From the NCBI GenBank assembly GCA_902567135.1, contig CACFLO010000001.1, positions 49,748 to 113,747 on the forward strand: DNA of 64,000 nt, given 5' to 3'. The DNA is from an uncultured Alphaproteobacteria bacterium (lineage in GTDB: Bacteria > Pseudomonadota > Alphaproteobacteria > HIMB59 > GCA-002718135). The position numbers and the translations under genes were made by a program. Positions 1 through 64,000 of this stretch are shown here, in pieces (position 1 is the stretch's first letter; each line of letters begins with the position of its first letter). Below the pieces are notes generated by a model. The model had not been told where the DNA came from. It ran no database searches and worked only from the letters and a program-made list of their open reading frames with translations.

Positions 1-1219
1 TTACCCAAGGAAAATTTGTTAAAGCTGAAATATTATTATCAAAATCTTCACCCAGACCATCAGAACTTCCATTTACCCAAATACCTTTTGATGCAAGTTT
101 TTTCCATGTTTTTAAACCACTAGACCAAACGATATTATCTGAATTTATTTTTGCTTGATTTGGAAGTGCGCTTATACGAGATATAAATACACACTTATTT
201 TTTAAACTACTTATTCTGACCGCAGTTTCATTTATTTGCTTCCTCTCAAAAATTTTATAATTATCTAAACTTTCAGGATATATTTGTTTTATATTATTAC
301 AGGAGCTTTTATTTTTTTTATTTTTTTCCAAATACCAATCTTCGAAATGAGCACCTTTTTCATCCTCACCCCTTTTAGAGACAACTGTTCCATGTTGATG
401 ATGTATATAAGATACACCTATTTTTTGATGACAACCTCCACCATAATTTTTCAAAATTTTTCTTTCATTTTCAACGTTTTCAAAATCAGCTTTAAAATTT
501 ATTTTTTTTAATAAAGAATTAAGTTTATTATCATCAATTCTTAATTCAATTGCTAAAGCTCCTTGACCAGGGGAACAAGGATTAATTGAGAGAGGTACAA
601 TTGTCCAAAAACATTGATTAATATAATTTTTAAGCTCTTTTTTTAATTCTTTGAATCGAGGAATTTGATTTAATAATATTCTATCAATTGCTGCTTTAGC
701 TACTATAAAACTATTATTTTCTGAACTATTAATAAATTTTTTAAAACGGGTTGGAATATTACCTCTTATATTTTCAAAATTTACAATTTTGTATTTTTGT
801 GGAAGATAATTTTTAATGAAGTTTTCTAAATTATATTTTCTTCTAGGCGATGAACATAGAACGTTAATAACGCCATCTTTATTAATTTTATTTTTCTTTA
901 TAAATAATATGTCTCGTTTATCTGATCTCTTTAATGTTGAAGCAATTATTGTTTGCTTTCCAACTTCAATGGGTAAATCTTTCCAAGAATGAACTATTAA
1001 ATCACATTGATTATTTATTAATTGATCTCTTAGATCATTAGTAAAAACTCCCTCTGAAGACATTTCTGAAAGTGGAGTTACTAAATCTTTATCACCAGAG
1101 GTACTTTTAGTTAAATATTCAATCTCGGTATCTGGAAATTTAGATTGTAGGTATTCACCAAATTCATATGCTTGAATAATAGCTAAATCACTTTTTCTAG
1201 ATAATACTCTTATTTTCAT
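1..1219 (-). CDS. hemC: Porphobilinogen deaminase (hydroxymethylbilane synthase), truncated by the window edge, with a C-terminal extension resembling uroporphyrinogen-III synthase (HemD-like)
   Basis: Absent from the ORF track because it runs off the window. I checked the minus frame codon by codon: ATG at 1219..1217 and no stop down to base 2 (406 codons). The translation MKIRVLSRKSDLAIIQA..VHSWKDLP..SSPRR..RGNIPTR..SPGQGALAIELR..GGGCHQKIG carries HemC hallmarks, including the cofactor Cys. The tail (CVFISR..NIVWSSGLKTWKKLASKGIWVNGSSDGLGE) looks HemD-like. Confidence 0.8.
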   Translation of the reverse strand, partial: MKIRVLSRKSDLAIIQAYEFGEYLQSKFPDTEIEYLTKSTSGDKDLVTPLSEMSSEGVFTNDLRDQLINNQCDLIVHSWKDLPIEVGKQTIIASTLKRSDKRDILFIKKNKINKDGVINVLCSSPRRKYNLENFIKNYLPQKYKIVNFENIRGNIPTRFKKFINSSENNSFIVAKAAIDRILLNQIPRFKELKKELKNYINQCFWTIVPLSINPCSPGQGALAIELRIDDNKLNSLLKKINFKADFENVENERKILKNYGGGCHQKIGVSYIHHQHGTVVSKRGEDEKGAHFEDWYLEKNKKNKSSCNNIKQIYPESLDNYKIFERKQINETAVRISSLKNKCVFISRISALPNQAKINSDNIVWSSGLKTWKKLASKGIWVNGSSDGLGEDFDNNISALTNFPWV

Positions 1220-1356
1220 GGATTACAATTTCTCACATAACACTATATAATAAATAAATAAATTGATCACTTAGGAAACTTAAAATAAAAATAGGTGTGA
1301 CAATTATGCAAATAAGATACTTGGTTTTTAAACATAAACATATACTTATATCTTAA

Positions 1357-2592
1357 ATGGATTATTCAAAATTTTTTAATACAGAGTTGGAAAAATTTAA
1401 AAAAGAAGGTCTTTATCGTAATTTTAGAGAAATAGATCGTCCTATAAAGAAATTCCCTAAGGCAGATGAAATTCAGGGTGAAGAAGAAAGAGACGTTGAA
1501 GTATGGTGTTCTAATGATTATTTAAATATGAGCCAACACCCAGAAGTTGTAAATGAAACTGTTAAAACACTTTTAGAAATTGGGTCAGGTTCTGGTGGAA
1601 CCAGAAACATCTCTGGTACAAGCTCTTACCATACTGCTCTTGAGAGAAAATTAGCAGCAGTACATAATAAGGAAAATGCGCTAATATTCGCATCAGCTTA
1701 TACAGCTAATCAATCTACTTTATGGACTTTAGGTAAAAAAATTAAAAATTTAGAAATATTTTCTGATGAACTTAATCACGCATCTCTCATACAAGGTATA
1801 AAAAATAGTAGTGCAAATTGTCATATTTTTCAACATAATGACGTTGATCATCTTGAACAACTTCTAAGAAATACTGATCAGAATCATCCTAAATTAATTG
1901 TATTTGAGAGCTTATATTCAATGGAAGGGATAAGATCTCCTATTTTAAAAATTGTTGAACTCGCAAAAAAATATAACGCAATGACATATCTGGATGAAGT
2001 TCATTCAGTTGGTTTGTATGGAGACAAAGGTAAGGGTATAGCTGTAGAAATGAAAGTTGATCAAAAAATTGATATTATAAATGGAACTCTTGCAAAAGCT
2101 TATGGGCAAATGGGTGGATATATTGCAGCAAATAAAGAAATAATTGATTATATCAGAAGTTTTGCACCAGGTTTTATTTTTACAACTTCAATATGCCCAT
2201 CAATTGCAGCGGGAGCAAGTAAAGCTATAGATATTGTATCATTAGCTGATCAATTAAGAATTAAAATTCATGAGAATGCATCCACTATAAGGCAATTACT
2301 TGAATCAATAGCTATACCGTATATCGACACTAACAGTCACATAATATCCGTCATGATTAATGATCCATTTCTTTGCAAAAAAGTATCTGAAAAATTAATT
2401 GATGATCACGGTATTTATGCTCAACCAATTTTTTATCCTACAGTTCCAAAAGGACTTGAAAGACTTAGAATTACAGTAACTCCTAAGCACAGAAAAGATC
2501 ACATAGAAAAAATGATTAAATCTCTTGATAAAGTATGGTCTGCGTTAAGTTTACCAAGAAAAAATTCAACAAAAATTCATATTAACAACTAG
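1357..2592 (+). CDS. hemA: 5-aminolevulinate synthase (alpha-oxoamine synthase family)
   Basis: 411 aa with ALAS-type motifs: YRNFREIDR, VWCSNDYLNMSQHPEV, GSGGTRNISGT, and the PLP-lysine region GTLAKAYG. Divergent from hemC. Confidence 0.9.
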   Translation: MDYSKFFNTELEKFKKEGLYRNFREIDRPIKKFPKADEIQGEEERDVEVWCSNDYLNMSQHPEVVNETVKTLLEIGSGSGGTRNISGTSSYHTALERKLAAVHNKENALIFASAYTANQSTLWTLGKKIKNLEIFSDELNHASLIQGIKNSSANCHIFQHNDVDHLEQLLRNTDQNHPKLIVFESLYSMEGIRSPILKIVELAKKYNAMTYLDEVHSVGLYGDKGKGIAVEMKVDQKIDIINGTLAKAYGQMGGYIAANKEIIDYIRSFAPGFIFTTSICPSIAAGASKAIDIVSLADQLRIKIHENASTIRQLLESIAIPYIDTNSHIISVMINDPFLCKKVSEKLIDDHGIYAQPIFYPTVPKGLERLRITVTPKHRKDHIEKMIKSLDKVWSALSLPRKNSTKIHINN

Positions 2593-3512
2593 GGTAAAAC
2601 TGGTTCGCTTTTTTTTCTAGCTCCATAGCCATAATATATAACTGCCAAGACTATTATTCCCCCTCCAAGAATAACAGTAAAGCTTGGAACTTCATTTATA
2701 CCAAAAATTGGTATAGATACCCATATGACACCACCTACACATTCCATCAAAGATAAAAATGTCAACTCAGCTGAAGGTAAATATTTTGCTCCCAAAGTGT
2801 ATAAAATTAAACCAGATGCAACAATTAAACCATGAAGTAAACTCAAGTAACTATTTATTGCTGGCATGTCAGTAAACGGTTTAAATGATAACCCTAAAAC
2901 ACAATAAGAAAATATAGCACAAAATAGACCTGCTAAAAAAACAGTTGTAAATTTTGGTGTCTCAGGTTTCCACCTTATTGTTACAGAATATAACGCAAAA
3001 CCTGTTGCTGAAATAAATCCTATTATAGCTCCAAGAGCACTTCCTGAAATACTATCATTATAAATCATTACACAAACTCCAATAAATGCAATTATCATTG
3101 CAATTAAAGTAGACCTACTAAGAATTTCACCTAAAATCAAATAACCCACAATTGCTGCAATGAATGGCATAGCGGCTAACATAAACAAAGTTACTGCTGC
3201 AGCAGTCATTGTTATTGAAAAAATAAATCCAGTAAATGCTGTAGCTAAAAATATTCCTCCAAGTACTGATGAAACTCCAATTTTAAGAAAATTTTTATAA
3301 AAACTAGATCCTTCTTTTAAAATTAAATAAATTAATAAAATAATTGCAATTGCTATTCCTCTGTAAAATAAATAATGAAAAACATATGTATGTGCATCAT
3401 CCATATATCTTACAGTTACGGCTCCAAAACTCCAAATTAAGCCAGCAAGAAAAACTAATATAAATGCATTGAAATAACTGTTAGAATTCATACTAATAGA
3501 CCTGTGCACCAA
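2589..3512 (-). CDS. EamA/DMT-family permease
   Basis: 307 aa, hydrophobic throughout, about 10 TM segments with a two-fold EamA-like layout. Overlaps the hemA stop by 4 nt. Confidence 0.7.
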   Translation of the reverse strand: MVHRSISMNSNSYFNAFILVFLAGLIWSFGAVTVRYMDDAHTYVFHYLFYRGIAIAIILLIYLILKEGSSFYKNFLKIGVSSVLGGIFLATAFTGFIFSITMTAAAVTLFMLAAMPFIAAIVGYLILGEILSRSTLIAMIIAFIGVCVMIYNDSISGSALGAIIGFISATGFALYSVTIRWKPETPKFTTVFLAGLFCAIFSYCVLGLSFKPFTDMPAINSYLSLLHGLIVASGLILYTLGAKYLPSAELTFLSLMECVGGVIWVSIPIFGINEVPSFTVILGGGIIVLAVIYYGYGARKKSEPVLP

Positions 3513-3560
3513 ATTGAAGAAAAAGTAAATTATAAAAGAAATTTAAGAAAAAAATTTGTG

Positions 3561-4067
3561 CTAATTACAGACCCCTATAGAGCCAAGTGCACATTTTTTT
3601 CCATCAACCCATATAGCGCTAGATAAATTAGCTTCATCAAAAATTGCTCCTGAAATATTAGCTCCTAGCAGGTTAGCTTCATATAAATTAGCCCCTTTAA
3701 AGGAAGAGGTAAAAAGATTAGCTCCTTCAAAATTAACCTTGGCAAGATTTGCATTTTCAAAATTTGCATTATTGCAATTAGCACCTTGTAAATTAGATGA
3801 ATATAAGTTTGAATTACTAAAATTTGCAAAAATAAAATTTCCAATAGACAGATCAGAGTTATTTAATTGCGATTTCTCTAAATTGGCTAGAGATAAATTA
3901 ACTCCTGACATCTTTGCGTTAGCCATTCCAACACCTATTAAATCAAGGTTTTCAACAAAATTACAGTTTGTCCAATCAACTTCATTAGAAGGCTGATCAT
4001 CACATCCAGCATGAGCAAAACTTGGCAGTAATAAAATTAATAGTAAAATCATCCATCTCATAAACAA
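3561..4067 (-). CDS. Exported pentapeptide-repeat protein
   Basis: N-terminal signal peptide (MILLLILLLPSFAHA/GC) followed by about 25 consecutive A(D/N)LxX-type pentapeptides (ANLEKSQLNNSDLSIGNFIFANFSNSNLYSSNLQGANCNNANFENANLAKVNFEGANL...). Confidence 0.8.
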   Translation of the reverse strand: MFMRWMILLLILLLPSFAHAGCDDQPSNEVDWTNCNFVENLDLIGVGMANAKMSGVNLSLANLEKSQLNNSDLSIGNFIFANFSNSNLYSSNLQGANCNNANFENANLAKVNFEGANLFTSSFKGANLYEANLLGANISGAIFDEANLSSAIWVDGKKCALGSIGVCN

Positions 4068-4102
4068 TTAAGTAAGAAAACTTTATGTTTAATTTAAGGC
4101 AA

Positions 4103-6016
4103 CTATCTTGAGGTAAGTTTTAGTTCAATTCTTCTATTTTGCTGATAATCTTCTATAGTTTCCCCATCACTAATAGGATAAAATTCTCCATATCCAGCAG
4201 CGGCAAGTCTTCTTGGAGGAAAGCCAATCTCAAGTAATAATTTCAAAACTGAATTAGCCCGAGCACTTGATAGTTCCCAGTTAGAGGGAAATTGTATTGT
4301 ATTAATTGGTATTTTATCAGTATGTCCCTCTACCTGAATTATCCAATCAATATCTGTTGGGATTTCATTTGTGGTCTCCATCAATGTCATAGCAATTTGT
4401 TTTAGCTTTGCTTTACCATTTTCTTGTAAATTTGCAGAAGCTGAGTCAAATAATAGCTCTGATTCAAAAATAAATCTATCACCAACAACTTTAATATCAT
4501 CTCTGTCACCTAATAAAGATTGGAGTTTTCCAAAAAATTCTGAACGGTATTTTTGCAACTCAAATATTTTTGATGTTAATGCTTTATTTAACCTTTCACC
4601 AAGAATTTCAATTTCTAAATTCTTAGATGCAGTTTCTATCTCACTTGACTCAAGAGCTCTATTTAAAGTCAGTATTTCAATTTTTAAATTGTCAATTTCA
4701 TTTGATAAAATAGAGATTTGCTCAAATGTTTGTGATGCTTCAATTTGCATCTCCTCAATTTGATTACTAGAAACCTCATTCTCCATAGCTCTAGCATTTT
4801 CAACATTCTCAATATCTCTTTTTAATATTGCTATTTCTAATTCCTGTTCCATTCTTTTTTCATCAGAAATTGAAAGGACATTATTTAATTCAATTATCTT
4901 ACCTCTTAAATCAAAAATTGTATTATCTTTATTGATTAAATTTTGATTTAGTGTTGCTAATTCTTGATTCTTAAATCTTATTGCTTCTAATTGTTCCTGC
5001 AGTGTAGCATCTTTTAATCCCAAACTATCATTTATTTCCAATAAATCATTCATGAGATTTTGATATTGATTTATTTGATTTTGCAATTCTTCATCTCGAA
5101 GCGATAATTCTAAATTCGTTCGCTCTAACATACTTAAGGTTTCCTGAGTCTCTTTTTGAGAGTTTAGTAAATCTTTATTTAAATTTATAAGATCTTGATT
5201 TTTATTTTTAATTGCTTCTAGCTGCTCAGTAATACCGCCATCTTCTAAACCTAAACTTTCATTTATAGCAACTAGATTTTCATTCTTTATATTTAATTCA
5301 TTTATTTTCTCAGTAAGATCATTTTCACTAATTTCTAGTTTTTTATTTGTTACATCAAGCTGGTTATTAAGTATTTTAAGATTTTCATTTGATATGTTTA
5401 ATTCATCAACTTTTTCATTTAAATTTGTTTGGCTAATTGTAAGTTTATTATTTGTTTCATCTAGCTTTGCATTAAGTGTCTTTAATTGATCTATACGAGC
5501 AGCTAAAGCTTTATTAATTTTTTCACCCAATCCTTCTGTATCTAATATAGCACTATCTAAACCATCATAAACTTCAAGAGCTTTAGCAACAATTCGCAAT
5601 TCACTTAAAAGTTCTGTTATTTGACTAGACAGAGCAAGTATATTTTGTTCTTGAACAAATATTTCTGTGCTTTTTTTAGCAAGATCTGTTTGTAAACCTT
5701 CTGCAATTAATTCTTGCGTTTTCAAATCTTTTTGAACATTACTTAATTGCGACTCTGTGTCTGATAAAGTTTGAAGAGCTTCTTTTTTTTCAGTAACTTC
5801 TGATTGAAGAATTTTTGATAATTCACTAATTTGGATTCTCAGTTCTTGCAAAGCCTTATCTCTTCCTGAAATAGCATCACTCAAATAAATTTGAGATACT
5901 GTAAATACCATTAGTACAAAGATAATAACTATTAACAGTGTAGCCAAAACATCTACAAATCCAGGCCAAATATTATTTGAATCACCAAGTCTATTTCTTA
6001 AAGACCTAGATACCAT
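4103..6016 (-). CDS. MotB/ExbD-like membrane anchor with a coiled-coil region of about 450 aa and a C-terminal OmpA-type peptidoglycan-binding domain
   Basis: Single N-terminal TM with an acidic residue at its cytoplasmic edge (IWPGFVDVLATLLIVIIFVL, compare the MotB plug/TM Asp). Residues about 50-500 are heptad-rich and Pro/Gly-poor. The C-terminus (QVEGHTD..NWELSSARANSV..AAAGYGEFYPI..NRRIELKL) is OmpA/MotB-like. Confidence 0.75.
   Translation of the reverse strand: MVSRSLRNRLGDSNNIWPGFVDVLATLLIVIIFVLMVFTVSQIYLSDAISGRDKALQELRIQISELSKILQSEVTEKKEALQTLSDTESQLSNVQKDLKTQELIAEGLQTDLAKKSTEIFVQEQNILALSSQITELLSELRIVAKALEVYDGLDSAILDTEGLGEKINKALAARIDQLKTLNAKLDETNNKLTISQTNLNEKVDELNISNENLKILNNQLDVTNKKLEISENDLTEKINELNIKNENLVAINESLGLEDGGITEQLEAIKNKNQDLINLNKDLLNSQKETQETLSMLERTNLELSLRDEELQNQINQYQNLMNDLLEINDSLGLKDATLQEQLEAIRFKNQELATLNQNLINKDNTIFDLRGKIIELNNVLSISDEKRMEQELEIAILKRDIENVENARAMENEVSSNQIEEMQIEASQTFEQISILSNEIDNLKIEILTLNRALESSEIETASKNLEIEILGERLNKALTSKIFELQKYRSEFFGKLQSLLGDRDDIKVVGDRFIFESELLFDSASANLQENGKAKLKQIAMTLMETTNEIPTDIDWIIQVEGHTDKIPINTIQFPSNWELSSARANSVLKLLLEIGFPPRRLAAAGYGEFYPISDGETIEDYQQNRRIELKLTSR
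4937..5464 (-). repeat. Internal tandem duplications inside the coiled-coil gene (2 x 35 aa and 2 x 77 aa units)
   Basis: LDETNNKLTISQTNLNEKVDELNISNENLKILNNQ is followed directly by LDVTNKKLEISENDLTEKINELNIKNENLVAINES. INESLGLEDGGITEQLEAIKNKNQDLINLNKDL recurs 77 aa later as INDSLGLKDATLQEQLEAIRFKNQELATLNQNL. At DNA level, attgcttcta at 4980 and 5211 gives a 231-nt period. Confidence 0.8.
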
Positions 6017-6018
6017 TA

Positions 6019-7059
6019 TTATTTTTTATTTTTTGTATTTAATTTTTTAATACTCTGATTCAAATCTTCAAATATTTTTTTTGTTGAGCTATCTAAAAAG
6101 CCTTGATCATTAATTTTATTTATCAATTGTAGTATGCTTGATTGAGTATTTAATTGAGTTGATAAAAAATTGGATAGTTTTTCATCCATTTCTGCTGAAT
6201 GCGTATTAACATTTTTAATTTGCTCATTTAAGTTAGCTAAATTATTATTAATCTCATTTTGATTTTCAGAAGTTTTTTTTAATGAATACACAATACTATC
6301 TAAATTATCATAAATTTTTTGAAGTGCTTGTTGACCAATATTATCAGAAGGTGATGAATTAAGTAAATCTGGAAAGGAATTGTTCTCCAATATTTTTTCG
6401 AAAAATAAACTAAACTTATTTTGTGCTTGCCCAAGATTTATATCCATAAAACCAAGAATTAATGAACCAGCCAATCCAAGTAATGAACTGCTAAAAGCAA
6501 TGCTCATTCCTTGTAGAGGTGCATTTAAACCGTCTTTTAAAGAATTAAAAAAACCAGCAACATTTGTATCATCAATACCAAGACCATTAATTACATCGCC
6601 AACCGAACCTATGGTCTTCAGTAATCCCCAGAAAGTTCCAAGTAATCCTAAAAAAACTAATAAACCAACTAAGTACCTTGAAGTTTCTCTAACGCCTGAT
6701 AATGACATATCAGAATTTTCGATTAACCTATTAATTACAGAACTTTTAAAAACAAATCTGCCTTCTACCTGCTTAAGATCACCAGCAATATTTTTTAAAT
6801 TACCATTATTATTAAGAAAAGATTTTGGAGATTTATTTATTTCAAAATTTGCCAATGCTATATAATCCGTATTTAGACCAGCAAGCTTTAGTAAATTAAA
6901 AATAATACCAACAGCCAAAGCTGCTAAAATTATTAAATTTATAAATATATTTGATAAAAAAGCATTTTGAAGAACTGGATAAATAAGGACAACAATGATA
7001 AATACTATTGCTAAGAAAAATCCTACTCTTAATAAATATTGATTCAAGCTTTTTTGCAT
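6019..7059 (-). CDS. MotA/TolQ/ExbB-family proton-channel protein with a polar C-terminal tail of about 125 aa
   Basis: Two N-terminal TMs, then a TolQ/ExbB-type TM3/TM4 signature (LVFLGLLGTFWGLLKTI ... GMSIAFSSSLLGLAGSLILGF), then a heptad-like tail (NLANLNEQIKNVNTHSAEMDEKLSNFL...). It ends 2 nt before the MotB-like gene. Confidence 0.7.
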   Translation of the reverse strand: MQKSLNQYLLRVGFFLAIVFIIVVLIYPVLQNAFLSNIFINLIILAALAVGIIFNLLKLAGLNTDYIALANFEINKSPKSFLNNNGNLKNIAGDLKQVEGRFVFKSSVINRLIENSDMSLSGVRETSRYLVGLLVFLGLLGTFWGLLKTIGSVGDVINGLGIDDTNVAGFFNSLKDGLNAPLQGMSIAFSSSLLGLAGSLILGFMDINLGQAQNKFSLFFEKILENNSFPDLLNSSPSDNIGQQALQKIYDNLDSIVYSLKKTSENQNEINNNLANLNEQIKNVNTHSAEMDEKLSNFLSTQLNTQSSILQLINKINDQGFLDSSTKKIFEDLNQSIKKLNTKNKK

Positions 7060-7116
7060 AAAATAGTATCTAGTTAATATATGTTTATAATAAGTATTTT
7101 ATACATCTAAATTATG

Positions 7117-8301
7117 TCAATTATACATATAGTTTCTTGTTAAGGGTAAATTATTAATATTCTTAGCAATTTGGATTTGGAAAACAACATTTCCCATATT
7201 GATAAAAGAATATTTACTAGCAAGTAAATAAAATTCCCACATACGATAAAAGCGCTCATCAAACATTTTAACAATTTTATCCTTGTTTTTTTGAACATTT
7301 CTATACCAATGAGTTAACGTATGAGCGTAATGTAACCGAAGTATCTCAATATCAGTTATATTTATATTGAGTTTTTGAGTTTCATTAATAATATCAGATA
7401 GAGAAGGTATATATCCTCCAGGAAAAATATATTTTCTTATCCACGGGCTTGTTGCAGTTGGAATACCTCTTTGACCAATTGTGTGAAGAAGAAATACTCC
7501 ATTTTCTTTTAATAAATCGTATGTTTTTTTTAAATAAGTTTTAAAGTATTTGATACCAACATGCTCAAACATTCCCACAGATACAATTCGATCATATTTA
7601 TGAGTCTCATTTCTATAGTCTTGTATTTTAAATGAAATTTTATCAGACAAACCCTCTTCCTGAGCTCTTTTGGAAGCAGTGGCAAATTGGTTTTCTGAAA
7701 GCGTAATTCCTTTAACATTAGCCCCAGTTTGCTTAGCGATTTCTATAGCCATACCTCCCCATCCACATCCAATATCTAATACATTCATATTCTCCGTAAT
7801 TTGAAGCTTGTTAATTATATGTTTTTTTTTATCAATTTGCGCCTGCTCTAAACTAATATTTTCGTTATGAAAATATGCACAGGAGTATTGCATATCTTGA
7901 TCTAAAAAAAGTTTATACAAATCTTCTTTTAAATCATAATGATGTGCAACATTTTGTTTTGATTTAACAGCTTCATTGAGCTGCTGGAAAATTTTAAAAT
8001 ATCCAGAGAAATTCTCATATATTCTATATATAAAATTATTTTGAATAAAATCATCGTAACATGAAGTTATCAAGTCTATTAATTGTTCTATTGTGCCATC
8101 TAATATTAATATTTCTTGATTCATATAGCCTTCTCCAAAGTAAAGACCAGGATTTCTAAATAATTTTTTTTCTATTGATTTATTAGTAAGTTTAATTTTT
8201 AGATTATTTGAGCCACTTCCAAACTCATGAATTTTATCACTACTATCAATAATTGAAATTTTTTCTTTAAAATTTACTTTTTTTAAAACAGAATAAAGCA
8301 T
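7117..8301 (-). CDS. cfa: Cyclopropane-fatty-acyl-phospholipid synthase family SAM methyltransferase
   Basis: 394 aa with HYDL, YSCAYF, the SAM motif VLDIGCGWGGMAIEIA, and SVGMFEHVG, typical of the CFA synthase family. Confidence 0.8.
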   Translation of the reverse strand: MLYSVLKKVNFKEKISIIDSSDKIHEFGSGSNNLKIKLTNKSIEKKLFRNPGLYFGEGYMNQEILILDGTIEQLIDLITSCYDDFIQNNFIYRIYENFSGYFKIFQQLNEAVKSKQNVAHHYDLKEDLYKLFLDQDMQYSCAYFHNENISLEQAQIDKKKHIINKLQITENMNVLDIGCGWGGMAIEIAKQTGANVKGITLSENQFATASKRAQEEGLSDKISFKIQDYRNETHKYDRIVSVGMFEHVGIKYFKTYLKKTYDLLKENGVFLLHTIGQRGIPTATSPWIRKYIFPGGYIPSLSDIINETQKLNINITDIEILRLHYAHTLTHWYRNVQKNKDKIVKMFDERFYRMWEFYLLASKYSFINMGNVVFQIQIAKNINNLPLTRNYMYN

Positions 8302-8341
8302 AATTTTTTTAGGAATCTATTTTAAGAAAATGACTACTAAT

Positions 8342-8381
8342 GTCAACAAAATGAAAATGGCTGCGTAAAAACACAGCCATT
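8342..8381 (-). terminator. Candidate rho-independent terminator after the GcrA-like gene
   Basis: 8-bp stem aatggctg (8356-8363) / cagccatt (8374-8381) with a 10-nt loop. On the minus strand it is followed by TTCATTTTGTT. Confidence 0.45.
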
Positions 8382-8395
8382 AAAGAAGAAAAAAT

Positions 8396-8620
8396 TTATG
8401 CGGCTATGCGACGATTTTTTTGAGCTTCTTTTTCTTTTTTAAGCTCTCTTTCGTCAATATAAGCAACTTCACAATGCTGTTTACAGTATGGTTTTCCAGT
8501 CAACGTTTTAGCCTCACAAAAATGAAAATCTTTTTCTTGAGGATCTCCAATTGGCCACTGACAACTAGAGAAAGTGTGTGTCACTCTATTTTGTTTAAAA
8601 TAGTTTTTAATAATAGACAT
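8396..8620 (-). CDS. Stand-alone GcrA C-terminal-domain protein (mini-GcrA)
   Basis: 74 aa. CQWPIGDPQEKDFHFCEAKTLTGKPYCKQHCEVAY matches the conserved C-terminal block of GcrA (C.WPIGDP..F.FCG....GKPYC..H...AY). No N-terminal HTH region is present and the upstream frames are closed. Confidence 0.7.
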   Translation of the reverse strand: MSIIKNYFKQNRVTHTFSSCQWPIGDPQEKDFHFCEAKTLTGKPYCKQHCEVAYIDERELKKEKEAQKNRRIAA

Positions 8621-8813
8621 TATTTAGTTCCTTTTTAACCTGTAAATATTGAAATCTGTAATTATCGAAGTAGTTTATAAGATCGAAAAATCCAGTATTC
8701 AAGAACAATTATAAAAAAACTATATATCCCAATATGTTAGTATAAGAATTAAATACAACTACTATATGTAGATAATAAAACTGTTTTTTTTATCTACAAA
8801 AACGAATCGGAAT

Positions 8814-8993
8814 TTATAAAATTAAAATTAATAGAATAATCAAGAAAAAAGCTGAATATGAGCAAATTACAATTTTTCTGGATAGCCTAGAATTCTGAGG
8901 TTTCCTAAAATAAATAAATAAAATTATTATAGACCAAAAAAAAAATAAAATTAACCAGCCAAAAATTAAAGCAATATAAAAATCATTATACAT
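8814..8993 (-). CDS. Possible small two-TM membrane protein (59 aa, below the ORF-track cut-off)
   Basis: Own translation: MYNDFYIALIFGWLILFFFWSIIILFIYFRKPQNSRLSRKIVICSYSAFFLIILLILIL*. Two hydrophobic helices joined by a basic loop. It starts 11 nt after the msrA stop. No clear SD, and codon-bias evidence is unavailable. Confidence 0.3.
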   Translation of the reverse strand: MYNDFYIALIFGWLILFFFWSIIILFIYFRKPQNSRLSRKIVICSYSAFFLIILLILIL

Positions 8994-9004
8994 TTGAAAT
9001 TTTT

Positions 9005-9463
9005 TTATTCAGATAGCGCTCTTTTTTGAATATATTTTTGGTGATACTCTTCAGCTTTATAAAAAGTATCAGCTTTAGTAATTGCAGTTACTATCATATT
9101 GTTGAAGGAAGTTTGATGCTTTGATTTAGATGTTTCTGCAACTTTTTTTTGAAATTCATCGAAATAATAAATGACTGAACGGTATTGACGTCCAATATCT
9201 GGACCCTGCCTATCAATAGTAGTTGGATCATGACACTTCCAAAATTCATCTACTAATGTTGAGTATGAAATAATTGCATCATCAAAATCAAGTTGCAAAA
9301 CCTCAGCATGATCTGTATTTTGATAACATACACTCTCATAAGTTGGGTTTTTTGTATTACCTCCTGAATACCCTACTTCAGTTTTAATAATACCAGACAT
9401 TTCTCTAAAATGTTCTTCTACACCCCAAAAACAACCTGCTCCAAATAATGCTTTTTGAATCAT
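9005..9463 (-). CDS. msrA: Peptide-methionine (S)-S-oxide reductase
   Basis: 152 aa with the active-site motif GAGCFWGVE and a conserved HDPT...GPDIGRQYRS block. Confidence 0.9.
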   Translation of the reverse strand: MIQKALFGAGCFWGVEEHFREMSGIIKTEVGYSGGNTKNPTYESVCYQNTDHAEVLQLDFDDAIISYSTLVDEFWKCHDPTTIDRQGPDIGRQYRSVIYYFDEFQKKVAETSKSKHQTSFNNMIVTAITKADTFYKAEEYHQKYIQKRALSE

Positions 9464-9501
9464 ATATTAAATATATACACTAAATTTATTAATTCAAATT
9501 T

Positions 9502-10083
9502 ATGACATTAAAATATCAAATAATTAATAAAAAAGATCTTTACTCAGGTTTCTTTAAATTGAAAAAATTAGAATTTATTCATCAAAAACACGATGGAAGC
9601 TGGACTGATAAAGTAGATCGAGAAATTTTTAGTGGGGCTCATGTATCTACTTTAATACCATATGATCCTGTAAGAAAAGAAATTGTGTTAATTCAACAAT
9701 TCAGAGCAGGAGTGATATCAAGATATGATGATGACTATCTTTACGAAATTGTAGCAGGTATTATAGATAAAAATGAGTCGCCTGAAGAAACTGCTATAAG
9801 AGAATGTGATGAGGAAACTGGTTGTAAAGTAAATAAGATTACACCTATTCAGGGCTATTTTCCATCTCCTGGGGCATCAGAATCCTATTATCATTTGTTT
9901 TTAGGTGAAGTAAATTCATTTGAAGGTGAAAGAATAATGGGGCTTAAAAGTGAAAATGAAAATATATTAGTTAAATCTTATAAAGTTGAACAAGTAAAAA
10001 ATATGTTGAAGAATAAAGAAATTAAAAATGGTTTAACGCTTATAGCACTTCAATGGTTCTTTTTAGAGTATTATAAAAACTAA
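9502..10083 (+). CDS. ADP-ribose pyrophosphatase-type Nudix hydrolase
   Basis: Nudix box GIIDKNESPEETAIRECDEETG. The N-terminal region (YSGFFKL..REIFSGAHVSTLIPYDPVRKEIVLIQQFRAG) resembles NudF. Confidence 0.75.
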   Translation: MTLKYQIINKKDLYSGFFKLKKLEFIHQKHDGSWTDKVDREIFSGAHVSTLIPYDPVRKEIVLIQQFRAGVISRYDDDYLYEIVAGIIDKNESPEETAIRECDEETGCKVNKITPIQGYFPSPGASESYYHLFLGEVNSFEGERIMGLKSENENILVKSYKVEQVKNMLKNKEIKNGLTLIALQWFFLEYYKN

Positions 10084-10418
10084 GTGCCTAAACCTCTTTC
10101 ATAGGGTTGAACTAATTCTTTACAAATTAGCATCATATCAAGAGTCTCGATTTTTTTATCAATTGTTTGGTATTCTTGACATTCATAAATTTCATCATCT
10201 TTTTGCAAAACAGTAACAAATAGAAGTATATATAAACCATTGACTGTCTCAATATTGTTTATAGCATAACTTTTTACTTCAAAACCTTCATTAATTAGAT
10301 CTTTATAAGTTTTTTCAGACTCTTGCCATTGATCTATATTAGGATTGGCGTACGATATAGACGTAAAAAATAAAAATACGATACAAGTAAAAAACAATTT
10401 TAATTTTCTTTTAACCAT
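10080..10418 (-). CDS. Hypothetical exported protein
   Basis: 112 aa with a signal-peptide-like N-terminus (KLKLFFTCIVFLFFTSISYA/N). No recognisable motif. Overlaps neighbours at both ends. Confidence 0.45.
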   Translation of the reverse strand: MVKRKLKLFFTCIVFLFFTSISYANPNIDQWQESEKTYKDLINEGFEVKSYAINNIETVNGLYILLFVTVLQKDDEIYECQEYQTIDKKIETLDMMLICKELVQPYERGLGT

Positions 10419-10945
10419 TTTAAAACACCATCTATATGTTTATCTATTGGATATATAGGATAAAAAACTTTTTTAACAATTTTTTTTTCAACAATTAAAG
10501 TTAAGCGTTTTAAGTAGATTTTATCCTCAACTAAAAATGTTGGGAGGTTCAAAGCGTTCTTGAGTTCTAATTTTTCATCACTTAATACGTCAAATGGCAC
10601 ACTAAGACGATTAGTCATTTCTTTATTGTAATTAACGCTTTGAGTTGAAATTCCAATAGGGACTGCATTTAAACCAATAAGATCATCATAATTATCTCTA
10701 AATTTACATGTTTGTAATGTGCAGCCATTTGCTCCAGGAATTTTATTCCAATTTTCAGGAAGTGGCATGTCTGGTCTTCCGGTCATAGGAAAAAAGTAGA
10801 GTATCATTCTAAAAGTATCTGAGCGATCAAGTCGCAAATAATTTCCTTCTTGATTTGGCAATGAAATGCTAGGGATATTTAAATTTTTTAGATGATTTGC
10901 TGCATCATCATCTACTGGTATAGGAAATTTTTGACTTACACTCAT
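10400..10945 (-). CDS. AhpC/TSA (BCP-like) thioredoxin-fold peroxiredoxin with an insertion before the active site
   Basis: YFFPMTG...GCTLQTCKFRD parallels the BCP motif YFYP..TPGCT.E.C.FRD. The downstream VPFDVLSD matches LPF.LLSD. Confidence 0.6.
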   Translation of the reverse strand: MSVSQKFPIPVDDDAANHLKNLNIPSISLPNQEGNYLRLDRSDTFRMILYFFPMTGRPDMPLPENWNKIPGANGCTLQTCKFRDNYDDLIGLNAVPIGISTQSVNYNKEMTNRLSVPFDVLSDEKLELKNALNLPTFLVEDKIYLKRLTLIVEKKIVKKVFYPIYPIDKHIDGVLKWLKEN

Positions 10946-10989
10946 TATTGTATTGTAATAATAGCCTCTTTATATCATAACAACTTATT

Positions 10990-11928
10990 ATGACTCAAAT
11001 AAAACCAACAGCGGGTCAAACAACCCCTCGCTTTGCAGATATCGCAACTTTTTTCCGTTTACCTATAGTTAAGGACTTAAATAAATTAGACTATTGTATT
11101 TGTGGAATACCATGGGATGGAGGAACAACTAATAGGCCTGGCGCAAGACATGGGCCAAGAGAAATTAGAAATGCTTCTTCACTTATCAGAACATATCACC
11201 CATCATCATTAAAAAGCCCATACGATAATTATCAAATTGCAGACATCGGTGATTGCCCAGTGAATCCTGCAGATCTACAAGACTCACTTAATAAAATAAC
11301 TAGTTTTTATAACAAAATTGCTGAAACAAAAACAATACCACTTTCTATAGGAGGTGATCATCTTATTTCTCTTCCAATATTAAGAGCATTAGCAAAAAAT
11401 AAACCTGTGGGAATGTTTCAATTCGATTCTCATTCAGATACATGGGATACATACTTTGGCGGATTTAAATATACTCACGGAACTCCATTTAGAAGAGCTA
11501 TTGAAGAAAATCTTATTGATCCTAAAAAATATGTCATTCTCGGTTTGCGAGGTGGTCTTTATGACCCTGATGACTTAACTTGGGCAATAGATCAAGGAGT
11601 CACAATAATATCAACTGATAAATTTTATGAAATCGGTTTTAAAGAAACAATTAAAATAATAAAAGATATATTAGCAGATACTCCAACTTACTTCACCTTT
11701 GATATTGATGGAATTGATCCAACATTTGCTCCTGGAACAGGAACTCCTGAAGTTGGAGGGATTAATGTTAGAGAATCTCAATTAATTATAAGAGAATTAA
11801 GGGATTTGCATTTTATTGGAGCAGATGTTGTTGAAGTATCTCCTCCATTTGATCTTAACAATATGACTTCATTAGTTGGTGCAACAATAGCTTTTGAAAT
11901 ACTGTGCACTATGACAAAAACAAATTAG
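10990..11928 (+). CDS. Ureohydrolase (agmatinase / guanidino-acid hydrolase family)
   Basis: Arginase-fold Mn ligand motifs SIGGDHLIS, FDSHSDT and FTFDIDGIDP. Substrate cannot be assigned from sequence. Confidence 0.75.
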   Translation: MTQIKPTAGQTTPRFADIATFFRLPIVKDLNKLDYCICGIPWDGGTTNRPGARHGPREIRNASSLIRTYHPSSLKSPYDNYQIADIGDCPVNPADLQDSLNKITSFYNKIAETKTIPLSIGGDHLISLPILRALAKNKPVGMFQFDSHSDTWDTYFGGFKYTHGTPFRRAIEENLIDPKKYVILGLRGGLYDPDDLTWAIDQGVTIISTDKFYEIGFKETIKIIKDILADTPTYFTFDIDGIDPTFAPGTGTPEVGGINVRESQLIIRELRDLHFIGADVVEVSPPFDLNNMTSLVGATIAFEILCTMTKTN

Positions 11929-11939
11929 TATTATTCAAA

Positions 11940-12950
11940 CTAGCTCTTGGGTAAGGCACATCTTTCATCAATAATTTTTGCATTTTTTAATTCTTTCCAT
12001 AGGTCATTTGGAATTTTTATATTCAAATTAGATATATTATTATTAATTTGATCTTCTCTATCCATACCTATTACAAGAGAAGCGACCTGTTTATTAGCAT
12101 AACAAAACTGCAATGCTGCAGCTGGTACTGAAACATTATACCTATTACAAATGCTTAATATTTCATTATATTTTATCTTTATATTCTCTGGAATTTTATC
12201 ATAAAAATAAGTTATATTATCTCCAATACCCTTTGCAAGAATGCCAGAATTAAAAACCCCTCCAAGAATTATACCAATATTTTTTTCTTCAGCAATGGGT
12301 AGGCAGTCATCAAGCGCGCTTTGATCTAATAACGTATATCTACCTGCTAACAATATGCAGTCGAAATCACCTTCTTCTGCAAATCTTCTGCATATATCGG
12401 AATTATTTACACCTACACCAATTGCCTTAATAACTTTTTCTTCTTTTAATTTAGATATTGCCTTGTAAGCTCCTTTCATTGCAATTTTAAAATAATGATC
12501 TACTTGCTCTCCATACGTATAAGTATCAACGTCATGAATTAAACAGATATCAATTTTTGATGTATTCAATCTATGTAAAGATTGCTCAAAAGATTTCATT
12601 ACACCATCATATGAATAGTCTACATTTGGAATGAAGTTTAATCCACCTGCCCATTTTCCTCTATTTATTTTTTCTTCTTTTTGTGGTGTTAAGTATCTTC
12701 CAACTTTTGTAGATAAATAATAACTATCTAAATTTAATGTTTTTAGAAAACTCCCTAATCGATGTTCACTTAGTCCATTTCCATAATAAGGGGAAGTATC
12801 ATACAGATTTATATTAGAGTCATTGCAACGCGCTAGAGTTTTATAACAAGTTGCATCATCTAACTTTTCAAACAAATTTCCAATAGGTGCGCCACCAAAG
12901 CCCATTGATGATAAATATATATCAGTATTACCCAATTTTCTTTTTTGCAT
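11940..12950 (-). CDS. Aldo/keto reductase
   Basis: 336 aa. AKR pattern: GFGGAPIGN, DTSPYYGNG.SE..LG, STKVGR, and a LIHD tetrad context. Confidence 0.8.
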   Translation of the reverse strand: MQKRKLGNTDIYLSSMGFGGAPIGNLFEKLDDATCYKTLARCNDSNINLYDTSPYYGNGLSEHRLGSFLKTLNLDSYYLSTKVGRYLTPQKEEKINRGKWAGGLNFIPNVDYSYDGVMKSFEQSLHRLNTSKIDICLIHDVDTYTYGEQVDHYFKIAMKGAYKAISKLKEEKVIKAIGVGVNNSDICRRFAEEGDFDCILLAGRYTLLDQSALDDCLPIAEEKNIGIILGGVFNSGILAKGIGDNITYFYDKIPENIKIKYNEILSICNRYNVSVPAAALQFCYANKQVASLVIGMDREDQINNNISNLNIKIPNDLWKELKNAKIIDERCALPKS

Positions 12951-12978
12951 AATTGAATAATATTTTATACAGCAAAAA

Positions 12979-13548
12979 TTAGAGGTACGAAACTAAACCT
13001 ATTTCTTTTCTAAATCGATCTCTTATTGTAACAGCATTAAGAGGTATTGGTTTTATTGGCACATTTCCTGACTTAATTTTTGATATAATAACATAAGAAT
13101 TATTTTTATCAGCCAGAGCTTTTTGTAAATTTTCATTTGTTTCTTCACCTGAGCATTCAATTACATTTTTGCAACCAGATCCAATAGCAACATTCTTTAA
13201 AGATGTACTTTCATTGGTAAAAGTTTTTTGATCACCTGTTGATCCGTATGAGCCATTATCAACAATAAGAAGTGTATAATTAGATGGAGCTCTATTACCA
13301 ATTGTTGCAAGGGTGTTCATATTCATTAAAACTGATCCATCACCATCAATACTTATAACATTTTTATCAATGGATAATGATAAGCCTAAACCAATTGATG
13401 ATGCTAACCCCATACTACCCAACATATAAAAGTAATTTGGACGGTCATTAATTTTATATAATTCTTGTGAAGGCAAACCAATGTTGCAGATCACAAGTTC
13501 ATTTTCAATTGTTTGTTGCAAAAGATTTAATAATTCAAATCTATTCAT
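12979..13548 (-). CDS. comE: TPP-dependent decarboxylase beta subunit, sulfopyruvate decarboxylase (ComE)-like
   Basis: 189 aa with the TPP-binding motif IDGDGSVLMNMNTLATIGN...LLIVDNGSYGSTG. The split alpha/beta sizes (165 + 189 aa) fit ComD/ComE. A phosphonopyruvate decarboxylase alternative is not excluded. Confidence 0.6.
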   Translation of the reverse strand: MNRFELLNLLQQTIENELVICNIGLPSQELYKINDRPNYFYMLGSMGLASSIGLGLSLSIDKNVISIDGDGSVLMNMNTLATIGNRAPSNYTLLIVDNGSYGSTGDQKTFTNESTSLKNVAIGSGCKNVIECSGEETNENLQKALADKNNSYVIISKIKSGNVPIKPIPLNAVTIRDRFRKEIGLVSYL

Positions 13549-14046
13549 TTAATCATCCTCCATTAAATTAAAATTAAAAAGCACAGCTACAGGACTTTCA
13601 ATTACTTTGGCATGATTAGTAAAAGTTGAAATTTTATCTAAATCTTCTTCAATATTACAATGAAGCATTGGTATTCGAAGTGTGTTAAGAATATCTTCTG
13701 TGACACTTCCCATGCCGCCCTGAGCTCCCACAGGTTCCCCAGGAGTTCCTCGGTAGCTTATTAAGAAAACTACAGGTATTTGATATAATTGAAGAAGAGA
13801 AACTATAGAGTTTACTGAATTGCCAATACCAGTATTCTGCATCATAATACAAGGAAGTTTATTGCCAAGATAAGCTCCAGCGCAAATTCCCATTCCCTCT
13901 TCTTCTCTAGGAATAGCTGAATAATAAATTTCTTTATCATTCTCTAATATAGTGATCATATTAGCTAATAGTTTACATGGAACACTAAGAAAAAAATCAG
14001 CGCCGCCTGATTTTAAATTTGTTATAATCTTTTGGCTAATTTTCAT
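13549..14046 (-). CDS. comD: TPP-dependent decarboxylase alpha subunit, sulfopyruvate decarboxylase (ComD)-like
   Basis: 165 aa pyrimidine-binding domain with the catalytic Glu region PREEEGMGICAGAYLG. Directly abuts the beta subunit gene with no gap. Confidence 0.6.
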   Translation of the reverse strand: MKISQKIITNLKSGGADFFLSVPCKLLANMITILENDKEIYYSAIPREEEGMGICAGAYLGNKLPCIMMQNTGIGNSVNSIVSLLQLYQIPVVFLISYRGTPGEPVGAQGGMGSVTEDILNTLRIPMLHCNIEEDLDKISTFTNHAKVIESPVAVLFNFNLMEDD

Positions 14047-14095
14047 CGTTTTAATTTAATACTAAAATAAAATTATAAAACAAGATTTTGTTTTA

Positions 14096-15145
14096 TTAAA
14101 AATTGTTACGTAATTTAATCTTTATTTTAGATATATAATTGTTATTTTTTCTCAATATTGGAGAAGGAAAATTAGGATGATTAACCGCATCAGGATAATG
14201 TTGAGGCTCTAAACACATGCCATATTGAGGGCCGTATGACTTATTATACTTGCCAATATATTTATCCAACATCATATTGCCTGTATAAAACTGAATACCA
14301 TGTTGATTAGTAAAATATTCAACTCCCATTCCAGTTTTTTTACTATAAATCTTAGCGGCTGACTCTCTCATGGACTGATCTTTTAAAACATAGTTATGAT
14401 CAATTCCTCCAGAATTAAGAAATTCTTTACTTATTAAAAATTTATTCTTTAAATTAAATTTTGTATCTTCAATATTTATAATTTTACCAGTAGGGATAGA
14501 TTGTTCATCAGTCTCACATATCGAATTAGAATTAATATGTACAACATGATCTTCATTGTTTTGATAATGATCTCCGTGACCATGAAAATTCCAATAATTA
14601 TGGTTTGTAAGATTAACTAAAGTATCTTGATCTGAAATGGCTTGAAAATTTATCAAAATTTCGTTGTTATTATTTAATTCATAAATAACTTTACAATCTA
14701 GATTGCCTGGATAGTTTTCTTCCATATCGGGTGAAAGATAACTCATCACACATTTGATAGAATTTGATTTTTCCTCAATATTATCTATTTTCCATATTTT
14801 TTTATTAAAACCAACTTTACCTCCATGGAGATGATTTGGTGGAGTGTTCGGATATAATTGATAATAATTTTTATCTAAAGAGAACTTTGCAGATCCTATT
14901 CTATTTGCTACTCTTCCAATAATAGAATTAAAATAACCGTTTGACTCCAAAACGCCTTCGATATTACCATAGCCTAAAAGAACATCCTCAGTTTTATCTT
15001 CTTGATTCATCATAGGTATATTAACCTCATGAATGTATCCACCATAGGTATAAAATTTAAAGCTAAAATTATTATCGTTATGCACTTCAACTGACTCTAT
15101 ATTTAATTGAGATGGGTTATCTATTTTTTCTACTTTAACTTTCAT
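14096..15145 (-). CDS. Aldose 1-epimerase (mutarotase) family
   Basis: 349 aa with GRVANRI, NHLHGG..GF and LTNHNYWN, typical of GalM-type mutarotases. Confidence 0.75.
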   Translation of the reverse strand: MKVKVEKIDNPSQLNIESVEVHNDNNFSFKFYTYGGYIHEVNIPMMNQEDKTEDVLLGYGNIEGVLESNGYFNSIIGRVANRIGSAKFSLDKNYYQLYPNTPPNHLHGGKVGFNKKIWKIDNIEEKSNSIKCVMSYLSPDMEENYPGNLDCKVIYELNNNNEILINFQAISDQDTLVNLTNHNYWNFHGHGDHYQNNEDHVVHINSNSICETDEQSIPTGKIINIEDTKFNLKNKFLISKEFLNSGGIDHNYVLKDQSMRESAAKIYSKKTGMGVEYFTNQHGIQFYTGNMMLDKYIGKYNKSYGPQYGMCLEPQHYPDAVNHPNFPSPILRKNNNYISKIKIKLRNNF

Positions 15146-16050
15146 TACACTTTTCTATCTCTTGTTTTTGATAAATTATTTTGACGTAAATATATAATTA
15201 TACCTCCAGCAACTATAAATAAAGCACCTGGAAATAATTGATCTACTGGCCACTCTTTAAAGAAAATCCAACCCAAAATTAAAGCAAAAAATATTTCAAT
15301 ATAATCAAAGGGCATAATTTTACTAAGTTCTGCTTTTCTAGAACCATAAATTAATAATAAAACACCTGTTCCACCTGTAAAACCCATTAAAAACAATATA
15401 AACAAATCATATAAACTTTTGAAATTTTCCCACATATTAAATGTAATAACCAAAAGGATTGCACAGATTAAAGTGCCAATATTGGCGTAAAGATTTATTA
15501 ATGGCACGGGGGTATCATTTGAAAAATTTAAGGCTGTTATTCTTGCAAGAGAATAACCAAAAGCAGCCATTACAGGAAGTAACATATAAAAATTAAAGCT
15601 TTCAGACCAAGGTCGCATAATGAATATTATACCCACAAAACCTGTTAATACGGCTAATGTTTTATACCATCCAAATTTTTCACCAAGTAGTGGTATTGCT
15701 AATAATGTAACCATCATTGGTCCTGTGTACTCCATTGTTGCAACTAAAGCATAAGGTAAATAAAGATACGAGGTATATAAACATAGTTGAGCAAAAGACA
15801 TAATTAGGCCCCTTGCTAAACCAAAACGCCATCTTTTTATCACTAATTTTTTTCCACTAGCATGCCAGTCTTGTGAAAAATACAATGCAATAAAACAAGG
15901 TATCATTCCAAACAGATTTCTAAATACTGATAATTGAGCAGCTGGATAATCGTCTCTGAGGTATTTTATTGCAATACCCATACAGTCTAATAAAAATAAT
16001 CCAGATAAGGAAAGCGCAACTGCTATAAATAAATTACTTTTCACCCACAA
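15145..16050 (-). CDS. EamA/DMT-family permease
   Basis: 301 aa, about 10 TM segments. Stop/start overlaps with both neighbours. Confidence 0.7.
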   Translation of the reverse strand: MWVKSNLFIAVALSLSGLFLLDCMGIAIKYLRDDYPAAQLSVFRNLFGMIPCFIALYFSQDWHASGKKLVIKRWRFGLARGLIMSFAQLCLYTSYLYLPYALVATMEYTGPMMVTLLAIPLLGEKFGWYKTLAVLTGFVGIIFIMRPWSESFNFYMLLPVMAAFGYSLARITALNFSNDTPVPLINLYANIGTLICAILLVITFNMWENFKSLYDLFILFLMGFTGGTGVLLLIYGSRKAELSKIMPFDYIEIFFALILGWIFFKEWPVDQLFPGALFIVAGGIIIYLRQNNLSKTRDRKV

Positions 16051-17045
16051 CTAACGCCACATCGATCTACCCAATGATCTGGCTCAACTTCTTCTAATCC
16101 CATCTCAATATTTCCTTCCTTGCCATCTGGTGAAGCGTGAGGGCATCTTGTTCTAAAAACACATCCGGAAGGTGGGTTCATTGCACTAGGTATCTCTCCT
16201 TCAAGCTCAATAGCTTTTGATTTATTTTCAGGATCAATAGACGGAATAGAAGATAGTAATGCTTTTGTATAAGGATGTCTTGGATTTCTAAACAACTCTC
16301 TTGAAGGAGCCATCTCAACAATGTGACCAAGATACATTACAGCAACAATATCACAAACGTGAGCTACAACACTTAAATCATGGCTTATAAATAAATATGT
16401 TAAATTTAACTCATTTTGAAGTTGCTTTAAAAGATTTAATATATCAGCTTGAATTGAGACATCTAATGCAGCAACACTTTCATCCGCTACAATAAATTTT
16501 GGATTACTAACTAGTGCTCTTGCAATTGAAATACGTTGACGCTGACCCCCAGAAAAAGCATGTGGAAATCTTCTTAAGTGTTCAAGATTTAATCTACATT
16601 TGGCTGCAATATCTCGAACTCTCTCATCAGTTTCTTCTCTAGAATTTGTTATCTTCATAACTTCTAAAGGTTCTGCAATTATATCTCTAACAGTCATTCG
16701 AGGACTAAGTGCAGCGTATGGGTCTTGAAAGATAAGTTGTGCTTTTTTTCTATATTCTTTCATTTCCTTTGAATTAATGGTTGTTAAATCAAAATCTCTG
16801 TCATCATCATGAAAAATTACATTTCCAGTACTTATTTTATTTGCACCTAATATTGCTCTTCCAAGTGTAGTTTTTCCAGATCCAGATTCTCCAACAAGAC
16901 CAAAGAAAGATCCTTTTTTAATCTTAATGTTAATATTATTAACAGCTTTTATTTTTTGCTTCTTTGAAAGAAAATTCTCTTGGTAATCAAAAGATACCGA
17001 AAGATTGTTTACTGATACAATATTTTCACTCATGTTTTTCCACAA
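16041..17045 (-). CDS. Peptide/opine-type ABC transporter ATP-binding protein (OppF/DppF-like)
   Basis: Walker A GESGSGKT, signature FSGGQRQR, Walker B FIVADESVAALD. An ATG at 17033 forms an ATGA overlap with the upstream stop and is the likelier start. Cys-rich C-terminal tail. Confidence 0.85.
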   Translation of the reverse strand: MWKNMSENIVSVNNLSVSFDYQENFLSKKQKIKAVNNINIKIKKGSFFGLVGESGSGKTTLGRAILGANKISTGNVIFHDDDRDFDLTTINSKEMKEYRKKAQLIFQDPYAALSPRMTVRDIIAEPLEVMKITNSREETDERVRDIAAKCRLNLEHLRRFPHAFSGGQRQRISIARALVSNPKFIVADESVAALDVSIQADILNLLKQLQNELNLTYLFISHDLSVVAHVCDIVAVMYLGHIVEMAPSRELFRNPRHPYTKALLSSIPSIDPENKSKAIELEGEIPSAMNPPSGCVFRTRCPHASPDGKEGNIEMGLEEVEPDHWVDRCGVSCG

Positions 17046-18016
17046 TCAACACCACATTTATCTAACCAGTGACCTGGTTTAATCTCTACTAAACCCATCT
17101 CAATATTTTCTTCCTTACCTTCCTTTGATGCATGGGGACATCTTGTTCTAAAAACACATCCACTAGGTCTATCTAAAGGACTTGGAATATTGCCTGGAAT
17201 TGGGGTAAGTGCTGCATCTAAATTATTTATATCAGGAAGAGCATTTATTAACCCTTTTGTATAGGGATGCATTGGATTTTTTAAAATTTCATTTACCGGT
17301 CCTTGCTCTACAACACTGCCAAGATACATAACTGCAACATCATCTGCTACTTGAGCAATAACACCAAGATCATGAGTGATAAATATTACACCCATATTGT
17401 ATTCTTTAATAATATCTTTCATTAAATTTATTACCTGTGCTTGAATAGTTACATCTAACGCTGTTGTAGGCTCATCAGCTAACAATAGTTTAGGCATTGT
17501 TGATAAAGCCATAGCAATCATTGCGCGTTGCCTCATTCCTCCAGAGAGCTCAAAAGCATATTGATTAAATCGCTTTTCAGCATCTGCTATCCCTACCCTA
17601 TTTAACATATCTATTGATATATTTTTTGCTTCCTTTTTATCCATTGGTTTATGAATCATAAGTTGCTCAACCATTTGGTAACCAATTTTAATTGCTGGGG
17701 CAAAACTAGCCATTGGTTCTTGAAAAATCATTGAAACTTTTCCACCTCTAATTTTTTTTAAATCATTTTTTGATGTAAATTTTAAAACATTTTCGTCATC
17801 AATTATTATTTCTGCATTATCATTATATATTGTATTTCCTGGATTGAGTTGCATGATAGATTTTGCTGTAACGGATTTACCAGATCCTGACTCACCAACA
17901 ATACCTAAAACCTTTCCTTGATCCAATGTTAAAGAAACATTATCAATTGCTGTTATTCGACCTTCATCAGTATCAAACTTTACATCAAGATTATTTATTT
18001 CTAAAAGATGAGTCAT
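17030..18016 (-). CDS. Peptide/opine-type ABC transporter ATP-binding protein (OppD/DppD-like)
   Basis: Walker A GESGSGKS, signature LSGGMRQR, Walker B LLLADEPTTALD. The C-terminal tail is nearly identical to that of the next ATPase. Confidence 0.85.
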   Translation of the reverse strand: MTHLLEINNLDVKFDTDEGRITAIDNVSLTLDQGKVLGIVGESGSGKSVTAKSIMQLNPGNTIYNDNAEIIIDDENVLKFTSKNDLKKIRGGKVSMIFQEPMASFAPAIKIGYQMVEQLMIHKPMDKKEAKNISIDMLNRVGIADAEKRFNQYAFELSGGMRQRAMIAMALSTMPKLLLADEPTTALDVTIQAQVINLMKDIIKEYNMGVIFITHDLGVIAQVADDVAVMYLGSVVEQGPVNEILKNPMHPYTKGLINALPDINNLDAALTPIPGNIPSPLDRPSGCVFRTRCPHASKEGKEENIEMGLVEIKPGHWLDKCGVDCGKT

Positions 18017-18022
18017 AGAATA

Positions 18023-19186
18023 TTAATTTTTTGTTTTGTGTGGATCTGCAGCGTCTCGAAGACCATCTCCGACATACACAAATGTTAAAATTAAAACAAC
18101 TAAGAAAAAGACAGGTATAAAATACCATTGATAGTTTAGTAAAACATCTGCCTTTGTTGCATTTTGTAAAAGTACACCCAATGAATTTACAGGTTCTCTT
18201 AAACCTAAGCCTATAAAACTTAGAGCAGTTTCAGATAACAACATGTAAGGAAAGCTGATAACCAGATCAACAATTATGTAGCTTGTAAAACTTGGTAAAA
18301 GATGTCTGATAATTATATGGGTTGATGAAGCTCCACACATTTTAGCTGCAAGAATATATTCTTGACTTCTTTCACTTAATAAATGAGTTCGAACACGTCT
18401 TGCCAAAGTTGGCCAAGATATCAAACCTAATAAACAGGATATAAAGAAAAACCTGAGTTCTGAACTCCATTCAAGGGGTGCAAAAGCGGCAAGACACATA
18501 AATAAAGGTATGGGTGGAACTGTTCGAATAGCATCTGTAAACATTTGCAATAAACTATCAATCCAGCCGCCATAATATCCAGAGATACCTCCAATAATTA
18601 ATGACAAAACGAAAGAGATAAACACTCCCAGTGTTCCAACAGCTAATGAAATATATATTGCACTTAAGGTTCTACTAAATAAATCTTTTCCTGCTTTATC
18701 AGTTCCAAATAGATGAATTCCACCTTCCTCCACACCAAATAAATGCGTATCAAATGTTAGTCCTGGAATTGTAAAATCTAATGCCTTACCTGGAAGATTA
18801 ATACTATAATTAAAATATTTATATTCCCAACCTTTAACAAAAAAATAAACATAGCGTCTTTTTTCAGTATCTGTTTTATAAACCCATCTGAAATTTGTAT
18901 CAGCTCCTCTATACTTTGTTAGAGTATGTAAAAAAGGTCTAGGAGAAAAACCGTTTTCATCCCAAAACATTGGAATTTGTGGAGCACCGTTTTCATAATT
19001 TTTATCACGACCTGCAATTGTAGGATCATATGGAGATAAAAACCCAGAAAAAAGACTGCAAACTATCATAAATAACAAGATAGATCCTGCTATCATCGCT
19101 GAACGGTTTCCAAAGAAACGCGTTCTTACTAATTGCATTTGAGTAGCAGTATAGTACGCTTCTTTCTTTTTTATACTAACTTCCAC
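18023..19186 (-). CDS. ABC transporter permease (OppC/DppC-like)
   Basis: 387 aa with multiple TMs and the EAA-loop region ILAAKMCGASSTHIIIRHLLPSF. Long periplasmic loop after TM1. Confidence 0.8.
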   Translation of the reverse strand: MEVSIKKKEAYYTATQMQLVRTRFFGNRSAMIAGSILLFMIVCSLFSGFLSPYDPTIAGRDKNYENGAPQIPMFWDENGFSPRPFLHTLTKYRGADTNFRWVYKTDTEKRRYVYFFVKGWEYKYFNYSINLPGKALDFTIPGLTFDTHLFGVEEGGIHLFGTDKAGKDLFSRTLSAIYISLAVGTLGVFISFVLSLIIGGISGYYGGWIDSLLQMFTDAIRTVPPIPLFMCLAAFAPLEWSSELRFFFISCLLGLISWPTLARRVRTHLLSERSQEYILAAKMCGASSTHIIIRHLLPSFTSYIIVDLVISFPYMLLSETALSFIGLGLREPVNSLGVLLQNATKADVLLNYQWYFIPVFFLVVLILTFVYVGDGLRDAADPHKTKN

Positions 19187-20189
19187 CCATGACTCCTTTT
19201 CTAATTCTTGGATCCATTATTGCTAATAATATATCGGTGACAAAATTTACAAAAACGATTGTTGCAGTTAATAAAAATATAATTGCACCTGCTAATTGTT
19301 GATCATTAGATCTAGCTAGAGCCTCAATCAATAATGCACCAGCTTCAGTTAAGATTAAAATCAATGCAACCACTGGTAGTGCACTAAAAATTCTATTTAA
19401 ATCAAAACCGATCGAATTAATAACTGGTCCAAGTGAGTGCTTTGCTGGATAACGCCATAATAGACTCATACCTGATATCCCTCTAGCTCTTGCAGCCATA
19501 ACATAAAGTTTATCATTTTCATCTAACATTAATGCTCTAACGGTTTGAAGTGCAAAAGCAGTAGCATTCCATCCAAGAACAAAGATTGGTAACCAAGCTC
19601 TAGCAAGAAAATCTTTTAATTTATCAGCGGACCAAGGGGCATTTTCATATTCTTGAGAAAATAAACCTGTCATCGTATCTCCATAATACACTGTCATAAA
19701 AAGCATAATACAAAGTGCTACTAAAAAATTTGGTAAAGCTATTCCAAGATAGCTAATAAATTTCAGAGACTGATCTAAAGAGACATATTTTGTCGTGGCG
19801 GAAATAATACCAACTGGTATTGCTATTAAATACGAAAAAATTAAAGCTACTAAACATATAGTAAGTGAAAGCACAAACCTCCCACTAAGAAGATCATTAA
19901 TATTCATACGAAGAATACAACTATCTCCGAAATCTTGTTTAACTGCAATATCAGATACCCATTTTCCAAACCGATATAAAAAAGGCTTATCTAAACCAAG
20001 TCGCACTTTTTCTGCCTCAATATCCTCAAAGGTAATTTGCGAACCTTGAGTGTTTTTAAAAGCAAGATATCGTTCCGCACAAGTTCCTGGGACTAACTCC
20101 ATCAAAGAGAAAACAATAAAACAAACTATGAGTAATGTTACTATCGATAAAAATGCTCTAGTAATTGTAAACTGTATAAAATTAATCAT
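19176..20189 (-). CDS. ABC transporter permease (OppB/DppB-like)
   Basis: 337 aa with the EAA loop MAARARGISGMSLLWRYPAKHSLGPV. Confidence 0.8.
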   Translation of the reverse strand: MINFIQFTITRAFLSIVTLLIVCFIVFSLMELVPGTCAERYLAFKNTQGSQITFEDIEAEKVRLGLDKPFLYRFGKWVSDIAVKQDFGDSCILRMNINDLLSGRFVLSLTICLVALIFSYLIAIPVGIISATTKYVSLDQSLKFISYLGIALPNFLVALCIMLFMTVYYGDTMTGLFSQEYENAPWSADKLKDFLARAWLPIFVLGWNATAFALQTVRALMLDENDKLYVMAARARGISGMSLLWRYPAKHSLGPVINSIGFDLNRIFSALPVVALILILTEAGALLIEALARSNDQQLAGAIIFLLTATIVFVNFVTDILLAIMDPRIRKGVMGGS

Positions 20190-20225
20190 TATTTAATTTT
20201 TATTAATTGATATCCAAGACTAATT

Positions 20226-20262
20226 AGAAAAAATAAAAGCGGCAATAAAAAATTGCCGCTTT
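20226..20262 (-). terminator. Intra-operon stem-loop/terminator between the binding-protein gene and the permease genes
   Basis: 11-bp perfect stem aaagcggcaat (20236-20246) / attgccgcttt (20252-20262) with a 5-nt loop. On the minus strand it is followed by TATTTTTTC. Confidence 0.55.
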
Positions 20263-20284
20263 TTAAAGAATTTATTACTTTACC

Positions 20285-22345
20285 TTATTCGTCTAACCAC
20301 CACTGTGTAGCTAGATATGGATAAGTTCTGTAATACTCATAAGAAGTTGTTTTGAATTGCGTAAAGTTTTTCAAAGCATTTCTATGATATGTTGGGAATG
20401 GTGCTTTTACAGTACCAATTAACAAAGTTTGTTCTGTTAACATAGTAGTGATTTTTTCACCCCACTCATTAGATTCAGCTGTACCTAAAGCGTATGATTG
20501 GAATTTATCAATCCCATCGCTTAAGTCGTAAACCCATTGTGGAGGTTCTACACCGTCTGAGCCATTACTATCAATGTAAGCAGCCCATAACATACCTTGA
20601 GTATGATTGAAGTAGTTACCAAATGGTGCTTTAAATGTTTCAGGATTACCTGCGATAATAGCCAAAGGTTGGCCTTTATCCCAAGCGTGAACATCTAGAG
20701 CATTTGAAGATTGTGAACCACGATATTCATCTGGTGTAACTTCTTTAAAGTTTGTTTTAACACCAACATCATTCCACATACGTGCAACTAGTTCAACTTC
20801 AACACCACCAATACCTTGAGTTGCATAGTCAATGTTCATTGCAAAAGGAGATCCATTAGGAAGCTCTCTAAAGCCATCACCATCAACATCTTTTAATCCA
20901 ACTTCATCAAGTAAAGCGTTAGCTCCATCTGGATCATATTGAGTCATATGCATTTTGATTTCATCAGAAACAAAATCAGGTGCAGGTGAAATACCTACAA
21001 ACTGCTCTACAACACCCATTCCATAGTAAGCAACATCGTTGATTTCATTTCTATCAAGTGCAATTGACATTGCTTGACGGAAACGAATATCACCATAGAC
21101 TTTACGTTTTTCCATATCTGGATGAGTTACGTTAAAGCTAAATAGTGCAGCACCACAACCTGGGTTAATTTGAAGATTATACTCACCTGAGTCAGCACCA
21201 TCTAATAATTGAGGCGCAGATTCCAGTTGAACAGATTGAGATTTATAATCAACTTCACCATTAACTAGTTTTAACAATCTAATCTCATTTTCATTGATGT
21301 ATCTTTCATTTTGATAATCAATGTATGGTAATTGATTTCCAGCAGTATCAACTTGATGGAAATATGGATTAGCTGCGTACACTCTTCCCTCAGTAGTATC
21401 TTCAATAGTCATATAAGCTTCTAATGAAGGATAAGCTGCGTACACTAAGCCACTAACTAGATCAGGGTTTCTCAACATAGGAGTTGGAGTATCAGTCCAA
21501 CCTGAGTTACCATAATAAGCAGCAAGAGCATCCCAACCATCTGCAAAACCTAAAGCTTGTGCATTTGCATCAGCATTAGAGTCTATTTCAGGATGAAATT
21601 GTTCTAAGAAATGTGCAGGCATAAAAAATTGATTGTATGACCATGCAATAGTTGCTGTTAAACCAGGGAAAGGTGATGGTAAGTTAAATCTAGCTGTTAC
21701 ATCATCAATAACATCAACAGTCATTGGTTCACCACCAACAAGAAGATAAGGGTATGGTTTTTCTCTAATGTTAGTATTCATCATTAGATCTTCATACCAA
21801 AATTCTATATCTCTAGCAGTAAATGGTTCTCCGTTAGACCACTTATGTCCTTTTCTCAGTGTAAAAGTTAAAGTTGTGAAATCATCATTCCACTCAAAAC
21901 TTTTCGCAACATTTGGTACAATAGTTGTTAAGTCATCAGCAAATCTTAATAAGTTTACGTGACGAGTTGATAACATATCTGAAGTACCAGCTTCAGTTGC
22001 ATTTGATAAGAAATTAATTGTACCACCGTACTTACCGATTGAATCATAAGGTCTAACAACTAGCGGCTCTTCAGGAAGTCTATCTCCAACTGGAGGTAAA
22101 GCTTTATTACCCTGAATACTTGCATTAATACTTGCAATATTTGGGTTTTCCTTAAATTGCATTTCGCAACCTGCTAATTGTTCAAACTCATCTAATTCGT
22201 ACTGTTGAGTATACTGTCCAGCATCAACACCATTTGGATTACTTTGAGTTGAACCATTACCTGCGCAAGCACCAGCAAAAGAATAACTACTCCATGATAT
22301 TGAAGCTAAAGAAAATACAACAGCTAAAATTAATTTTTTAAACAT
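20285..22345 (-). CDS. ABC transporter substrate-binding protein, family 5 (peptide/nickel/opine type), unusually long
   Basis: 686 aa. Signal peptide MFKKLILAVVFSLASISWSSYSFA. Strong SD (aaagaggagaaataat) before the ATG. Family-5-like core. Confidence 0.8.
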   Translation of the reverse strand: MFKKLILAVVFSLASISWSSYSFAGACAGNGSTQSNPNGVDAGQYTQQYELDEFEQLAGCEMQFKENPNIASINASIQGNKALPPVGDRLPEEPLVVRPYDSIGKYGGTINFLSNATEAGTSDMLSTRHVNLLRFADDLTTIVPNVAKSFEWNDDFTTLTFTLRKGHKWSNGEPFTARDIEFWYEDLMMNTNIREKPYPYLLVGGEPMTVDVIDDVTARFNLPSPFPGLTATIAWSYNQFFMPAHFLEQFHPEIDSNADANAQALGFADGWDALAAYYGNSGWTDTPTPMLRNPDLVSGLVYAAYPSLEAYMTIEDTTEGRVYAANPYFHQVDTAGNQLPYIDYQNERYINENEIRLLKLVNGEVDYKSQSVQLESAPQLLDGADSGEYNLQINPGCGAALFSFNVTHPDMEKRKVYGDIRFRQAMSIALDRNEINDVAYYGMGVVEQFVGISPAPDFVSDEIKMHMTQYDPDGANALLDEVGLKDVDGDGFRELPNGSPFAMNIDYATQGIGGVEVELVARMWNDVGVKTNFKEVTPDEYRGSQSSNALDVHAWDKGQPLAIIAGNPETFKAPFGNYFNHTQGMLWAAYIDSNGSDGVEPPQWVYDLSDGIDKFQSYALGTAESNEWGEKITTMLTEQTLLIGTVKAPFPTYHRNALKNFTQFKTTSYEYYRTYPYLATQWWLDE

Positions 22346-22433
22346 ATTATTTCTCCTCTTTAAATTTAAAGTAATGATGAAGTCATTACATATATAAGCT
22401 TAAAATACAAAAAAAATTTGACAGGTTTATTAC

Positions 22434-22462
22434 ATTTATTTTGTAAAAATTTGAATTGGCAA
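22434..22462 (-). promoter_or_regulatory. Candidate sigma-70-type promoter for the ABC operon
   Basis: Minus strand TTGCCA-17 nt-ATAAAT about 90 nt upstream of the binding-protein ATG. Consensus match by eye only. Confidence 0.25.
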
Positions 22463-23371
22463 TTAAAGCCAAACTGGGTTTGTCCAAGCAAAATCGCCAG
22501 AATCATTAGCAATACTGACCCTAAACCACTCTGATGGATACTTTTTTAGGTCAAATTCAGCCTTTGTAATATTTTTCCCATTCTGACTCATGGATTTAGC
22601 TCCTTGACCAACAACACACACTTGATTTGAAGGGGAGCACTGGATATTTACTTGATAGCTATTAATTTCAAACTCGAAAATTTCAACTCCTGTAGAAGAA
22701 TAATATTGTCCATTTTTTAATGCATTTAAAATTGAGCTTTCTGATAATTTATCTGCAGCAACCATCACCCATCCACCTCCACAATCTTGCATTTTAAAAT
22801 GAGAGTCATCAGTAGCAGTTAAAAATATTCTATTATTTTCTTGTAATAAATAGTCTGCTGCTGCAGTACCAAAACCACGTTGAGCTTCTATATGGCATGA
22901 ATGATTATAAATTTCAATACCATGTGCATGACTTAAAGAAAGACATTCATCAAATGTTAGAGAATACCATTCTGGATGAGCTATTGTAACAAACGCACCT
23001 GCTTCAATTGCTCTTTGAACTAAATGAGTTGCTGTTTCTTTTTCATCAGCACATTTAAAATCTAACGGTAAACCATTTGCAACAATATGCCAAAGTCCAT
23101 CTTTAACATATTTTTTACCTAGGCAATGAAGTTCTGCTGATGGAATGGTTATAAAGTCTTTTTGATTAAGATGTTTTGTTTCTAATACTGTTTCAGCTGC
23201 AAAGTTAGTATCTTTCCACAAATGATCTGAAAGGCATGTAAAATCATAACCTATTTCCTTATACTTATTAACAACTTCTTGTGGATTTAAAGCTCCATCT
23301 GAATGATTTGAATGTCCATGCAAATTACCTTTAAAGTACTTATGTTTATTTTTTGAAGGTAATAAATGCAT
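22463..23371 (-). CDS. PHP-domain metal-dependent phosphoesterase
   Basis: 302 aa with the N-terminal PHP motif GNLHGHSNHSDG and later His/Asp clusters (LSDH, IAHPEW, TDDSH). Confidence 0.7.
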   Translation of the reverse strand: MHLLPSKNKHKYFKGNLHGHSNHSDGALNPQEVVNKYKEIGYDFTCLSDHLWKDTNFAAETVLETKHLNQKDFITIPSAELHCLGKKYVKDGLWHIVANGLPLDFKCADEKETATHLVQRAIEAGAFVTIAHPEWYSLTFDECLSLSHAHGIEIYNHSCHIEAQRGFGTAAADYLLQENNRIFLTATDDSHFKMQDCGGGWVMVAADKLSESSILNALKNGQYYSSTGVEIFEFEINSYQVNIQCSPSNQVCVVGQGAKSMSQNGKNITKAEFDLKKYPSEWFRVSIANDSGDFAWTNPVWL

Positions 23372-23432
23372 AAAAATTATTAGACTAAATTTATTTATTT
23401 TTAATCAAAATAAAATCTATATAATTTCATGC

Positions 23433-24485
23433 ATGTTAACAACAGTTATTGGAGCTTACCCTAAACCAAATTATTTAAAAATTACTGATTGGTTTAATGC
23501 ATCAGGGGGAACAGACACTCAATTTCCTACAAAGTTTTATAATAATGAGATTAAACAAATGGGTAATGAAGCTGAAGATTTATTTATTCGTGCTACTAAA
23601 GAAATTATTCATGATCAAGAAGAGTGTGGCATTGATATAATTACAGATGGTGAAGTTCGTAGAGAAAATTATATTCACTATCACTGTAGGCATTTAAAAG
23701 GTATAGATTTTAATAATCTTACTGAAAAAGTTGCAAGAACAGGGAATTATAAATGTTGGCTGCCAACAATAACGAACAAAGTATCAGCAGCAGATCCTTT
23801 CTTAGTAGAAGAATGGAAAAGTAATCAAACTCTAACAAATAAACCATTAAAAATTACAATTCCTGGACCTATGACTATTACGGATACTATTGCTAATACA
23901 TATTACAAATCAGATGAGGAACTCGGAAATGATTTAGCAATAGCTATTAATACAGAGATAAAAAGATTAGTAGGTGCGGGCTGTAAATATATTCAAGTTG
24001 ATGAACCCTTATTTGCAAGAAAACCTGCAAATGCTTTAGCTTTTGGAATACAGAATTTAGAAAAATGTTTCGAGGGAATAAATCAAAATGATGTTGAAAA
24101 AATAACACATATCTGCTGCGGATACCCAGATAAAATTGATGCAGTTGATTATCCTAAAGCACCTTTAGATTCATATAAAAAAATCGCTATGCAGCTTGAT
24201 AATTCAATAATTGATAGTGTATCTATTGAAGATGCTCACCGCTATAATGATTTAACATTACTTAAAGATTATAAACAGACAAAAGTAATTTTTGGACTTA
24301 TCAAGATAGCTAGTTCTACAATTGAAACTGTTGAGGAAATTGAAGCAAGAATAGTTGAGGCGCTTAAAAATATTTCTAAAGATCGATTAATTGCTGCCCC
24401 TGATTGTGGTCTTGGACATTTAAGTAGAGATTTAGCAATAAAAAAACTAAAAATAATGTCTCAAGCTGTTAAAAAGTTTTATTAA
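23433..24485 (+). CDS. Short MetE-like protein (cobalamin-independent methionine synthase catalytic-domain family, Zn-dependent alkyl/methyltransferase)
   Basis: 350 aa, roughly half the length of full MetE. Carries ITDGEVRR, the Zn motif THICCGYP (His-x-Cys) and APDCGLGHL (Cys). Confidence 0.65.
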   Translation: MLTTVIGAYPKPNYLKITDWFNASGGTDTQFPTKFYNNEIKQMGNEAEDLFIRATKEIIHDQEECGIDIITDGEVRRENYIHYHCRHLKGIDFNNLTEKVARTGNYKCWLPTITNKVSAADPFLVEEWKSNQTLTNKPLKITIPGPMTITDTIANTYYKSDEELGNDLAIAINTEIKRLVGAGCKYIQVDEPLFARKPANALAFGIQNLEKCFEGINQNDVEKITHICCGYPDKIDAVDYPKAPLDSYKKIAMQLDNSIIDSVSIEDAHRYNDLTLLKDYKQTKVIFGLIKIASSTIETVEEIEARIVEALKNISKDRLIAAPDCGLGHLSRDLAIKKLKIMSQAVKKFY

Positions 24486-24490
24486 TAACA

Positions 24491-25594
24491 ATGATTGATT
24501 CATCAAGAAAAGGACAAAGTTATTACATGATCAAGCCAAATGCAATTCTAGAAGTAAATTTAAAAAATCTTGTATACAATTATAAAAAACTTTCCAAAAT
24601 AGCCAATAATTCTGCTTGTGCAGCAGTAATTAAAGCAGATGCATATGGTACTGGTGTTTTAAAAATATTTGAAACTTTATATAAAAACAATTGCAGACAT
24701 TTTTTTGTTGCAACTACCGAAGAAGCTTTGGAAATTAGAAAAAAAAAATCAAAAGGTAGTGTGTATGTTTTAAATGGATTGGAAAATACTAAATTACAAA
24801 TATTTTATAATCACAATATCATTCCTATAATAAATGATAAAAATGAATTTAATGTTATATCAAAAAATTTAAATAAATTTAAAAAATTTAAATATGGAAT
24901 ACATGTTGATACAGGCATCAACAGGCTAGGAATAAATTATCATGAATTCTTCAAATTAAATTTTACTAATAAAAAATTTAGTATTTTAATTAGTCATTTA
25001 TCAAGTTCAGATGAAGATAAAAGTAGTTATAATAATTTACAAAATAATAAATTTAAAAAAATATTTAACCTGAATATTAATACTGAATACAAAAGTTTAT
25101 CAAATTCTATGGCATTAAATTTAGGAAAAAATTTCCATCATGATCTAGTTAGGTCGGGTATTGCTTTATATGGTGGACATTTAAATACAAAGATGAAAAA
25201 AATCATCAAGCCTGTTGTCACCTTAAAGAGTAAAATTTTACAAATTAAAGAAATTAATAAAAATGAATTTATTGGCTACAATAACACTTTTAAAACCAAA
25301 AAAAAAATTACAGTAGCAATTATAGGTATTGGGTATGCTGATGGAATTTCAAGAATATTAAGTAATAAGGGAAAAGTGTATTTAAATAATCAGAGTTTTA
25401 AGATTTTAGGCCGTATATCCATGGACACTATCACCATTGATATTTCGCAAAAAAGTAATTTGCTAAAAGTTGGAGATTACATGGAATTAATTAATCATGC
25501 CCACGGAATAGATAAAATAGCAAAACAATGTAATACAATTTCTCATGAAATTCTAACTTCGATTTCTAAGAGAGTCAATAGAGTTTATGTTTAG
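24491..25594 (+). CDS. alr: Alanine racemase
   Basis: PLP-lysine motif AAVIKADAYGTG, RSGIALYGG and GYADG. The true start may be the internal Met at 24527. Confidence 0.85.
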   Translation: MIDSSRKGQSYYMIKPNAILEVNLKNLVYNYKKLSKIANNSACAAVIKADAYGTGVLKIFETLYKNNCRHFFVATTEEALEIRKKKSKGSVYVLNGLENTKLQIFYNHNIIPIINDKNEFNVISKNLNKFKKFKYGIHVDTGINRLGINYHEFFKLNFTNKKFSILISHLSSSDEDKSSYNNLQNNKFKKIFNLNINTEYKSLSNSMALNLGKNFHHDLVRSGIALYGGHLNTKMKKIIKPVVTLKSKILQIKEINKNEFIGYNNTFKTKKKITVAIIGIGYADGISRILSNKGKVYLNNQSFKILGRISMDTITIDISQKSNLLKVGDYMELINHAHGIDKIAKQCNTISHEILTSISKRVNRVYV

Positions 25595-25596
25595 AA

Positions 25597-26574
25597 TTAC
25601 TCATAGGCAATTACACTAATGATTTCAAACATAATAGAGGCAGCAACCATTGACGTTATATTATTTTTTTGATCTTTAGTAGGCATTAAACATACAACAT
25701 CTCCACCTATAACATTTTTATTTTTTACTGATTGAATTAATGCTTTTGCTTCATCAATTGTAAAACCAGTAAAACTTGGCTCAATATTTGAAACTGCAGG
25801 AGCTACTGAAGAATCTAAAGAATCTAAATCAAAAGTAATGTAAACTGGATTATCGCCTATTTTATCAAGAGTTTCATCTATGACATCTTTAATACCTCTC
25901 TTGTGAAACTCTTGCATAGTAACGACATTGTAACCAAGATCATAACTTGGTTGTAGCCAGTCCAATGTACGTGGATTACCTCTCATTCCAATTTGCATAC
26001 TATTTTTTGGATTAATAATACCTTGATCAACAAGATAAGCACCCCAATGTGCAGCACTCTTTTTTGCACCCATAAAGTGATCTAGTTGACTAAAAGTATC
26101 AGTATGAGCATCAATATGAAGAAAGGATATTTTTGTTCCTTTTGTCATTTCTAAATTATTAGATCCCAATCCTTGTAAAATACCCCCTGTAATTGAATGA
26201 TCACCACCAATAGATACAACTGGTTTTTTTTCTTTAGCTATGTTTGTATAAAAATTTGTAATATCCTCAATACATCGCTCATTATTATTTGCATGTGGAA
26301 GAGCAACATCACCTAAATCAAATATTTTTTTTTCTTTCCAAGGATTAATATTAAAATCTAAATGAACTCTTCTTAGTCCAGCAGATACATTCCTTACAGC
26401 TCTTGGTCCTAAATGCTGATCTCTCTCTGTAGTGCCATTACCAGTACTATGAGGAACACCAACTAATGCTATATCACAATTTGATATGTCTTTTCTATTT
26501 TCACACCGAAATAATGTTGGTATTCCCCACCAATACATTGTTTCCATCATCAACTCATCATTGGAGTTACTCAT
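25597..26574 (-). CDS. Ureohydrolase (agmatinase / guanidino-compound hydrolase family)
   Basis: Mn-ligand motifs SIGGDHSITG, HIDAHTDT and ITFDLDSLDSS. Last gene of the aminotransferase-ald operon. Confidence 0.75.
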   Translation of the reverse strand: MSNSNDELMMETMYWWGIPTLFRCENRKDISNCDIALVGVPHSTGNGTTERDQHLGPRAVRNVSAGLRRVHLDFNINPWKEKKIFDLGDVALPHANNNERCIEDITNFYTNIAKEKKPVVSIGGDHSITGGILQGLGSNNLEMTKGTKISFLHIDAHTDTFSQLDHFMGAKKSAAHWGAYLVDQGIINPKNSMQIGMRGNPRTLDWLQPSYDLGYNVVTMQEFHKRGIKDVIDETLDKIGDNPVYITFDLDSLDSSVAPAVSNIEPSFTGFTIDEAKALIQSVKNKNVIGGDVVCLMPTKDQKNNITSMVAASIMFEIISVIAYE

Positions 26575-26584
26575 TTTAAATAGA

Positions 26585-27700
26585 TTAATTTATTGCTTTG
26601 CTTGGATCAACAAAATTATAACCTAAATCTTCTGCAACTGCCTTATAAGTTACATTGCCTTGGCAAATATTTAGGCCAGCAAGGAAATTTGCATCACTAC
26701 TCAAAGCATCTCTATAACCACTTTGTGCCAGTTTCAAAACAAATGGTAAAGTTGCACTATTCAAAGCGATAGTAGACGTCATAGGAACGCCGCCTGGCAT
26801 ATTGGCAACACAGTAATGAACAACATCATCAATTACATATGTTGGATTTGCATGAGTCGTTGGTTTACTTGTTTCTACACACCCACCTTGATCTATAGCA
26901 ACATCGACGATTACTGATCCTCTTTTCATATCTGTAATCATTTCCCTTGATATTAATTTTGGAGCATTAGCACCAGGAATTAAGACACCTCCAATTAATA
27001 TATCTGTTTCAACAACATAATCTTTTAAATTTATATGATCAGAGACTAAAGGAATAATTCTATCACCAAACTTCATTTGAAGTTCTTCAAGACGAGATTC
27101 CGATTTATCGACAATATGAACTTTTGCTTCCATGCCTGATGCAATCGCTGCAGCATTTTCACCTACAACGCCACCACCTAAAATTAGCACATTTCCAGGA
27201 TTAACTCCTGGAGCCCCACCAATTAATAATCCTCTGCCACCTTGAGGTTTCTCCAAGCAATGTGCTCCAGCTTGAACAGACATTCTTCCTGCAACAGCAC
27301 TCATTGGGGCCAATAAAGGTAATCTATTATTTTCATCAGTGACAGTTTCATAGGCAATACAAATGGATTTTGAGTTAATTAAACCTTTTGTTAATTCTGG
27401 AGCTGCAGATAAATGTAAGTAAGTGAATAAGATTTGATTTTCTCGTAACATATTAACCTCTTCAGATTGAGGTTCTTTAACTTTTACAATCATATCAGAG
27501 TCATTAAAAACATCAGCAGCAGTTGAAGCTATTTTAGCTCCAGCTTTTTCATAATCAGCATTTTCAAAACCTGCACCAAAACCAGCGTCTTTCTGAACTA
27601 AAACATCGTGTCCATGATTAGTTAATTCTTGAACGCTTAAAGGAGTAAGGCCGACCCTAGATTCTTGTGCTTTAATTTCAGATGGAAGACCAACTTTCAC
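26585..27700 (-). CDS. ald: Alanine dehydrogenase
   Basis: 371 aa. MKVGLPSEIKAQESRVGLTP, NAD fold VLILGGGVVGENAA and a conserved VDVAIDQGG block. Confidence 0.9.
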   Translation of the reverse strand: MKVGLPSEIKAQESRVGLTPLSVQELTNHGHDVLVQKDAGFGAGFENADYEKAGAKIASTAADVFNDSDMIVKVKEPQSEEVNMLRENQILFTYLHLSAAPELTKGLINSKSICIAYETVTDENNRLPLLAPMSAVAGRMSVQAGAHCLEKPQGGRGLLIGGAPGVNPGNVLILGGGVVGENAAAIASGMEAKVHIVDKSESRLEELQMKFGDRIIPLVSDHINLKDYVVETDILIGGVLIPGANAPKLISREMITDMKRGSVIVDVAIDQGGCVETSKPTTHANPTYVIDDVVHYCVANMPGGVPMTSTIALNSATLPFVLKLAQSGYRDALSSDANFLAGLNICQGNVTYKAVAEDLGYNFVDPSKAIN

Positions 27701-29040
27701 TATTGTTCCTTAAAATAATTAGTAATACCTGTTCTAAGTTTCTCAATAATTTCATCAATATGTTTTTTTTCTGAAATAAAAGGTGGCGCTACTATTAAAC
27801 AATCACCCGTTGCTTTTAGGCTGAGACCTGAGGCAAACAAAGATTTAAAACATGCATAACCAGCTTTACCAAGACGCTCATCCATTCGTAAATCAATACC
27901 GCCCATCATCCCATAGCCTCTAATATCTGCAATACCTTCAATATCTTTTAGACTGAACAAACCATCTAAAAAGTATGGGGACATTTCTTTAGCACGATTA
28001 AATAAATCTTCTTTTTTAAAAATATCTTGCATCGCTAAACCAGCTGCAACTGAACATGGTATTGCTGAATATGTATAACCATGAAAAAATTCAATAGCGC
28101 CTTTAGGTGCGGCATCTACCATAGAGTCATAAATGTGCTCTCTTGATGCTACTGCTCCAAGTGGAACCACACCATTAGTAATAGCTTTTGCCATTGTCAT
28201 AATATCAGGAGTAACATCAAATGCTTGGGCTCCAAATGGTTCACCCATTCTACCCCAGCCAGTTATAACTTCATCAAAGACAAGAAGAATGCCATGCTTA
28301 TCACAAATCTCTCTTAATTTTTTTAAATATCCTTTTGGTGGTACTAAAGTTCCTGTGGAACCAGCTACAGGCTCTACAATACATGCTGCAATATTTTCTC
28401 CACCTATATGACCTGCTATGCGTTCTAAATCTTCTGCCAAATAATCACCTGTTGCAGGTTCGCCTCTTACAAATTTATTATCTGGAAGATGTGTATGGCG
28501 TAAATGATGTACGTTTGGCATCAAGATACTTGAAAAAGTTTTTCTATTGGCAACCATTCCTCCAACAGAAATTCCTCCAATGTTCATTCCGTGATAACCT
28601 CTCTCGCGACCAACAATATGATGTCTGTGTCCTTCACCTTTTGCTTTGAAGTAGGCTATTGCAGTTTTAATTGCCGTATCAACTGCAGATGAACCACACA
28701 TAGTAAAAAAAATTCTATTTAAATCTTCAGGTGTATGTTTAGAAATTCTTCTTGCCAATTCAAATGAACCGTTAAATCCTTGTTGAAAGGGTTGAACATA
28801 ATCAAGTTGTTCAAGTTGTTTATATACCGCTTCTCTGATTTCCTGACGTCCATGACCTGCTGGACTACAAAACAATCCCGAACTTGCATCTATTAATTGA
28901 TTGCCATGATGGTCAGTGTAGTACATTCCTTCGGCTTTGACCATTAGCCTTGGATTATTTTTAAAATCATCATTCGATGTAAATGGCATCCAATGTTCTT
29001 CAAGTGAATTTGGTAATTCGTTTCTATTTTCTAAATCCAT
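27700..29040 (-). CDS. Class-III omega-amino acid:pyruvate aminotransferase (candidate taurine:pyruvate or beta-alanine:pyruvate aminotransferase)
   Basis: 446 aa. HWMPFTSN..NPRL..AEGMYYTD, FDEVITGWGRMG, and the PLP-Lys region MTMAKAITNG. Context with ald, pta and xsc favours a Tpa-like role. Confidence 0.8.
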   Translation of the reverse strand: MDLENRNELPNSLEEHWMPFTSNDDFKNNPRLMVKAEGMYYTDHHGNQLIDASSGLFCSPAGHGRQEIREAVYKQLEQLDYVQPFQQGFNGSFELARRISKHTPEDLNRIFFTMCGSSAVDTAIKTAIAYFKAKGEGHRHHIVGRERGYHGMNIGGISVGGMVANRKTFSSILMPNVHHLRHTHLPDNKFVRGEPATGDYLAEDLERIAGHIGGENIAACIVEPVAGSTGTLVPPKGYLKKLREICDKHGILLVFDEVITGWGRMGEPFGAQAFDVTPDIMTMAKAITNGVVPLGAVASREHIYDSMVDAAPKGAIEFFHGYTYSAIPCSVAAGLAMQDIFKKEDLFNRAKEMSPYFLDGLFSLKDIEGIADIRGYGMMGGIDLRMDERLGKAGYACFKSLFASGLSLKATGDCLIVAPPFISEKKHIDEIIEKLRTGITNYFKEQ

Positions 29041-29172
29041 AATTATCCCTAAATAAGCAAATTTTATTAAGCCTTACATCATAGAAATAGCTAATCCAAG
29101 AAGAATTCTTGCTGTTTTTCTTAATTTCATAGGAAAATTTAACACCCTAGTATAGAAGAAAAAAATTCATTT

Positions 29173-30084
29173 ATGCTACAATCAAAAGAATCTCAAATTC
29201 CTAATAATTTAATATCATTGGCTAAAAAAACGCCTAATCTTTCAGCAGGAATCATTTGTGCTAATCATGACTCCTCAATGGAATCAGCTAAAAAATCAGT
29301 TGAGTTAAATCTTATAAACCCAATTTTTATTGGCAACAAACAAGAGATCAATGAAAAGGCTGAAAAAATTGAATGGGATATAAATGCTTATGAAATAATT
29401 AATTCTTCTAATGATGTAGAGGCTGCAATTATTGGGGCAGAACTTGGAAGAGATAATAAAATAAAAGTAATGATTAAAGGCAATCTTCATACAGATGTTT
29501 TAATGAGAGCCTACTTAAAAAAAGAATTTGGTCTTATTGAAGGAAAAAGATTAAGCCATATTTGGCATATGACAATTTTAAAAGATGATAAACCACTTTT
29601 TATAACTGATGGAGCTTTAAATGTTGCGCCTCGTATTGATGTCAAAATGCATATACTTAAAAATGTTATTGAATTTGCAAACCAAATCGATATTGCAAAA
29701 CCAAGAGTAGCTATCTTATCAGGCACAGAAGATCCAATTGAAAGTATGCCAAGTTCTGTAGAGGCAAAAGAGTTAATGGAACGTGCAAAAAATGAAAATA
29801 TTAATGCTTATGTTCATGGACCTTTAGCTTTTGATAATGCTATTTCTCCAGAAGCTGCTGCAATTAAAAATATTTCTAATGAAGTCGCTGGAAAAGCTGA
29901 TATTCTTTTGGTTCCGAATTTAGAAACGGGTAACGCTTTATCAAAAATCATGGTTTACTTTATGGGAGCTTGCGCTGCTGGTTTTATTGTTGGCGGTAAA
30001 GTTCCTGTTGTTGTAACAAGTAGAGCAGATAGTTCTGCATCACGAATAGCATCTATCGCAGCTTCCGTTATAGCTGCGCAATAG
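29173..30084 (+). CDS. pta: Phosphate acetyl/butyryl-transferase family protein (short Pta)
   Basis: 303 aa with VMIKGNLHTD, TDGALNVAP and LVPNLETGNALSK, typical of the PTA_PTB fold. Confidence 0.7.
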   Translation: MLQSKESQIPNNLISLAKKTPNLSAGIICANHDSSMESAKKSVELNLINPIFIGNKQEINEKAEKIEWDINAYEIINSSNDVEAAIIGAELGRDNKIKVMIKGNLHTDVLMRAYLKKEFGLIEGKRLSHIWHMTILKDDKPLFITDGALNVAPRIDVKMHILKNVIEFANQIDIAKPRVAILSGTEDPIESMPSSVEAKELMERAKNENINAYVHGPLAFDNAISPEAAAIKNISNEVAGKADILLVPNLETGNALSKIMVYFMGACAAGFIVGGKVPVVVTSRADSSASRIASIAASVIAAQ

Positions 30085-30986
30085 TGAAAAAAAATAGATT
30101 AATAAATGTTGCTTTATTGGCAATTGGAGCAACTTTCTTTGGTTCATTTATGGGGGCTGGAGTAAAATTACTCTCTACTGATCTTCATCCAATCATTATT
30201 TGTTTTTATCGATGCTTAATGGGATTGATAATTATTACTCCTTTTGTAGCAAGAAATAATTTTAAAGCACTTAAATCAAGTAATACCAAACTTCAATTAA
30301 TTAGAGCTTCAATAAATATCATTTCAATGATTTGTTGGTTTTCTGCAATTGGAATGATGCATTTTGAAAAAGCTACAGCTCTTGGATTTACAACACCTTT
30401 ATTTACAACTGTTTTAGCTGTTATTATTCTAGGTGAGGTAATTCGCTTTCATAGAACAGCAGCTCTAATCTTAGGTTTTGTTGGAATTATTATTATTATT
30501 CGTCCTGGCTACATGCCTTTTGAATTTGGCACACTATTGATGCTTGCTGCCTCTTTTAGTTTTTCTTTTGTTTTAATCTTAGTTAAAAAATTGTCTGATA
30601 CCGATTCTAGTTTAACAATTATTTTTTATCATTTGCTATACATGACTCCTGTTTTTTTTATTATTTCCCTATTTTTTTGGGAAAGCGTTAACTTTAATCA
30701 ATTAATAATTTTTGCATTTATGGGTGCGGCAGGATTGTTATCACATTGGTGTTTAGCGCAAGCTTTCAAACTTTCTGATACTACTTTTGTGATGCCACTT
30801 CAATTTACTAAATTAATATGGGCTTCTTTAATCGGATTATTTATATTTGCTGAACAACCAGACATTTGGACTTGGATTGGAGGTATAGTTATATTTATCT
30901 CTGTTCTCTATATTACTTACCGTGAAGCATTTAAAAAGAAAGGAACAAAAAAACCTATTCAAGTTGATAGAGCTATCATAAATTAA
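30084..30986 (+). CDS. EamA/DMT-family permease
   Basis: 300 aa, about 10 TMs. The GTG start overlaps the pta stop by 1 nt, suggesting translational coupling. Confidence 0.7.
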   Translation: MKKNRLINVALLAIGATFFGSFMGAGVKLLSTDLHPIIICFYRCLMGLIIITPFVARNNFKALKSSNTKLQLIRASINIISMICWFSAIGMMHFEKATALGFTTPLFTTVLAVIILGEVIRFHRTAALILGFVGIIIIIRPGYMPFEFGTLLMLAASFSFSFVLILVKKLSDTDSSLTIIFYHLLYMTPVFFIISLFFWESVNFNQLIIFAFMGAAGLLSHWCLAQAFKLSDTTFVMPLQFTKLIWASLIGLFIFAEQPDIWTWIGGIVIFISVLYITYREAFKKKGTKKPIQVDRAIIN

Positions 30987-31035
30987 TGGATATTTAAAAA
31001 TTACTTTAAAAACTTTTTTAATTATTAAATTAATC

Positions 31036-31215
31036 TTAATGTGCTGTATGTGCTGTTGTTGAGTGTTTTCTTCCAGAAAATACATAGTCTCTAATTTCCG
31101 TCACTTCTTCTTGGGAAATTTTATTTGCAATAACTGCAAATTTATCAGAAATTTTAACTGAGAAATATACAGAAGTTAAAAGCACAATGATTATTCCTAA
31201 AGGTATATATTTCAT
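31036..31215 (-). CDS. Possible small single-TM protein (59 aa, below the ORF-track cut-off)
   Basis: Own codon-by-codon translation: MKYIPLGIIIVLLTSVYFSVKISDKFAVIANKISQEEVTEIRDYVFSGRKHSTTAHTAH*. AAGG-containing stretch about 10 nt upstream. No homology evidence. Confidence 0.3.
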   Translation of the reverse strand: MKYIPLGIIIVLLTSVYFSVKISDKFAVIANKISQEEVTEIRDYVFSGRKHSTTAHTAH

Positions 31216-31350
31216 AAGTTGTAGCCTTTCTTAATATTTTCAATATCCTTATTATTATACAAAAATTTAAATGATAATACCATACCATTAAATCTACTTA
31301 AACCAATGGTTTGGAGAATTTTTAAATAAATACCCTAAAGAATATTATAA

Positions 31351-32118
31351 TTATTTTGCGGTCCAGCCACCATCTATCACTAAGGATGAGCCAGTAATCA
31401 TAGAGGAGGCATTCGATGCTAAATATACTACGGCCGTTGCAATATCACTTTCAGTACCAAAACGTCCCAAAGGAATATTATTCATCATTGTTTTCTTAAA
31501 TTTTTTATTTTCAAAAAATTTTTTTACCATTGGTGTTTCAACAAAAGTAGGGCAGACTGTATTTACTCGTATATTTTTTTTTGCCAAATCTAACGCCATC
31601 CCTCTTGTTAAACCTTCAAGACCAAATTTTGTCATATTATAAATACTTCTATTTGGTGCTCCAACTTTCCCTAATTGAGAAGACATATTGATAATAGAAC
31701 CACCTTTTGATTTTCTATTTTTTGACTCTAGCATAACTTTTGCAGCCATCTGTGCTACATGAAAAGCAGCTTTCATATTTAAATCAACTACATAATCCAT
31801 GTCTTCTTTTTTAATTTTAGTAAAATGATCTGGTCGATTAGCACCTGCATTGTTTACTAATATATCTAAAGAAGAAACTTTATTAAATACGTTTTTTACA
31901 TCTTCATAGTTTGAAACACCACATATATACGATTTACATTTTCTCTTAAGTTTAGTGATTTGTTTTTCAACTTTATCTAAATCGCTTTTAGTCCTACTAA
32001 GAATAATAAGATTAGCACCCGCCTCTGCCAAAGCTACAGCACAAGCTTTACCAATACCCTTGCCAGCTCCTGTAACTAAAGCTGTTTTATTTTTTACTTG
32101 TGTTTGCTGTAAATACAT
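31351..32118 (-). CDS. Short-chain dehydrogenase/reductase
   Basis: TGAGKGIG cofactor motif, NNAG, and catalytic Ser...YNMTK (YxxxK). Confidence 0.85.
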   Translation of the reverse strand: MYLQQTQVKNKTALVTGAGKGIGKACAVALAEAGANLIILSRTKSDLDKVEKQITKLKRKCKSYICGVSNYEDVKNVFNKVSSLDILVNNAGANRPDHFTKIKKEDMDYVVDLNMKAAFHVAQMAAKVMLESKNRKSKGGSIINMSSQLGKVGAPNRSIYNMTKFGLEGLTRGMALDLAKKNIRVNTVCPTFVETPMVKKFFENKKFKKTMMNNIPLGRFGTESDIATAVVYLASNASSMITGSSLVIDGGWTAK

Positions 32119-32151
32119 TGTGTAAAATATAACATTAATATTAAATTCCTT

Positions 32152-33033
32152 CTAACCTTTTACTGCTCCAGCTGTTAATCCACTAACAATCTGTCTTTGA
32201 AAAAACAGTACAAAAAAGAATAATGGAGCAGTTGCTGAAACAACGGCTGCTACAGCATACATTACTTTACCTTCTTCTTGGACAGTACCTAGAAAACTTG
32301 CAATTGCTGGAATCATTGTTTCATTTTCATCTGAAAGCAACATGGATGTAACTGTAAAATCATTGTAAGCAAGAAGGAAACTAAATAATCCAGTAGTGAT
32401 TACACCTGGCCACATTATAGGAATGATCACATATCTAAATGCTTGAAATCTATTACAACCATCGCACATAGCGCTTTCATCTAAATCTTTTGGTATGTTT
32501 AAAAAAAATGAATGTAGCATCCACAAAGTAAAAGGTTGGTTAATTGCAACAAGCACAATTATTGTTGTGGGCAGAATTCCCCAAACATTCCATGCAAAAA
32601 AAGGTTGAAGATATCCTGAAATCAAAGTCATATGAGGCATCGCACGAAAGATAAGACCTGCCATTAAAATCCAGAAGGCGTAGCGATAAGTAGACCTTGC
32701 AAGAGCATAACCACCTAAAGTCCCAAAAGTAAGAGAAATTAAAACTGTAAAAAATACTACTATGCTTGTATTAATAACGGCGCGCCAAAATTCTTCTTCA
32801 ATCCAAGAGCCATAATATCCACCCATAGTAAAAAAACTGCCTGTTTGTTTTTCAGTATGAAAGCCAAATATTGCATTTGACCAATCAGCTTTTGAAAAAA
32901 AATCAGCTTGTACTTTGAAGGATCCCCACAATGTCCAAATAAAAGGAAACATAGCAACAATCAACCAAAGAGCTACAAATATAAAAGCAATAATACGAAC
33001 TGGGGTTAATTTATTTTCAATTTTTGTATTCAC
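32152..33033 (-). CDS. Carbohydrate/glycerol-phosphate-type (CUT1) ABC transporter permease
   Basis: 293 aa, 6 TMs, EAA loop ESAMCDGCNRFQAFRYVIIPIMWP. Confidence 0.8.
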   Translation of the reverse strand: MNTKIENKLTPVRIIAFIFVALWLIVAMFPFIWTLWGSFKVQADFFSKADWSNAIFGFHTEKQTGSFFTMGGYYGSWIEEEFWRAVINTSIVVFFTVLISLTFGTLGGYALARSTYRYAFWILMAGLIFRAMPHMTLISGYLQPFFAWNVWGILPTTIIVLVAINQPFTLWMLHSFFLNIPKDLDESAMCDGCNRFQAFRYVIIPIMWPGVITTGLFSFLLAYNDFTVTSMLLSDENETMIPAIASFLGTVQEEGKVMYAVAAVVSATAPLFFFVLFFQRQIVSGLTAGAVKG

Positions 33034-33039
33034 AAATTC

Positions 33040-34074
33040 CTAACCTTTATTTTTTTCTTTAAAATCTCGCCATGTTCGAATTAGTACGGGCAAAAGTAAA
33101 ATTGCTACACCAAAAATAGTAATCATAGATGTAGCACCTGCGGCGTTATAGAGAGGGTAAGCACTTTCTCGCAAATGATTCCATATTAACCACGATATTG
33201 AGGTGGCGTGCGCTTCAGCTCTAAAACCTATGATTGGTTCAAAAACTCTAAAATTATCCATCAAAAGTATTAAAGTTATGAAAATAGCAAGTGGCATTAA
33301 ATGAGGAATAACAACGTGGCGTATTCTTTGAAATTTTGATGCTCCATCTATTGTTGCCGCCTCTATTGTTTCTTGAGGAACCGTTTGAAGACCTGCATAA
33401 AAAACAATAAAACTAAAAGGCATCAAATGCCAAATACCGTATACCATTAACATAATCCAGGTAAGCACAGGTGATGCTTTCAAGCTAAGAGAATTATCAT
33501 TAAATATTTTTTGGAGTGTAGCTCCAATCACACCATCACCGTCAACCATCCAGAAAAGTATCAATGAGCCAACAAGAGGTGTAACTATCATTGGAAGAAG
33601 AGATGCAAAAATTGTTGGACCTTTAAACATCTTTGGAAGATTGTTAACTCCAACGGCAACTAAAAAACCAAGAAATAAGACAAAGGGAGTAACTATAAAG
33701 GTATAAGTAAGAGTGAAACTGAGCGCTCTATATAAGGGGTAATTATATAATTTTTTAACAAAAACTGTAAAACTATCCGAGCTCTTCCAAGCCTCTCCTA
33801 ATTCATCAAATGCAAAATGCATTCTGTTTGAATACGTTTTAAATCCATTAAATTTACCAAGAGGTGCTTTTTCTTTTAACTTTGCGGAAGCTTCAGTATC
33901 CACAGATGTTGTTGTCTCACAACCAAAAGGATCACAATTTTCTGTAACAATTATTACTTGTTTATGTTCAATATGTAGAGATTGAATAAAAACAGAAACT
34001 ATAGGTATTGCAATAAATAAAAACATTACGCTTAATGAAGGAAGAGAAAATAATAAGAATGTGCTGTGCTTCAT
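33040..34074 (-). CDS. Carbohydrate/glycerol-phosphate-type (CUT1) ABC transporter permease
   Basis: 344 aa, EAA loop EAATIDGASKFQRIRHVVIPHLMP. Long periplasmic loop after TM1. Confidence 0.8.
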   Translation of the reverse strand: MKHSTFLLFSLPSLSVMFLFIAIPIVSVFIQSLHIEHKQVIIVTENCDPFGCETTTSVDTEASAKLKEKAPLGKFNGFKTYSNRMHFAFDELGEAWKSSDSFTVFVKKLYNYPLYRALSFTLTYTFIVTPFVLFLGFLVAVGVNNLPKMFKGPTIFASLLPMIVTPLVGSLILFWMVDGDGVIGATLQKIFNDNSLSLKASPVLTWIMLMVYGIWHLMPFSFIVFYAGLQTVPQETIEAATIDGASKFQRIRHVVIPHLMPLAIFITLILLMDNFRVFEPIIGFRAEAHATSISWLIWNHLRESAYPLYNAAGATSMITIFGVAILLLPVLIRTWRDFKEKNKG

Positions 34075-34104
34075 TATGCGATTTTAAATTACATAGAAAG
34101 ATAC

Positions 34105-34135
34105 AAGGGGTTTTCAAATTTGAAAACCCCTTTTT
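34105..34135. other. Perfect intercistronic stem-loop between the binding-protein and permease genes
   Basis: aaggggttttcaaatttgaaaacccctt is a perfect palindrome with a G/C-anchored stem of at least 9 bp. The T-run lies on the plus side only, so on the transcribed minus strand it is more likely an mRNA-stabilising or attenuating hairpin. Confidence 0.45.
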
Positions 34136-34154
34136 ACTGATTTATTTATATTGA

Positions 34155-35396
34155 CTACAGATAACCTGCGTCTTTAGCAGCTGTTTCGTAAACAGCCTCT
34201 ACATCACTAAGTGCTTGTTCAGCGCTCTCTGATCCCTTTAAAAAATCAACTAGCTCTGCACCTAATGCATTGTGCAGCAAGCCCATTTGAGCAAACATTG
34301 GGTAAGATTTAGCACCGCCTTGAGCAGTTGCAGAAACTCCTGCTGCAGCTGGACCAGGTTTAAAACCATCAATTAACCAAATTGCATCATCATTATTAGC
34401 AGCAACCATTTCTGAAGTCATACCACTTACAAGTGCTGCAAAAGTTGCTTCTGCTTCACTGTCAGACACGTTAGTAGCTATAGTTATTCCATCCCACCAT
34501 AAAGTTGCTCCTGGTATTGAACCACCAGTAACAGTTGGAGCTGCAGATAGAACAGTATTTGAAGTCACTTCAGCTGAAGAACCTTCATTATCTAGTATAA
34601 CTCCTCCGCGAGAACCCCACATAAAGCCAATTGCCGCTTGACCAGCTTCCCATAATCCTTGCGTATCATCAGATGCCTGCGTTAAATGATCTTCGTGAGC
34701 ATACTCTACAAGAGCTTTCATTGTTTCTAGAGCAGCAACACCTTTGGCATTATTAATAGATGCTTCAGCACTACCAGGCTTAAAGAATTCTCCACCATGT
34801 GCTAGGTATATAGTGTTAAATACTTCACCAACATTCCATCCGACTTTGAGATTCATTACAAGTGGATGCTCCATGATACCAGCTGCACGTATTTTTTCAG
34901 CAGCAGAAATTACTTCATCATAAGTTGCTGGTATTCCATCAACTCCAGATTTTTCTAAAATATCTGTTCTATAATACATGTGCTGAGAATTTGCCATAAA
35001 AGCTATTGCCATTATTTTTCCATCAATAGTTATCAGTTGGTTAGATTTTAAGTGCCCACCATATTTTTCAACTAAATCATCTAATGGTCTAACAAGCCCA
35101 TCGTTCATTAATTGAACTAGAGTAGAGTTAGCTACAATAACTGAAGTATACTCTGCTGGATTTGGTGTTTGAGCAGCATTCATTATTTGACGTGCTTCGG
35201 TAGTATGATTTCGATTGAATTCAGAAGCAGATCCTGCACAATTACTTTCAGCAGAATTTGCTATTGCGTGAATTGCTGGAAAATCACTTGCTAGAATTCG
35301 GATTGATTGCCCATTAGGTCCACAATCAGCTGCATACAATGATGAGCTGAAAAATAGGGAAATAAATCCAACTAATATTAATTTTTTAAATATCAT
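34155..35396 (-). CDS. ABC transporter substrate-binding protein, family 1 (sugar / glycerol-phosphate type)
   Basis: 413 aa with signal peptide MIFKKLILVGFISLFFSSSLYA. First gene of the permease operon, divergent from the LacI gene. Confidence 0.8.
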   Translation of the reverse strand: MIFKKLILVGFISLFFSSSLYAADCGPNGQSIRILASDFPAIHAIANSAESNCAGSASEFNRNHTTEARQIMNAAQTPNPAEYTSVIVANSTLVQLMNDGLVRPLDDLVEKYGGHLKSNQLITIDGKIMAIAFMANSQHMYYRTDILEKSGVDGIPATYDEVISAAEKIRAAGIMEHPLVMNLKVGWNVGEVFNTIYLAHGGEFFKPGSAEASINNAKGVAALETMKALVEYAHEDHLTQASDDTQGLWEAGQAAIGFMWGSRGGVILDNEGSSAEVTSNTVLSAAPTVTGGSIPGATLWWDGITIATNVSDSEAEATFAALVSGMTSEMVAANNDDAIWLIDGFKPGPAAAGVSATAQGGAKSYPMFAQMGLLHNALGAELVDFLKGSESAEQALSDVEAVYETAAKDAGYL

Positions 35397-35503
35397 TTTT
35401 CCTCCCTATTAATTACCCTTAAAATAAATTGTTATGTTAAGAGAATTAATATTATAAATATTTATAATTAATATATTGCATTGTTTTGAATAAATATGCA
35501 ATG

Positions 35504-35519
35504 TAATGAATAATATTTC
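35504..35519. promoter_or_regulatory. Candidate operator (imperfect TGAATA-A-TATTCA palindrome) in the lacI-family gene leader
   Basis: taatgaataatatt (35504-35517) is identical to a 14-mer at 39672-39685 in the other divergent promoter region of this cluster. It lies 18 nt upstream of the regulator ATG. Confidence 0.35.
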
Positions 35520-35536
35520 GGTGGATAAAGGCATAA

Positions 35537-36538
35537 ATGAAAACTAAATTAAAGAATCCAACATCCCAGAATGTGGCCACATTAGCTGGTGTATCCCAGT
35601 CAGCAGTCTCTCGGTGCTTCACCAAAGGAGCCAGTATCTCAAGTCGCACAAAATTACGCGTCATCGAAGCTGCTAAAAAATTGGGCTATAAACATCAAAC
35701 TATTCAGCATTCTTTTTCTTCATCAGTGGATGGTGGGCTAGTGGGCGTAATATTACCCTATATCACCAATAGATATTATCCTGAAGTCCTAACTGAATTA
35801 CATGAGGCTCTTCGAATGAGTGGGTACAGGATACTTTTGATTACAACCGATGATGGTGAAGAACTTGATAACAACTTAATTCAACCTTACCTAAAAGAGA
35901 GATTGGTTGCGATTGTTTCGGCTACAAAGCCTACGGATACATTTGTAGAAAATTGTTTATCCAAACAAATTCAACTTATCGCTTTTAATAGAAATTGGAA
36001 AATACCCACATTGAGTTCTGTAGCTTGTGATCACAGATATGGTGGAGAAGCAGCGGCAGAACATTTCATTACCAATGGACATATTAATATAGGAATAGTT
36101 GAAGGACCAACTGGATCCTTTGTAAGTAATGAAAGATGTAAAGGTTTTAAAAACCATTTTAAAAATTTAAACAAAATTAAACTTTTTCATGAAAGAGGAA
36201 ATTTTACATATGAAGGAGGTTTCGAGTCAGCAAAAAAACTTTTAAAAAAAAATATTACAGCATTGTTTTGTGCTGACGATACTATGGCTTTTGGTTGCCT
36301 TGATTATATTAAAGAAAATACAAAATTAAATATCCCAAAAGAAATAGAGATAATTGGATATGATGACATATCAACAGCAAATTGGCATTCATATAATTTA
36401 ACAACAATTAGACAACCTATTAGACAAATGTCAAAGCTTGTTACCCAAATTATAGATGATAATATAAAGGATCCAGAATTTGAGCCTATTAATCATGTAA
36501 TACAAGGCAAATTTATTTATCGAAATACAACTAGATAA
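35537..36538 (+). CDS. LacI-family transcriptional regulator
   Basis: N-terminal HTH NVATLAGVSQSAVSRCFT plus a periplasmic-binding-protein-like effector domain (IIGYDD, LTTIRQP). Confidence 0.85.
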   Translation: MKTKLKNPTSQNVATLAGVSQSAVSRCFTKGASISSRTKLRVIEAAKKLGYKHQTIQHSFSSSVDGGLVGVILPYITNRYYPEVLTELHEALRMSGYRILLITTDDGEELDNNLIQPYLKERLVAIVSATKPTDTFVENCLSKQIQLIAFNRNWKIPTLSSVACDHRYGGEAAAEHFITNGHINIGIVEGPTGSFVSNERCKGFKNHFKNLNKIKLFHERGNFTYEGGFESAKKLLKKNITALFCADDTMAFGCLDYIKENTKLNIPKEIEIIGYDDISTANWHSYNLTTIRQPIRQMSKLVTQIIDDNIKDPEFEPINHVIQGKFIYRNTTR

Positions 36539-36550
36539 AAAATTAACAAT

Positions 36551-37681
36551 TCAAATTATATTTGAGGCTATTTTAGCACCTTTAACTAGGGAGTCTAATT
36601 TTTCATAACAAATTTTCTCGTCAACTTTTCCAAATCCAGCAAATGTACTAAAACCACAATCTGTACCTGCCATAATCTGATCTTTTGGAACAACACTTGC
36701 AAATTGTCTAAGTCGATCTGAAACAACTTCAGGGTGTTCAACAAAATTCGATGTGGAATCAATAACCCCTGGAACAATAACTTTATCTTTTGGTAATTTA
36801 ATATTCTCAAACACCTTCCATTCATGTGCATGTCTTGGATTTGAAGACTCAATTAACAAGTATTTAGTTTTAGCTTTTAGAACAATTGGTAAAATTTTCT
36901 CCAAACCAACATCAAAAGTATGAGGCCCTTCATAATTACCCCAGCAAATATGAATTCTAATTTGATCCTGTGGAACTGCTGCGAGAGAAGCATTGAGAGC
37001 TTCAATTTGTTTTTCAGCGCGATGTAAAAAACTTTTTTCATCCATATCTTTGAAATTCATATGTCTAGCTAAAGCCAAATCAGGACAATCAATTTGTAAA
37101 TATAAATTTTTTGATGTAATTTTTTCATATTCATCAGACATTATTGAAGAGAGCTTTTCAAGATATTCATCATCATTTTTATAATATTTGTTTGGTAAAA
37201 AAACATTTATAACTCCTGGGGAAGCAGAATTCATAAAGCCGTTTTTATGGTTGTTTGATTTAAGAGCAGATGTAAAATTATTTATATCTTTTAAAAGATC
37301 ACTATTTTTTTTAAGTGACAGCTCTCCAGTACAACAGGGACGGGTGTAAGTAGGCGTTCCACCACTTTTGGCAATTTTTTCTTTATATTCGGGAAATGCA
37401 TCCAAATCAGCAGGGGTTCTTCTTTCACTTTCTCCAGAAAAGCCATTTATTCTCTCTTTGACATAGGTAGCATAACTGATTTTACTCATTTCCCCATCAC
37501 TGATAAAATCAATACCAATATCTAATTGTTTTTTTACAATTTCATGCACATTTTGAGATACTACTTCATCAAACTCATTTAAATTAAAACTTTCTCCCTT
37601 ATCTTTAGTAAAAAGAAATTCAGATAATATTTTTGAACGTGGTAAACTTCCAACATGTGTTGTTAAAATTTTCGTATTCAA
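36551..37681 (-). CDS. Short MetE-like protein (cobalamin-independent methionine synthase II / Zn-dependent alkyltransferase family)
   Basis: 376 aa with THVGSLPR, SDGEMSK, the Zn motif IHICWGNY (His-x-Cys) and AGTDCGF (Cys). Confidence 0.65.
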   Translation of the reverse strand: MNTKILTTHVGSLPRSKILSEFLFTKDKGESFNLNEFDEVVSQNVHEIVKKQLDIGIDFISDGEMSKISYATYVKERINGFSGESERRTPADLDAFPEYKEKIAKSGGTPTYTRPCCTGELSLKKNSDLLKDINNFTSALKSNNHKNGFMNSASPGVINVFLPNKYYKNDDEYLEKLSSIMSDEYEKITSKNLYLQIDCPDLALARHMNFKDMDEKSFLHRAEKQIEALNASLAAVPQDQIRIHICWGNYEGPHTFDVGLEKILPIVLKAKTKYLLIESSNPRHAHEWKVFENIKLPKDKVIVPGVIDSTSNFVEHPEVVSDRLRQFASVVPKDQIMAGTDCGFSTFAGFGKVDEKICYEKLDSLVKGAKIASNII

Positions 37682-37694
37682 TGTTTATCTATCC

Positions 37695-38666
37695 TTAACC
37701 AGTTTTCATTAAAATTTGTTTCCATATTGCAGTTTCATCAAATAAAACCCACTCATTTTTTATACCTCTGGGACCAAATTCTGCATGAGAAATTCCCATT
37801 ACATAAACTTCTGCTTGACTAGAATTGCCAAAATACCCAGGACCAGAGTGAATACCATTTAAAGACCATCTTATCGCTGCTTTTCTATATGCTGCAGGCT
37901 CATCCAGATAACTGACATGTTCAATTTTAAATGTCACTTCAGGAAAGGAAGAAAAAATTGATGACCAAAAAGATTTAACCTCGTCTACTCCATACGCTTT
38001 AAGACCACTAGGTTGTTCTTGATTAATAGATCTGTCATAAAATTTTTCAATACTATCCAAATCCTTTTGAAATATAGTTTTTAATATTTCAGCATATTCA
38101 TAACCAGTGTTATTTTTAGGCAAACTTAACTGGGTATATTTTAAATCTAGAGGTGTATTTTGATTAAAAGGTATAGAGCATTTTGTTACACCACCTTGCT
38201 TATCAATTAATGTTTTAGCATAGGTTTTTGGATCTAAATTTAACTGTCTGACTATTGCTCCCTGATCTCTAACCAACCATTCATCATAAACTTGATTATT
38301 TTTACAAGCACAATCTGCTATAACTCTGTAAGATAGTTTAATTCCTGTGGCTTTTCCGTAAATTCCATCATTTAGATGAGTTGCTTTTGTTAAAATACGA
38401 TGCGAAGATAAATAACCATCATTTTCATTACCTATCCAAATAACATCCTCTCCAAGAAGTTGCCGATCTGGAAATTCGTCAAGCGTAGCATAAGTTGCTT
38501 TTACTACTGTATCAGGTCCGTAGATAACTCCATCAGGAGATCTTACCGGAATTCCCTTTGCATAATACTCTCTAATTGACTCAACATCTTTATCCTCCCA
38601 AATCTGATGGGTAATCTTAAGAATATAATCAGGCAGATCTTTAAATTTTTTATCAAATCCCTGCAT
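37695..38666 (-). CDS. Tandem SnoaL/NTF2-like (ester-cyclase-like) protein
   Basis: 323 aa in two halves, each with the SnoaL-type pattern (..W...D...I..YY......SP.G...G......ATL..FPD..; second half ..FSSFPEVTFKIEHV..). Function unknown. Confidence 0.5.
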   Translation of the reverse strand: MQGFDKKFKDLPDYILKITHQIWEDKDVESIREYYAKGIPVRSPDGVIYGPDTVVKATYATLDEFPDRQLLGEDVIWIGNENDGYLSSHRILTKATHLNDGIYGKATGIKLSYRVIADCACKNNQVYDEWLVRDQGAIVRQLNLDPKTYAKTLIDKQGGVTKCSIPFNQNTPLDLKYTQLSLPKNNTGYEYAEILKTIFQKDLDSIEKFYDRSINQEQPSGLKAYGVDEVKSFWSSIFSSFPEVTFKIEHVSYLDEPAAYRKAAIRWSLNGIHSGPGYFGNSSQAEVYVMGISHAEFGPRGIKNEWVLFDETAIWKQILMKTG

Positions 38667-38670
38667 TAAA

Positions 38671-39642
38671 TTATTTTTTTTGACGAATTATAAAAATACT
38701 ACCCTTATCTCCACTTATATTTTTGAGACTCCTTGAAGAGTTTTTTGGGGGAGAAAAGGCATCTTTAGGGCCTATTTTAACCTTTGATTCATTACATGTA
38801 ATTTCCCACTCACCCTCTAGGCATAAATAAACTTCAGACTCAGGCAAAGTATAAGTATGTATATGTGCATTTTCTCCATGCAATAGGGTAAGCCCAAAAC
38901 CAGTTTTATGATCTATGTTAGGATTAAAATCTTTATTGTGAATATTGAAGCTATCTAAGTAATTTAAAATCGAATTTGAATTATAATGTTCATCATCTAG
39001 AAAATATTTGTTTTGATCTACAGAACGAATAACAAATTTTTCAATCTCTTGTGATGTGTAGTGATCAAATTGATTTAATTCATTTTCTTGCAAGGGTTCA
39101 ATTAATTTTTTTCCATTTGGTATTTCATTTTTATCTAAATCAATTAAAGAGTTATCATCTAGTAAAACCATACCAGTTTCTTTTGCTTTTTTTAATAAAG
39201 ATGGGGTCCAAGTAATCACACCAGGGTCATTTTCACCAAGTACAACAAACATTAAAGCTTGTTGATCACTAACATTTTGAAAACCTCTAAACATGTTAGT
39301 CGGAAAAGAAGCAACATCACCTCTATGCAATACTATTTCCCCTTCTTTGCCATCGGTACCCCAGTAGAAACGCCATGATCCAGAAAAAATTAAAAAAACT
39401 TCAGCAGTTGTATGACTATGTAATCCTGAACCGTTCATTGGGGCTGCACTTACAGCCCCTATATTAAAACCGTGTGCTTCTGCTATTTTGACATTTTGTT
39501 TTGTATCTTCACTAACACCAGGTCCAACTATAGAATAATTTAATCTATCCTGATGACCCTTTAACTTACCTTCTACAAAAGGAATCTTACTGGGAATAAG
39601 ATCATTAAATCTTGCTAAACGTGTATCTATATTTATTGACAT
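38671..39642 (-). CDS. Bicupin protein
   Basis: 323 aa. N-terminal cupin motif GSGLHSHTTAEVFLIFSGSWRF. The second barrel (LLHGENAHIHTYTLPESEVYLCLEGEW) also has His/Glu ligand-like residues. Confidence 0.6.
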   Translation of the reverse strand: MSINIDTRLARFNDLIPSKIPFVEGKLKGHQDRLNYSIVGPGVSEDTKQNVKIAEAHGFNIGAVSAAPMNGSGLHSHTTAEVFLIFSGSWRFYWGTDGKEGEIVLHRGDVASFPTNMFRGFQNVSDQQALMFVVLGENDPGVITWTPSLLKKAKETGMVLLDDNSLIDLDKNEIPNGKKLIEPLQENELNQFDHYTSQEIEKFVIRSVDQNKYFLDDEHYNSNSILNYLDSFNIHNKDFNPNIDHKTGFGLTLLHGENAHIHTYTLPESEVYLCLEGEWEITCNESKVKIGPKDAFSPPKNSSRSLKNISGDKGSIFIIRQKK

Positions 39643-39661
39643 TTTAAGAAAAATTATATTT

Positions 39662-39699
39662 TATTCATTTTTAATGAATAATATTCAAAATATTGAATA
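39662..39699. promoter_or_regulatory. Cluster of four alternating TATTCA/TGAATA half-sites (candidate tandem operators) in a divergent promoter region
   Basis: TATTCA (39662-39667), TGAATA (39675-39680), TATTCA (39682-39687), TGAATA (39694-39699). The central TGAATA-A-TATTCA is a perfect 13-bp palindrome and shares a 14-mer with 35504-35517. Confidence 0.35.
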
Positions 39700-39750
39700 A
39701 ATCAATTTAATATTTTGTCTAAATTGTGAGTAACTGAAATATAAAGAATT

Positions 39751-40842
39751 ATGACAACCATTGAAAATTTTAAAACTGGAATCAAAAAAGAAGGAAGTAC
39801 TGAAGTAATTAATTTAGACCCAAAGATTAATATAGCAAATAAAAAAGAAATAAGAATTCTTTTAAAAAATATAGCAGAATCTAATTTAGAAAATATTAAT
39901 AAAAATATTAATGATGCCTATCATGATGATGCAGAAATAAGGGCTTTTCATCCACTTAATGACTTAAAAGGAGTTTCTGAAATATCAGAAATATTATGGA
40001 AACCACTTATAAATGCATTTCCCGATCTTGAAAGAAGAGATAACCTAATTCTTGGTGGCGCTTTTCAGGATAAAATTTTTGTTTCAACAATAGCTCATTT
40101 AACTGGGACTTTTGTAAATCCATGGCTTAATGTTCCTGCTCATGGCAAAACAATACATTTAAGAATATGTGAAGCACATCAAATTAAAGATAATAAAATC
40201 ATTCAATCACATATTCTAATTGATACATTAGATTTTATTCGTCAAGCCGGTTTATGGCCATTTAACAAATCCTTGGGCACAGAAGGTATGTGGCCTGGGC
40301 CAATAACAGGTGATGGTACAACATTTGAAAATATGGATAATGAATTATCAATCAATTCGATGAATCAAGCTTTAACAATGCAGAGAAGTTTAAATATAAA
40401 ACCAGAAACGGATCCCGGATCAACACCTGAATATGTCAGAGATAAATTACTAAATCATCCTCAAAAAGATTTTTGGCATCCTAAAATGATGTGGTACGGA
40501 CCATGCGGCATTGGTACAGCGAGAGGTTTAAAAGGATTTGTGGATCATCATCAATTACCTTTTAGACTTACATTCAAAGAGAGGGATTACTGGAAAATTG
40601 GTCATTATATAGAGATAGCAGATGGTAATTATTCGATGACATCAGGCTGGCATAGTATCGAATGTATTCATGGTTCAAGTGAATGGCTAGGGTACGAAGC
40701 AACAAATAAGTCATTAACAATGAGAGTAATGGATTTTTATTTGCATCATGAGGGTTTGATAAGAGAAAACTGGGTTCCAATAGATATAGCACACATTTTG
40801 CATCAAATTGGAATTGATGCTTTCAATCTAGTAAAAAAATAA
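39751..40842 (+). CDS. Tandem SnoaL/NTF2-like protein
   Basis: 363 aa. First half ..AFPDLERRDNLILGG..GTF..P..G......RICEAHQIKDNKI; second half ..FWHPKMMWYGPCGIG..GW.S....HGS.WLG....VMDFY....LIRENWVPID. Function unknown. Confidence 0.45.
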   Translation: MTTIENFKTGIKKEGSTEVINLDPKINIANKKEIRILLKNIAESNLENINKNINDAYHDDAEIRAFHPLNDLKGVSEISEILWKPLINAFPDLERRDNLILGGAFQDKIFVSTIAHLTGTFVNPWLNVPAHGKTIHLRICEAHQIKDNKIIQSHILIDTLDFIRQAGLWPFNKSLGTEGMWPGPITGDGTTFENMDNELSINSMNQALTMQRSLNIKPETDPGSTPEYVRDKLLNHPQKDFWHPKMMWYGPCGIGTARGLKGFVDHHQLPFRLTFKERDYWKIGHYIEIADGNYSMTSGWHSIECIHGSSEWLGYEATNKSLTMRVMDFYLHHEGLIRENWVPIDIAHILHQIGIDAFNLVKK

Positions 40843-40903
40843 CAGATTTAATAGATACTATCAGTTAATTATATATACAAAGTAAATTAATTAAGAGAAA
40901 AAA

Positions 40904-42190
40904 ATGACTATTTCATATATCAAAAAAGCAGATAAAACAGCCTCTTCAGATGAAGCAGAAACTCGTAAAAGAGTTCAAGATGTATTAAATGAAATTGAAT
41001 CAAGAAGAGATGAGGGTATAAAAGATATATCTCGTAAATTTGATAATTATGAAGGTGATGTAATTGTTTCTGAAGAAAAAATTGAAGAAGTTATTAAGTC
41101 TCTCGATCAAAAGGTAAAAGATGATGTTCAATTTTCTTATGACAGAGTAAGAAGTTTTGCTGAGCATCAATTAAAACACCTGAATAATGATTTTGAAGTC
41201 GAATTATCACCAGGATTGTTTGCAGGCCAAAAACTGATTCCTGTTAATAGTGTTGGTTGTTATGTTCCTGGTGGTCGTTATAATAATATTGCATCAGCAG
41301 TAATGAGTATTACAACAGCAAAAGTTGCTGGTGTAAAAAATGTTATTGCGGCAAGTCCTCCGAAAGATGAAAATGGGGCTAACCCAATAATTATTTACAC
41401 GGCAAATTTATGTGGTGCTGATGTTATTATGAATATTGGCGGTATTGGAGCAATAGGTGCTTTTGCTTATGGCTGTTTTGGTAATCCTGAAGTTGATATG
41501 ATTGTTGGCCCAGGCAATCAGTATGTTGCTGAAGCAAAAAGAATTTTATACGGGAAAGTAGGAATTGATTTATTTGCAGGACCAACTGAGATAGGAATTA
41601 TAGCTGATCGCACAGCAGATAAAGAAATGATTGCTGTTGATTTAGTAGGACAAGCAGAGCATGGACCGAACTCCCCTGCTTGGCTATATTCCACTGATCA
41701 AAAATTATGTGACTATGTTATTCAAAGAGTACCTGAATTAATTGCTGCACTTCCTGAAACGTCAAGAAATAATGCTGGAGCAGCATGGCGAGATTACGGA
41801 GAAGTTATTCTATGTGATACGAATGAAGAGTTATGTGAGATTAGTGATCAATATGCACCTGAACATTTAGAAGTACAAGCAGAAAATTTGAATTGGTGGC
41901 TTGAAAAATTAAAAAACTATGGATCTTTATTTTTAGGTGAAGAGACAACTGTTGCTTACGGAGATAAATGCTCAGGTACTAATCATATTCTTCCAACAAA
42001 AGGGGCAGCAAAATATACGGGCGGTTTATTTGTTGGTAAGTTTATTAAAACAGTTACTTTCCAGCGTATGTCAAAAGAATCAAATAAAGAAGTTGGTGCA
42101 GCAGCTGCTAGAATTTCTCGGTTAGAAGGAATGGAAGCACACGCTAGAACAGGAGATGCTCGTTTACGAAAATACGGATTTCAAAACTAA
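40904..42190 (+). CDS. Histidinol-dehydrogenase-family NAD-dependent dehydrogenase (candidate sulfopropanediol 3-dehydrogenase, HpsN-like)
   Basis: 428 aa with an intact HisD catalytic set: GQAEHGP (Gln/His Zn ligands), APEHLEV, GDKCSGTNHILPT, MEAHARTG. There is no his-operon context, and the sulfonate neighbourhood suggests an HpsN-like role (inference). Confidence 0.75.
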   Translation: MTISYIKKADKTASSDEAETRKRVQDVLNEIESRRDEGIKDISRKFDNYEGDVIVSEEKIEEVIKSLDQKVKDDVQFSYDRVRSFAEHQLKHLNNDFEVELSPGLFAGQKLIPVNSVGCYVPGGRYNNIASAVMSITTAKVAGVKNVIAASPPKDENGANPIIIYTANLCGADVIMNIGGIGAIGAFAYGCFGNPEVDMIVGPGNQYVAEAKRILYGKVGIDLFAGPTEIGIIADRTADKEMIAVDLVGQAEHGPNSPAWLYSTDQKLCDYVIQRVPELIAALPETSRNNAGAAWRDYGEVILCDTNEELCEISDQYAPEHLEVQAENLNWWLEKLKNYGSLFLGEETTVAYGDKCSGTNHILPTKGAAKYTGGLFVGKFIKTVTFQRMSKESNKEVGAAAARISRLEGMEAHARTGDARLRKYGFQN

Positions 42191-42191
42191 A

Positions 42192-42593
42192 TTATTTATC
42201 TTCTAGCTCACCTTTCTTGCGCATTTCTTTTCTAATATTCGTTGCAGAAATTTTATGTATTTCTGTTCCTAAGTCATGTTCAGTAAATGTGTACCCTACG
42301 CCCCTACCATAGGATATATCAGTAATGTTAGGCACCTTAATCACTACATACTCTTGACCTTCTTTATATCCATGAGTTTTCAGGCCTTCCATTATATTTT
42401 TTTTTACTTCTTCAAATTGGAATGGATTATCTGATTGGCCATCTACACCAGCATCTACTCCACCTACATCACGGTACATAATGCAAACCTGTCCAGTTTT
42501 TTGCAATGCTCTTTTAAATAATTCTGTATGACCATCATGCCAAGGCTGCCAACGTCCAAGCATCTCTACAGTAGGTTTTTTCCAATCAAACAT
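42192..42593 (-). CDS. Minimal HxGH nucleotidyltransferase (cytidylyltransferase-like superfamily, NMNAT-like motifs)
   Basis: 133 aa. GRWQPWHDGH (GRFQPxHxGH-type) near the N-terminus and ISATNIRK (ISxTxxR) near the C-terminus. Overlaps the upstream kinase-like gene by 8 nt. Confidence 0.65.
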   Translation of the reverse strand: MFDWKKPTVEMLGRWQPWHDGHTELFKRALQKTGQVCIMYRDVGGVDAGVDGQSDNPFQFEEVKKNIMEGLKTHGYKEGQEYVVIKVPNITDISYGRGVGYTFTEHDLGTEIHKISATNIRKEMRKKGELEDK

Positions 42594-43080
42594 TTTTAAT
42601 TTTCTTAGCTAACAATTTTATTTCATCATCAGTTAAAAAACTCGTTATGTGCTGGTTAATATTGCTTGGCTCTTCAAACATTTTCGTTGTATCATCAAAT
42701 TTCTTACTAGTCGAAAGAGATTGTGCATCAAATGGAAGATTGTTAATTTCATTAAGTTGATTTAATTTTTCAGTTACAACTCGTCCTGCCTTAATAGTAT
42801 CCATCCAAATAACATAATCAGCATCAAATGCTTTTCTTGCTTTCTCTGTAGGTGCTACAAAGTCACACACAACCCATCTGCCATTATTTTTTTCAAAATC
42901 TGCAAATGTCTTCATTCTATTAGCTTGTCTCATTCTACCTTCGATTTCAAAATCCCAATCATTGGCATATTTACGAACAAAATCAGCATTGTACCAAGCA
43001 CAGTTATCCAAATGCTTTACTAGTCTTTCAGATAACCATGTTTTGCCAGACCCAGGTAAGCCACAAACCAATATTTTCAT
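42586..43080 (-). CDS. APS-kinase-like P-loop protein
   Basis: 164 aa. GLPGSGKT; YNADFVRKYANDWDFEIEGRMRQANRM..NGRWVVCDFVAPT..VIWMDT..FEEPSNINQHI is collinear with the CysC blocks GLSGSGKS, LDGDNVR..DLGFS..DR.ENIRR, FISP, FVDT, YEAPE...H. The lid region is divergent. Confidence 0.55.
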   Translation of the reverse strand: MKILVCGLPGSGKTWLSERLVKHLDNCAWYNADFVRKYANDWDFEIEGRMRQANRMKTFADFEKNNGRWVVCDFVAPTEKARKAFDADYVIWMDTIKAGRVVTEKLNQLNEINNLPFDAQSLSTSKKFDDTTKMFEEPSNINQHITSFLTDDEIKLLAKKIKNV

Positions 43081-43212
43081 AATTATAATGTTATTAAATA
43101 TTTATTTATTTAACGCAATAAATGTTTCATTTTGGTAAAAATTCTTTAAGAACCTATGGAAACATACGAAAACTATCATAAATAATGATTAAATTTTGAG
43201 GAAATATACGGA

Positions 43213-44007
43213 ATGATTTCAACTAATCCCTTTGCAGAATTGTCACTAACCTTCCCTTCCTTTTTAATGCAGTTATTTGTTATCTTGATGATAGTTTTAG
43301 TTATCATTGGCACTGTTATGGATATAATCCATAAAAAAAATGTAAAATATTTTTTTCAAAATGCTAAAAAAGCAAAACTTCAAGCTAAAACAGAAGTTAG
43401 TACGGGCGAAAAAACATCCATAGTTCTAAAAACAGTAGCTCATGAAATATTAACAACTTCTGAATTAGGTGCAGGAAAAAGAAGAGTGGCTCATCTATTA
43501 GGTATGTACGGAACTATTATTTTCTGGATTTCTTCCGTTATTATGATCTTTTGTTATTCGTCAACAAATATAGTTACCCCTACTTACTGGCCAATCTTAT
43601 GGCACATAGGGGCTTTAATGACTTGTCTTGGTGGATACTGGTTTTGGTTTTTTCTAAGAGTCGATGTTGCAGCAGAAGCATATCCTTGGTACCGCATTAT
43701 ACAAGCAGATCTATTTGTTTTGGCACTTATTATTACATCAACCTTAGCTTTGATTTGGTCCTTTTTACAATTCGCAAACATTAAAATTTGGGATAGTTTA
43801 TTTTTAGCTTTATTTGGGCTTTCTAACTTAGTGTTATTTGGGGGTGTGTATTGGTCTAAATTTGCTCATATGTTTTATAAGCCAGGTGCTGCAATACAAA
43901 AGAATTTAGCTGAAGCTGATGGTTCAAGAGATAACCTTCCGCTTCCAGCAGATAAACCAAAACAATTTGGTTTAGGAATTAAAAGAGAAGCACCAAAACA
44001 TTATTAA
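43213..44007 (+). CDS. aprM: Membrane anchor associated with APS reductase (AprM-like, polytopic)
   Basis: 264 aa, about 5-6 TMs with conserved His in helices (RRVAHLLG, WHIGAL, SKFAHMFYKP). Lies immediately upstream of aprB-aprA. Confidence 0.55.
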   Translation: MISTNPFAELSLTFPSFLMQLFVILMIVLVIIGTVMDIIHKKNVKYFFQNAKKAKLQAKTEVSTGEKTSIVLKTVAHEILTTSELGAGKRRVAHLLGMYGTIIFWISSVIMIFCYSSTNIVTPTYWPILWHIGALMTCLGGYWFWFFLRVDVAAEAYPWYRIIQADLFVLALIITSTLALIWSFLQFANIKIWDSLFLALFGLSNLVLFGGVYWSKFAHMFYKPGAAIQKNLAEADGSRDNLPLPADKPKQFGLGIKREAPKHY

Positions 44008-44046
44008 AAATTATGAAAAAAATTAATAAAAAAAGGAAAAAATAAA

Positions 44047-44517
44047 ATGTCAACTTTTGTATATATGACTAAATGTGATGGATGTGGACACTGCGTTGAT
44101 ATTTGTCCATCTGATATAATGCACATCGATAAAACGACTCGTAGAGCTGTTAACATTGAACCCAATATGTGTTGGGAATGTTATTCATGTGTAAAAGCAT
44201 GTCCTAATGAAGCAATTGATGCAAGAGGTTATGCGGACTTTGCTCCAATGGGTCATAGTGTTAGAGTTTTGCGTGAAGAAGAAAAAGGAACAATTTCATG
44301 GAGAATAAAATTTAGAAACGGAACAGAAAAAAACTTTGAATCTCCAATCACTACTAAACCTTGGGGTGAATATATTCCAAAACTAGCAGAAAAAGAATTG
44401 CCAACGAATGAAGAAAAAAATTCTCAACTTCTATATTCAGAACCAAATGGCCTTAATATTGATACAGGTCTTCCAAAAATGAATAAAAGTAAATTCAAAC
44501 AGGGTGTTTATTATTAA
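44047..44517 (+). CDS. aprB: Adenylylsulfate (APS) reductase beta subunit
   Basis: 156 aa. Ferredoxin-type CDGCGHCVDICP and CWECYSCVKACPNEAIDARGY plus an AprB-specific C-terminal tail. Confidence 0.85.
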   Translation: MSTFVYMTKCDGCGHCVDICPSDIMHIDKTTRRAVNIEPNMCWECYSCVKACPNEAIDARGYADFAPMGHSVRVLREEEKGTISWRIKFRNGTEKNFESPITTKPWGEYIPKLAEKELPTNEEKNSQLLYSEPNGLNIDTGLPKMNKSKFKQGVYY

Positions 44518-46376
44518 TGGCTAAAATAAAAACAGTTTATGAAAAATGTGATGTCCTCGTAGTAGGTGGAGGAATGGCAGGAACTGGAGCTGCATTTGAA
44601 GCAAGACACTGGGGTAGAGATTTAAAAATAATTTGTGTAGAAAAAGCTAACATAGATAGAAGTGGTGCAGTAGCGCAAGGTTTGTATGCGATCAATTGTT
44701 ATATGGGCATGCAGTGGGATGAAAATCAACCAGAAGATCATGTTCGTTATGCTAGAAATGATTTAATGGGAATAGTTCGCGAAGATCTTGGTTACGATAT
44801 GGCACGTCACGTCGACTCCACTGTTCATATGTTTGATGAATGGGGCTTACCAATGATGCGTAATGAAAAAACAGGACGCTATTTAAGAGAAGGTAAGTGG
44901 CAAATTATGATCCATGGAGAAAGTTATAAACCTATCGTAGCAGAAGCAGCAAAAAAATCAGCTGACAAAATTTACAACAGAATAATGATTACACACCTTC
45001 TAATGGATGAAAGTAAAGAAAACAGGGTTGGCGGTGCTGTTGGTTTTAATATGCGTACTGGAAACTTCCATGTCTTTAGAGCTAAAGCGGTAATAGTTGC
45101 TGCTGGTGGTGCATCACATATTTTTAAACCACGTGCAGTCGGTGAAGGTATGGGGAGAACATGGTATGCACCATGGAGTAATGGATCAGCTTATGCTTTA
45201 CCTATTGCTGTTGGAGCCAAAATGACTCAAATGGAAAATAGAATTGTTTTAACAAGATTTAAAGATGGATATGGTCCAGTTGGTGCTTATTTCCTTCATC
45301 TGAAAACGTATACTCAAAATGCCAATGGGGAAAATTATGAGAAAAAATGGTATGATAAAACTAAGGAATTGGTTGGTGAATACATCGATCACGTACCAGT
45401 ACCGACATGTTTACGCAATCATGCTTTTATTGAAGAGGTTAAAGCTGGAGGTGGACCAATACATATGGTTACTACAGAAGCCTTTCAAGATCCGCACTTA
45501 GAAACTGTTGGTTGGGAAAATTTCCTAGGCATGACTGTTGGTCAAGCAGTGGTTTGGGCATCTCAAGATATTGATCCAAAATATACTAATCCTGAATTAA
45601 CTACCTCTGAACCTTATGTTATGGGATCACATGCAACATGCTCAGGAGCATGGGTAAGTGGACCTGAAGATTTATCTCCTCCAGAATATTTTTGGGGATA
45701 TAACAGAATGCTTACTGTCGACGGACTTTTTGGTGCAGGTGATACTGTTGGTGGAAGTGCACATAAATTTTCTTCGGGATCTTTTACCGAGGGTCGCTTA
45801 GCAGCCAAAGCAGCAGTTAAATATATAGAAGATCTAGGTGATGAAGAAATTGAAGTTAATGACGAACAGTGTAATAATTTTAAAGAAATTATTTATAAAC
45901 CTCTAGAAAATTATCAAGTAGGAAGAAATGAAATAACTGGAGGTACAGTATCTCCAAGTTATATTTTACCAATACAAGGACTTCAGCGTCTTCAAAAAAT
46001 AATGGATGAATATGTAGGCGGTGTTGGTGTTAATTATATGACGAATGATAATTTGCTTAAAAGAGGAATTGAACTCTTAGGCATTCTACAAGAAGATCTT
46101 GAGAATGTAGGAGCTGAAGACTATCATCAACTTATGCGTGCTTGGGAATTAAAGCATCGTGCCCTAACTTCTCAATGTGTTGCTGAACATACTCTTTTCC
46201 GTGAAGAAACAAGATGGCCTGGATATTATTATCGAGGTGATCATATGAAATTGGATGATGAAAACTGGCATTGCTTAACAGTATCTAGAAGAGATCCTAA
46301 AACAGGTAAATTTACAATGGAGAAAGCCCCTCTTTATCATATCGTTGATGAAAAAGAAGAAAATGAATCTGCTTGA
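44517..46376 (+). CDS. aprA: Adenylylsulfate (APS) reductase alpha subunit (FAD flavoprotein)
   Basis: 619 aa. FAD fold DVLVVGGGMAGTGAA and a fumarate-reductase-like core with AprA-type blocks (WYAPWSNGSAY, GSHATCSGAWVSGPED, GAGDTVGGSAHKFSSGS). ATGA-type overlap with aprB. Confidence 0.9.
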   Translation: MAKIKTVYEKCDVLVVGGGMAGTGAAFEARHWGRDLKIICVEKANIDRSGAVAQGLYAINCYMGMQWDENQPEDHVRYARNDLMGIVREDLGYDMARHVDSTVHMFDEWGLPMMRNEKTGRYLREGKWQIMIHGESYKPIVAEAAKKSADKIYNRIMITHLLMDESKENRVGGAVGFNMRTGNFHVFRAKAVIVAAGGASHIFKPRAVGEGMGRTWYAPWSNGSAYALPIAVGAKMTQMENRIVLTRFKDGYGPVGAYFLHLKTYTQNANGENYEKKWYDKTKELVGEYIDHVPVPTCLRNHAFIEEVKAGGGPIHMVTTEAFQDPHLETVGWENFLGMTVGQAVVWASQDIDPKYTNPELTTSEPYVMGSHATCSGAWVSGPEDLSPPEYFWGYNRMLTVDGLFGAGDTVGGSAHKFSSGSFTEGRLAAKAAVKYIEDLGDEEIEVNDEQCNNFKEIIYKPLENYQVGRNEITGGTVSPSYILPIQGLQRLQKIMDEYVGGVGVNYMTNDNLLKRGIELLGILQEDLENVGAEDYHQLMRAWELKHRALTSQCVAEHTLFREETRWPGYYYRGDHMKLDDENWHCLTVSRRDPKTGKFTMEKAPLYHIVDEKEENESA

Positions 46377-46713
46377 AAAATCCGATCAAGAAATTTTAGA
46401 TATAGCAAATCCTCTTTGGGATAATCTTGTAAATAGCTCAAATAAAAAAGACTATTTTGAATTTATAAAAGATTTTTCTGCCAAAATGCTATTTGGTGCT
46501 AATGAAGTAGAAATTGGGAAGCAGTGGGCAAGTAATAAATTGCTTACTAGCTTGGATGAAAATAAAATTTTTTTAGGATGTTTACGCAGGGATGAATTTG
46601 TTACTGTTTTATTTAAACAAAAAAGTAATCAGGTTTCTGGAGATTTTTTAGGCAGACTAGTGCTTGGCATTGAAGATGAACAAATTAAAATATTTGGTGC
46701 AACTATTTTTTAA
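46345..46713 (+). CDS. Hypothetical protein translationally coupled to aprA
   Basis: 122 aa (116 aa if started at the ATG at 46363). Overlaps the aprA 3' end and the cysQ stop. No recognisable motif. Confidence 0.45.
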   Translation: MMKKKKMNLLEKSDQEILDIANPLWDNLVNSSNKKDYFEFIKDFSAKMLFGANEVEIGKQWASNKLLTSLDENKIFLGCLRRDEFVTVLFKQKSNQVSGDFLGRLVLGIEDEQIKIFGATIF

Positions 46714-47498
46714 ATAGTATTGTTAGAGGCAATAAATTCTGGATTTAATAGACTCTCCTTTTGATTATATTTGATTTCTTTATTACTCAAAGTTAATATC
46801 TTTCCACCAGCTTCATTTAAAATAATATGACCAGCAGCTATATCCCATTCAGAAGTGGGTCCAAAACGAGGATAGATATCAGCGTTTCCATTGGCAATTA
46901 AGCAAAATTTTAATGAACTACCTGCTTGAATAATTTGAGCGTTAGGAAATTTTTCATTAACCCAAGTTGTAAAAGAGTTATTAGAGTGAGAACGACTTCC
47001 TATAATACGCACTGGATCAGATTGCTTTAAAACAGATATTTGTGTTGCTTTATCAAGACTATTTAGTTCGACACTAGTATCTATTGTAAATGTTCCATAT
47101 CCTTTTTGAGCAAAATAAATTGCTGATTTTGCAGGTGCAAATATAACTCCTAAAATTGGATTATTTTTTTCAACCAAAGCAATATTAACAGTAAATTCTC
47201 CATTATGTTTAATAAACTCCTTAGTGCCATCTAAAGGATCTACTAACCAGTATTTATTCCAACTCTTTCTTGTGCCCCATTTTACAAGTGATTCTTCACT
47301 TAATATTGGAATAGTTGTATCCAGATTATGAAGTGCGGTTTTAATTATTTTATTTGAAGCTAAATCAGCTTTAGTTAAAGGCGAAGAATCATTTTTATGA
47401 GTAACCTCAATATCATCTTTATAATATTCAAGAATTTTATTCCCTGCCCTTATAGAAATATTGCAAATGTCCAATATCAATTTTTTATTATCGATCAT
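46710..47498 (-). CDS. cysQ: 3'(2'),5'-bisphosphate nucleotidase
   Basis: 262 aa. Inositol-monophosphatase-fold motifs LSEES, WLVDPLDGTKEF and EWDIAAG. Size and pattern fit CysQ. Confidence 0.75.
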   Translation of the reverse strand: MIDNKKLILDICNISIRAGNKILEYYKDDIEVTHKNDSSPLTKADLASNKIIKTALHNLDTTIPILSEESLVKWGTRKSWNKYWLVDPLDGTKEFIKHNGEFTVNIALVEKNNPILGVIFAPAKSAIYFAQKGYGTFTIDTSVELNSLDKATQISVLKQSDPVRIIGSRSHSNNSFTTWVNEKFPNAQIIQAGSSLKFCLIANGNADIYPRFGPTSEWDIAAGHIILNEAGGKILTLSNKEIKYNQKESLLNPEFIASNNTI

Positions 47499-47546
47499 TT
47501 TAATTTGACTTTTATAGAACCTAAATTAGTGTTTTGATAGGTTTTT

Positions 47547-48746
47547 ATGGAAAAAGAAATTTATAAACTCATAGATAAGGAAAAGCTACGTGTTGTTAGT
47601 GAAAATATAGATAAAGCGCACGGTCTTCCCAATGAATGTTATTTAAATGGACCTTATAGTAAAATTGAACGTAAAAAAATCTTTGAAGAAAAGTGGGTTA
47701 CAATAGGCGTTGCAAGTTCAGTCCCTAATCCAGGAGATGTTAAACCTTTTGATCTACTTGGTATTCCACTAATCATAGTTAGGGATAAACAAAAAAAAAT
47801 TAGAGTTTTTCATAATGTTTGTAGTCACCGAGGATATAAGTTAGTTAATAAAACTTGTGCTATAAAAAATATATTAAGATGTCCTTATCACTCATGGTCA
47901 TATGACTTGGAAGGAAATTTGATTGCCACCCCTCATTTAGGTGGAATAAATAAACATGAGCATCAGGATTTTGATAAATCCAAAAGTGGATTAAAAGAAG
48001 TGCGATCATCTGTTTGGCTCGACTTAATCATGGTAAATATTTCAGGCAATGAATTACCTTTTGAAAAATATATAGAACCGCTTGAAAATAGATGGTCTGA
48101 CTTTTGGACAAAACAAGATCAAGAAATGATCTGTCATGCTCAAGATTATGGATATTTCAAATTAGAAGCAAAATGTAATTGGAAATTTGCAATAGAAAAC
48201 TATTGTGAAAGTTATCACTTACCTTTCGTACATCCTGGTCTAAATGCCTATTCAAAAATTGATGATCATTATCATATACAAGGATTACCTAATCGTTTTG
48301 CTGGACAAGGCACACTTGTGTATAATCCTAGATTTGAAAATAATGAAAAATTCCCAAGATTCCCTGGATGGAGAAAGGAGAAAGAAGAACATGCTGAATA
48401 CGTCGCTCTATTTCCAAACGTAATGCTTGGTATTCACAAAGACCATTATTATGCTTATTGGTTAGAGCCTGTTGAACATAATTTTACTAAAGAACATATG
48501 GAAATCTATTATGTCGGTGAAGATGCTGCTCTTGATGATTCATATAAATCATTAAGAAAACAAAATTATGAACAATGGCATAGCATTCAAACTGAAGATT
48601 TAAATATTATTGAAGGTATGCAGGAAGGAAGAAATTCACCTGTTTACAATGGTGGTAATTTTTCTCCAGTTCTTGATAATCCTACTCACCATTTTAATAA
48701 GTGGGTAGCCACTTCATTGACCGATAATGATTTTTCAAAAAATTAA
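47547..48746 (+). CDS. Rieske [2Fe-2S] non-haem iron oxygenase, alpha-subunit type
   Basis: Rieske motif CSHRGYKLV-x-CPYHSWSY and a mononuclear iron region NYCESYHLPFVHP. Confidence 0.8.
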   Translation: MEKEIYKLIDKEKLRVVSENIDKAHGLPNECYLNGPYSKIERKKIFEEKWVTIGVASSVPNPGDVKPFDLLGIPLIIVRDKQKKIRVFHNVCSHRGYKLVNKTCAIKNILRCPYHSWSYDLEGNLIATPHLGGINKHEHQDFDKSKSGLKEVRSSVWLDLIMVNISGNELPFEKYIEPLENRWSDFWTKQDQEMICHAQDYGYFKLEAKCNWKFAIENYCESYHLPFVHPGLNAYSKIDDHYHIQGLPNRFAGQGTLVYNPRFENNEKFPRFPGWRKEKEEHAEYVALFPNVMLGIHKDHYYAYWLEPVEHNFTKEHMEIYYVGEDAALDDSYKSLRKQNYEQWHSIQTEDLNIIEGMQEGRNSPVYNGGNFSPVLDNPTHHFNKWVATSLTDNDFSKN

Positions 48747-48757
48747 ATAATAATTAT

Positions 48758-50800
48758 ATGACAGACTCATTACTTCAATCATTTAAATTGAAACATTTGA
48801 ATCTAAAAAATCGAATTATTACTACAAGTCATGAACCAGCCTATAATGAGGATGGATTTCCAAAAGATAGATATGTAGCCTATCATTTAGAGAGAGCAAA
48901 AGGAGGCATAGCTATGACTATGACTGCAGGATCAACTGTAGTTTCAAAAGATAGCCCTCCTTCATTTGACAATATTCATGCCTACAAAGATGAAGTTGTT
49001 CCTTGGATTAAAAAACTTACTGAAGCTATTCATGATCAGGATTGTAAAATTATGATTCAGTTAACACATCTTGGAAGAAGAACTTCTTGGAATAAAGGTG
49101 ATTGGCTTCCATCTATTTCATCAGGAAAACACCGGGAACCTGCGCATAAAGCATTTCCAAAAGTTGCTGAGAGCTGGGACATTGAAAGAATCATTAAAGA
49201 ATATGGTGATGCTGCTGAGAGAATGAAACAAGGTGGTATGGACGGTGTTGAACTTGAAGGTCAAGGTCATTTAATTGGTCAATTTCTCTCCCCTTTAACG
49301 AATGAATTAGAAACAGAATATGGTGGTAGTTTAGAAAATAGATTACGTTTTACACTTGATGTTCTTTCAGACATTAGAAGCAAAGTCGGTCAAAAATTTA
49401 TTGTAGGAATCCGTTGTGTCTTTGATGAAGTGGAAAAAGGAGGAATAACTAAATCAGATGGATTAAAAATTGCAAAAATCTTATCTGGTTCAGGTTTAAT
49501 AGATTATTTAAACATCAATAGAGGCAGAATACATACTGATCCAATACTAACTAAACATATTCCCATTCAAGGAATGAAAAGTGCTCCGCATCTCGAATTT
49601 GCAGGAGAAATAAAAAAAGAAGTAAATTTACCAATTTTTCATGCATCTAAAATTTCTGATGTAGCAACTGCTAGGTATGCAATTTCAAATGGATTGGTTG
49701 ATATGATAGGTATGACAAGAGGTCATTTAGCAGACCCGCATATTGTAAAAAAAATAAAAGAAAAAAGAGAAGATGATATTAGACCTTGTGTTGGGGCTAC
49801 TTATTGTTTGGACAGAATTTATCAAGGTGAGGAGGCTCTTTGTATTCATAATGCGGCAACAGGAAGAGAATTAAAATTTCCAAATATTATTAGTAAATCA
49901 AAAATAAAAAAGAAAATTGTTGTAGTTGGTGCTGGGCCTGGAGGACTTGAAGCGGCAAGAATAGCAGCAGAAAGAGGTCATGAGGTTATAGTTTTTGAAG
50001 CAGCACCTGATCCTGGAGGACAAGTTAGATTATGCGCAAAATCTACAAGAAGAAAAGATATGATGGGTATTATTGATTGGAGAATGCAGCAATGCATAAA
50101 GAAAAATGTTAAATTCAATTTTAATATTATTGCTGAAGCTCAAGATTTGATTAATGAAAACCCTGACACTATAATCATTGCGACAGGAGGTATGCCAAAC
50201 CTCGAACTTTTTGAAACAAAAAAAGATTTAGAAAATGTTTTTACAAGCTGGGATATAATTTCAGGGGACGTCAAGTTAGCTGAAAATATATTAATCTATG
50301 ATGAGGCAGGTGATCATACAGCTATGCAATCAGCAGAAATAGCTATAGAGAAAGGGTCAACTGTTGAATTTATGACACCAGATAGGTTAATTTCTTCTGA
50401 AATAATGGGGATGAATTTAACTCCTTATTTAAAAAATCTTCAAAATAAAAAAATAACATATTCCATTGCTAAAAGATTGATAGATGTATCAATAAAAGGA
50501 AACAAATTAAATGCTACAATTGGTTCTGATTATGATGAAAATTTTAAAAACAACTCTATTTACGATCAAATTTTTTTAAACTACGGAGTAAAACCTTTAG
50601 ACGAATTATATTTTAATCTTGTATCTTTTTCCAAAAATGAAGGTGAAGTGAACTACACTAAATTTATAAAAGGTGAGATACAAAATATTATTAAAAATAA
50701 AAATAACAAATTTAATCTATATAGAATAGGAGATGCTGTTTCTTCTAGAAATATCCATGCAGCTATTTATGATGCTTTAAGATTAGTAATAAATTTATAA
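48758..50800 (+). CDS. OYE-like FMN oxidoreductase fused to an FAD/NAD(P)-binding domain (N-methylproline demethylase / 2,4-dienoyl-CoA reductase / amine dehydrogenase family)
   Basis: 680 aa. N-terminal TIM-barrel OYE pattern (LKNRIITTSHEP.., IQLTHLGRR), a Cys-rich linker RPCVGATYC..ALC where family members bind an Fe-S cluster, then VVVGAGPGGLEAA. Confidence 0.8.
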   Translation: MTDSLLQSFKLKHLNLKNRIITTSHEPAYNEDGFPKDRYVAYHLERAKGGIAMTMTAGSTVVSKDSPPSFDNIHAYKDEVVPWIKKLTEAIHDQDCKIMIQLTHLGRRTSWNKGDWLPSISSGKHREPAHKAFPKVAESWDIERIIKEYGDAAERMKQGGMDGVELEGQGHLIGQFLSPLTNELETEYGGSLENRLRFTLDVLSDIRSKVGQKFIVGIRCVFDEVEKGGITKSDGLKIAKILSGSGLIDYLNINRGRIHTDPILTKHIPIQGMKSAPHLEFAGEIKKEVNLPIFHASKISDVATARYAISNGLVDMIGMTRGHLADPHIVKKIKEKREDDIRPCVGATYCLDRIYQGEEALCIHNAATGRELKFPNIISKSKIKKKIVVVGAGPGGLEAARIAAERGHEVIVFEAAPDPGGQVRLCAKSTRRKDMMGIIDWRMQQCIKKNVKFNFNIIAEAQDLINENPDTIIIATGGMPNLELFETKKDLENVFTSWDIISGDVKLAENILIYDEAGDHTAMQSAEIAIEKGSTVEFMTPDRLISSEIMGMNLTPYLKNLQNKKITYSIAKRLIDVSIKGNKLNATIGSDYDENFKNNSIYDQIFLNYGVKPLDELYFNLVSFSKNEGEVNYTKFIKGEIQNIIKNKNNKFNLYRIGDAVSSRNIHAAIYDALRLVINL

Positions 50801-50806
50801 ATACAA

Positions 50807-52081
50807 TTAAACCAAATCAAGAGGTATTGAAGATAACAATTCCAGCCCCTTTTCAGTAACTAAATATTGATCTTCTAATTTTGCCCCTTCATTTGCTCCG
50901 ACCTCCCCAATATAGCTTTCAACACACACCACCATATTTTCTTGAAAAATTCCACTATAATCCCCATTACTATAATCTGCATTCGGATAGCCAATATACG
51001 GCCATTCATCACTCATTCCAACACCATGTATTTGACATGGATAATGATTATCAAAACAATTGTCTGGAAGTTGCCAAGCTTTTTCTGCAAATTCTCTGAA
51101 AGATAATCCAGGCTTAATTAATTGCTCATTGTATTTTACATTTTCATAAGCCAAGCTATGAATTTTATTTTGATAATTGCTTAATTTTTTTCCTTCTACA
51201 AATGTTCTTGAAATATCAGCACAATATCCATAAGGCCCAACCATATCTGTATCAAAAGCAACGAGTTCACCTTCTTCGATAATTCTATTACTGCACTCTT
51301 GAAACCAGGGATTGGTTTTTGGACCTGAATTTAATAATCTTGTTTCAAACCACTCACCTCCATTTTCAATGTTTGTTTTATGTAAAATTGACCACAATTC
51401 TTCTTCTGTCATGCCAGCTTTTAAATTTTCATGCATAAGTAAAATACCTTTCTCAGCTGTTTTAATTGAAGCTTTCATACATATAATTTCATCTTGGGAC
51501 TTTATGGATCTTGCAATTTCCATAAATTTTTGAGCGTTAATTATGTCGTATTCATAATTATTATTTAAAGCATTGATACCGGCTGGATCACAAACATCGA
51601 TAATAAGTTTTTTATTTTCAGAACTATATTGCTTCATTAGGTCATCTATTACCTTTGACCATTCAAGAGCTTTATCATAAACATTATTTCCCCAAGTAAA
51701 ATGATCCCAACTGATCACTTCTCTTACTTCATCGATGGTACAATTATTCTCGTAAATATGTTCACAATTTGGGTATTCAAATAATATTACTGGTCCATTG
51801 GCAGGAATAAAAACGTATCGCGTCATCAGATGAAAAGAAAATACTGACATATTTCTTGTATCCGTAGCATAACGAATATTTATCGGATCAAATAAGATAC
51901 ATGCACCTATTTCATTTTGTTGTAATTGATCTCTTACTCTATTTAATCGATACATTCGCATACGATCAAAATTAATTTTATCTTCATAAAGTTTTGGTTT
52001 GAAACTGTTGTTTACAACAGAATCTTTTTCCCCAAACTTCGGACCAATTTTTCTATTGATATTTTTTGTATTAAAATTCAT
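50807..52081 (-). CDS. M24-family (creatinase/prolidase-fold) metallohydrolase
   Basis: 424 aa. Creatinase-type N-domain (ILFDPINIRYATDTRN) and a pita-bread domain with ligand-like residues (FDTDMVGPYGYCADISRTF, HGVG, VESY, KLEDQ). Confidence 0.75.
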   Translation of the reverse strand: MNFNTKNINRKIGPKFGEKDSVVNNSFKPKLYEDKINFDRMRMYRLNRVRDQLQQNEIGACILFDPINIRYATDTRNMSVFSFHLMTRYVFIPANGPVILFEYPNCEHIYENNCTIDEVREVISWDHFTWGNNVYDKALEWSKVIDDLMKQYSSENKKLIIDVCDPAGINALNNNYEYDIINAQKFMEIARSIKSQDEIICMKASIKTAEKGILLMHENLKAGMTEEELWSILHKTNIENGGEWFETRLLNSGPKTNPWFQECSNRIIEEGELVAFDTDMVGPYGYCADISRTFVEGKKLSNYQNKIHSLAYENVKYNEQLIKPGLSFREFAEKAWQLPDNCFDNHYPCQIHGVGMSDEWPYIGYPNADYSNGDYSGIFQENMVVCVESYIGEVGANEGAKLEDQYLVTEKGLELLSSIPLDLV

Positions 52082-52127
52082 TTTATAATAATATACAACA
52101 TACTTATAAATAAAAACAGGGGAAGAT

Positions 52128-52505
52128 ATGGATGAAGAATTATTTAAAAAAGGTTTAGAAAAAAGAAAAGCTACCTTAGGTAAAGAATATGTTGAAAAAA
52201 ATTTAGAACAAGCTGATGATTTTACCCTGCCTTTTCAAAAGGCTATGACTGAATGGTGTTGGGGTTTTGGTTGGGGAGATGAAGTAATTGATATGAAAAC
52301 TCGATCAATGATGAACCTATCAATGATTGGGGCTTTAGGTAAAATGCAAGAATGGGAAATTCATTGCAGAGGAGCAATAACGAATGGAGTATCTAAAGAA
52401 GAAATAAGGGCTATTATTCATGTTATAGGAATTTATTGTGGTGTACCTCAGGCGTTAGAGTGTTTTAAAGTGGCAAAAAAAGTGTTTGGAGAAAAAAATC
52501 TTTAA
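52128..52505 (+). CDS. Carboxymuconolactone decarboxylase (CMD/AhpD-like) family protein
   Basis: 125 aa. WGDEVIDMKTRSMMNLSMIGALGKMQEWEIHCRGAITNGVSKEEIRAIIHVIGIYCGVPQA fits the PcaC-type CMD pattern. Confidence 0.7.
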   Translation: MDEELFKKGLEKRKATLGKEYVEKNLEQADDFTLPFQKAMTEWCWGFGWGDEVIDMKTRSMMNLSMIGALGKMQEWEIHCRGAITNGVSKEEIRAIIHVIGIYCGVPQALECFKVAKKVFGEKNL

Positions 52506-52513
52506 ATTGATTT

Positions 52514-53434
52514 TTAACTATAAATATAAAAAATATAACTAATGTATAATAGTAAACTTATAGATCCATAGGTTCTTCCAATTCTTTTTAAAAAAAACAT
52601 AAATCCTAAGATCATCAAAGTTACAAATAACATAAATAGTAAATCCTCAGAACCTATTACTGCTGGTATGCTAAAGTTGCCAAAAAAAGAAGAAATACCT
52701 AATACACCCAAGATATTATATATATTTGATCCCAAAACATTACCAAGAGCAAAATCAACTTTACGTCTAATTGCTGATAAAATTCCAACTACAAGCTCAG
52801 GAAGTGAAGTACCAAATGCAACTAATGATACACCTATTACAGCTTCTGGAATATTTAATTCATTTGCAATATTAATTGCCGATTTAACAAAAAGATCTGA
52901 TCCGTAAATAAGCAATAATATTCCAACTAAAATAAATATTATTGATATGATAAGAGAATAATCTCCTTTTTCGTTAACATCAGAAACATCAAGTGAGCCC
53001 TGTTTCACTTGCATGTACATTATAAAAAATAATAGACAAACAGATAAAATGCCAAAAAGAAAATTAAAAGGTAAAATAAAAAAACTCATAGTTATTAAAA
53101 CTAAAGCTAAGAAAATGTTTATCCAAGCTTGGTTAATTTGATTTTGGTTAATATTACTAATAGGAATTAAAAAAGATGTTGCGGCCATAACAAGTATTAA
53201 ATTAGCAATATTGCTTCCAATAACAGCGCCAACAGCTAAATCAGCATGATTTTTAACTACAGCATTAATACTACTTGCTAATTCTGGTAAAGATGTTCCT
53301 CCAGCAATAATAACTACGCCTATAGCAAATAGTGAAACTTTTAATTTTTTGCCAAAACTTATCGAACCTCTAATAATTAACTCAGCACCTAAAACAAGCA
53401 GGCCTAAACCTATAAACAAAAATATTAAATTCAC
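52514..53434 (-). CDS. Ca2+/Na+ (cation) antiporter, CaCA family
   Basis: 306 aa, about 10 TMs, with the duplicated alpha-repeat motifs GTSLPELASS and GTSLPELVVG. Confidence 0.8.
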   Translation of the reverse strand: MNLIFLFIGLGLLVLGAELIIRGSISFGKKLKVSLFAIGVVIIAGGTSLPELASSINAVVKNHADLAVGAVIGSNIANLILVMAATSFLIPISNINQNQINQAWINIFLALVLITMSFFILPFNFLFGILSVCLLFFIMYMQVKQGSLDVSDVNEKGDYSLIISIIFILVGILLLIYGSDLFVKSAINIANELNIPEAVIGVSLVAFGTSLPELVVGILSAIRRKVDFALGNVLGSNIYNILGVLGISSFFGNFSIPAVIGSEDLLFMLFVTLMILGFMFFLKRIGRTYGSISLLLYISYIFYIYS

Positions 53435-53508
53435 ATGTTCTTATTAATTTATTTTATAAAAAAAGATATAAGCAAAGACTAATCAATGATTATTGCAAAT
53501 CAATAAGT

Positions 53509-55284
53509 TTATTGAACGACAGTATCCTGACTATTAATGCCCGCTACTTCAACTGGTGCTTTCATTGCATCTCTCCTAAATGGCTCACCAAGTTCTTGAT
53601 TTAGAATGACTTCGATAAAAGTTGTAATACCATTCATTTGATCAACACATGATGCTTTAAGAGCTTCTGTTAACTCTGATTGAGTTGTAACTTTAACACC
53701 TTTAAAGCCGCATGCTTCTGCAATTTTTGCATAACTTAATTTTGGATCAAGTTCTGTTCCAATAAAGTTGTTATCGTACCAAAGGGTGGTATTTCTTTTC
53801 TCTGCTCCCCATTGATAATTTCGAAATATAACCATTGTAATATTTGGCCACTCTTCTCGACTACATGAAGTCATCTCACTCATACTAATTCCAAAAGCAC
53901 CATCGCCAGAAAAACCTACAACTGGTGTATTAGGACAACCAATTTTTGCACCTAAAACAGATGGAAAACCATAACCGCATGGTCCAAATAAACCTGGAGC
54001 TAAGTATTTTCTTCCTTTTTCAAAAGTAGGATAAGCATTACCAATTGCACAGTTATTACCAATATCACTTGAAATTATAGCATCATCGGGTAAGCCTGCT
54101 TGAATAGCTCTCCAAGCCATACGTGGTGACATTCTATCAGGATCTCTCTCCCTTGAATCTTTATTCCATGTTGTGCCTTCATCATCTTCTTCATGATCTA
54201 AACTTGTTAGTGTTTGAAGCCATGCTGATTTAGTCTGATGTATTAATGCTTTTCTATCTTCTCTTCCACTATCTCCTGCAGTTGAAGATAATTGACTTAG
54301 AATTTGTTGAGCAACAAGCTTAGCATCACCACAAATTCCTACTGATATTTTTTTTGCTAAACCAATTCTATCAGAGTTAAAATCAACTTGAATTATTTTT
54401 GCCTCTTTTGGCCAGTAATCAATTCCATAACCAGGTAGTGTTGAAAAAGGATTTAATCTTGTTCCAAGTGCTAGTACTACATCGGCCTTGGAAATAATTT
54501 CCATTGCTGCTTTAGATCCGTTGTATCCAAGTGGGCCAATCGCAAGTGGATGTTTTCCTGGAAAACTATCGTTGTGTTGATATCCACAAGCTACAGGAGC
54601 ATCTAATTTTTCAGCAATTTTTTTACAATCTCCAATAGCATCAGCAAGAACTACACCTGCTCCAGATAATATTACTGGAAATTTTGCATTTGATAAAAGT
54701 TTTGCAGCCTCAGTAATTGCTGCAGCTCCTCCAGATGGTCTTTCAAATTCAATAATAGAGGGTAATTCAATATCAACAACCTGGGTCCAGAAATCTCGTG
54801 GAACATTTATTTGCGCTGGGGCTGATCCTCTTTTAGCTTTTAATATTACTCTATTTAACACTTCTGCCATTCTAGACGCATCACGAACTTCTTCTTGATA
54901 ACACACCATATCTTTAAATAAATTCATTTGCTCTACTTCTTGAAAACCACCTTGACCCATTGTTTTATTTGCTGCTTGAGGAGTAACTAAAAGCATCGGT
55001 GTGTGATTCCAATAAGCTGTTTTTATTGGTGTTACTAATCCAGTTATACCTGGTCCATTTTGTGCAATACACATAGCAATTTTACCAGTTGATCTTGTAT
55101 AGCCATCTGCGATTAAACCACCATTTGACTCATGTGCTACATCCCAAAAAGTAATACCAGCTTTTGGAAAAAGATCTGAAATTGGCATAAAAGCTGATCC
55201 TATTATTCCAAAAGAATGTTGTATTCCATGCATTTGTAAAACTTTTACAAAAGCTTCCTCAGTAGTCATTTTAGCCATCTTCAC
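53509..55284 (-). CDS. xsc: Sulfoacetaldehyde acetyltransferase (TPP enzyme)
   Basis: 591 aa. N-terminus TTEEAFVKVLQMHGIQHSFGIIGSAFMPISDLFPKAGITFWD..AQNGPGITG..AYWNHTPMLLVTPQA and TPP motif GDGAFGISMSEM, as I remember them for Xsc. Context includes pta and the aminotransferase. Confidence 0.8.
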   Translation of the reverse strand: MKMAKMTTEEAFVKVLQMHGIQHSFGIIGSAFMPISDLFPKAGITFWDVAHESNGGLIADGYTRSTGKIAMCIAQNGPGITGLVTPIKTAYWNHTPMLLVTPQAANKTMGQGGFQEVEQMNLFKDMVCYQEEVRDASRMAEVLNRVILKAKRGSAPAQINVPRDFWTQVVDIELPSIIEFERPSGGAAAITEAAKLLSNAKFPVILSGAGVVLADAIGDCKKIAEKLDAPVACGYQHNDSFPGKHPLAIGPLGYNGSKAAMEIISKADVVLALGTRLNPFSTLPGYGIDYWPKEAKIIQVDFNSDRIGLAKKISVGICGDAKLVAQQILSQLSSTAGDSGREDRKALIHQTKSAWLQTLTSLDHEEDDEGTTWNKDSRERDPDRMSPRMAWRAIQAGLPDDAIISSDIGNNCAIGNAYPTFEKGRKYLAPGLFGPCGYGFPSVLGAKIGCPNTPVVGFSGDGAFGISMSEMTSCSREEWPNITMVIFRNYQWGAEKRNTTLWYDNNFIGTELDPKLSYAKIAEACGFKGVKVTTQSELTEALKASCVDQMNGITTFIEVILNQELGEPFRRDAMKAPVEVAGINSQDTVVQ

Positions 55285-55387
55285 ATCTCCAATTAGTGTA
55301 TTATCTTTTTTATTTAGACTTATTTACTAATATTCTATTTTTTGAGTATAATAATTTAAGTTCATAATCTAGAAAATTAATAACATA

Positions 55388-57277
55388 ATGAAAAAAAAAG
55401 AGCAAAAAACTAATTATAAACTTGAAAATATTCAGCCAAATCTGAAAGGACAAGAGATAATAAAGTTTATAGCTAAAACTCTTCCTAATCAACCAGGGGT
55501 TTACCAAATGGAGGATGAAGATGGAAAAATATTATATATTGGAAAAGCAAAGAACCTTGCAAAAAGAGTTATAAATTACACAAGTCTAAATAACCTGACA
55601 CGTCGACTACAGAGAATGGTCAGTCTTACAAAACAAATAAATTTTGTTGTTACTAATACTGAGATTGAAGCATTACTCCTTGAGTGCAATTTAATCAAAA
55701 GACATAAACCACAGTTTAATATTATTTTAAGAGATGATAAGTCGTTCCCTTATATTCTTATAAATAAAGAACACCAATTCCCCAGACTACAAAAATACCG
55801 AGGTAGAAAAAATATAAAAGGAGATTACTATGGTCCTTTTGTTTCTCCCTCTGTCGCAGATTATACATTAATTGCTCTTCAAAAAGCATTTTTATTAAGA
55901 AGTTGCTCTGAGGGAACATTTAAAAACAGATCAAGACCTTGCTTATTATATGATATCAAGCGATGCAGTGGACCTTGTGTAAATTATATAAATGAAGCTA
56001 AATATAAGGAGAGTATCGATGATGCAAAAAAATTTTTAAAAGGTAATACAAAAACAATAGAAAAAAAACTTAATAAAAAAATGAAAATTGCAAGCAAAAA
56101 TCAAATGTTTGAAGAGGCGGCAAGATTAAGAGATAGAATTAAATCAGTAAGTCAGATTCAAAAGTATCAGTCTGTATATATTAAAGACATGCGCAACATT
56201 GATATTTTTGCAATTAAACTTATTAATAATAAAAGTTGTATACACGGAAAATTTTATAGAAACGGAAGTAATTATGGAAATAAATCATTTTTCCCTTCAC
56301 ATGAAGATACAAGCGAGGATAGTGAAATACTTGAGTCTTTTTTATATCAATTTTATGCTGATAAAGATATTCCACCAAAAATATTGGTAAATATTAATGA
56401 AGATTTTTTTAGAGATGTTGAGAGAACACTAAATAAAAAAAATAAATTAAAAACTAAAATACTCAAACCTAAGTCTGGAGAAAAACTTCAACATATTTTG
56501 CTTGCTGAAAAAAATGCTCTTGAGAGTATTAAGCTTAAAAAAACAAGTTTAGAAAATCATCATTTAGCTCTCCACTCATTAGCTCGTCTATTAAAAAGAA
56601 AAAATGAAATAACTAGAGTAGAATCATATGATAACAGTCATACTTTTGGCAAAAATTCTGTTGGTGTAATGGTTGTTGCTGACAAAGAAGGGTTAAGCCC
56701 AAAACATTATAGAAAATTTAATATTCGATATGATTTGAAAGACAACAATATATCCAAAATTGATGATTATTATATGATGGAAGAAGTACTAACTAGAAGA
56801 TTAAGTAAAATTAATCCAAATGATAAATTTCAAGTACCTGATGTAATAATTATTGATGGAGGAAGAGGTCAATTCAACAGTGTATCAAAAATTTTAAAAA
56901 AATTTAAATTAGAAAAAATAGATTTATTAAGTATTTCTAAGGGGCCTGAGAGAAATGTAGGAAGAGAAATTATCCATCTTGAAAAGAAAAATTTAAATTT
57001 AAAACCTAATGATAATCTGTTCAGTTTCATTCAAAGATTAAGAGATGAGGCTCATAGATTTGCAATTACAGCTCATAGATCTAGAAGGACAAAGGCTTCA
57101 ATAAAATCAGTATTTGATGAAATTAAAGGAATTGGCCCAAAAAGAAAGAAAGATTTAATGATCCATTTTGGTACAGTGCAAAAGATCAAATCAGCTTCTA
57201 TGGATGAACTAAAAAAAATTAAAACAATTCCTTTGAAAAAACTGGAGGAAATATATAAATTTTTTAATGGCTTATAG
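55388..57277 (+). CDS. uvrC: Excinuclease ABC subunit C
   Basis: 629 aa. GIY-YIG motif GVYQMEDEDGKILYIGKAKNL, UVR domain (FEEAARLRDRI), and C-terminal HhH IKGIGPKRKKDL. Confidence 0.9.
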   Translation: MKKKEQKTNYKLENIQPNLKGQEIIKFIAKTLPNQPGVYQMEDEDGKILYIGKAKNLAKRVINYTSLNNLTRRLQRMVSLTKQINFVVTNTEIEALLLECNLIKRHKPQFNIILRDDKSFPYILINKEHQFPRLQKYRGRKNIKGDYYGPFVSPSVADYTLIALQKAFLLRSCSEGTFKNRSRPCLLYDIKRCSGPCVNYINEAKYKESIDDAKKFLKGNTKTIEKKLNKKMKIASKNQMFEEAARLRDRIKSVSQIQKYQSVYIKDMRNIDIFAIKLINNKSCIHGKFYRNGSNYGNKSFFPSHEDTSEDSEILESFLYQFYADKDIPPKILVNINEDFFRDVERTLNKKNKLKTKILKPKSGEKLQHILLAEKNALESIKLKKTSLENHHLALHSLARLLKRKNEITRVESYDNSHTFGKNSVGVMVVADKEGLSPKHYRKFNIRYDLKDNNISKIDDYYMMEEVLTRRLSKINPNDKFQVPDVIIIDGGRGQFNSVSKILKKFKLEKIDLLSISKGPERNVGREIIHLEKKNLNLKPNDNLFSFIQRLRDEAHRFAITAHRSRRTKASIKSVFDEIKGIGPKRKKDLMIHFGTVQKIKSASMDELKKIKTIPLKKLEEIYKFFNGL

Positions 57278-57303
57278 GTTAAACTTAATCTAAAAAAATA
57301 TTT

Positions 57304-57852
57304 ATGAAATTAAATATTTCAAATATACTGACATTAGCTAGGATAATAGTAATACCTATAATAGTTATATGTATATATCTTAAAGGTCCTTTTTATGGAT
57401 GGGTAGCTTTTATACTTTTCTGTTTAGCAAGTATCACAGATTATTTTGATGGATATATTGCACGTATAAGGAATGAAATAACAAACTTTGGAACTTTTCT
57501 TGATCCAATCGCAGACAAGTTGTTGGTAGCGGCAGTAATATTAATTTTAACATCAAAAGAAATTATTGCTGATTGGGAGACTATACCAGCTTTAATAATA
57601 TTACTAAGAGAAATAGCTGTATCTGGCTTGAGAGAATATCTTGCAAAAATAAAAGTTAGTGTGCCAGTTTCAAGAATAGCAAAAGTCAAAACATCTATTC
57701 AGTTAATTGCTTTGGCTTTTCTAATATTAAGTGAGAGCGGAATTACAATAGTTCCAATAATTTATATTGGTAAAATAGCACTATGGACTGCGGGTTTATT
57801 AACTTTATATACTGGTTATGATTATCTTAAATCTGGACTTAGGCATTTCTGA
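57304..57852 (+). CDS. pgsA: CDP-diacylglycerol--glycerol-3-phosphate 3-phosphatidyltransferase
   Basis: 182 aa. CDP-alcohol phosphatidyltransferase motif DYFDGYIAR..G.FLDPIADKL. Confidence 0.85.
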   Translation: MKLNISNILTLARIIVIPIIVICIYLKGPFYGWVAFILFCLASITDYFDGYIARIRNEITNFGTFLDPIADKLLVAAVILILTSKEIIADWETIPALIILLREIAVSGLREYLAKIKVSVPVSRIAKVKTSIQLIALAFLILSESGITIVPIIYIGKIALWTAGLLTLYTGYDYLKSGLRHF

Positions 57853-58098
57853 ATGAACATAAAATATTTTGCATGGATTAAAGATATAACTGAACATGAA
57901 AATGAAGAGATAAATTCAGAAAAAATAAAAAATTTAGATGACTTAAAAACGTTTATAATAAAGAAATATCCTGACTTAAAAAAACATTTAGATAAAGAAA
58001 TATTGAGATTTGCAGTCAATCAAGAGTATATTGTTAAAAACATAGACTTAAATGTTAATGATGAGATTGCTATTTTTCCACCTGTAAGTGGTGGTTAA
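57853..58098 (+). CDS. moaD: Molybdopterin synthase sulfur-carrier subunit
   Basis: 81 aa, ubiquitin-like, ending DEIAIFPPVSGG (C-terminal Gly-Gly). Confidence 0.8.
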   Translation: MNIKYFAWIKDITEHENEEINSEKIKNLDDLKTFIIKKYPDLKKHLDKEILRFAVNQEYIVKNIDLNVNDEIAIFPPVSGG

Positions 58099-58514
58099 TG
58101 ATTAAAATTCAAAAAGAAGATTTCAATTCTGAAGAAGAAATAAATAAAATTAAAGATTTACATGAAAATGTAGGAGCCGTATCTTCATTTACAGGATATG
58201 TGAGAAATAATAATAATAATAAAAAAGTTAAATCAATAAATTTAGAAGTATATGAAGAAATGGCATATAACCAATTTAAAAAAATTATTAGTGAAGCTAA
58301 GTTAAAGTGGCAGTTAACTGATTGTTTGATTATTCATCGATATGGTGAGTTATATGTTAATAGTAAGATTGTTCTTGTTAGTTCCTTTTCTGAGCATAGA
58401 AAAGATAGTTTTGAATCATGCAACTTTATAATGGATTATCTTAAAAGAGATGCGCCTTTTTGGAAGAACGAATTTTATGATAAAAAAAATGAATGGTTGG
58501 TTAATTATAGCTAG
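58098..58514 (+). CDS. moaE: Molybdopterin synthase catalytic subunit
   Basis: 138 aa with FTGYVRN, IIHRYGEL, FSEHRKDSFE and APFWKNE. Start overlaps the moaD stop. Confidence 0.8.
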   Translation: MIKIQKEDFNSEEEINKIKDLHENVGAVSSFTGYVRNNNNNKKVKSINLEVYEEMAYNQFKKIISEAKLKWQLTDCLIIHRYGELYVNSKIVLVSSFSEHRKDSFESCNFIMDYLKRDAPFWKNEFYDKKNEWLVNYS

Positions 58515-59391
58515 AATTTTTAACCATTTCACTAAAATCACCCATAAATTTAAAAGTAGTTGAATTATCACCTGTAGTAAAATTAACTTCATCTATTGAT
58601 CTAATTGGTGTAATTTCTGCGGCTGTTCCAGTTAAAAAAGCTTCATCATAATTACTAATCTCTTCTGGGAGTATGTGTTTTTCAGTTATTTTGAAACCCT
58701 GTTCAGTAGTCATCTTTATAACTGCTTGACGTGTAATACCATTTAAAAAACAATCTGGTATTGGTGTATGAATATCTTTATTTTTAATGAAGAAAATATT
58801 AGCACCAGTTCCTTCGGCTACATAACCCCTATAATCTAACATCAAAGCATCATGATAACCATTCTTTTCTGCAAATTCTTTGGACATTGTGCATATTATA
58901 TACGGGCCCGAAGCTTTGGCTTCATAAGGAGCAGTATCTGGCGCTGGTCTTTTCCATGGTGAAGTTATTAATCTTAATCCAGCTTTTCTATCTTCAATTT
59001 TAAAATATGAAGCCCAGTCATCCCAAACTGCAATTGCTACATTTATATTTGATTGTGTTGTTGATATGCCCATTTGATCTCCTCCTCTCCAAGCTAATGG
59101 TCTTACATAACAATCTTTGTAGTGCATTTTATCAATTAGTTGTTTTTTTGCCTCATTAATTTCATCTTTAGTAAATGGAATATTAATCCCAATTATTTTT
59201 GCTGAGTTAAAAAATCTGTTTGTGTGTTCTTCTGATTTAAAAATTTTTCCGTTATATGCTCTTTCTCCTTCAAAAACCGCACTAGCATAATGTAATCCTT
59301 GAGAAATTATATGAGATGTAGCATTAGCCCATGGAATGAATTGACCATTCATCCAAATCCAACCCTCTCTTTTTTCAAAAGATTTACTCAT
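58501..59391 (-). CDS. ilvE: Branched-chain amino acid aminotransferase (class IV)
   Basis: 296 aa with GLHYASAVFEGERAY, the PLP-Lys region YEAKASGPY, EGTGANIFF and LNGITRQ. Confidence 0.85.
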   Translation of the reverse strand: MSKSFEKREGWIWMNGQFIPWANATSHIISQGLHYASAVFEGERAYNGKIFKSEEHTNRFFNSAKIIGINIPFTKDEINEAKKQLIDKMHYKDCYVRPLAWRGGDQMGISTTQSNINVAIAVWDDWASYFKIEDRKAGLRLITSPWKRPAPDTAPYEAKASGPYIICTMSKEFAEKNGYHDALMLDYRGYVAEGTGANIFFIKNKDIHTPIPDCFLNGITRQAVIKMTTEQGFKITEKHILPEEISNYDEAFLTGTAAEITPIRSIDEVNFTTGDNSTTFKFMGDFSEMVKNSSYN

Positions 59392-59452
59392 AAATTTCTT
59401 CTATAATTTTTTTAATGACAATTGACTATCAGTGATGCATAATTAAGTCAAT

Positions 59453-59938
59453 ATGACTGACCTAAATAGTTTGCTATCGCCATTTTTTTTGAATGATAAA
59501 GAGATTCGAAAAGTTATCGAACTTCTTTTTTTTTCATATAGAGATTTTACATCTGGTCCTGATAAAATTTTAGAAAAATTAAACTTTGGGAGAGCTCATC
59601 ATAGAATAATATACTTCGTTGGGAAAAAAAATAATATAACAATTAAAGAGTTATTATTGGTATTACAAATAACTAAACAGAGTCTTTCAAGGGTTCTTAA
59701 TCAATTGGTAAATGAAAAATTTATTATAGTTTCAACTGGCATAGACAAAAGAACAAAAAAATTATCTCTTACTGAAAAGGGAGAAAAGCTTGAAAATCAA
59801 TTATCAACAATTCAAATAAATAAAATTAAAAGAGTTATAAATAAATATAGTGAAGAAAATATAAATGGATTTAAAGAAATATTATATGACATGATAGAAA
59901 CAGACAATAAAAAAACATTTCAACAAATAAATGATTAG
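59453..59938 (+). CDS. MarR-family winged-helix regulator
   Basis: 161 aa. wHTH region TIKELLLVLQITKQSLSRVLNQLVNEKFIIVSTGIDKRTKKLSLTEKG. Confidence 0.65.
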   Translation: MTDLNSLLSPFFLNDKEIRKVIELLFFSYRDFTSGPDKILEKLNFGRAHHRIIYFVGKKNNITIKELLLVLQITKQSLSRVLNQLVNEKFIIVSTGIDKRTKKLSLTEKGEKLENQLSTIQINKIKRVINKYSEENINGFKEILYDMIETDNKKTFQQIND

Positions 59939-59940
59939 AG

Positions 59941-60621
59941 ATGAGCAGAACTATTCTTTTAGTTGATGATGATCTTAGATTAAGAGATTTATTAAAAGAT
60001 TATTTAAATGAAAAAAACCTACAAGTATTTACTTGTGAGGATTTCATAGAAGCTAAAGAGGTATTAAAATTTTTTATTTTTGATCTGGTAATTTTAGATA
60101 GAATGATGCCAAGTGGTGATGGAGTGGATTTGATTTCATTGATAAAAAATAAATCAAATATACCTGTTATAATTTTAACAGCTATGGGAGAAGATGTTAA
60201 TAAAATTCATGGATTAAAAACAGGATCTGATGATTATGTTACAAAACCTTTTGAACCTGAAGAGCTATATCTTCGTATTAAAAAGTTATTAAAATTGTAT
60301 GAAAATATTAATCAATCTGAATTGCGCATTGAATTTGGAGATTATATTTTTAATACGAAGACTCAAGATCTTAAAATAAATAATAATGAAATTTATTTAA
60401 CTGAAGGAGAGCATAACCTTCTTCTAAAATTGATAAATAAAAGAAATAATCTTGTTTCAAGAGAGGAATTAGCTGATGAAGAATTTGATGAAAGTGAACT
60501 CAGAAAAGTTGATGTTGGAATAACTAGATTGCGTCAAAAAATAGAGAAAATTGCAAAAAAACCTCAATTTATTAAAACTATAAGAGGTAAAGGCTATATG
60601 TTAGTTTGCAGAGAAATATGA
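59941..60621 (+). CDS. OmpR-family response regulator
   Basis: Receiver domain (LLVDDD, phospho-acceptor DLVILDRMMP, TKPF) plus a winged-helix output (IKTIRGKGYML). Confidence 0.85.
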   Translation: MSRTILLVDDDLRLRDLLKDYLNEKNLQVFTCEDFIEAKEVLKFFIFDLVILDRMMPSGDGVDLISLIKNKSNIPVIILTAMGEDVNKIHGLKTGSDDYVTKPFEPEELYLRIKKLLKLYENINQSELRIEFGDYIFNTKTQDLKINNNEIYLTEGEHNLLLKLINKRNNLVSREELADEEFDESELRKVDVGITRLRQKIEKIAKKPQFIKTIRGKGYMLVCREI

Positions 60622-61916
60622 TTTTTAAAAAAATTATTCCACTATCCCTATTAGGAAGATCAATAATAATTATATTTGTTCCTATAATAGTATTAGTAAT
60701 AATTACTTCTATAATTTTTTACCAAACTTCTTGGAATATTATTTCAAAAAGACTAACGCAATCAGTTGTTGCAGACATAAATGTACTTGTAAAACTAATT
60801 GATAAAAATCTAGAGTTTGAAACAAAACAAATTGCTAAAGAGGATTTTAAAATGACAATTAAAATAGTAGAAAGTGCAAATATAAATAAATCTTCTTATA
60901 AAAAGCAACGGGGTATTTTGTCAAATAGATTAAAACAATCACTTGTAAATTTAGATATTCCTTTTGCATATGATTTAAGTAATATTGATGATGGTGTAAA
61001 AATAATTTTGCAATTAAAAAAAAATAAATATTTATTAATTAATGTAGATAAAGATAGACTTTATAGTGAAACTGCTTTCGTTTTTTTATTATGGATGATA
61101 TTTGCCTCAGTCCTTCTTTTGTTTTTTTCTTACTTTTTTATGAATAAACAAATAAGACCTTTAAAAAGATTGGCAATAATTGCAGAAACATTTGGTAGAG
61201 GATTAGATGCGCCTGAGCTAAAATCTTCAGGAGCGTTAGAGATTAAACAAACAACTAATGCATTTAATCAAATGAGAACTAGAATTAAAAGATTCTTAAA
61301 ACAACGAACAGAAATGCTTGCTGGTGTTAGTCATGATCTTCGAACACCTCTAACAAGAATGAAGCTGCAATTATCACTTTTAAAAGATCAAAAAGCTAAA
61401 AAAGAATTGGAGTTAGACATAAATGAAATGACTGCCATGCTTGATAGTTATGTAAGTTTTGTTAGATCAGAAACCCCTGAACCGATTGAGAATATTAATT
61501 TAAATAAATTACTTAAAGATATAATAAAAAATATAGATTTTGAGAAACATAACATTAGTTTCATAGAAAAAAATATAATCAAAACTTCTGGCAGACCTTT
61601 ACAATTAAAGCGCGCTATACAAAATATAATTGATAATTCTATAAGATATTCAAATAAATTAAATATTGAAATATTTTTAAATGATAATGGTTGTGTAATT
61701 GTAATAGAGGATAATGGTCCAGGAATACCTATTAAGAATTATGAAGATGTATTTAAGCCTTTTTTTTCATTAGATCCATCTCGGAATAAACTAAAGGGAG
61801 AAAGTGGATTAGGCTTATCTATTACAAGAGATATTATAAGGGCGCATGGAGGTGAAATAAAATTATCAAAATCTAGTTATGGTGGTTTAAAATCTCTTAT
61901 TCAACTTCCAATTTAA
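60606..61916 (+). CDS. EnvZ-like sensor histidine kinase
   Basis: Two TMs, HAMP, H-box VSHDLRTPLT, N-box NIIDNSIRYS, G1 DNGPGI, G2 GESGLGLSI. The ATG at 60618 (ATGA overlap with the regulator stop) is the likelier start. Confidence 0.85.
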   Translation: MQRNMIFKKIIPLSLLGRSIIIIFVPIIVLVIITSIIFYQTSWNIISKRLTQSVVADINVLVKLIDKNLEFETKQIAKEDFKMTIKIVESANINKSSYKKQRGILSNRLKQSLVNLDIPFAYDLSNIDDGVKIILQLKKNKYLLINVDKDRLYSETAFVFLLWMIFASVLLLFFSYFFMNKQIRPLKRLAIIAETFGRGLDAPELKSSGALEIKQTTNAFNQMRTRIKRFLKQRTEMLAGVSHDLRTPLTRMKLQLSLLKDQKAKKELELDINEMTAMLDSYVSFVRSETPEPIENINLNKLLKDIIKNIDFEKHNISFIEKNIIKTSGRPLQLKRAIQNIIDNSIRYSNKLNIEIFLNDNGCVIVIEDNGPGIPIKNYEDVFKPFFSLDPSRNKLKGESGLGLSITRDIIRAHGGEIKLSKSSYGGLKSLIQLPI

Positions 61917-62254
61917 AAGAGTTTACCTCCGTTAGGTATAATTTTATTTGGCTCAATAAGTATAGGTTCATTAGATTGATCGGGAAATCCAAGAACCAAG
62001 ACTTCAGAAGTTAAATTTCCAATTTGTTTTGATTCAAAATTAACAACAGCTGCGATTTGCTTATTTATTAAATCTTCTGGTTTATAATTTTTGATTAGCT
62101 GAGCAGAGCTTTTTTTAATTCCAATTTCTTCGCCAAAATCAATCTTTAATATAATTGAAGGATTATTAAGTTTTAAATTTTCTTCAGCTGAAATAATAGT
62201 TCCAACCCTAATATCTACTACTTCAAATGCTTTATATGAAATAATATTAGTCAA
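61913..62254 (-). CDS. tRNA-binding (CsaA/Trbp111-type OB-fold) domain protein
   Basis: 113 aa with VDIRVGTIISAEE..KL.IDFGEE.G.K.SSAQL...Y.PEDL...QI.AVVNF..KQI......SEVLVLG. Confidence 0.7.
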   Translation of the reverse strand: MTNIISYKAFEVVDIRVGTIISAEENLKLNNPSIILKIDFGEEIGIKKSSAQLIKNYKPEDLINKQIAAVVNFESKQIGNLTSEVLVLGFPDQSNEPILIEPNKIIPNGGKLF

Positions 62255-62796
62255 TTTAAATACTTACCAAATTTCTCAGCTTGATCTAAATTTTTATCAA
62301 GAGCATTCATTGTTTTTTCTAAAGATAAAGTATTATCTCCAACCCATACATAAAATGTCAACAAATATATTATAAATAGTCCCTTTAATCTTAACGATCC
62401 TTTTAAGCCATTAACATTGAAGTTTGCCAATTCTGCTGTAACTATCATACTTTCAAGAAAGGATGGGAATAGGCTTAAAAATTTATTAGGAGATTTTTTT
62501 AAGACTTCATAAATTTTTATAAAAGAAATTCTGTTTTGTTGAAGAATATCAAATCTCATCATTAAAACCTCAAATAACATATCTTTAGTAGTAGAGTTTT
62601 CTAAATTTTTTGTTTGTTCTACTAAAATACTGTCTACGTATCGATTTAAGTTTTTTAGTAAATCATTTTTTGTATTTATATATTTTTTTTTTTTAATATT
62701 TTTTACAAGCACATCATCTAAAGATAATTTACTCCAGGATTTATTAGTTAATTTTTTTAGAGTAATTTCAGCAATTTTTCTTTCTACATCTATCAT
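62251..62796 (-). CDS. Hypothetical helical protein (possibly COQ9/TetR-fold family)
   Basis: 181 aa. The N-terminus resembles a degenerate TetR/COQ9-like helix bundle (IAEITLKKLTNKSWSKLSLDDV). Assignment is weak. Confidence 0.3.
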   Translation of the reverse strand: MIDVERKIAEITLKKLTNKSWSKLSLDDVLVKNIKKKKYINTKNDLLKNLNRYVDSILVEQTKNLENSTTKDMLFEVLMMRFDILQQNRISFIKIYEVLKKSPNKFLSLFPSFLESMIVTAELANFNVNGLKGSLRLKGLFIIYLLTFYVWVGDNTLSLEKTMNALDKNLDQAEKFGKYLN

Positions 62797-63611
62797 TAAT
62801 TTTTTTTACCTAATATTTTTGCTTTTTTATAAGCAGACATATAAGTTTTATAAATAATTTTATCTATATTATTATTTTTTAAATTTTTTAGACCAGCCTC
62901 TGTTGTTCCTCCTTTAACTGCAATTGATTTTTCTAAATCATATGGTTCTTTTTTTGTCTCTTGCATTAAATAAATAGATCCTAAGATAGTTGTTAAAACT
63001 AATTCTCTAGATTGTTTTTTAGAAAATCCTAATTTCTGCGCACCCTTTTCAAAAGAATTAATTAATGCATAGACATAACCAGGTCCACTTCCAGAAACTG
63101 CTGTAGCTTTATCAATTTGACTTTCATTACTAAGCCATAATGTTTTTCCAACTTTCAAAAAAAGTTGATTAATAGTTTTTTTATTTTTATTACTTAAATT
63201 ATTAGTTGAAACAAAGCACGATATTCCATTTCTAATTAGAGCTGGCATATTTGGCATTATTCTGACAAATTGATTCGCATTTTTAAGGCGTTTTTGAAAA
63301 AAAATTATTTTTTTTCCCGCAATAATACTACCTATTATTGAGTTTTTTTTAAATTCAAAATCTTTATATTCAGATAAAACTCTATCAGCAATTTGTGGTT
63401 TCACTGCAAAAATAATTATATCAAATTTATTTATTTCTTTTTGTATTGGTGCTTTATTTAGAATCTCAATTTTCTTATTATTAAATTTATTTTTTAATTT
63501 TTTAAAATTGAATGGATCTACGACTGTAAAAGAATATGAATTTAAATTTAACCAAGACTTAACTAAAGCAGTGCCCATGTTGCCACATCCTACTAATAAA
63601 ACTTTATTCAT
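62796..63611 (-). CDS. proC: Pyrroline-5-carboxylate reductase
   Basis: 271 aa. Rossmann motif LVGCGNMGTALV, FAVKPQ, SGSGPGY, and the C-terminal VAVKGGTTEAGL. Confidence 0.85.
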   Translation of the reverse strand: MNKVLLVGCGNMGTALVKSWLNLNSYSFTVVDPFNFKKLKNKFNNKKIEILNKAPIQKEINKFDIIIFAVKPQIADRVLSEYKDFEFKKNSIIGSIIAGKKIIFFQKRLKNANQFVRIMPNMPALIRNGISCFVSTNNLSNKNKKTINQLFLKVGKTLWLSNESQIDKATAVSGSGPGYVYALINSFEKGAQKLGFSKKQSRELVLTTILGSIYLMQETKKEPYDLEKSIAVKGGTTEAGLKNLKNNNIDKIIYKTYMSAYKKAKILGKKN

Positions 63612-63654
63612 AATTTATTATTAATTATACTTTTTAAAAAAAATATATAGTTTT

Positions 63655-64000
63655 TTAGGCTGAACCAATAACTTCAAAGTTAGTAAATTCTAGGGACTCT
63701 AAAGGTTCAATATCATGAAATAACGTCTGCTGGAATGATGGGTAATATTTTTCACATTCATATATTGATATATCAACTAAATTTTCTAATTTTTTATGTA
63801 AAAAATCAATATCTGAATTGGCCAAAATAGTATGACGAAATGCAGGAATTCCATTTTTACTTGTAATATCAAAATGACCTAGCCATAGTTTTTCATTTAT
63901 TAAACCAATTAATTCATAAGCTTTAATAAGTTTGGATTGAGGGTATTTTAAGTCAAAAGTTATAGTGAAACTTATAGCTCTTATATTTTCAGCCCATGTG
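63655..64000 (-). CDS. YbjN-like (putative sensory-transduction/chaperone-like) protein, 5'-truncated by the window edge
   Basis: Not in the ORF track. The minus frame is open from 64000 to the TAA at 63657..63655 (checked). Translation ..TWAENIRAISFTITFDLKYPQSKLIKAYELIGLINEKLWLGHFDITSKNGIPAFRHTIL..EVIGSA*. A YbjN-type gene next to proC is a common alphaproteobacterial arrangement (from memory). Confidence 0.45.
   Translation of the reverse strand, partial: TWAENIRAISFTITFDLKYPQSKLIKAYELIGLINEKLWLGHFDITSKNGIPAFRHTILANSDIDFLHKKLENLVDISIYECEKYYPSFQQTLFHDIEPLESLEFTNFEVIGSA

Follow-up and report, generated by a model that had tools for sequence, protein, structure and literature searches.

What do the five consecutive enzyme-like genes at positions 36551-42190 of the stretch of DNA analysed here (64 kb, referred to as the window) do for their host? 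A previous reading made from the sequence alone (the sequence-only reading) had placed them in two divergent operons without an obvious known pathway, with a LacI regulator, an ABC importer and an SDR oxidoreductase alongside and apr, xsc and comDE genes in the same window. All of these neighbours were found, the apr genes being aprMBA; the five open reading frames and their Pfam assignments hold, and no published pathway for this gene set was found in a full-text literature search. The genes, designated A to E, are as follows.

36551..37681, minus strand: A, short MetE-like Zn-dependent thiol alkyl/methyltransferase (PF01717 Meth_synt_2, E 6e-16)
37695..38666, minus strand: B, tandem SnoaL/NTF2 protein, conserved domain N-terminal (PF07366 SnoaL, two stretches)
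38671..39642, minus strand: C, bicupin with one conserved metal site (H75, H77, E81; R119) (Cupin_2, two stretches)
39751..40842, plus strand: D, tandem SnoaL/NTF2 protein, conserved domain C-terminal, WYGPxGIG motif (SnoaL, two stretches)
40904..42190, plus strand: E, HisD-family four-electron dehydrogenase of the HpsN clade, His126 replaced by Asn (GRYNN) (PF00815, 448 bits)

The A-B-C operon (minus strand) and the D-E operon (plus strand) diverge from a spacer of 108 nt, and B and D are indeed two different tandem-SnoaL proteins rather than close paralogues (BLASTP E 0.028). The module is larger than first noted, since it also includes the LacI gene, the CUT1 ABC importer and the SDR gene.

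31351..32118, minus strand: SDR oxidoreductase, last gene of the ABC operon (adh_short_C2, 211 bits)
32152..33033, minus strand: CUT1 ABC permease 2, MalG-like (NCBIfam), kept with the cluster in most loci
33040..34074, minus strand: CUT1 ABC permease 1, UgpA/MalF-like (NCBIfam)
34155..35396, minus strand: extracellular solute-binding protein (SBP), CUT1 type (Pfam SBP_bac_1)
35537..36538, plus strand: LacI-family repressor (LacI HTH and Peripla_BP domains)

We consider it somewhat probable that the genes from 31351 to 42190 make up one catabolic regulon under LacI repression, serving a small polar metabolite that enters through the CUT1 ABC importer. Against this reading, CUT1 binding proteins mostly bind neutral sugars. 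The best solved relatives of this SBP are binders of oligosaccharides and of sulfoquinovosyl-glycerol, with E values of only 4e-12 to 8e-10. It is distinct from the SAR11 glucose binder 8HQQ. The SBP is 77% identical to that of a 67%-GC gammaproteobacterial cluster (L070). Also against the reading, the window copy lacks an ABC ATPase, an aldolase and the hydrolases seen in fuller versions of the cluster.

The candidate operator for such a regulon is a palindrome present in two divergent promoter regions.

39675..39687, no strand: perfect 13-bp palindrome TGAATAATATTCA (TGAATA-N-TATTCA), candidate LacI operator, C/D divergent promoter region
35507..35519, no strand: degenerate copy TGAATAATATTTC with 2 mismatches, SBP/LacI divergent promoter region

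The former is the sole perfect match in the 64-kb window (0.06 expected), overlaps a -10-like hexamer for the C-B-A operon and falls within non-coding sequence that is conserved in relatives whose D is 64-90% identical. It occupies the C/D position at 16 of the 18 LacI-lineage loci, 15 of these 16 having a LacI hit, and it is missing from the Pelagibacter Ia loci, which are without LacI; the LacI gene itself occurs in the lineage of the window and in the majority of non-SAR11 clusters. The TGAATAATATTTC copy is not significant alone, and perfect palindromes TGAATAATTATTCA stand at the orthologous position in three other loci (L001, L009 and L013). Across about 21 kb in LacI-bearing relatives, the palindrome is confined to the C/D and SBP/LacI spacers, the one exception being a shorter TGAATATATTCA at 4030 in L013. 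The substrate or an early intermediate would free LacI from its operator, and this release would switch on the importer/SDR, A-B-C and D-E operons.

With regard to synteny elsewhere, the module was found to be conserved across several phyla. A, B, C, D, the CUT1 ABC genes, LacI, the SDR and a HisD-family gene occur together near D homologues in many lineages, namely SAR11 lineages, Hyphomicrobiales, Hoeflea, Paracoccus and other roseobacters, Rhodospirillales, Gammaproteobacteria, Comamonadaceae and a Chitinophagaceae MAG, the last with SusD and an SSS transporter in place of the ABC system. By larger group, the gene set occurs in Alpha-, Beta- and Gammaproteobacteria and in Bacteroidota, with a partial version on a haloarchaeal plasmid. 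The genes outside the cluster are unrelated between loci. The D family alone comprises 108 representatives at E<=1e-30 in a 50%-clustered library and at least 592 loci in GTDB species genomes. The same operon is carried by annotated plasmids of Ruegeria conchae, Marinovum algicola, Octadecabacter arcticus and Mesorhizobium, and also by a Rhodobacterales contig; IS elements flank the Octadecabacter arcticus plasmid copy.

Several loci add accessory genes, such as an HpcH aldolase (L021, L053 and L062), an RraA-family protein, an alpha/beta hydrolase (nearest family 3-oxoadipate enol-lactonase) and an Amidohydro_2 protein (nearest family L-fucono-lactonase), the hydrolase and aldolase matches all being far below equivalog cut-offs. 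Furthermore, an L-serine ammonia-lyase gene adjoins tandem-NTF2 genes on two different Vibrio plasmids, one of them with soxBDAG and purU, and a plasmid of the saltern haloarchaeon Halobellus limi bears a GcvT-like gene, a MetE-like gene and five SnoaL genes. The Vibrio and Halobellus variants may serve a substrate different from that of the SAR11 cluster.

In A, the Zn ligands H244, C246, E278 and C342 and the motifs TxxGSxPR, DGE and QID are conserved across 53 family members. Strong conservation is restricted to the N-terminal SnoaL domain in B and to the C-terminal one in D, and B-like and D-like parts occur in one chain, with the B-like part N-terminal, in P0134 and P0165. B and D, which exist as a fusion elsewhere and each pair a conserved barrel with a degenerate one, would act together. 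As for C, the metal-ligand motifs earlier ascribed to the bicupin are borne out for the N-terminal barrel, whose H75-x-H77-x3-E81 site is the only one conserved across the family, with an invariant Arg119 where a fourth His is usual, but not for the C-terminal barrel, which is degenerate. The SnoaL, cupin and SDR folds are chemically promiscuous.

E had been read as distinct from a housekeeping hisD, and the scores agree (521 bits to HpsN vs 246 bits to true HisD). It had been left without a closer placement in the HisD family, which can be corrected: E belongs to the HpsN clade, with 56% full-length identity to crystallised HpsN from Cupriavidus pinatubonensis (8v35) and Ruegeria pomeroyi (8wwe). 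In line with the catalytic residues noted at the outset, it retains every Zn and catalytic residue of HpsN/HisD (Zn ligands Gln248, His251, Asp352 and His411*; catalytic Glu318/His319) together with the sulfonate-contacting Lys353. Its signature motif, however, is GRYNN vs GRY[A/S]H in HpsN, the sulfonate-binding His126 being Asn. E is an HpsN derivative that lost the sulfonate-binding histidine and that fills the dehydrogenase slot of this cluster. It probably catalyses the same NAD-dependent four-electron oxidation as HpsN, on a primary alcohol beside a hydroxyl- or amino-bearing carbon. The assayed SAR11 Ia orthologue of E, of the GRYAH type, acts poorly on DHPS, with a Km of ~106 mM for R-DHPS, and it oxidises R-DHPS but not S-DHPS (PMC11131964). 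A second known HpsN substrate is L-cysteinolate (PMC12814064).

In other phyla, the cluster contains instead a HisD paralogue of a third clade, E2, which shows 62-75% identity between phyla and has G[K/R][F/Y]P[M/L] where HpsN has its signature. In sister genomes whose flanks are the same as here, E2 takes the slot of E, so that the two are exchanged within an unchanged gene neighbourhood. All 17 GRYNN-type genes adjoin D, 16 of them within 80 nt. The SDR, whose nearest NCBIfam is a glucose 1-dehydrogenase subfamily (219 bits vs a cut-off of 215), has homologues (37-48% identity) adjoining the HisD-family gene in non-SAR11 clusters; one with 74% identity follows E2 in L012, and one with 82% follows permease 2 in L009. 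Clusters without any HisD-family gene also occur (L052, L067, L070, L077, Vibrio and Halobellus), and the HisD-family step is therefore optional or peripheral.

It is possible, if rather doubtful, that the locus combines two unrelated units. E would then be a working sulfonate dehydrogenase for R-DHPS and/or L-cysteinolate that supplies sulfolactate or cysteate to the ComDE-Xsc-AprAB genes for sulfonate and sulfite in the window, separate from A-D, the ABC importer, LacI and the SDR, and its adjacency would reflect island-type clustering. The close relationship to two crystallised HpsN proteins with Zn ligands, catalytic residues and Lys353 in place speaks for this, as do the presence in the window of comDE, xsc, aprMBA, a pta-like gene and an aminotransferase/Ald pair, the stereospecific activity of the Ia enzyme, the clusters that lack a HisD-family gene altogether, and the Pelagibacter Ia genomes, in which the HpsN-like gene is convergent to the cluster at a distance of 0.4-8 kb. 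Against it, the HpsN-defining histidine is Asn in E; E lies 61 nt beyond D in the same orientation, downstream of the operator-like palindrome and with no terminator-like structure in the D-E gap; E and the cluster-native E2 swap between identical flanks; nearly all genes of the GRYNN type directly neighbour D; the Km for DHPS is as high as 106 mM even in the assayed SAR11 enzyme of the GRYAH type; and neither an hpsO/hpsP/suyAB set nor a DHPS TRAP transporter lies beside E in the window.

For the single-regulon reading, the nature of the substrate has to be considered. A sulfonate or a methylated osmolyte had been suggested from the window; the accessory context elsewhere brings the methylated osmolyte nearer and the sulfonate less so. 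The pyruvate aldolases, lactonase-like hydrolases, L-serine ammonia-lyase and sarcosine oxidase point to a methylated, ring-like or sugar-like amino-acid conjugate, which the context favours over a sulfonate as the substrate of A-D. Within this class, our preferred candidates, proposed tentatively and with a rather low probability, are mycosporine-like amino acids (MAAs) and 4-deoxygadusol/gadusol. In these compounds, a cyclohexenone or imine ring bears a methoxy group, and the molecule also has amino-acid substituents and a tertiary carbinol that carries a hydroxymethyl group.

As judged from the superfamilies to which the enzymes belong, B and D would jointly form an NTF2-type hydrolase, tautomerase or lyase for a cyclic enone or imine, and A would move a methyl group from the substrate to homocysteine, giving methionine. 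The quercetinase-like bicupin C, with its single metal site, might open or rearrange the resulting 2-hydroxy-enone. The SDR and the HisD-family enzyme would oxidise alcohol groups, the latter converting a -C(OH)-CH2OH unit to the carboxylate, and in fuller clusters lactonase-like hydrolases and an HpcH- or RraA-type aldolase would finish the route to pyruvate. An MAA core would, after demethylation, ring cleavage and oxidation, yield citrate or 4-carboxy-4-hydroxy-2-oxoadipate. To our knowledge, a MetE-type Zn-thiolate that accepts its methyl group from an enol methyl ether would be without precedent.

Direct methyl transfer from an onium donor is established enzymology (BHMT, MmuM) and would suit the MetE-type Zn/homocysteine site of A. 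A methylated onium on glycerol or a polyol, e.g., glyceryl-trimethylhomoserine (the deacylated DGTS head group) or a quaternary ammonium or sulfonium polyol, is nonetheless an unlikely substrate. A would demethylate it in a BHMT-like manner, the HisD-family enzyme would turn the 2,3-dihydroxypropyl end into a 3-substituted glycerate, and elimination would give pyruvate. The UgpB/glycoside type of the CUT1 importer, the X-CH2-CH(OH)-CH2OH pattern on which HpsN-type enzymes act, the pyruvate-forming aldolases, and the sarcosine oxidase, purU and GcvT-like genes adjoining variant clusters would all fit. Such a route, however, leaves no role for the quercetinase-like bicupin, the two to five SnoaL enzymes and the enol-lactonase-like and lactonase-like hydrolases, nor does it explain the L-serine ammonia-lyase seen twice, and a phosphodiesterase or etherase-type gene is absent.

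More improbable still is a methoxylated aromatic or its glycoside, derived from lignin or algal phenolics, which would undergo O-demethylation, cupin ring cleavage and lactone hydrolysis before entering a lower pathway resembling protocatechuate 4,5-cleavage or gallate degradation. At the family level, the accessory genes are akin to PcaD, LigI/LigJ-type hydrolases and LigK/HpaI-type aldolases, flavonol dioxygenases are among the nearest folds of C, and a sugar-type importer with LacI would suit a glycoside; yet every accessory match is far under the equivalog cut-offs and a glycosidase is absent. The usual route for demethylating aryl methyl ethers is by Rieske, P450 or tetrahydrofolate (LigM) systems and not by MetE-type enzymes, HisD-family sites bind small chelating aliphatic alcohols, and the serine and sarcosine genes would be left without explanation. 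That the SnoaL proteins, labelled polyketide or ester cyclases by Pfam and PGAP, make a small natural product together with the methyltransferase is very improbable, as the cluster lacks a PKS, NRPS or other scaffold-forming gene, is always accompanied by an importer (SBP-dependent ABC, or SusD/TonB with an SSS/MFS transporter) and a LacI repressor, ends in pyruvate aldolases and occurs in genome-streamlined SAR11.

Among known systems, the SDR and HisD-family pair of the module recalls hpsO-hpsN of the hpsNOP-type DHPS clusters, and the fuller clusters end, like lower aromatic pathways (PcaD, LigI/LigJ/LigK, HpaI/GarL), in lactonase-like hydrolases and class II pyruvate aldolases; the gene order and the partners found here (MetE-like, SnoaL pairs, bicupin) match none of them. 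The core (folate-independent) methionine synthases (MesA-D, core-MetE; PMC7857596, PMC7005905) resemble A in consisting of one MetE catalytic barrel that lacks the folate-binding N-domain, and in their zinc site (His-x-Cys...Glu...Cys) and homocysteine-site-like motifs. Unlike them, A scores far below the cut-off of every curated NCBIfam methionine-synthase model (104 bits vs 406) and has no corrinoid protein or MesX (DUF1852) partner. From its place in a catabolic operon under LacI control, the catabolised substrate is presumably what donates the methyl (or alkyl) group.

B and D have the alpha+beta barrel fold of the tandem NTF2/SnoaL enzymes and of the single-domain SnoaL/AknH/IdmH cyclases, and profile matches were to the 'predicted ester cyclase' 8ysb, IdmH and AclR (E 1e-9 to 4e-5). 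The polyether epoxide hydrolase Lsd19 has two barrels per chain, as in B and D. Beyond the fold, no sequence relationship of B and D to any characterised enzyme was detectable; they differ in having one degenerate barrel per protein, in being always paired, or fused as four barrels, and in a context of catabolism, not of polyketide biosynthesis.

The two-barrel architecture and the HxHxxxE motif of the N-terminal barrel of C are common to quercetin 2,3-dioxygenase and oxalate decarboxylase bicupins (1juh, 1y3t, 1j58), which are the nearest solved folds to its AF2 model (pLDDT 87; TM 0.5-0.58, Foldseek E 2e-16), a match that is generic for bicupins at ~13% identity. C differs in the replacement of the fourth metal ligand by the invariant Arg and in a C-terminal barrel without a conserved site.

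Finally, E has in common with HpsN (C. pinatubonensis, R. pomeroyi and Bilophila) the Zn ligands, Glu318/His319 and Lys353, but not the sulfonate-binding histidine that also caps the Zn, and its nearest assayed SAR11 homologue has a 100-fold worse Km for DHPS. Rather than beside hpsO/hpsP/suyAB or a DHPS transporter, E is found in an operon with a tandem-SnoaL gene, where it is interchangeable with the E2 paralogue.

The five ORFs that the sequence-only reading had described as a cluster of enzyme-like genes were all present, downstream of a LacI-family regulator gene and its divergent ABC operon. The window has a G+C content of about 30%, and its proteins are 93-99% identical to metagenomic or single-cell sequences labelled Pelagibacteraceae or uncultured Alphaproteobacteria; judged by these identities, it is SAR11-type. 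It lies outside the Pelagibacter Ia group (Ia), since the Ia copies of D are only 51-54% identical. The rest of the window carries a sulfonate and sulfite gene set, listed at 11940-14046, 26585-30084, 43213-46376 and 53509-55284. The features are the following:

34155-35396, solute-binding protein (SBP), with two permeases and an oxidoreductase (SDR, 31351-32118): CUT1-type ABC operon, divergent from LacI
35537-36538, plus strand: LacI-family regulator, upstream of the A-E genes
36551-37681, minus strand: A, short MetE-like protein, 376 aa, MetE catalytic domain only
37695-38666, minus strand: B, tandem SnoaL/NTF2 protein, 323 aa, two SnoaL stretches
38671-39642, minus strand: C, bicupin, 323 aa, two cupin stretches
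39751-40842, plus strand: D, tandem SnoaL/NTF2 protein, 363 aa, two SnoaL stretches
40904-42190, plus strand: E, HisD-family dehydrogenase, 428 aa, Histidinol_dh 448 bits
12979-14046, minus strand: comDE (sulfopyruvate decarboxylase beta, alpha), both at or above cut-offs
within 11940-14046, minus strand: aldo-keto reductase beside comDE
43213-46376: aprM, aprB, aprA (aprMBA)
53509-55284: xsc, 1019 bits
sulfonate/sulfite set: omega-aminotransferase (AptA model, 584 bits), paired with alanine dehydrogenase
sulfonate/sulfite set: phosphotransacylase (pta-like gene)
sulfonate/sulfite set: cysQ

With regard to the cluster itself, we lean somewhat towards a single regulon under LacI that handles a methylated, imported metabolite of a ring- or sugar-like kind, and to which E would have been recruited.

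In a library of 1.8 billion proteins clustered at 50%, the D family comprised 108 representatives (E<=1e-30), and at least 592 D loci were found when one genome per GTDB species was scanned. Window proteins were compared by tblastn with 80 of these loci (hereafter L001, L070 and the like), to which annotated plasmid records and a Rhodobacterales contig with precomputed Pfam calls were added; the gene content of the high-GC loci comes from tblastn matches, annotated plasmid records and precomputed gene calls. A common gene set was observed in Hyphomicrobiales, Hoeflea, Alsobacter, Rhodospirillales, Paracoccus, Ruegeria, Marinovum, Octadecabacter and Ahrensia, as well as in two gammaproteobacterial lineages and in Comamonadaceae, and a Chitinophagaceae MAG carries the cluster with SusD and a sodium:solute symporter in place of the ABC system. 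The canonical roseobacter operon reads SBP, permease, permease, ATPase, small SnoaL protein, HisD-family protein, D-like protein, SDR and LacI, and continues with a B-like protein, cupin, MetE-like protein, alpha/beta hydrolase and RraA-family protein; the genes past its ends are unrelated. Because the same gene set recurs across the lineages compared, the refuting condition named in the sequence-only reading, that the genes are not syntenic elsewhere, fails.

A complete operon was also present in L095, the mobilizable plasmid pOA238_160 of Octadecabacter arcticus 238, where IS/transposase genes interrupt and flank it, which indicates that the module is mobile in roseobacters. In the ENA long-read assemblies L001-L004, several genes are split or shortened (e.g., the bicupin in L003 and a permease in L001), most likely as a result of homopolymer frameshift errors and not as pseudogenes.

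A perfect TGAATA-N(1-2)-TATTCA palindrome occurs just once in the 64 kb window (0.06 expected), at 39675-39687 in the 108-nt spacer between C and D, where it overlaps a -10-like hexamer of the C-B-A operon. The non-coding block that holds it is conserved in relatives with D identities of only 64-90%. The copy in the window's SBP/LacI spacer is degenerate (35507-35519, two mismatches). Among 18 LacI-lineage loci, 15 of them with a LacI match in the fetched DNA, a slightly relaxed motif was found in the C/D and SBP/LacI spacers and nowhere else in approximately 21 kb, with the exception of L013, which has a shorter TGAATATATTCA at 4030. Neither LacI nor the palindrome was found in the Pelagibacter Ia loci. 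This co-variation with the presence of LacI, a protein composed of HTH_LacI and periplasmic-binding fold domains, makes the palindrome a candidate operator. No terminator-like structure was detected between D and E. The simplest reading of these spacers is that LacI would control the importer/SDR operon, A-B-C and D-E.

As for the importer, the SBP_bac_1 protein and both permeases are encoded in the window. The MalK-type ATPase, which is part of the cluster in Pelagibacter Ia and in the majority of loci outside SAR11, was not found in the window, and neither were the aldolase and hydrolases of the fuller clusters; these functions may be encoded elsewhere in the genome, or the route may be shortened in this lineage. 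Comparison of the SBP with the SAR11 glucose binder SAR11_0769 (8HQQ) ruled out their identity, and a reading as the SAR11 glucose or 'glycolysis operon' transporter was set aside. In HTCC1062, the SBPs still unassigned are SAR11_0271 and SAR11_0266.

The ABC cassette (32152-35396) has been exchanged among close relatives (L001/L002/L004/L009 versus L003/L005/L006), with SBP identities of 95% versus 38-39%, while LacI and A-D stay 81-91% identical. In addition, the window shares 73-77% identity in the SBP and permeases with L070, a gammaproteobacterium of 67% GC, whereas A-D are only 31-51% identical; this suggests that the transporter has been transferred horizontally, perhaps being tuned to different members of a substrate family.

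Among the accessory genes of the fuller clusters, an HpcH/HpaI-type aldolase occurs in Pelagibacter Ia, Chitinophagaceae and a gammaproteobacterium, and others encode an RraA-family protein, an alpha/beta hydrolase (nearest family, 3-oxoadipate enol-lactonase) and an Amidohydro_2 protein (nearest family, L-fucono-lactonase), all four well below equivalog cut-offs, together with a GMC oxidoreductase. A Vibrio pelagius plasmid carries four tandem-SnoaL genes and an ABC importer beside soxBDAG, purU and L-serine ammonia-lyase, and a Vibrio europaeus plasmid has a tandem-NTF2 gene beside L-serine ammonia-lyase, with other transporters. On a plasmid of the saltern haloarchaeon Halobellus limi, five SnoaL genes are accompanied by MetE-like and GcvT-like genes and by an ABC system.

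In A, the zinc site His-x-Cys...Glu...Cys (H244, C246, E278, C342) is invariant across 53 homologues and aligns with HxC and DCG motifs in the second MetE-like protein encoded in the window. Equally invariant in these homologues are the TxxGSxPR, DGE and QID motifs, from which the homocysteine site of MetE is built. A lacks the N-terminal folate-binding barrel, and its scores fall far below the cut-offs of all seven curated models, the best being NF003317 (104 bits versus 406). The most economical reading is that A would transfer a methyl or alkyl group to homocysteine, with the catabolised compound as donor.

The other short MetE-like gene (23433-24485, plus strand, 350 aa, 24% identical to A) adjoins an alanine racemase gene and is much closer to the core methionine-synthase models than A, scoring 213 bits with NF003317 and 198 bits with NF006589, both below cut-offs. 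Since SAR11 is reported to lack MetE and MetH, this candidate for a core-type methionine synthase deserves attention.

B and D each matched PF07366 in two stretches (59.6 and 59.1 bits; cut-off 28.4), and no polyketide biosynthetic context was present in about 90 loci. When the D-family profile was compared with solved structures, remote matches were restricted to uncharacterised 'ester cyclases' and polyketide cyclases, and single-sequence searches of B, C and D against solved structures returned nothing informative. B and D always occur together, two full-length B-like plus D-like fusions (692 and 711 aa) were found among the library proteins, and each protein has one well-conserved barrel, N-terminal in B and C-terminal in D, which argues that B and D would work as one four-barrel unit. 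Further SnoaL genes were also observed: an additional B'/D' pair, divergent and with 26-33% identity to B and D, at about 4100-6800 in the SAR11-type relatives L010 and L012-L017, a single-domain SnoaL gene between LacI and A in some of these, and three to five SnoaL genes in non-SAR11 clusters.

C showed two Cupin_2 matches, corresponding to two cupin barrels. The closest Foldseek matches (E 2e-16) of an AF2 model built with a 28-sequence alignment (pLDDT 87) were quercetin 2,3-dioxygenases and oxalate decarboxylases, a likeness at fold level only. In the metal site, only H75, H77 and E81 (HxHxxxE) are conserved, with an invariant Arg119 at the position of the fourth His, and the C-terminal barrel has no conserved ligands.

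E has the PF00815 fold and, by its sequence, belongs to the HpsN clade, with one substrate residue altered. Among the solved structures searched, it scored 521 bits with 8v35 (Cupriavidus) and 511 bits with 8wwe (Ruegeria), HpsN enzymes to which it is 56% identical, and a neighbour-joining tree placed it inside the HpsN clade. The Zn ligands Gln248, His251, Asp352 and His411*, the catalytic Glu318/His319, Lys353, which contacts the sulfonate in HpsN, and His359 are all kept in E (roles of the Zn and catalytic residues from PMC11382572). Its G-R-Y-N-N stretch, however, departs from the HpsN-specific G-R-Y-A/S-H motif, in which His126 of CpHpsN caps the zinc as long as the enzyme is free and, in the complex, forms a hydrogen bond to the sulfonate (PMC11382572). 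The same G-R-Y-N-N is present in 16 related SAR11 genes, which form with E a monophyletic subclade within the HpsN clade (GRYNN type). No hpsO/hpsP, DHPS transporter or suyAB or equivalent adjoins E; within the window, its distance is 27 kb to comDE and 11 kb to xsc.

HpsN enzymes also oxidise L-cysteinolate (PMC12814064). The SAR11 Ia homologue CuHpsN (HTCC1002) is R-DHPS-specific, with a Km of 106 mM and a kcat/Km of 1.7e-3 mM-1 s-1, compared with 1.07 mM and 0.055 for RpHpsN, and its activity was termed promiscuous by the authors (PMC11131964). We take CuHpsN to be of the GRYAH type, as seen in Ia loci, because it is 58% identical to RpHpsN (PMC11131964).

Three HisD-family types were found near the cluster: GRYNN; GRYAH, the HpsN-like genes of SAR11 Ia (71% identical to E); and a separate clade, E2, with G-K/R-F/Y-P-M/L in place of the motif. 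E2 proteins are 46-49% identical to E and HpsN and 62-75% identical among themselves across phyla, keep Lys353, and constitute the dehydrogenase built into the cluster outside SAR11. The slot after D is occupied by E in the window and L008 and by E2 in L005, L007, L013, L015 and L016, with the same flanks in these closest relatives (D upstream; nucleotidyltransferase-like and kinase-like genes, aprMBA and cysQ downstream). The two paralogues are swapped at one fixed position, which suggests that E would do E2's job here, the lost sulfonate-binding His of E being paralleled by the Met/Leu of E2. Every one of the 17 GRYNN genes stands beside D, in 16 cases no more than 80 nt from it. A live rival reading nevertheless takes E for a plain sulfonate enzyme that happens to stand beside the cluster: no HisD-family gene was found in the clusters of L052, L067, L070, L077, the Vibrio plasmids or the Halobellus plasmid, and in Pelagibacter Ia the HpsN-like gene is only a convergent neighbour; the HisD-family step is therefore peripheral or optional. 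A housekeeping hisD, which had already been considered improbable, was set aside, given scores of 246 bits or less with HisD structures and a mismatch to the HisD motif, G-S-A-P-L (PMC11382572); no his genes were found among the window ORFs scanned (those outside 57304-63611), and the TIGR00069 score of E (435, cut-off 244) exceeds the cut-off because this model spans the whole superfamily.

Between E and aprM (42192-43080, minus strand), the window encodes a 133-aa cytidylyl/NMN-adenylyltransferase-like protein with a WHDGH motif and a 164-aa P-loop kinase with weak APS-kinase similarity, which travel with aprMBA in L005, L007, L013, L015 and L016. The corresponding slot in L001-L004 (11284-14057) holds cysN/C-like and cysD-like genes and no apr genes; both pairs look like alternative APS-handling modules. 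Further on, the interval 47547-52081 encodes a GbcA-like Rieske oxygenase (121 bits, well short of its cut-off) together with an OYE/FMN-NAD(P) flavoprotein of 680 aa, a pair that resembles an N-demethylase; a DddP-like M24 protein (358 bits, cut-off 600) adjoins the pair, and all three genes are kept downstream of the cluster in relatives.

Regarding the substrate of the favoured LacI regulon, one specific proposal, which we consider unlikely yet worth stating, is that the cluster would be the first genetic system for the catabolism of mycosporine-like amino acids (MAA) and gadusol by bacteria. Phytoplankton, cyanobacteria, corals and fungi use MAA and gadusol as their main UV sunscreens, and the MAA ring bears a methoxy group, Gly, Ser or Thr as enaminone/imine substituents, and a C5 with OH and CH2OH. 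MAA and their core (4-deoxygadusol/gadusol) would fit every feature for which the module has to account: a methyl group that a thiol can accept, several enzymes for a cyclic enone/imine, release of Ser/Gly-type products, metal-dependent ring opening, oxidation of a primary alcohol beside a hydroxylated carbon, hydrolysis of a lactone, a final aldol cleavage that forms pyruvate, uptake and regulation of the sugar type, and habitats that range over sunlit ocean, sea ice, fresh water, soil and salterns.

In such a route, the SnoaL pairs would strip the amino-acid arms, and A would take the ring methoxy group directly as methionine, which, if true, would be valuable to SAR11, as this group reportedly lacks MetE and MetH and is not known to reduce sulfate. 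Removal of the arms and demethylation would yield a 2-hydroxy-enone, the motif cleaved by quercetinases, and the quercetinase-like C could open this demethylated reductone ring, while the HpsN-derived dehydrogenase would oxidise the hydroxymethyl branch. Ring cleavage with loss of C2, combined with CH2OH oxidation, would give citrate, and cleavage without carbon loss would give 4-carboxy-4-hydroxy-2-oxoadipate, a typical substrate of RraA/LigK-type aldolases; central metabolism would receive the C7 core either as citrate or in the form of pyruvate and oxaloacetate. In E or E2, -CH2-COO- would replace the -CH2-SO3- of DHPS at the zinc/Lys353 site, and removal of His126 could make room for the second carboxymethyl arm. 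The His loss in E would then be adaptive, converting a sulfonate enzyme to the use of an intermediate that bears a carboxylate. Dunlap and Shick reportedly observed in 1998 that Vibrio harveyi forms mycosporine-glycine from shinorine and porphyra-334 by hydrolysing their hydroxy-amino-acid arm, which would match the Vibrio variant, with SnoaL and serine ammonia-lyase genes and no ring-degrading genes. Neither this gene combination nor MAA catabolic genes were described in the full-text literature searched, a corpus from which subscription journals are largely missing.

Four other routes were considered and rejected. Rhizopine or O-methyl-inositol has an unactivated methyl ether, and such pathways normally use Rieske demethylases; for opine or Amadori catabolism the oxidase or kinase set is absent; salvage of 5-methylthioribose or S-ribosylhomocysteine would involve a substrate with no primary alcohol, and mtn genes are lacking; and an epoxide route (EaCoMT-like A with LEH-like SnoaL) had no supporting context.

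SAR11 is the most abundant marine heterotroph, and its small genome keeps few catabolic operons and fewer regulators. The cluster genes, which belong to SAR11, are extremely common in the ocean: E-like sequences gave at least 8000 matches in ocean metagenomes, all with E<=1e-20, and the bicupin profile recovered 6830 proteins there, with single 90%-identity clusters of up to 954 sequences. A conserved, regulated module of an importer and seven enzymes that has no assigned substrate is a gap in marine carbon-flux accounting. Environmental surveys score SAR11 'hpsN' reads as DHPS degradation (PMC11131964), and part of this signal is a subclade lacking the sulfonate-binding His and tied to another operon. 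If the MAA assignment were true, a sink that has so far gone unstudied would come into view for one of the major classes of photoprotective compounds, along with a new source of methyl groups for making methionine. Paralogue replacement and NTF2-fold enzymes could also be studied in two clean test cases, the E/E2 slot swap and the B-D fusion.

Compared with known systems, A shares the zinc barrel of the core, cobalamin-independent methionine synthase but misses its equivalog thresholds, and C does not possess the complete 3-His-1-Glu site of quercetinase and OxdC, which OxdC has in both barrels. E shares with HpsN the fold, ligands, catalytic residues and Lys353, but not His126 or the hpsO/hpsP/suyAB context. 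The building blocks belong to ordinary superfamilies, and a repressor with an importer and enzymes is a familiar architecture; what is new is the pathway, the pairing of B with D and the HpsN-to-cluster paralogue replacement.
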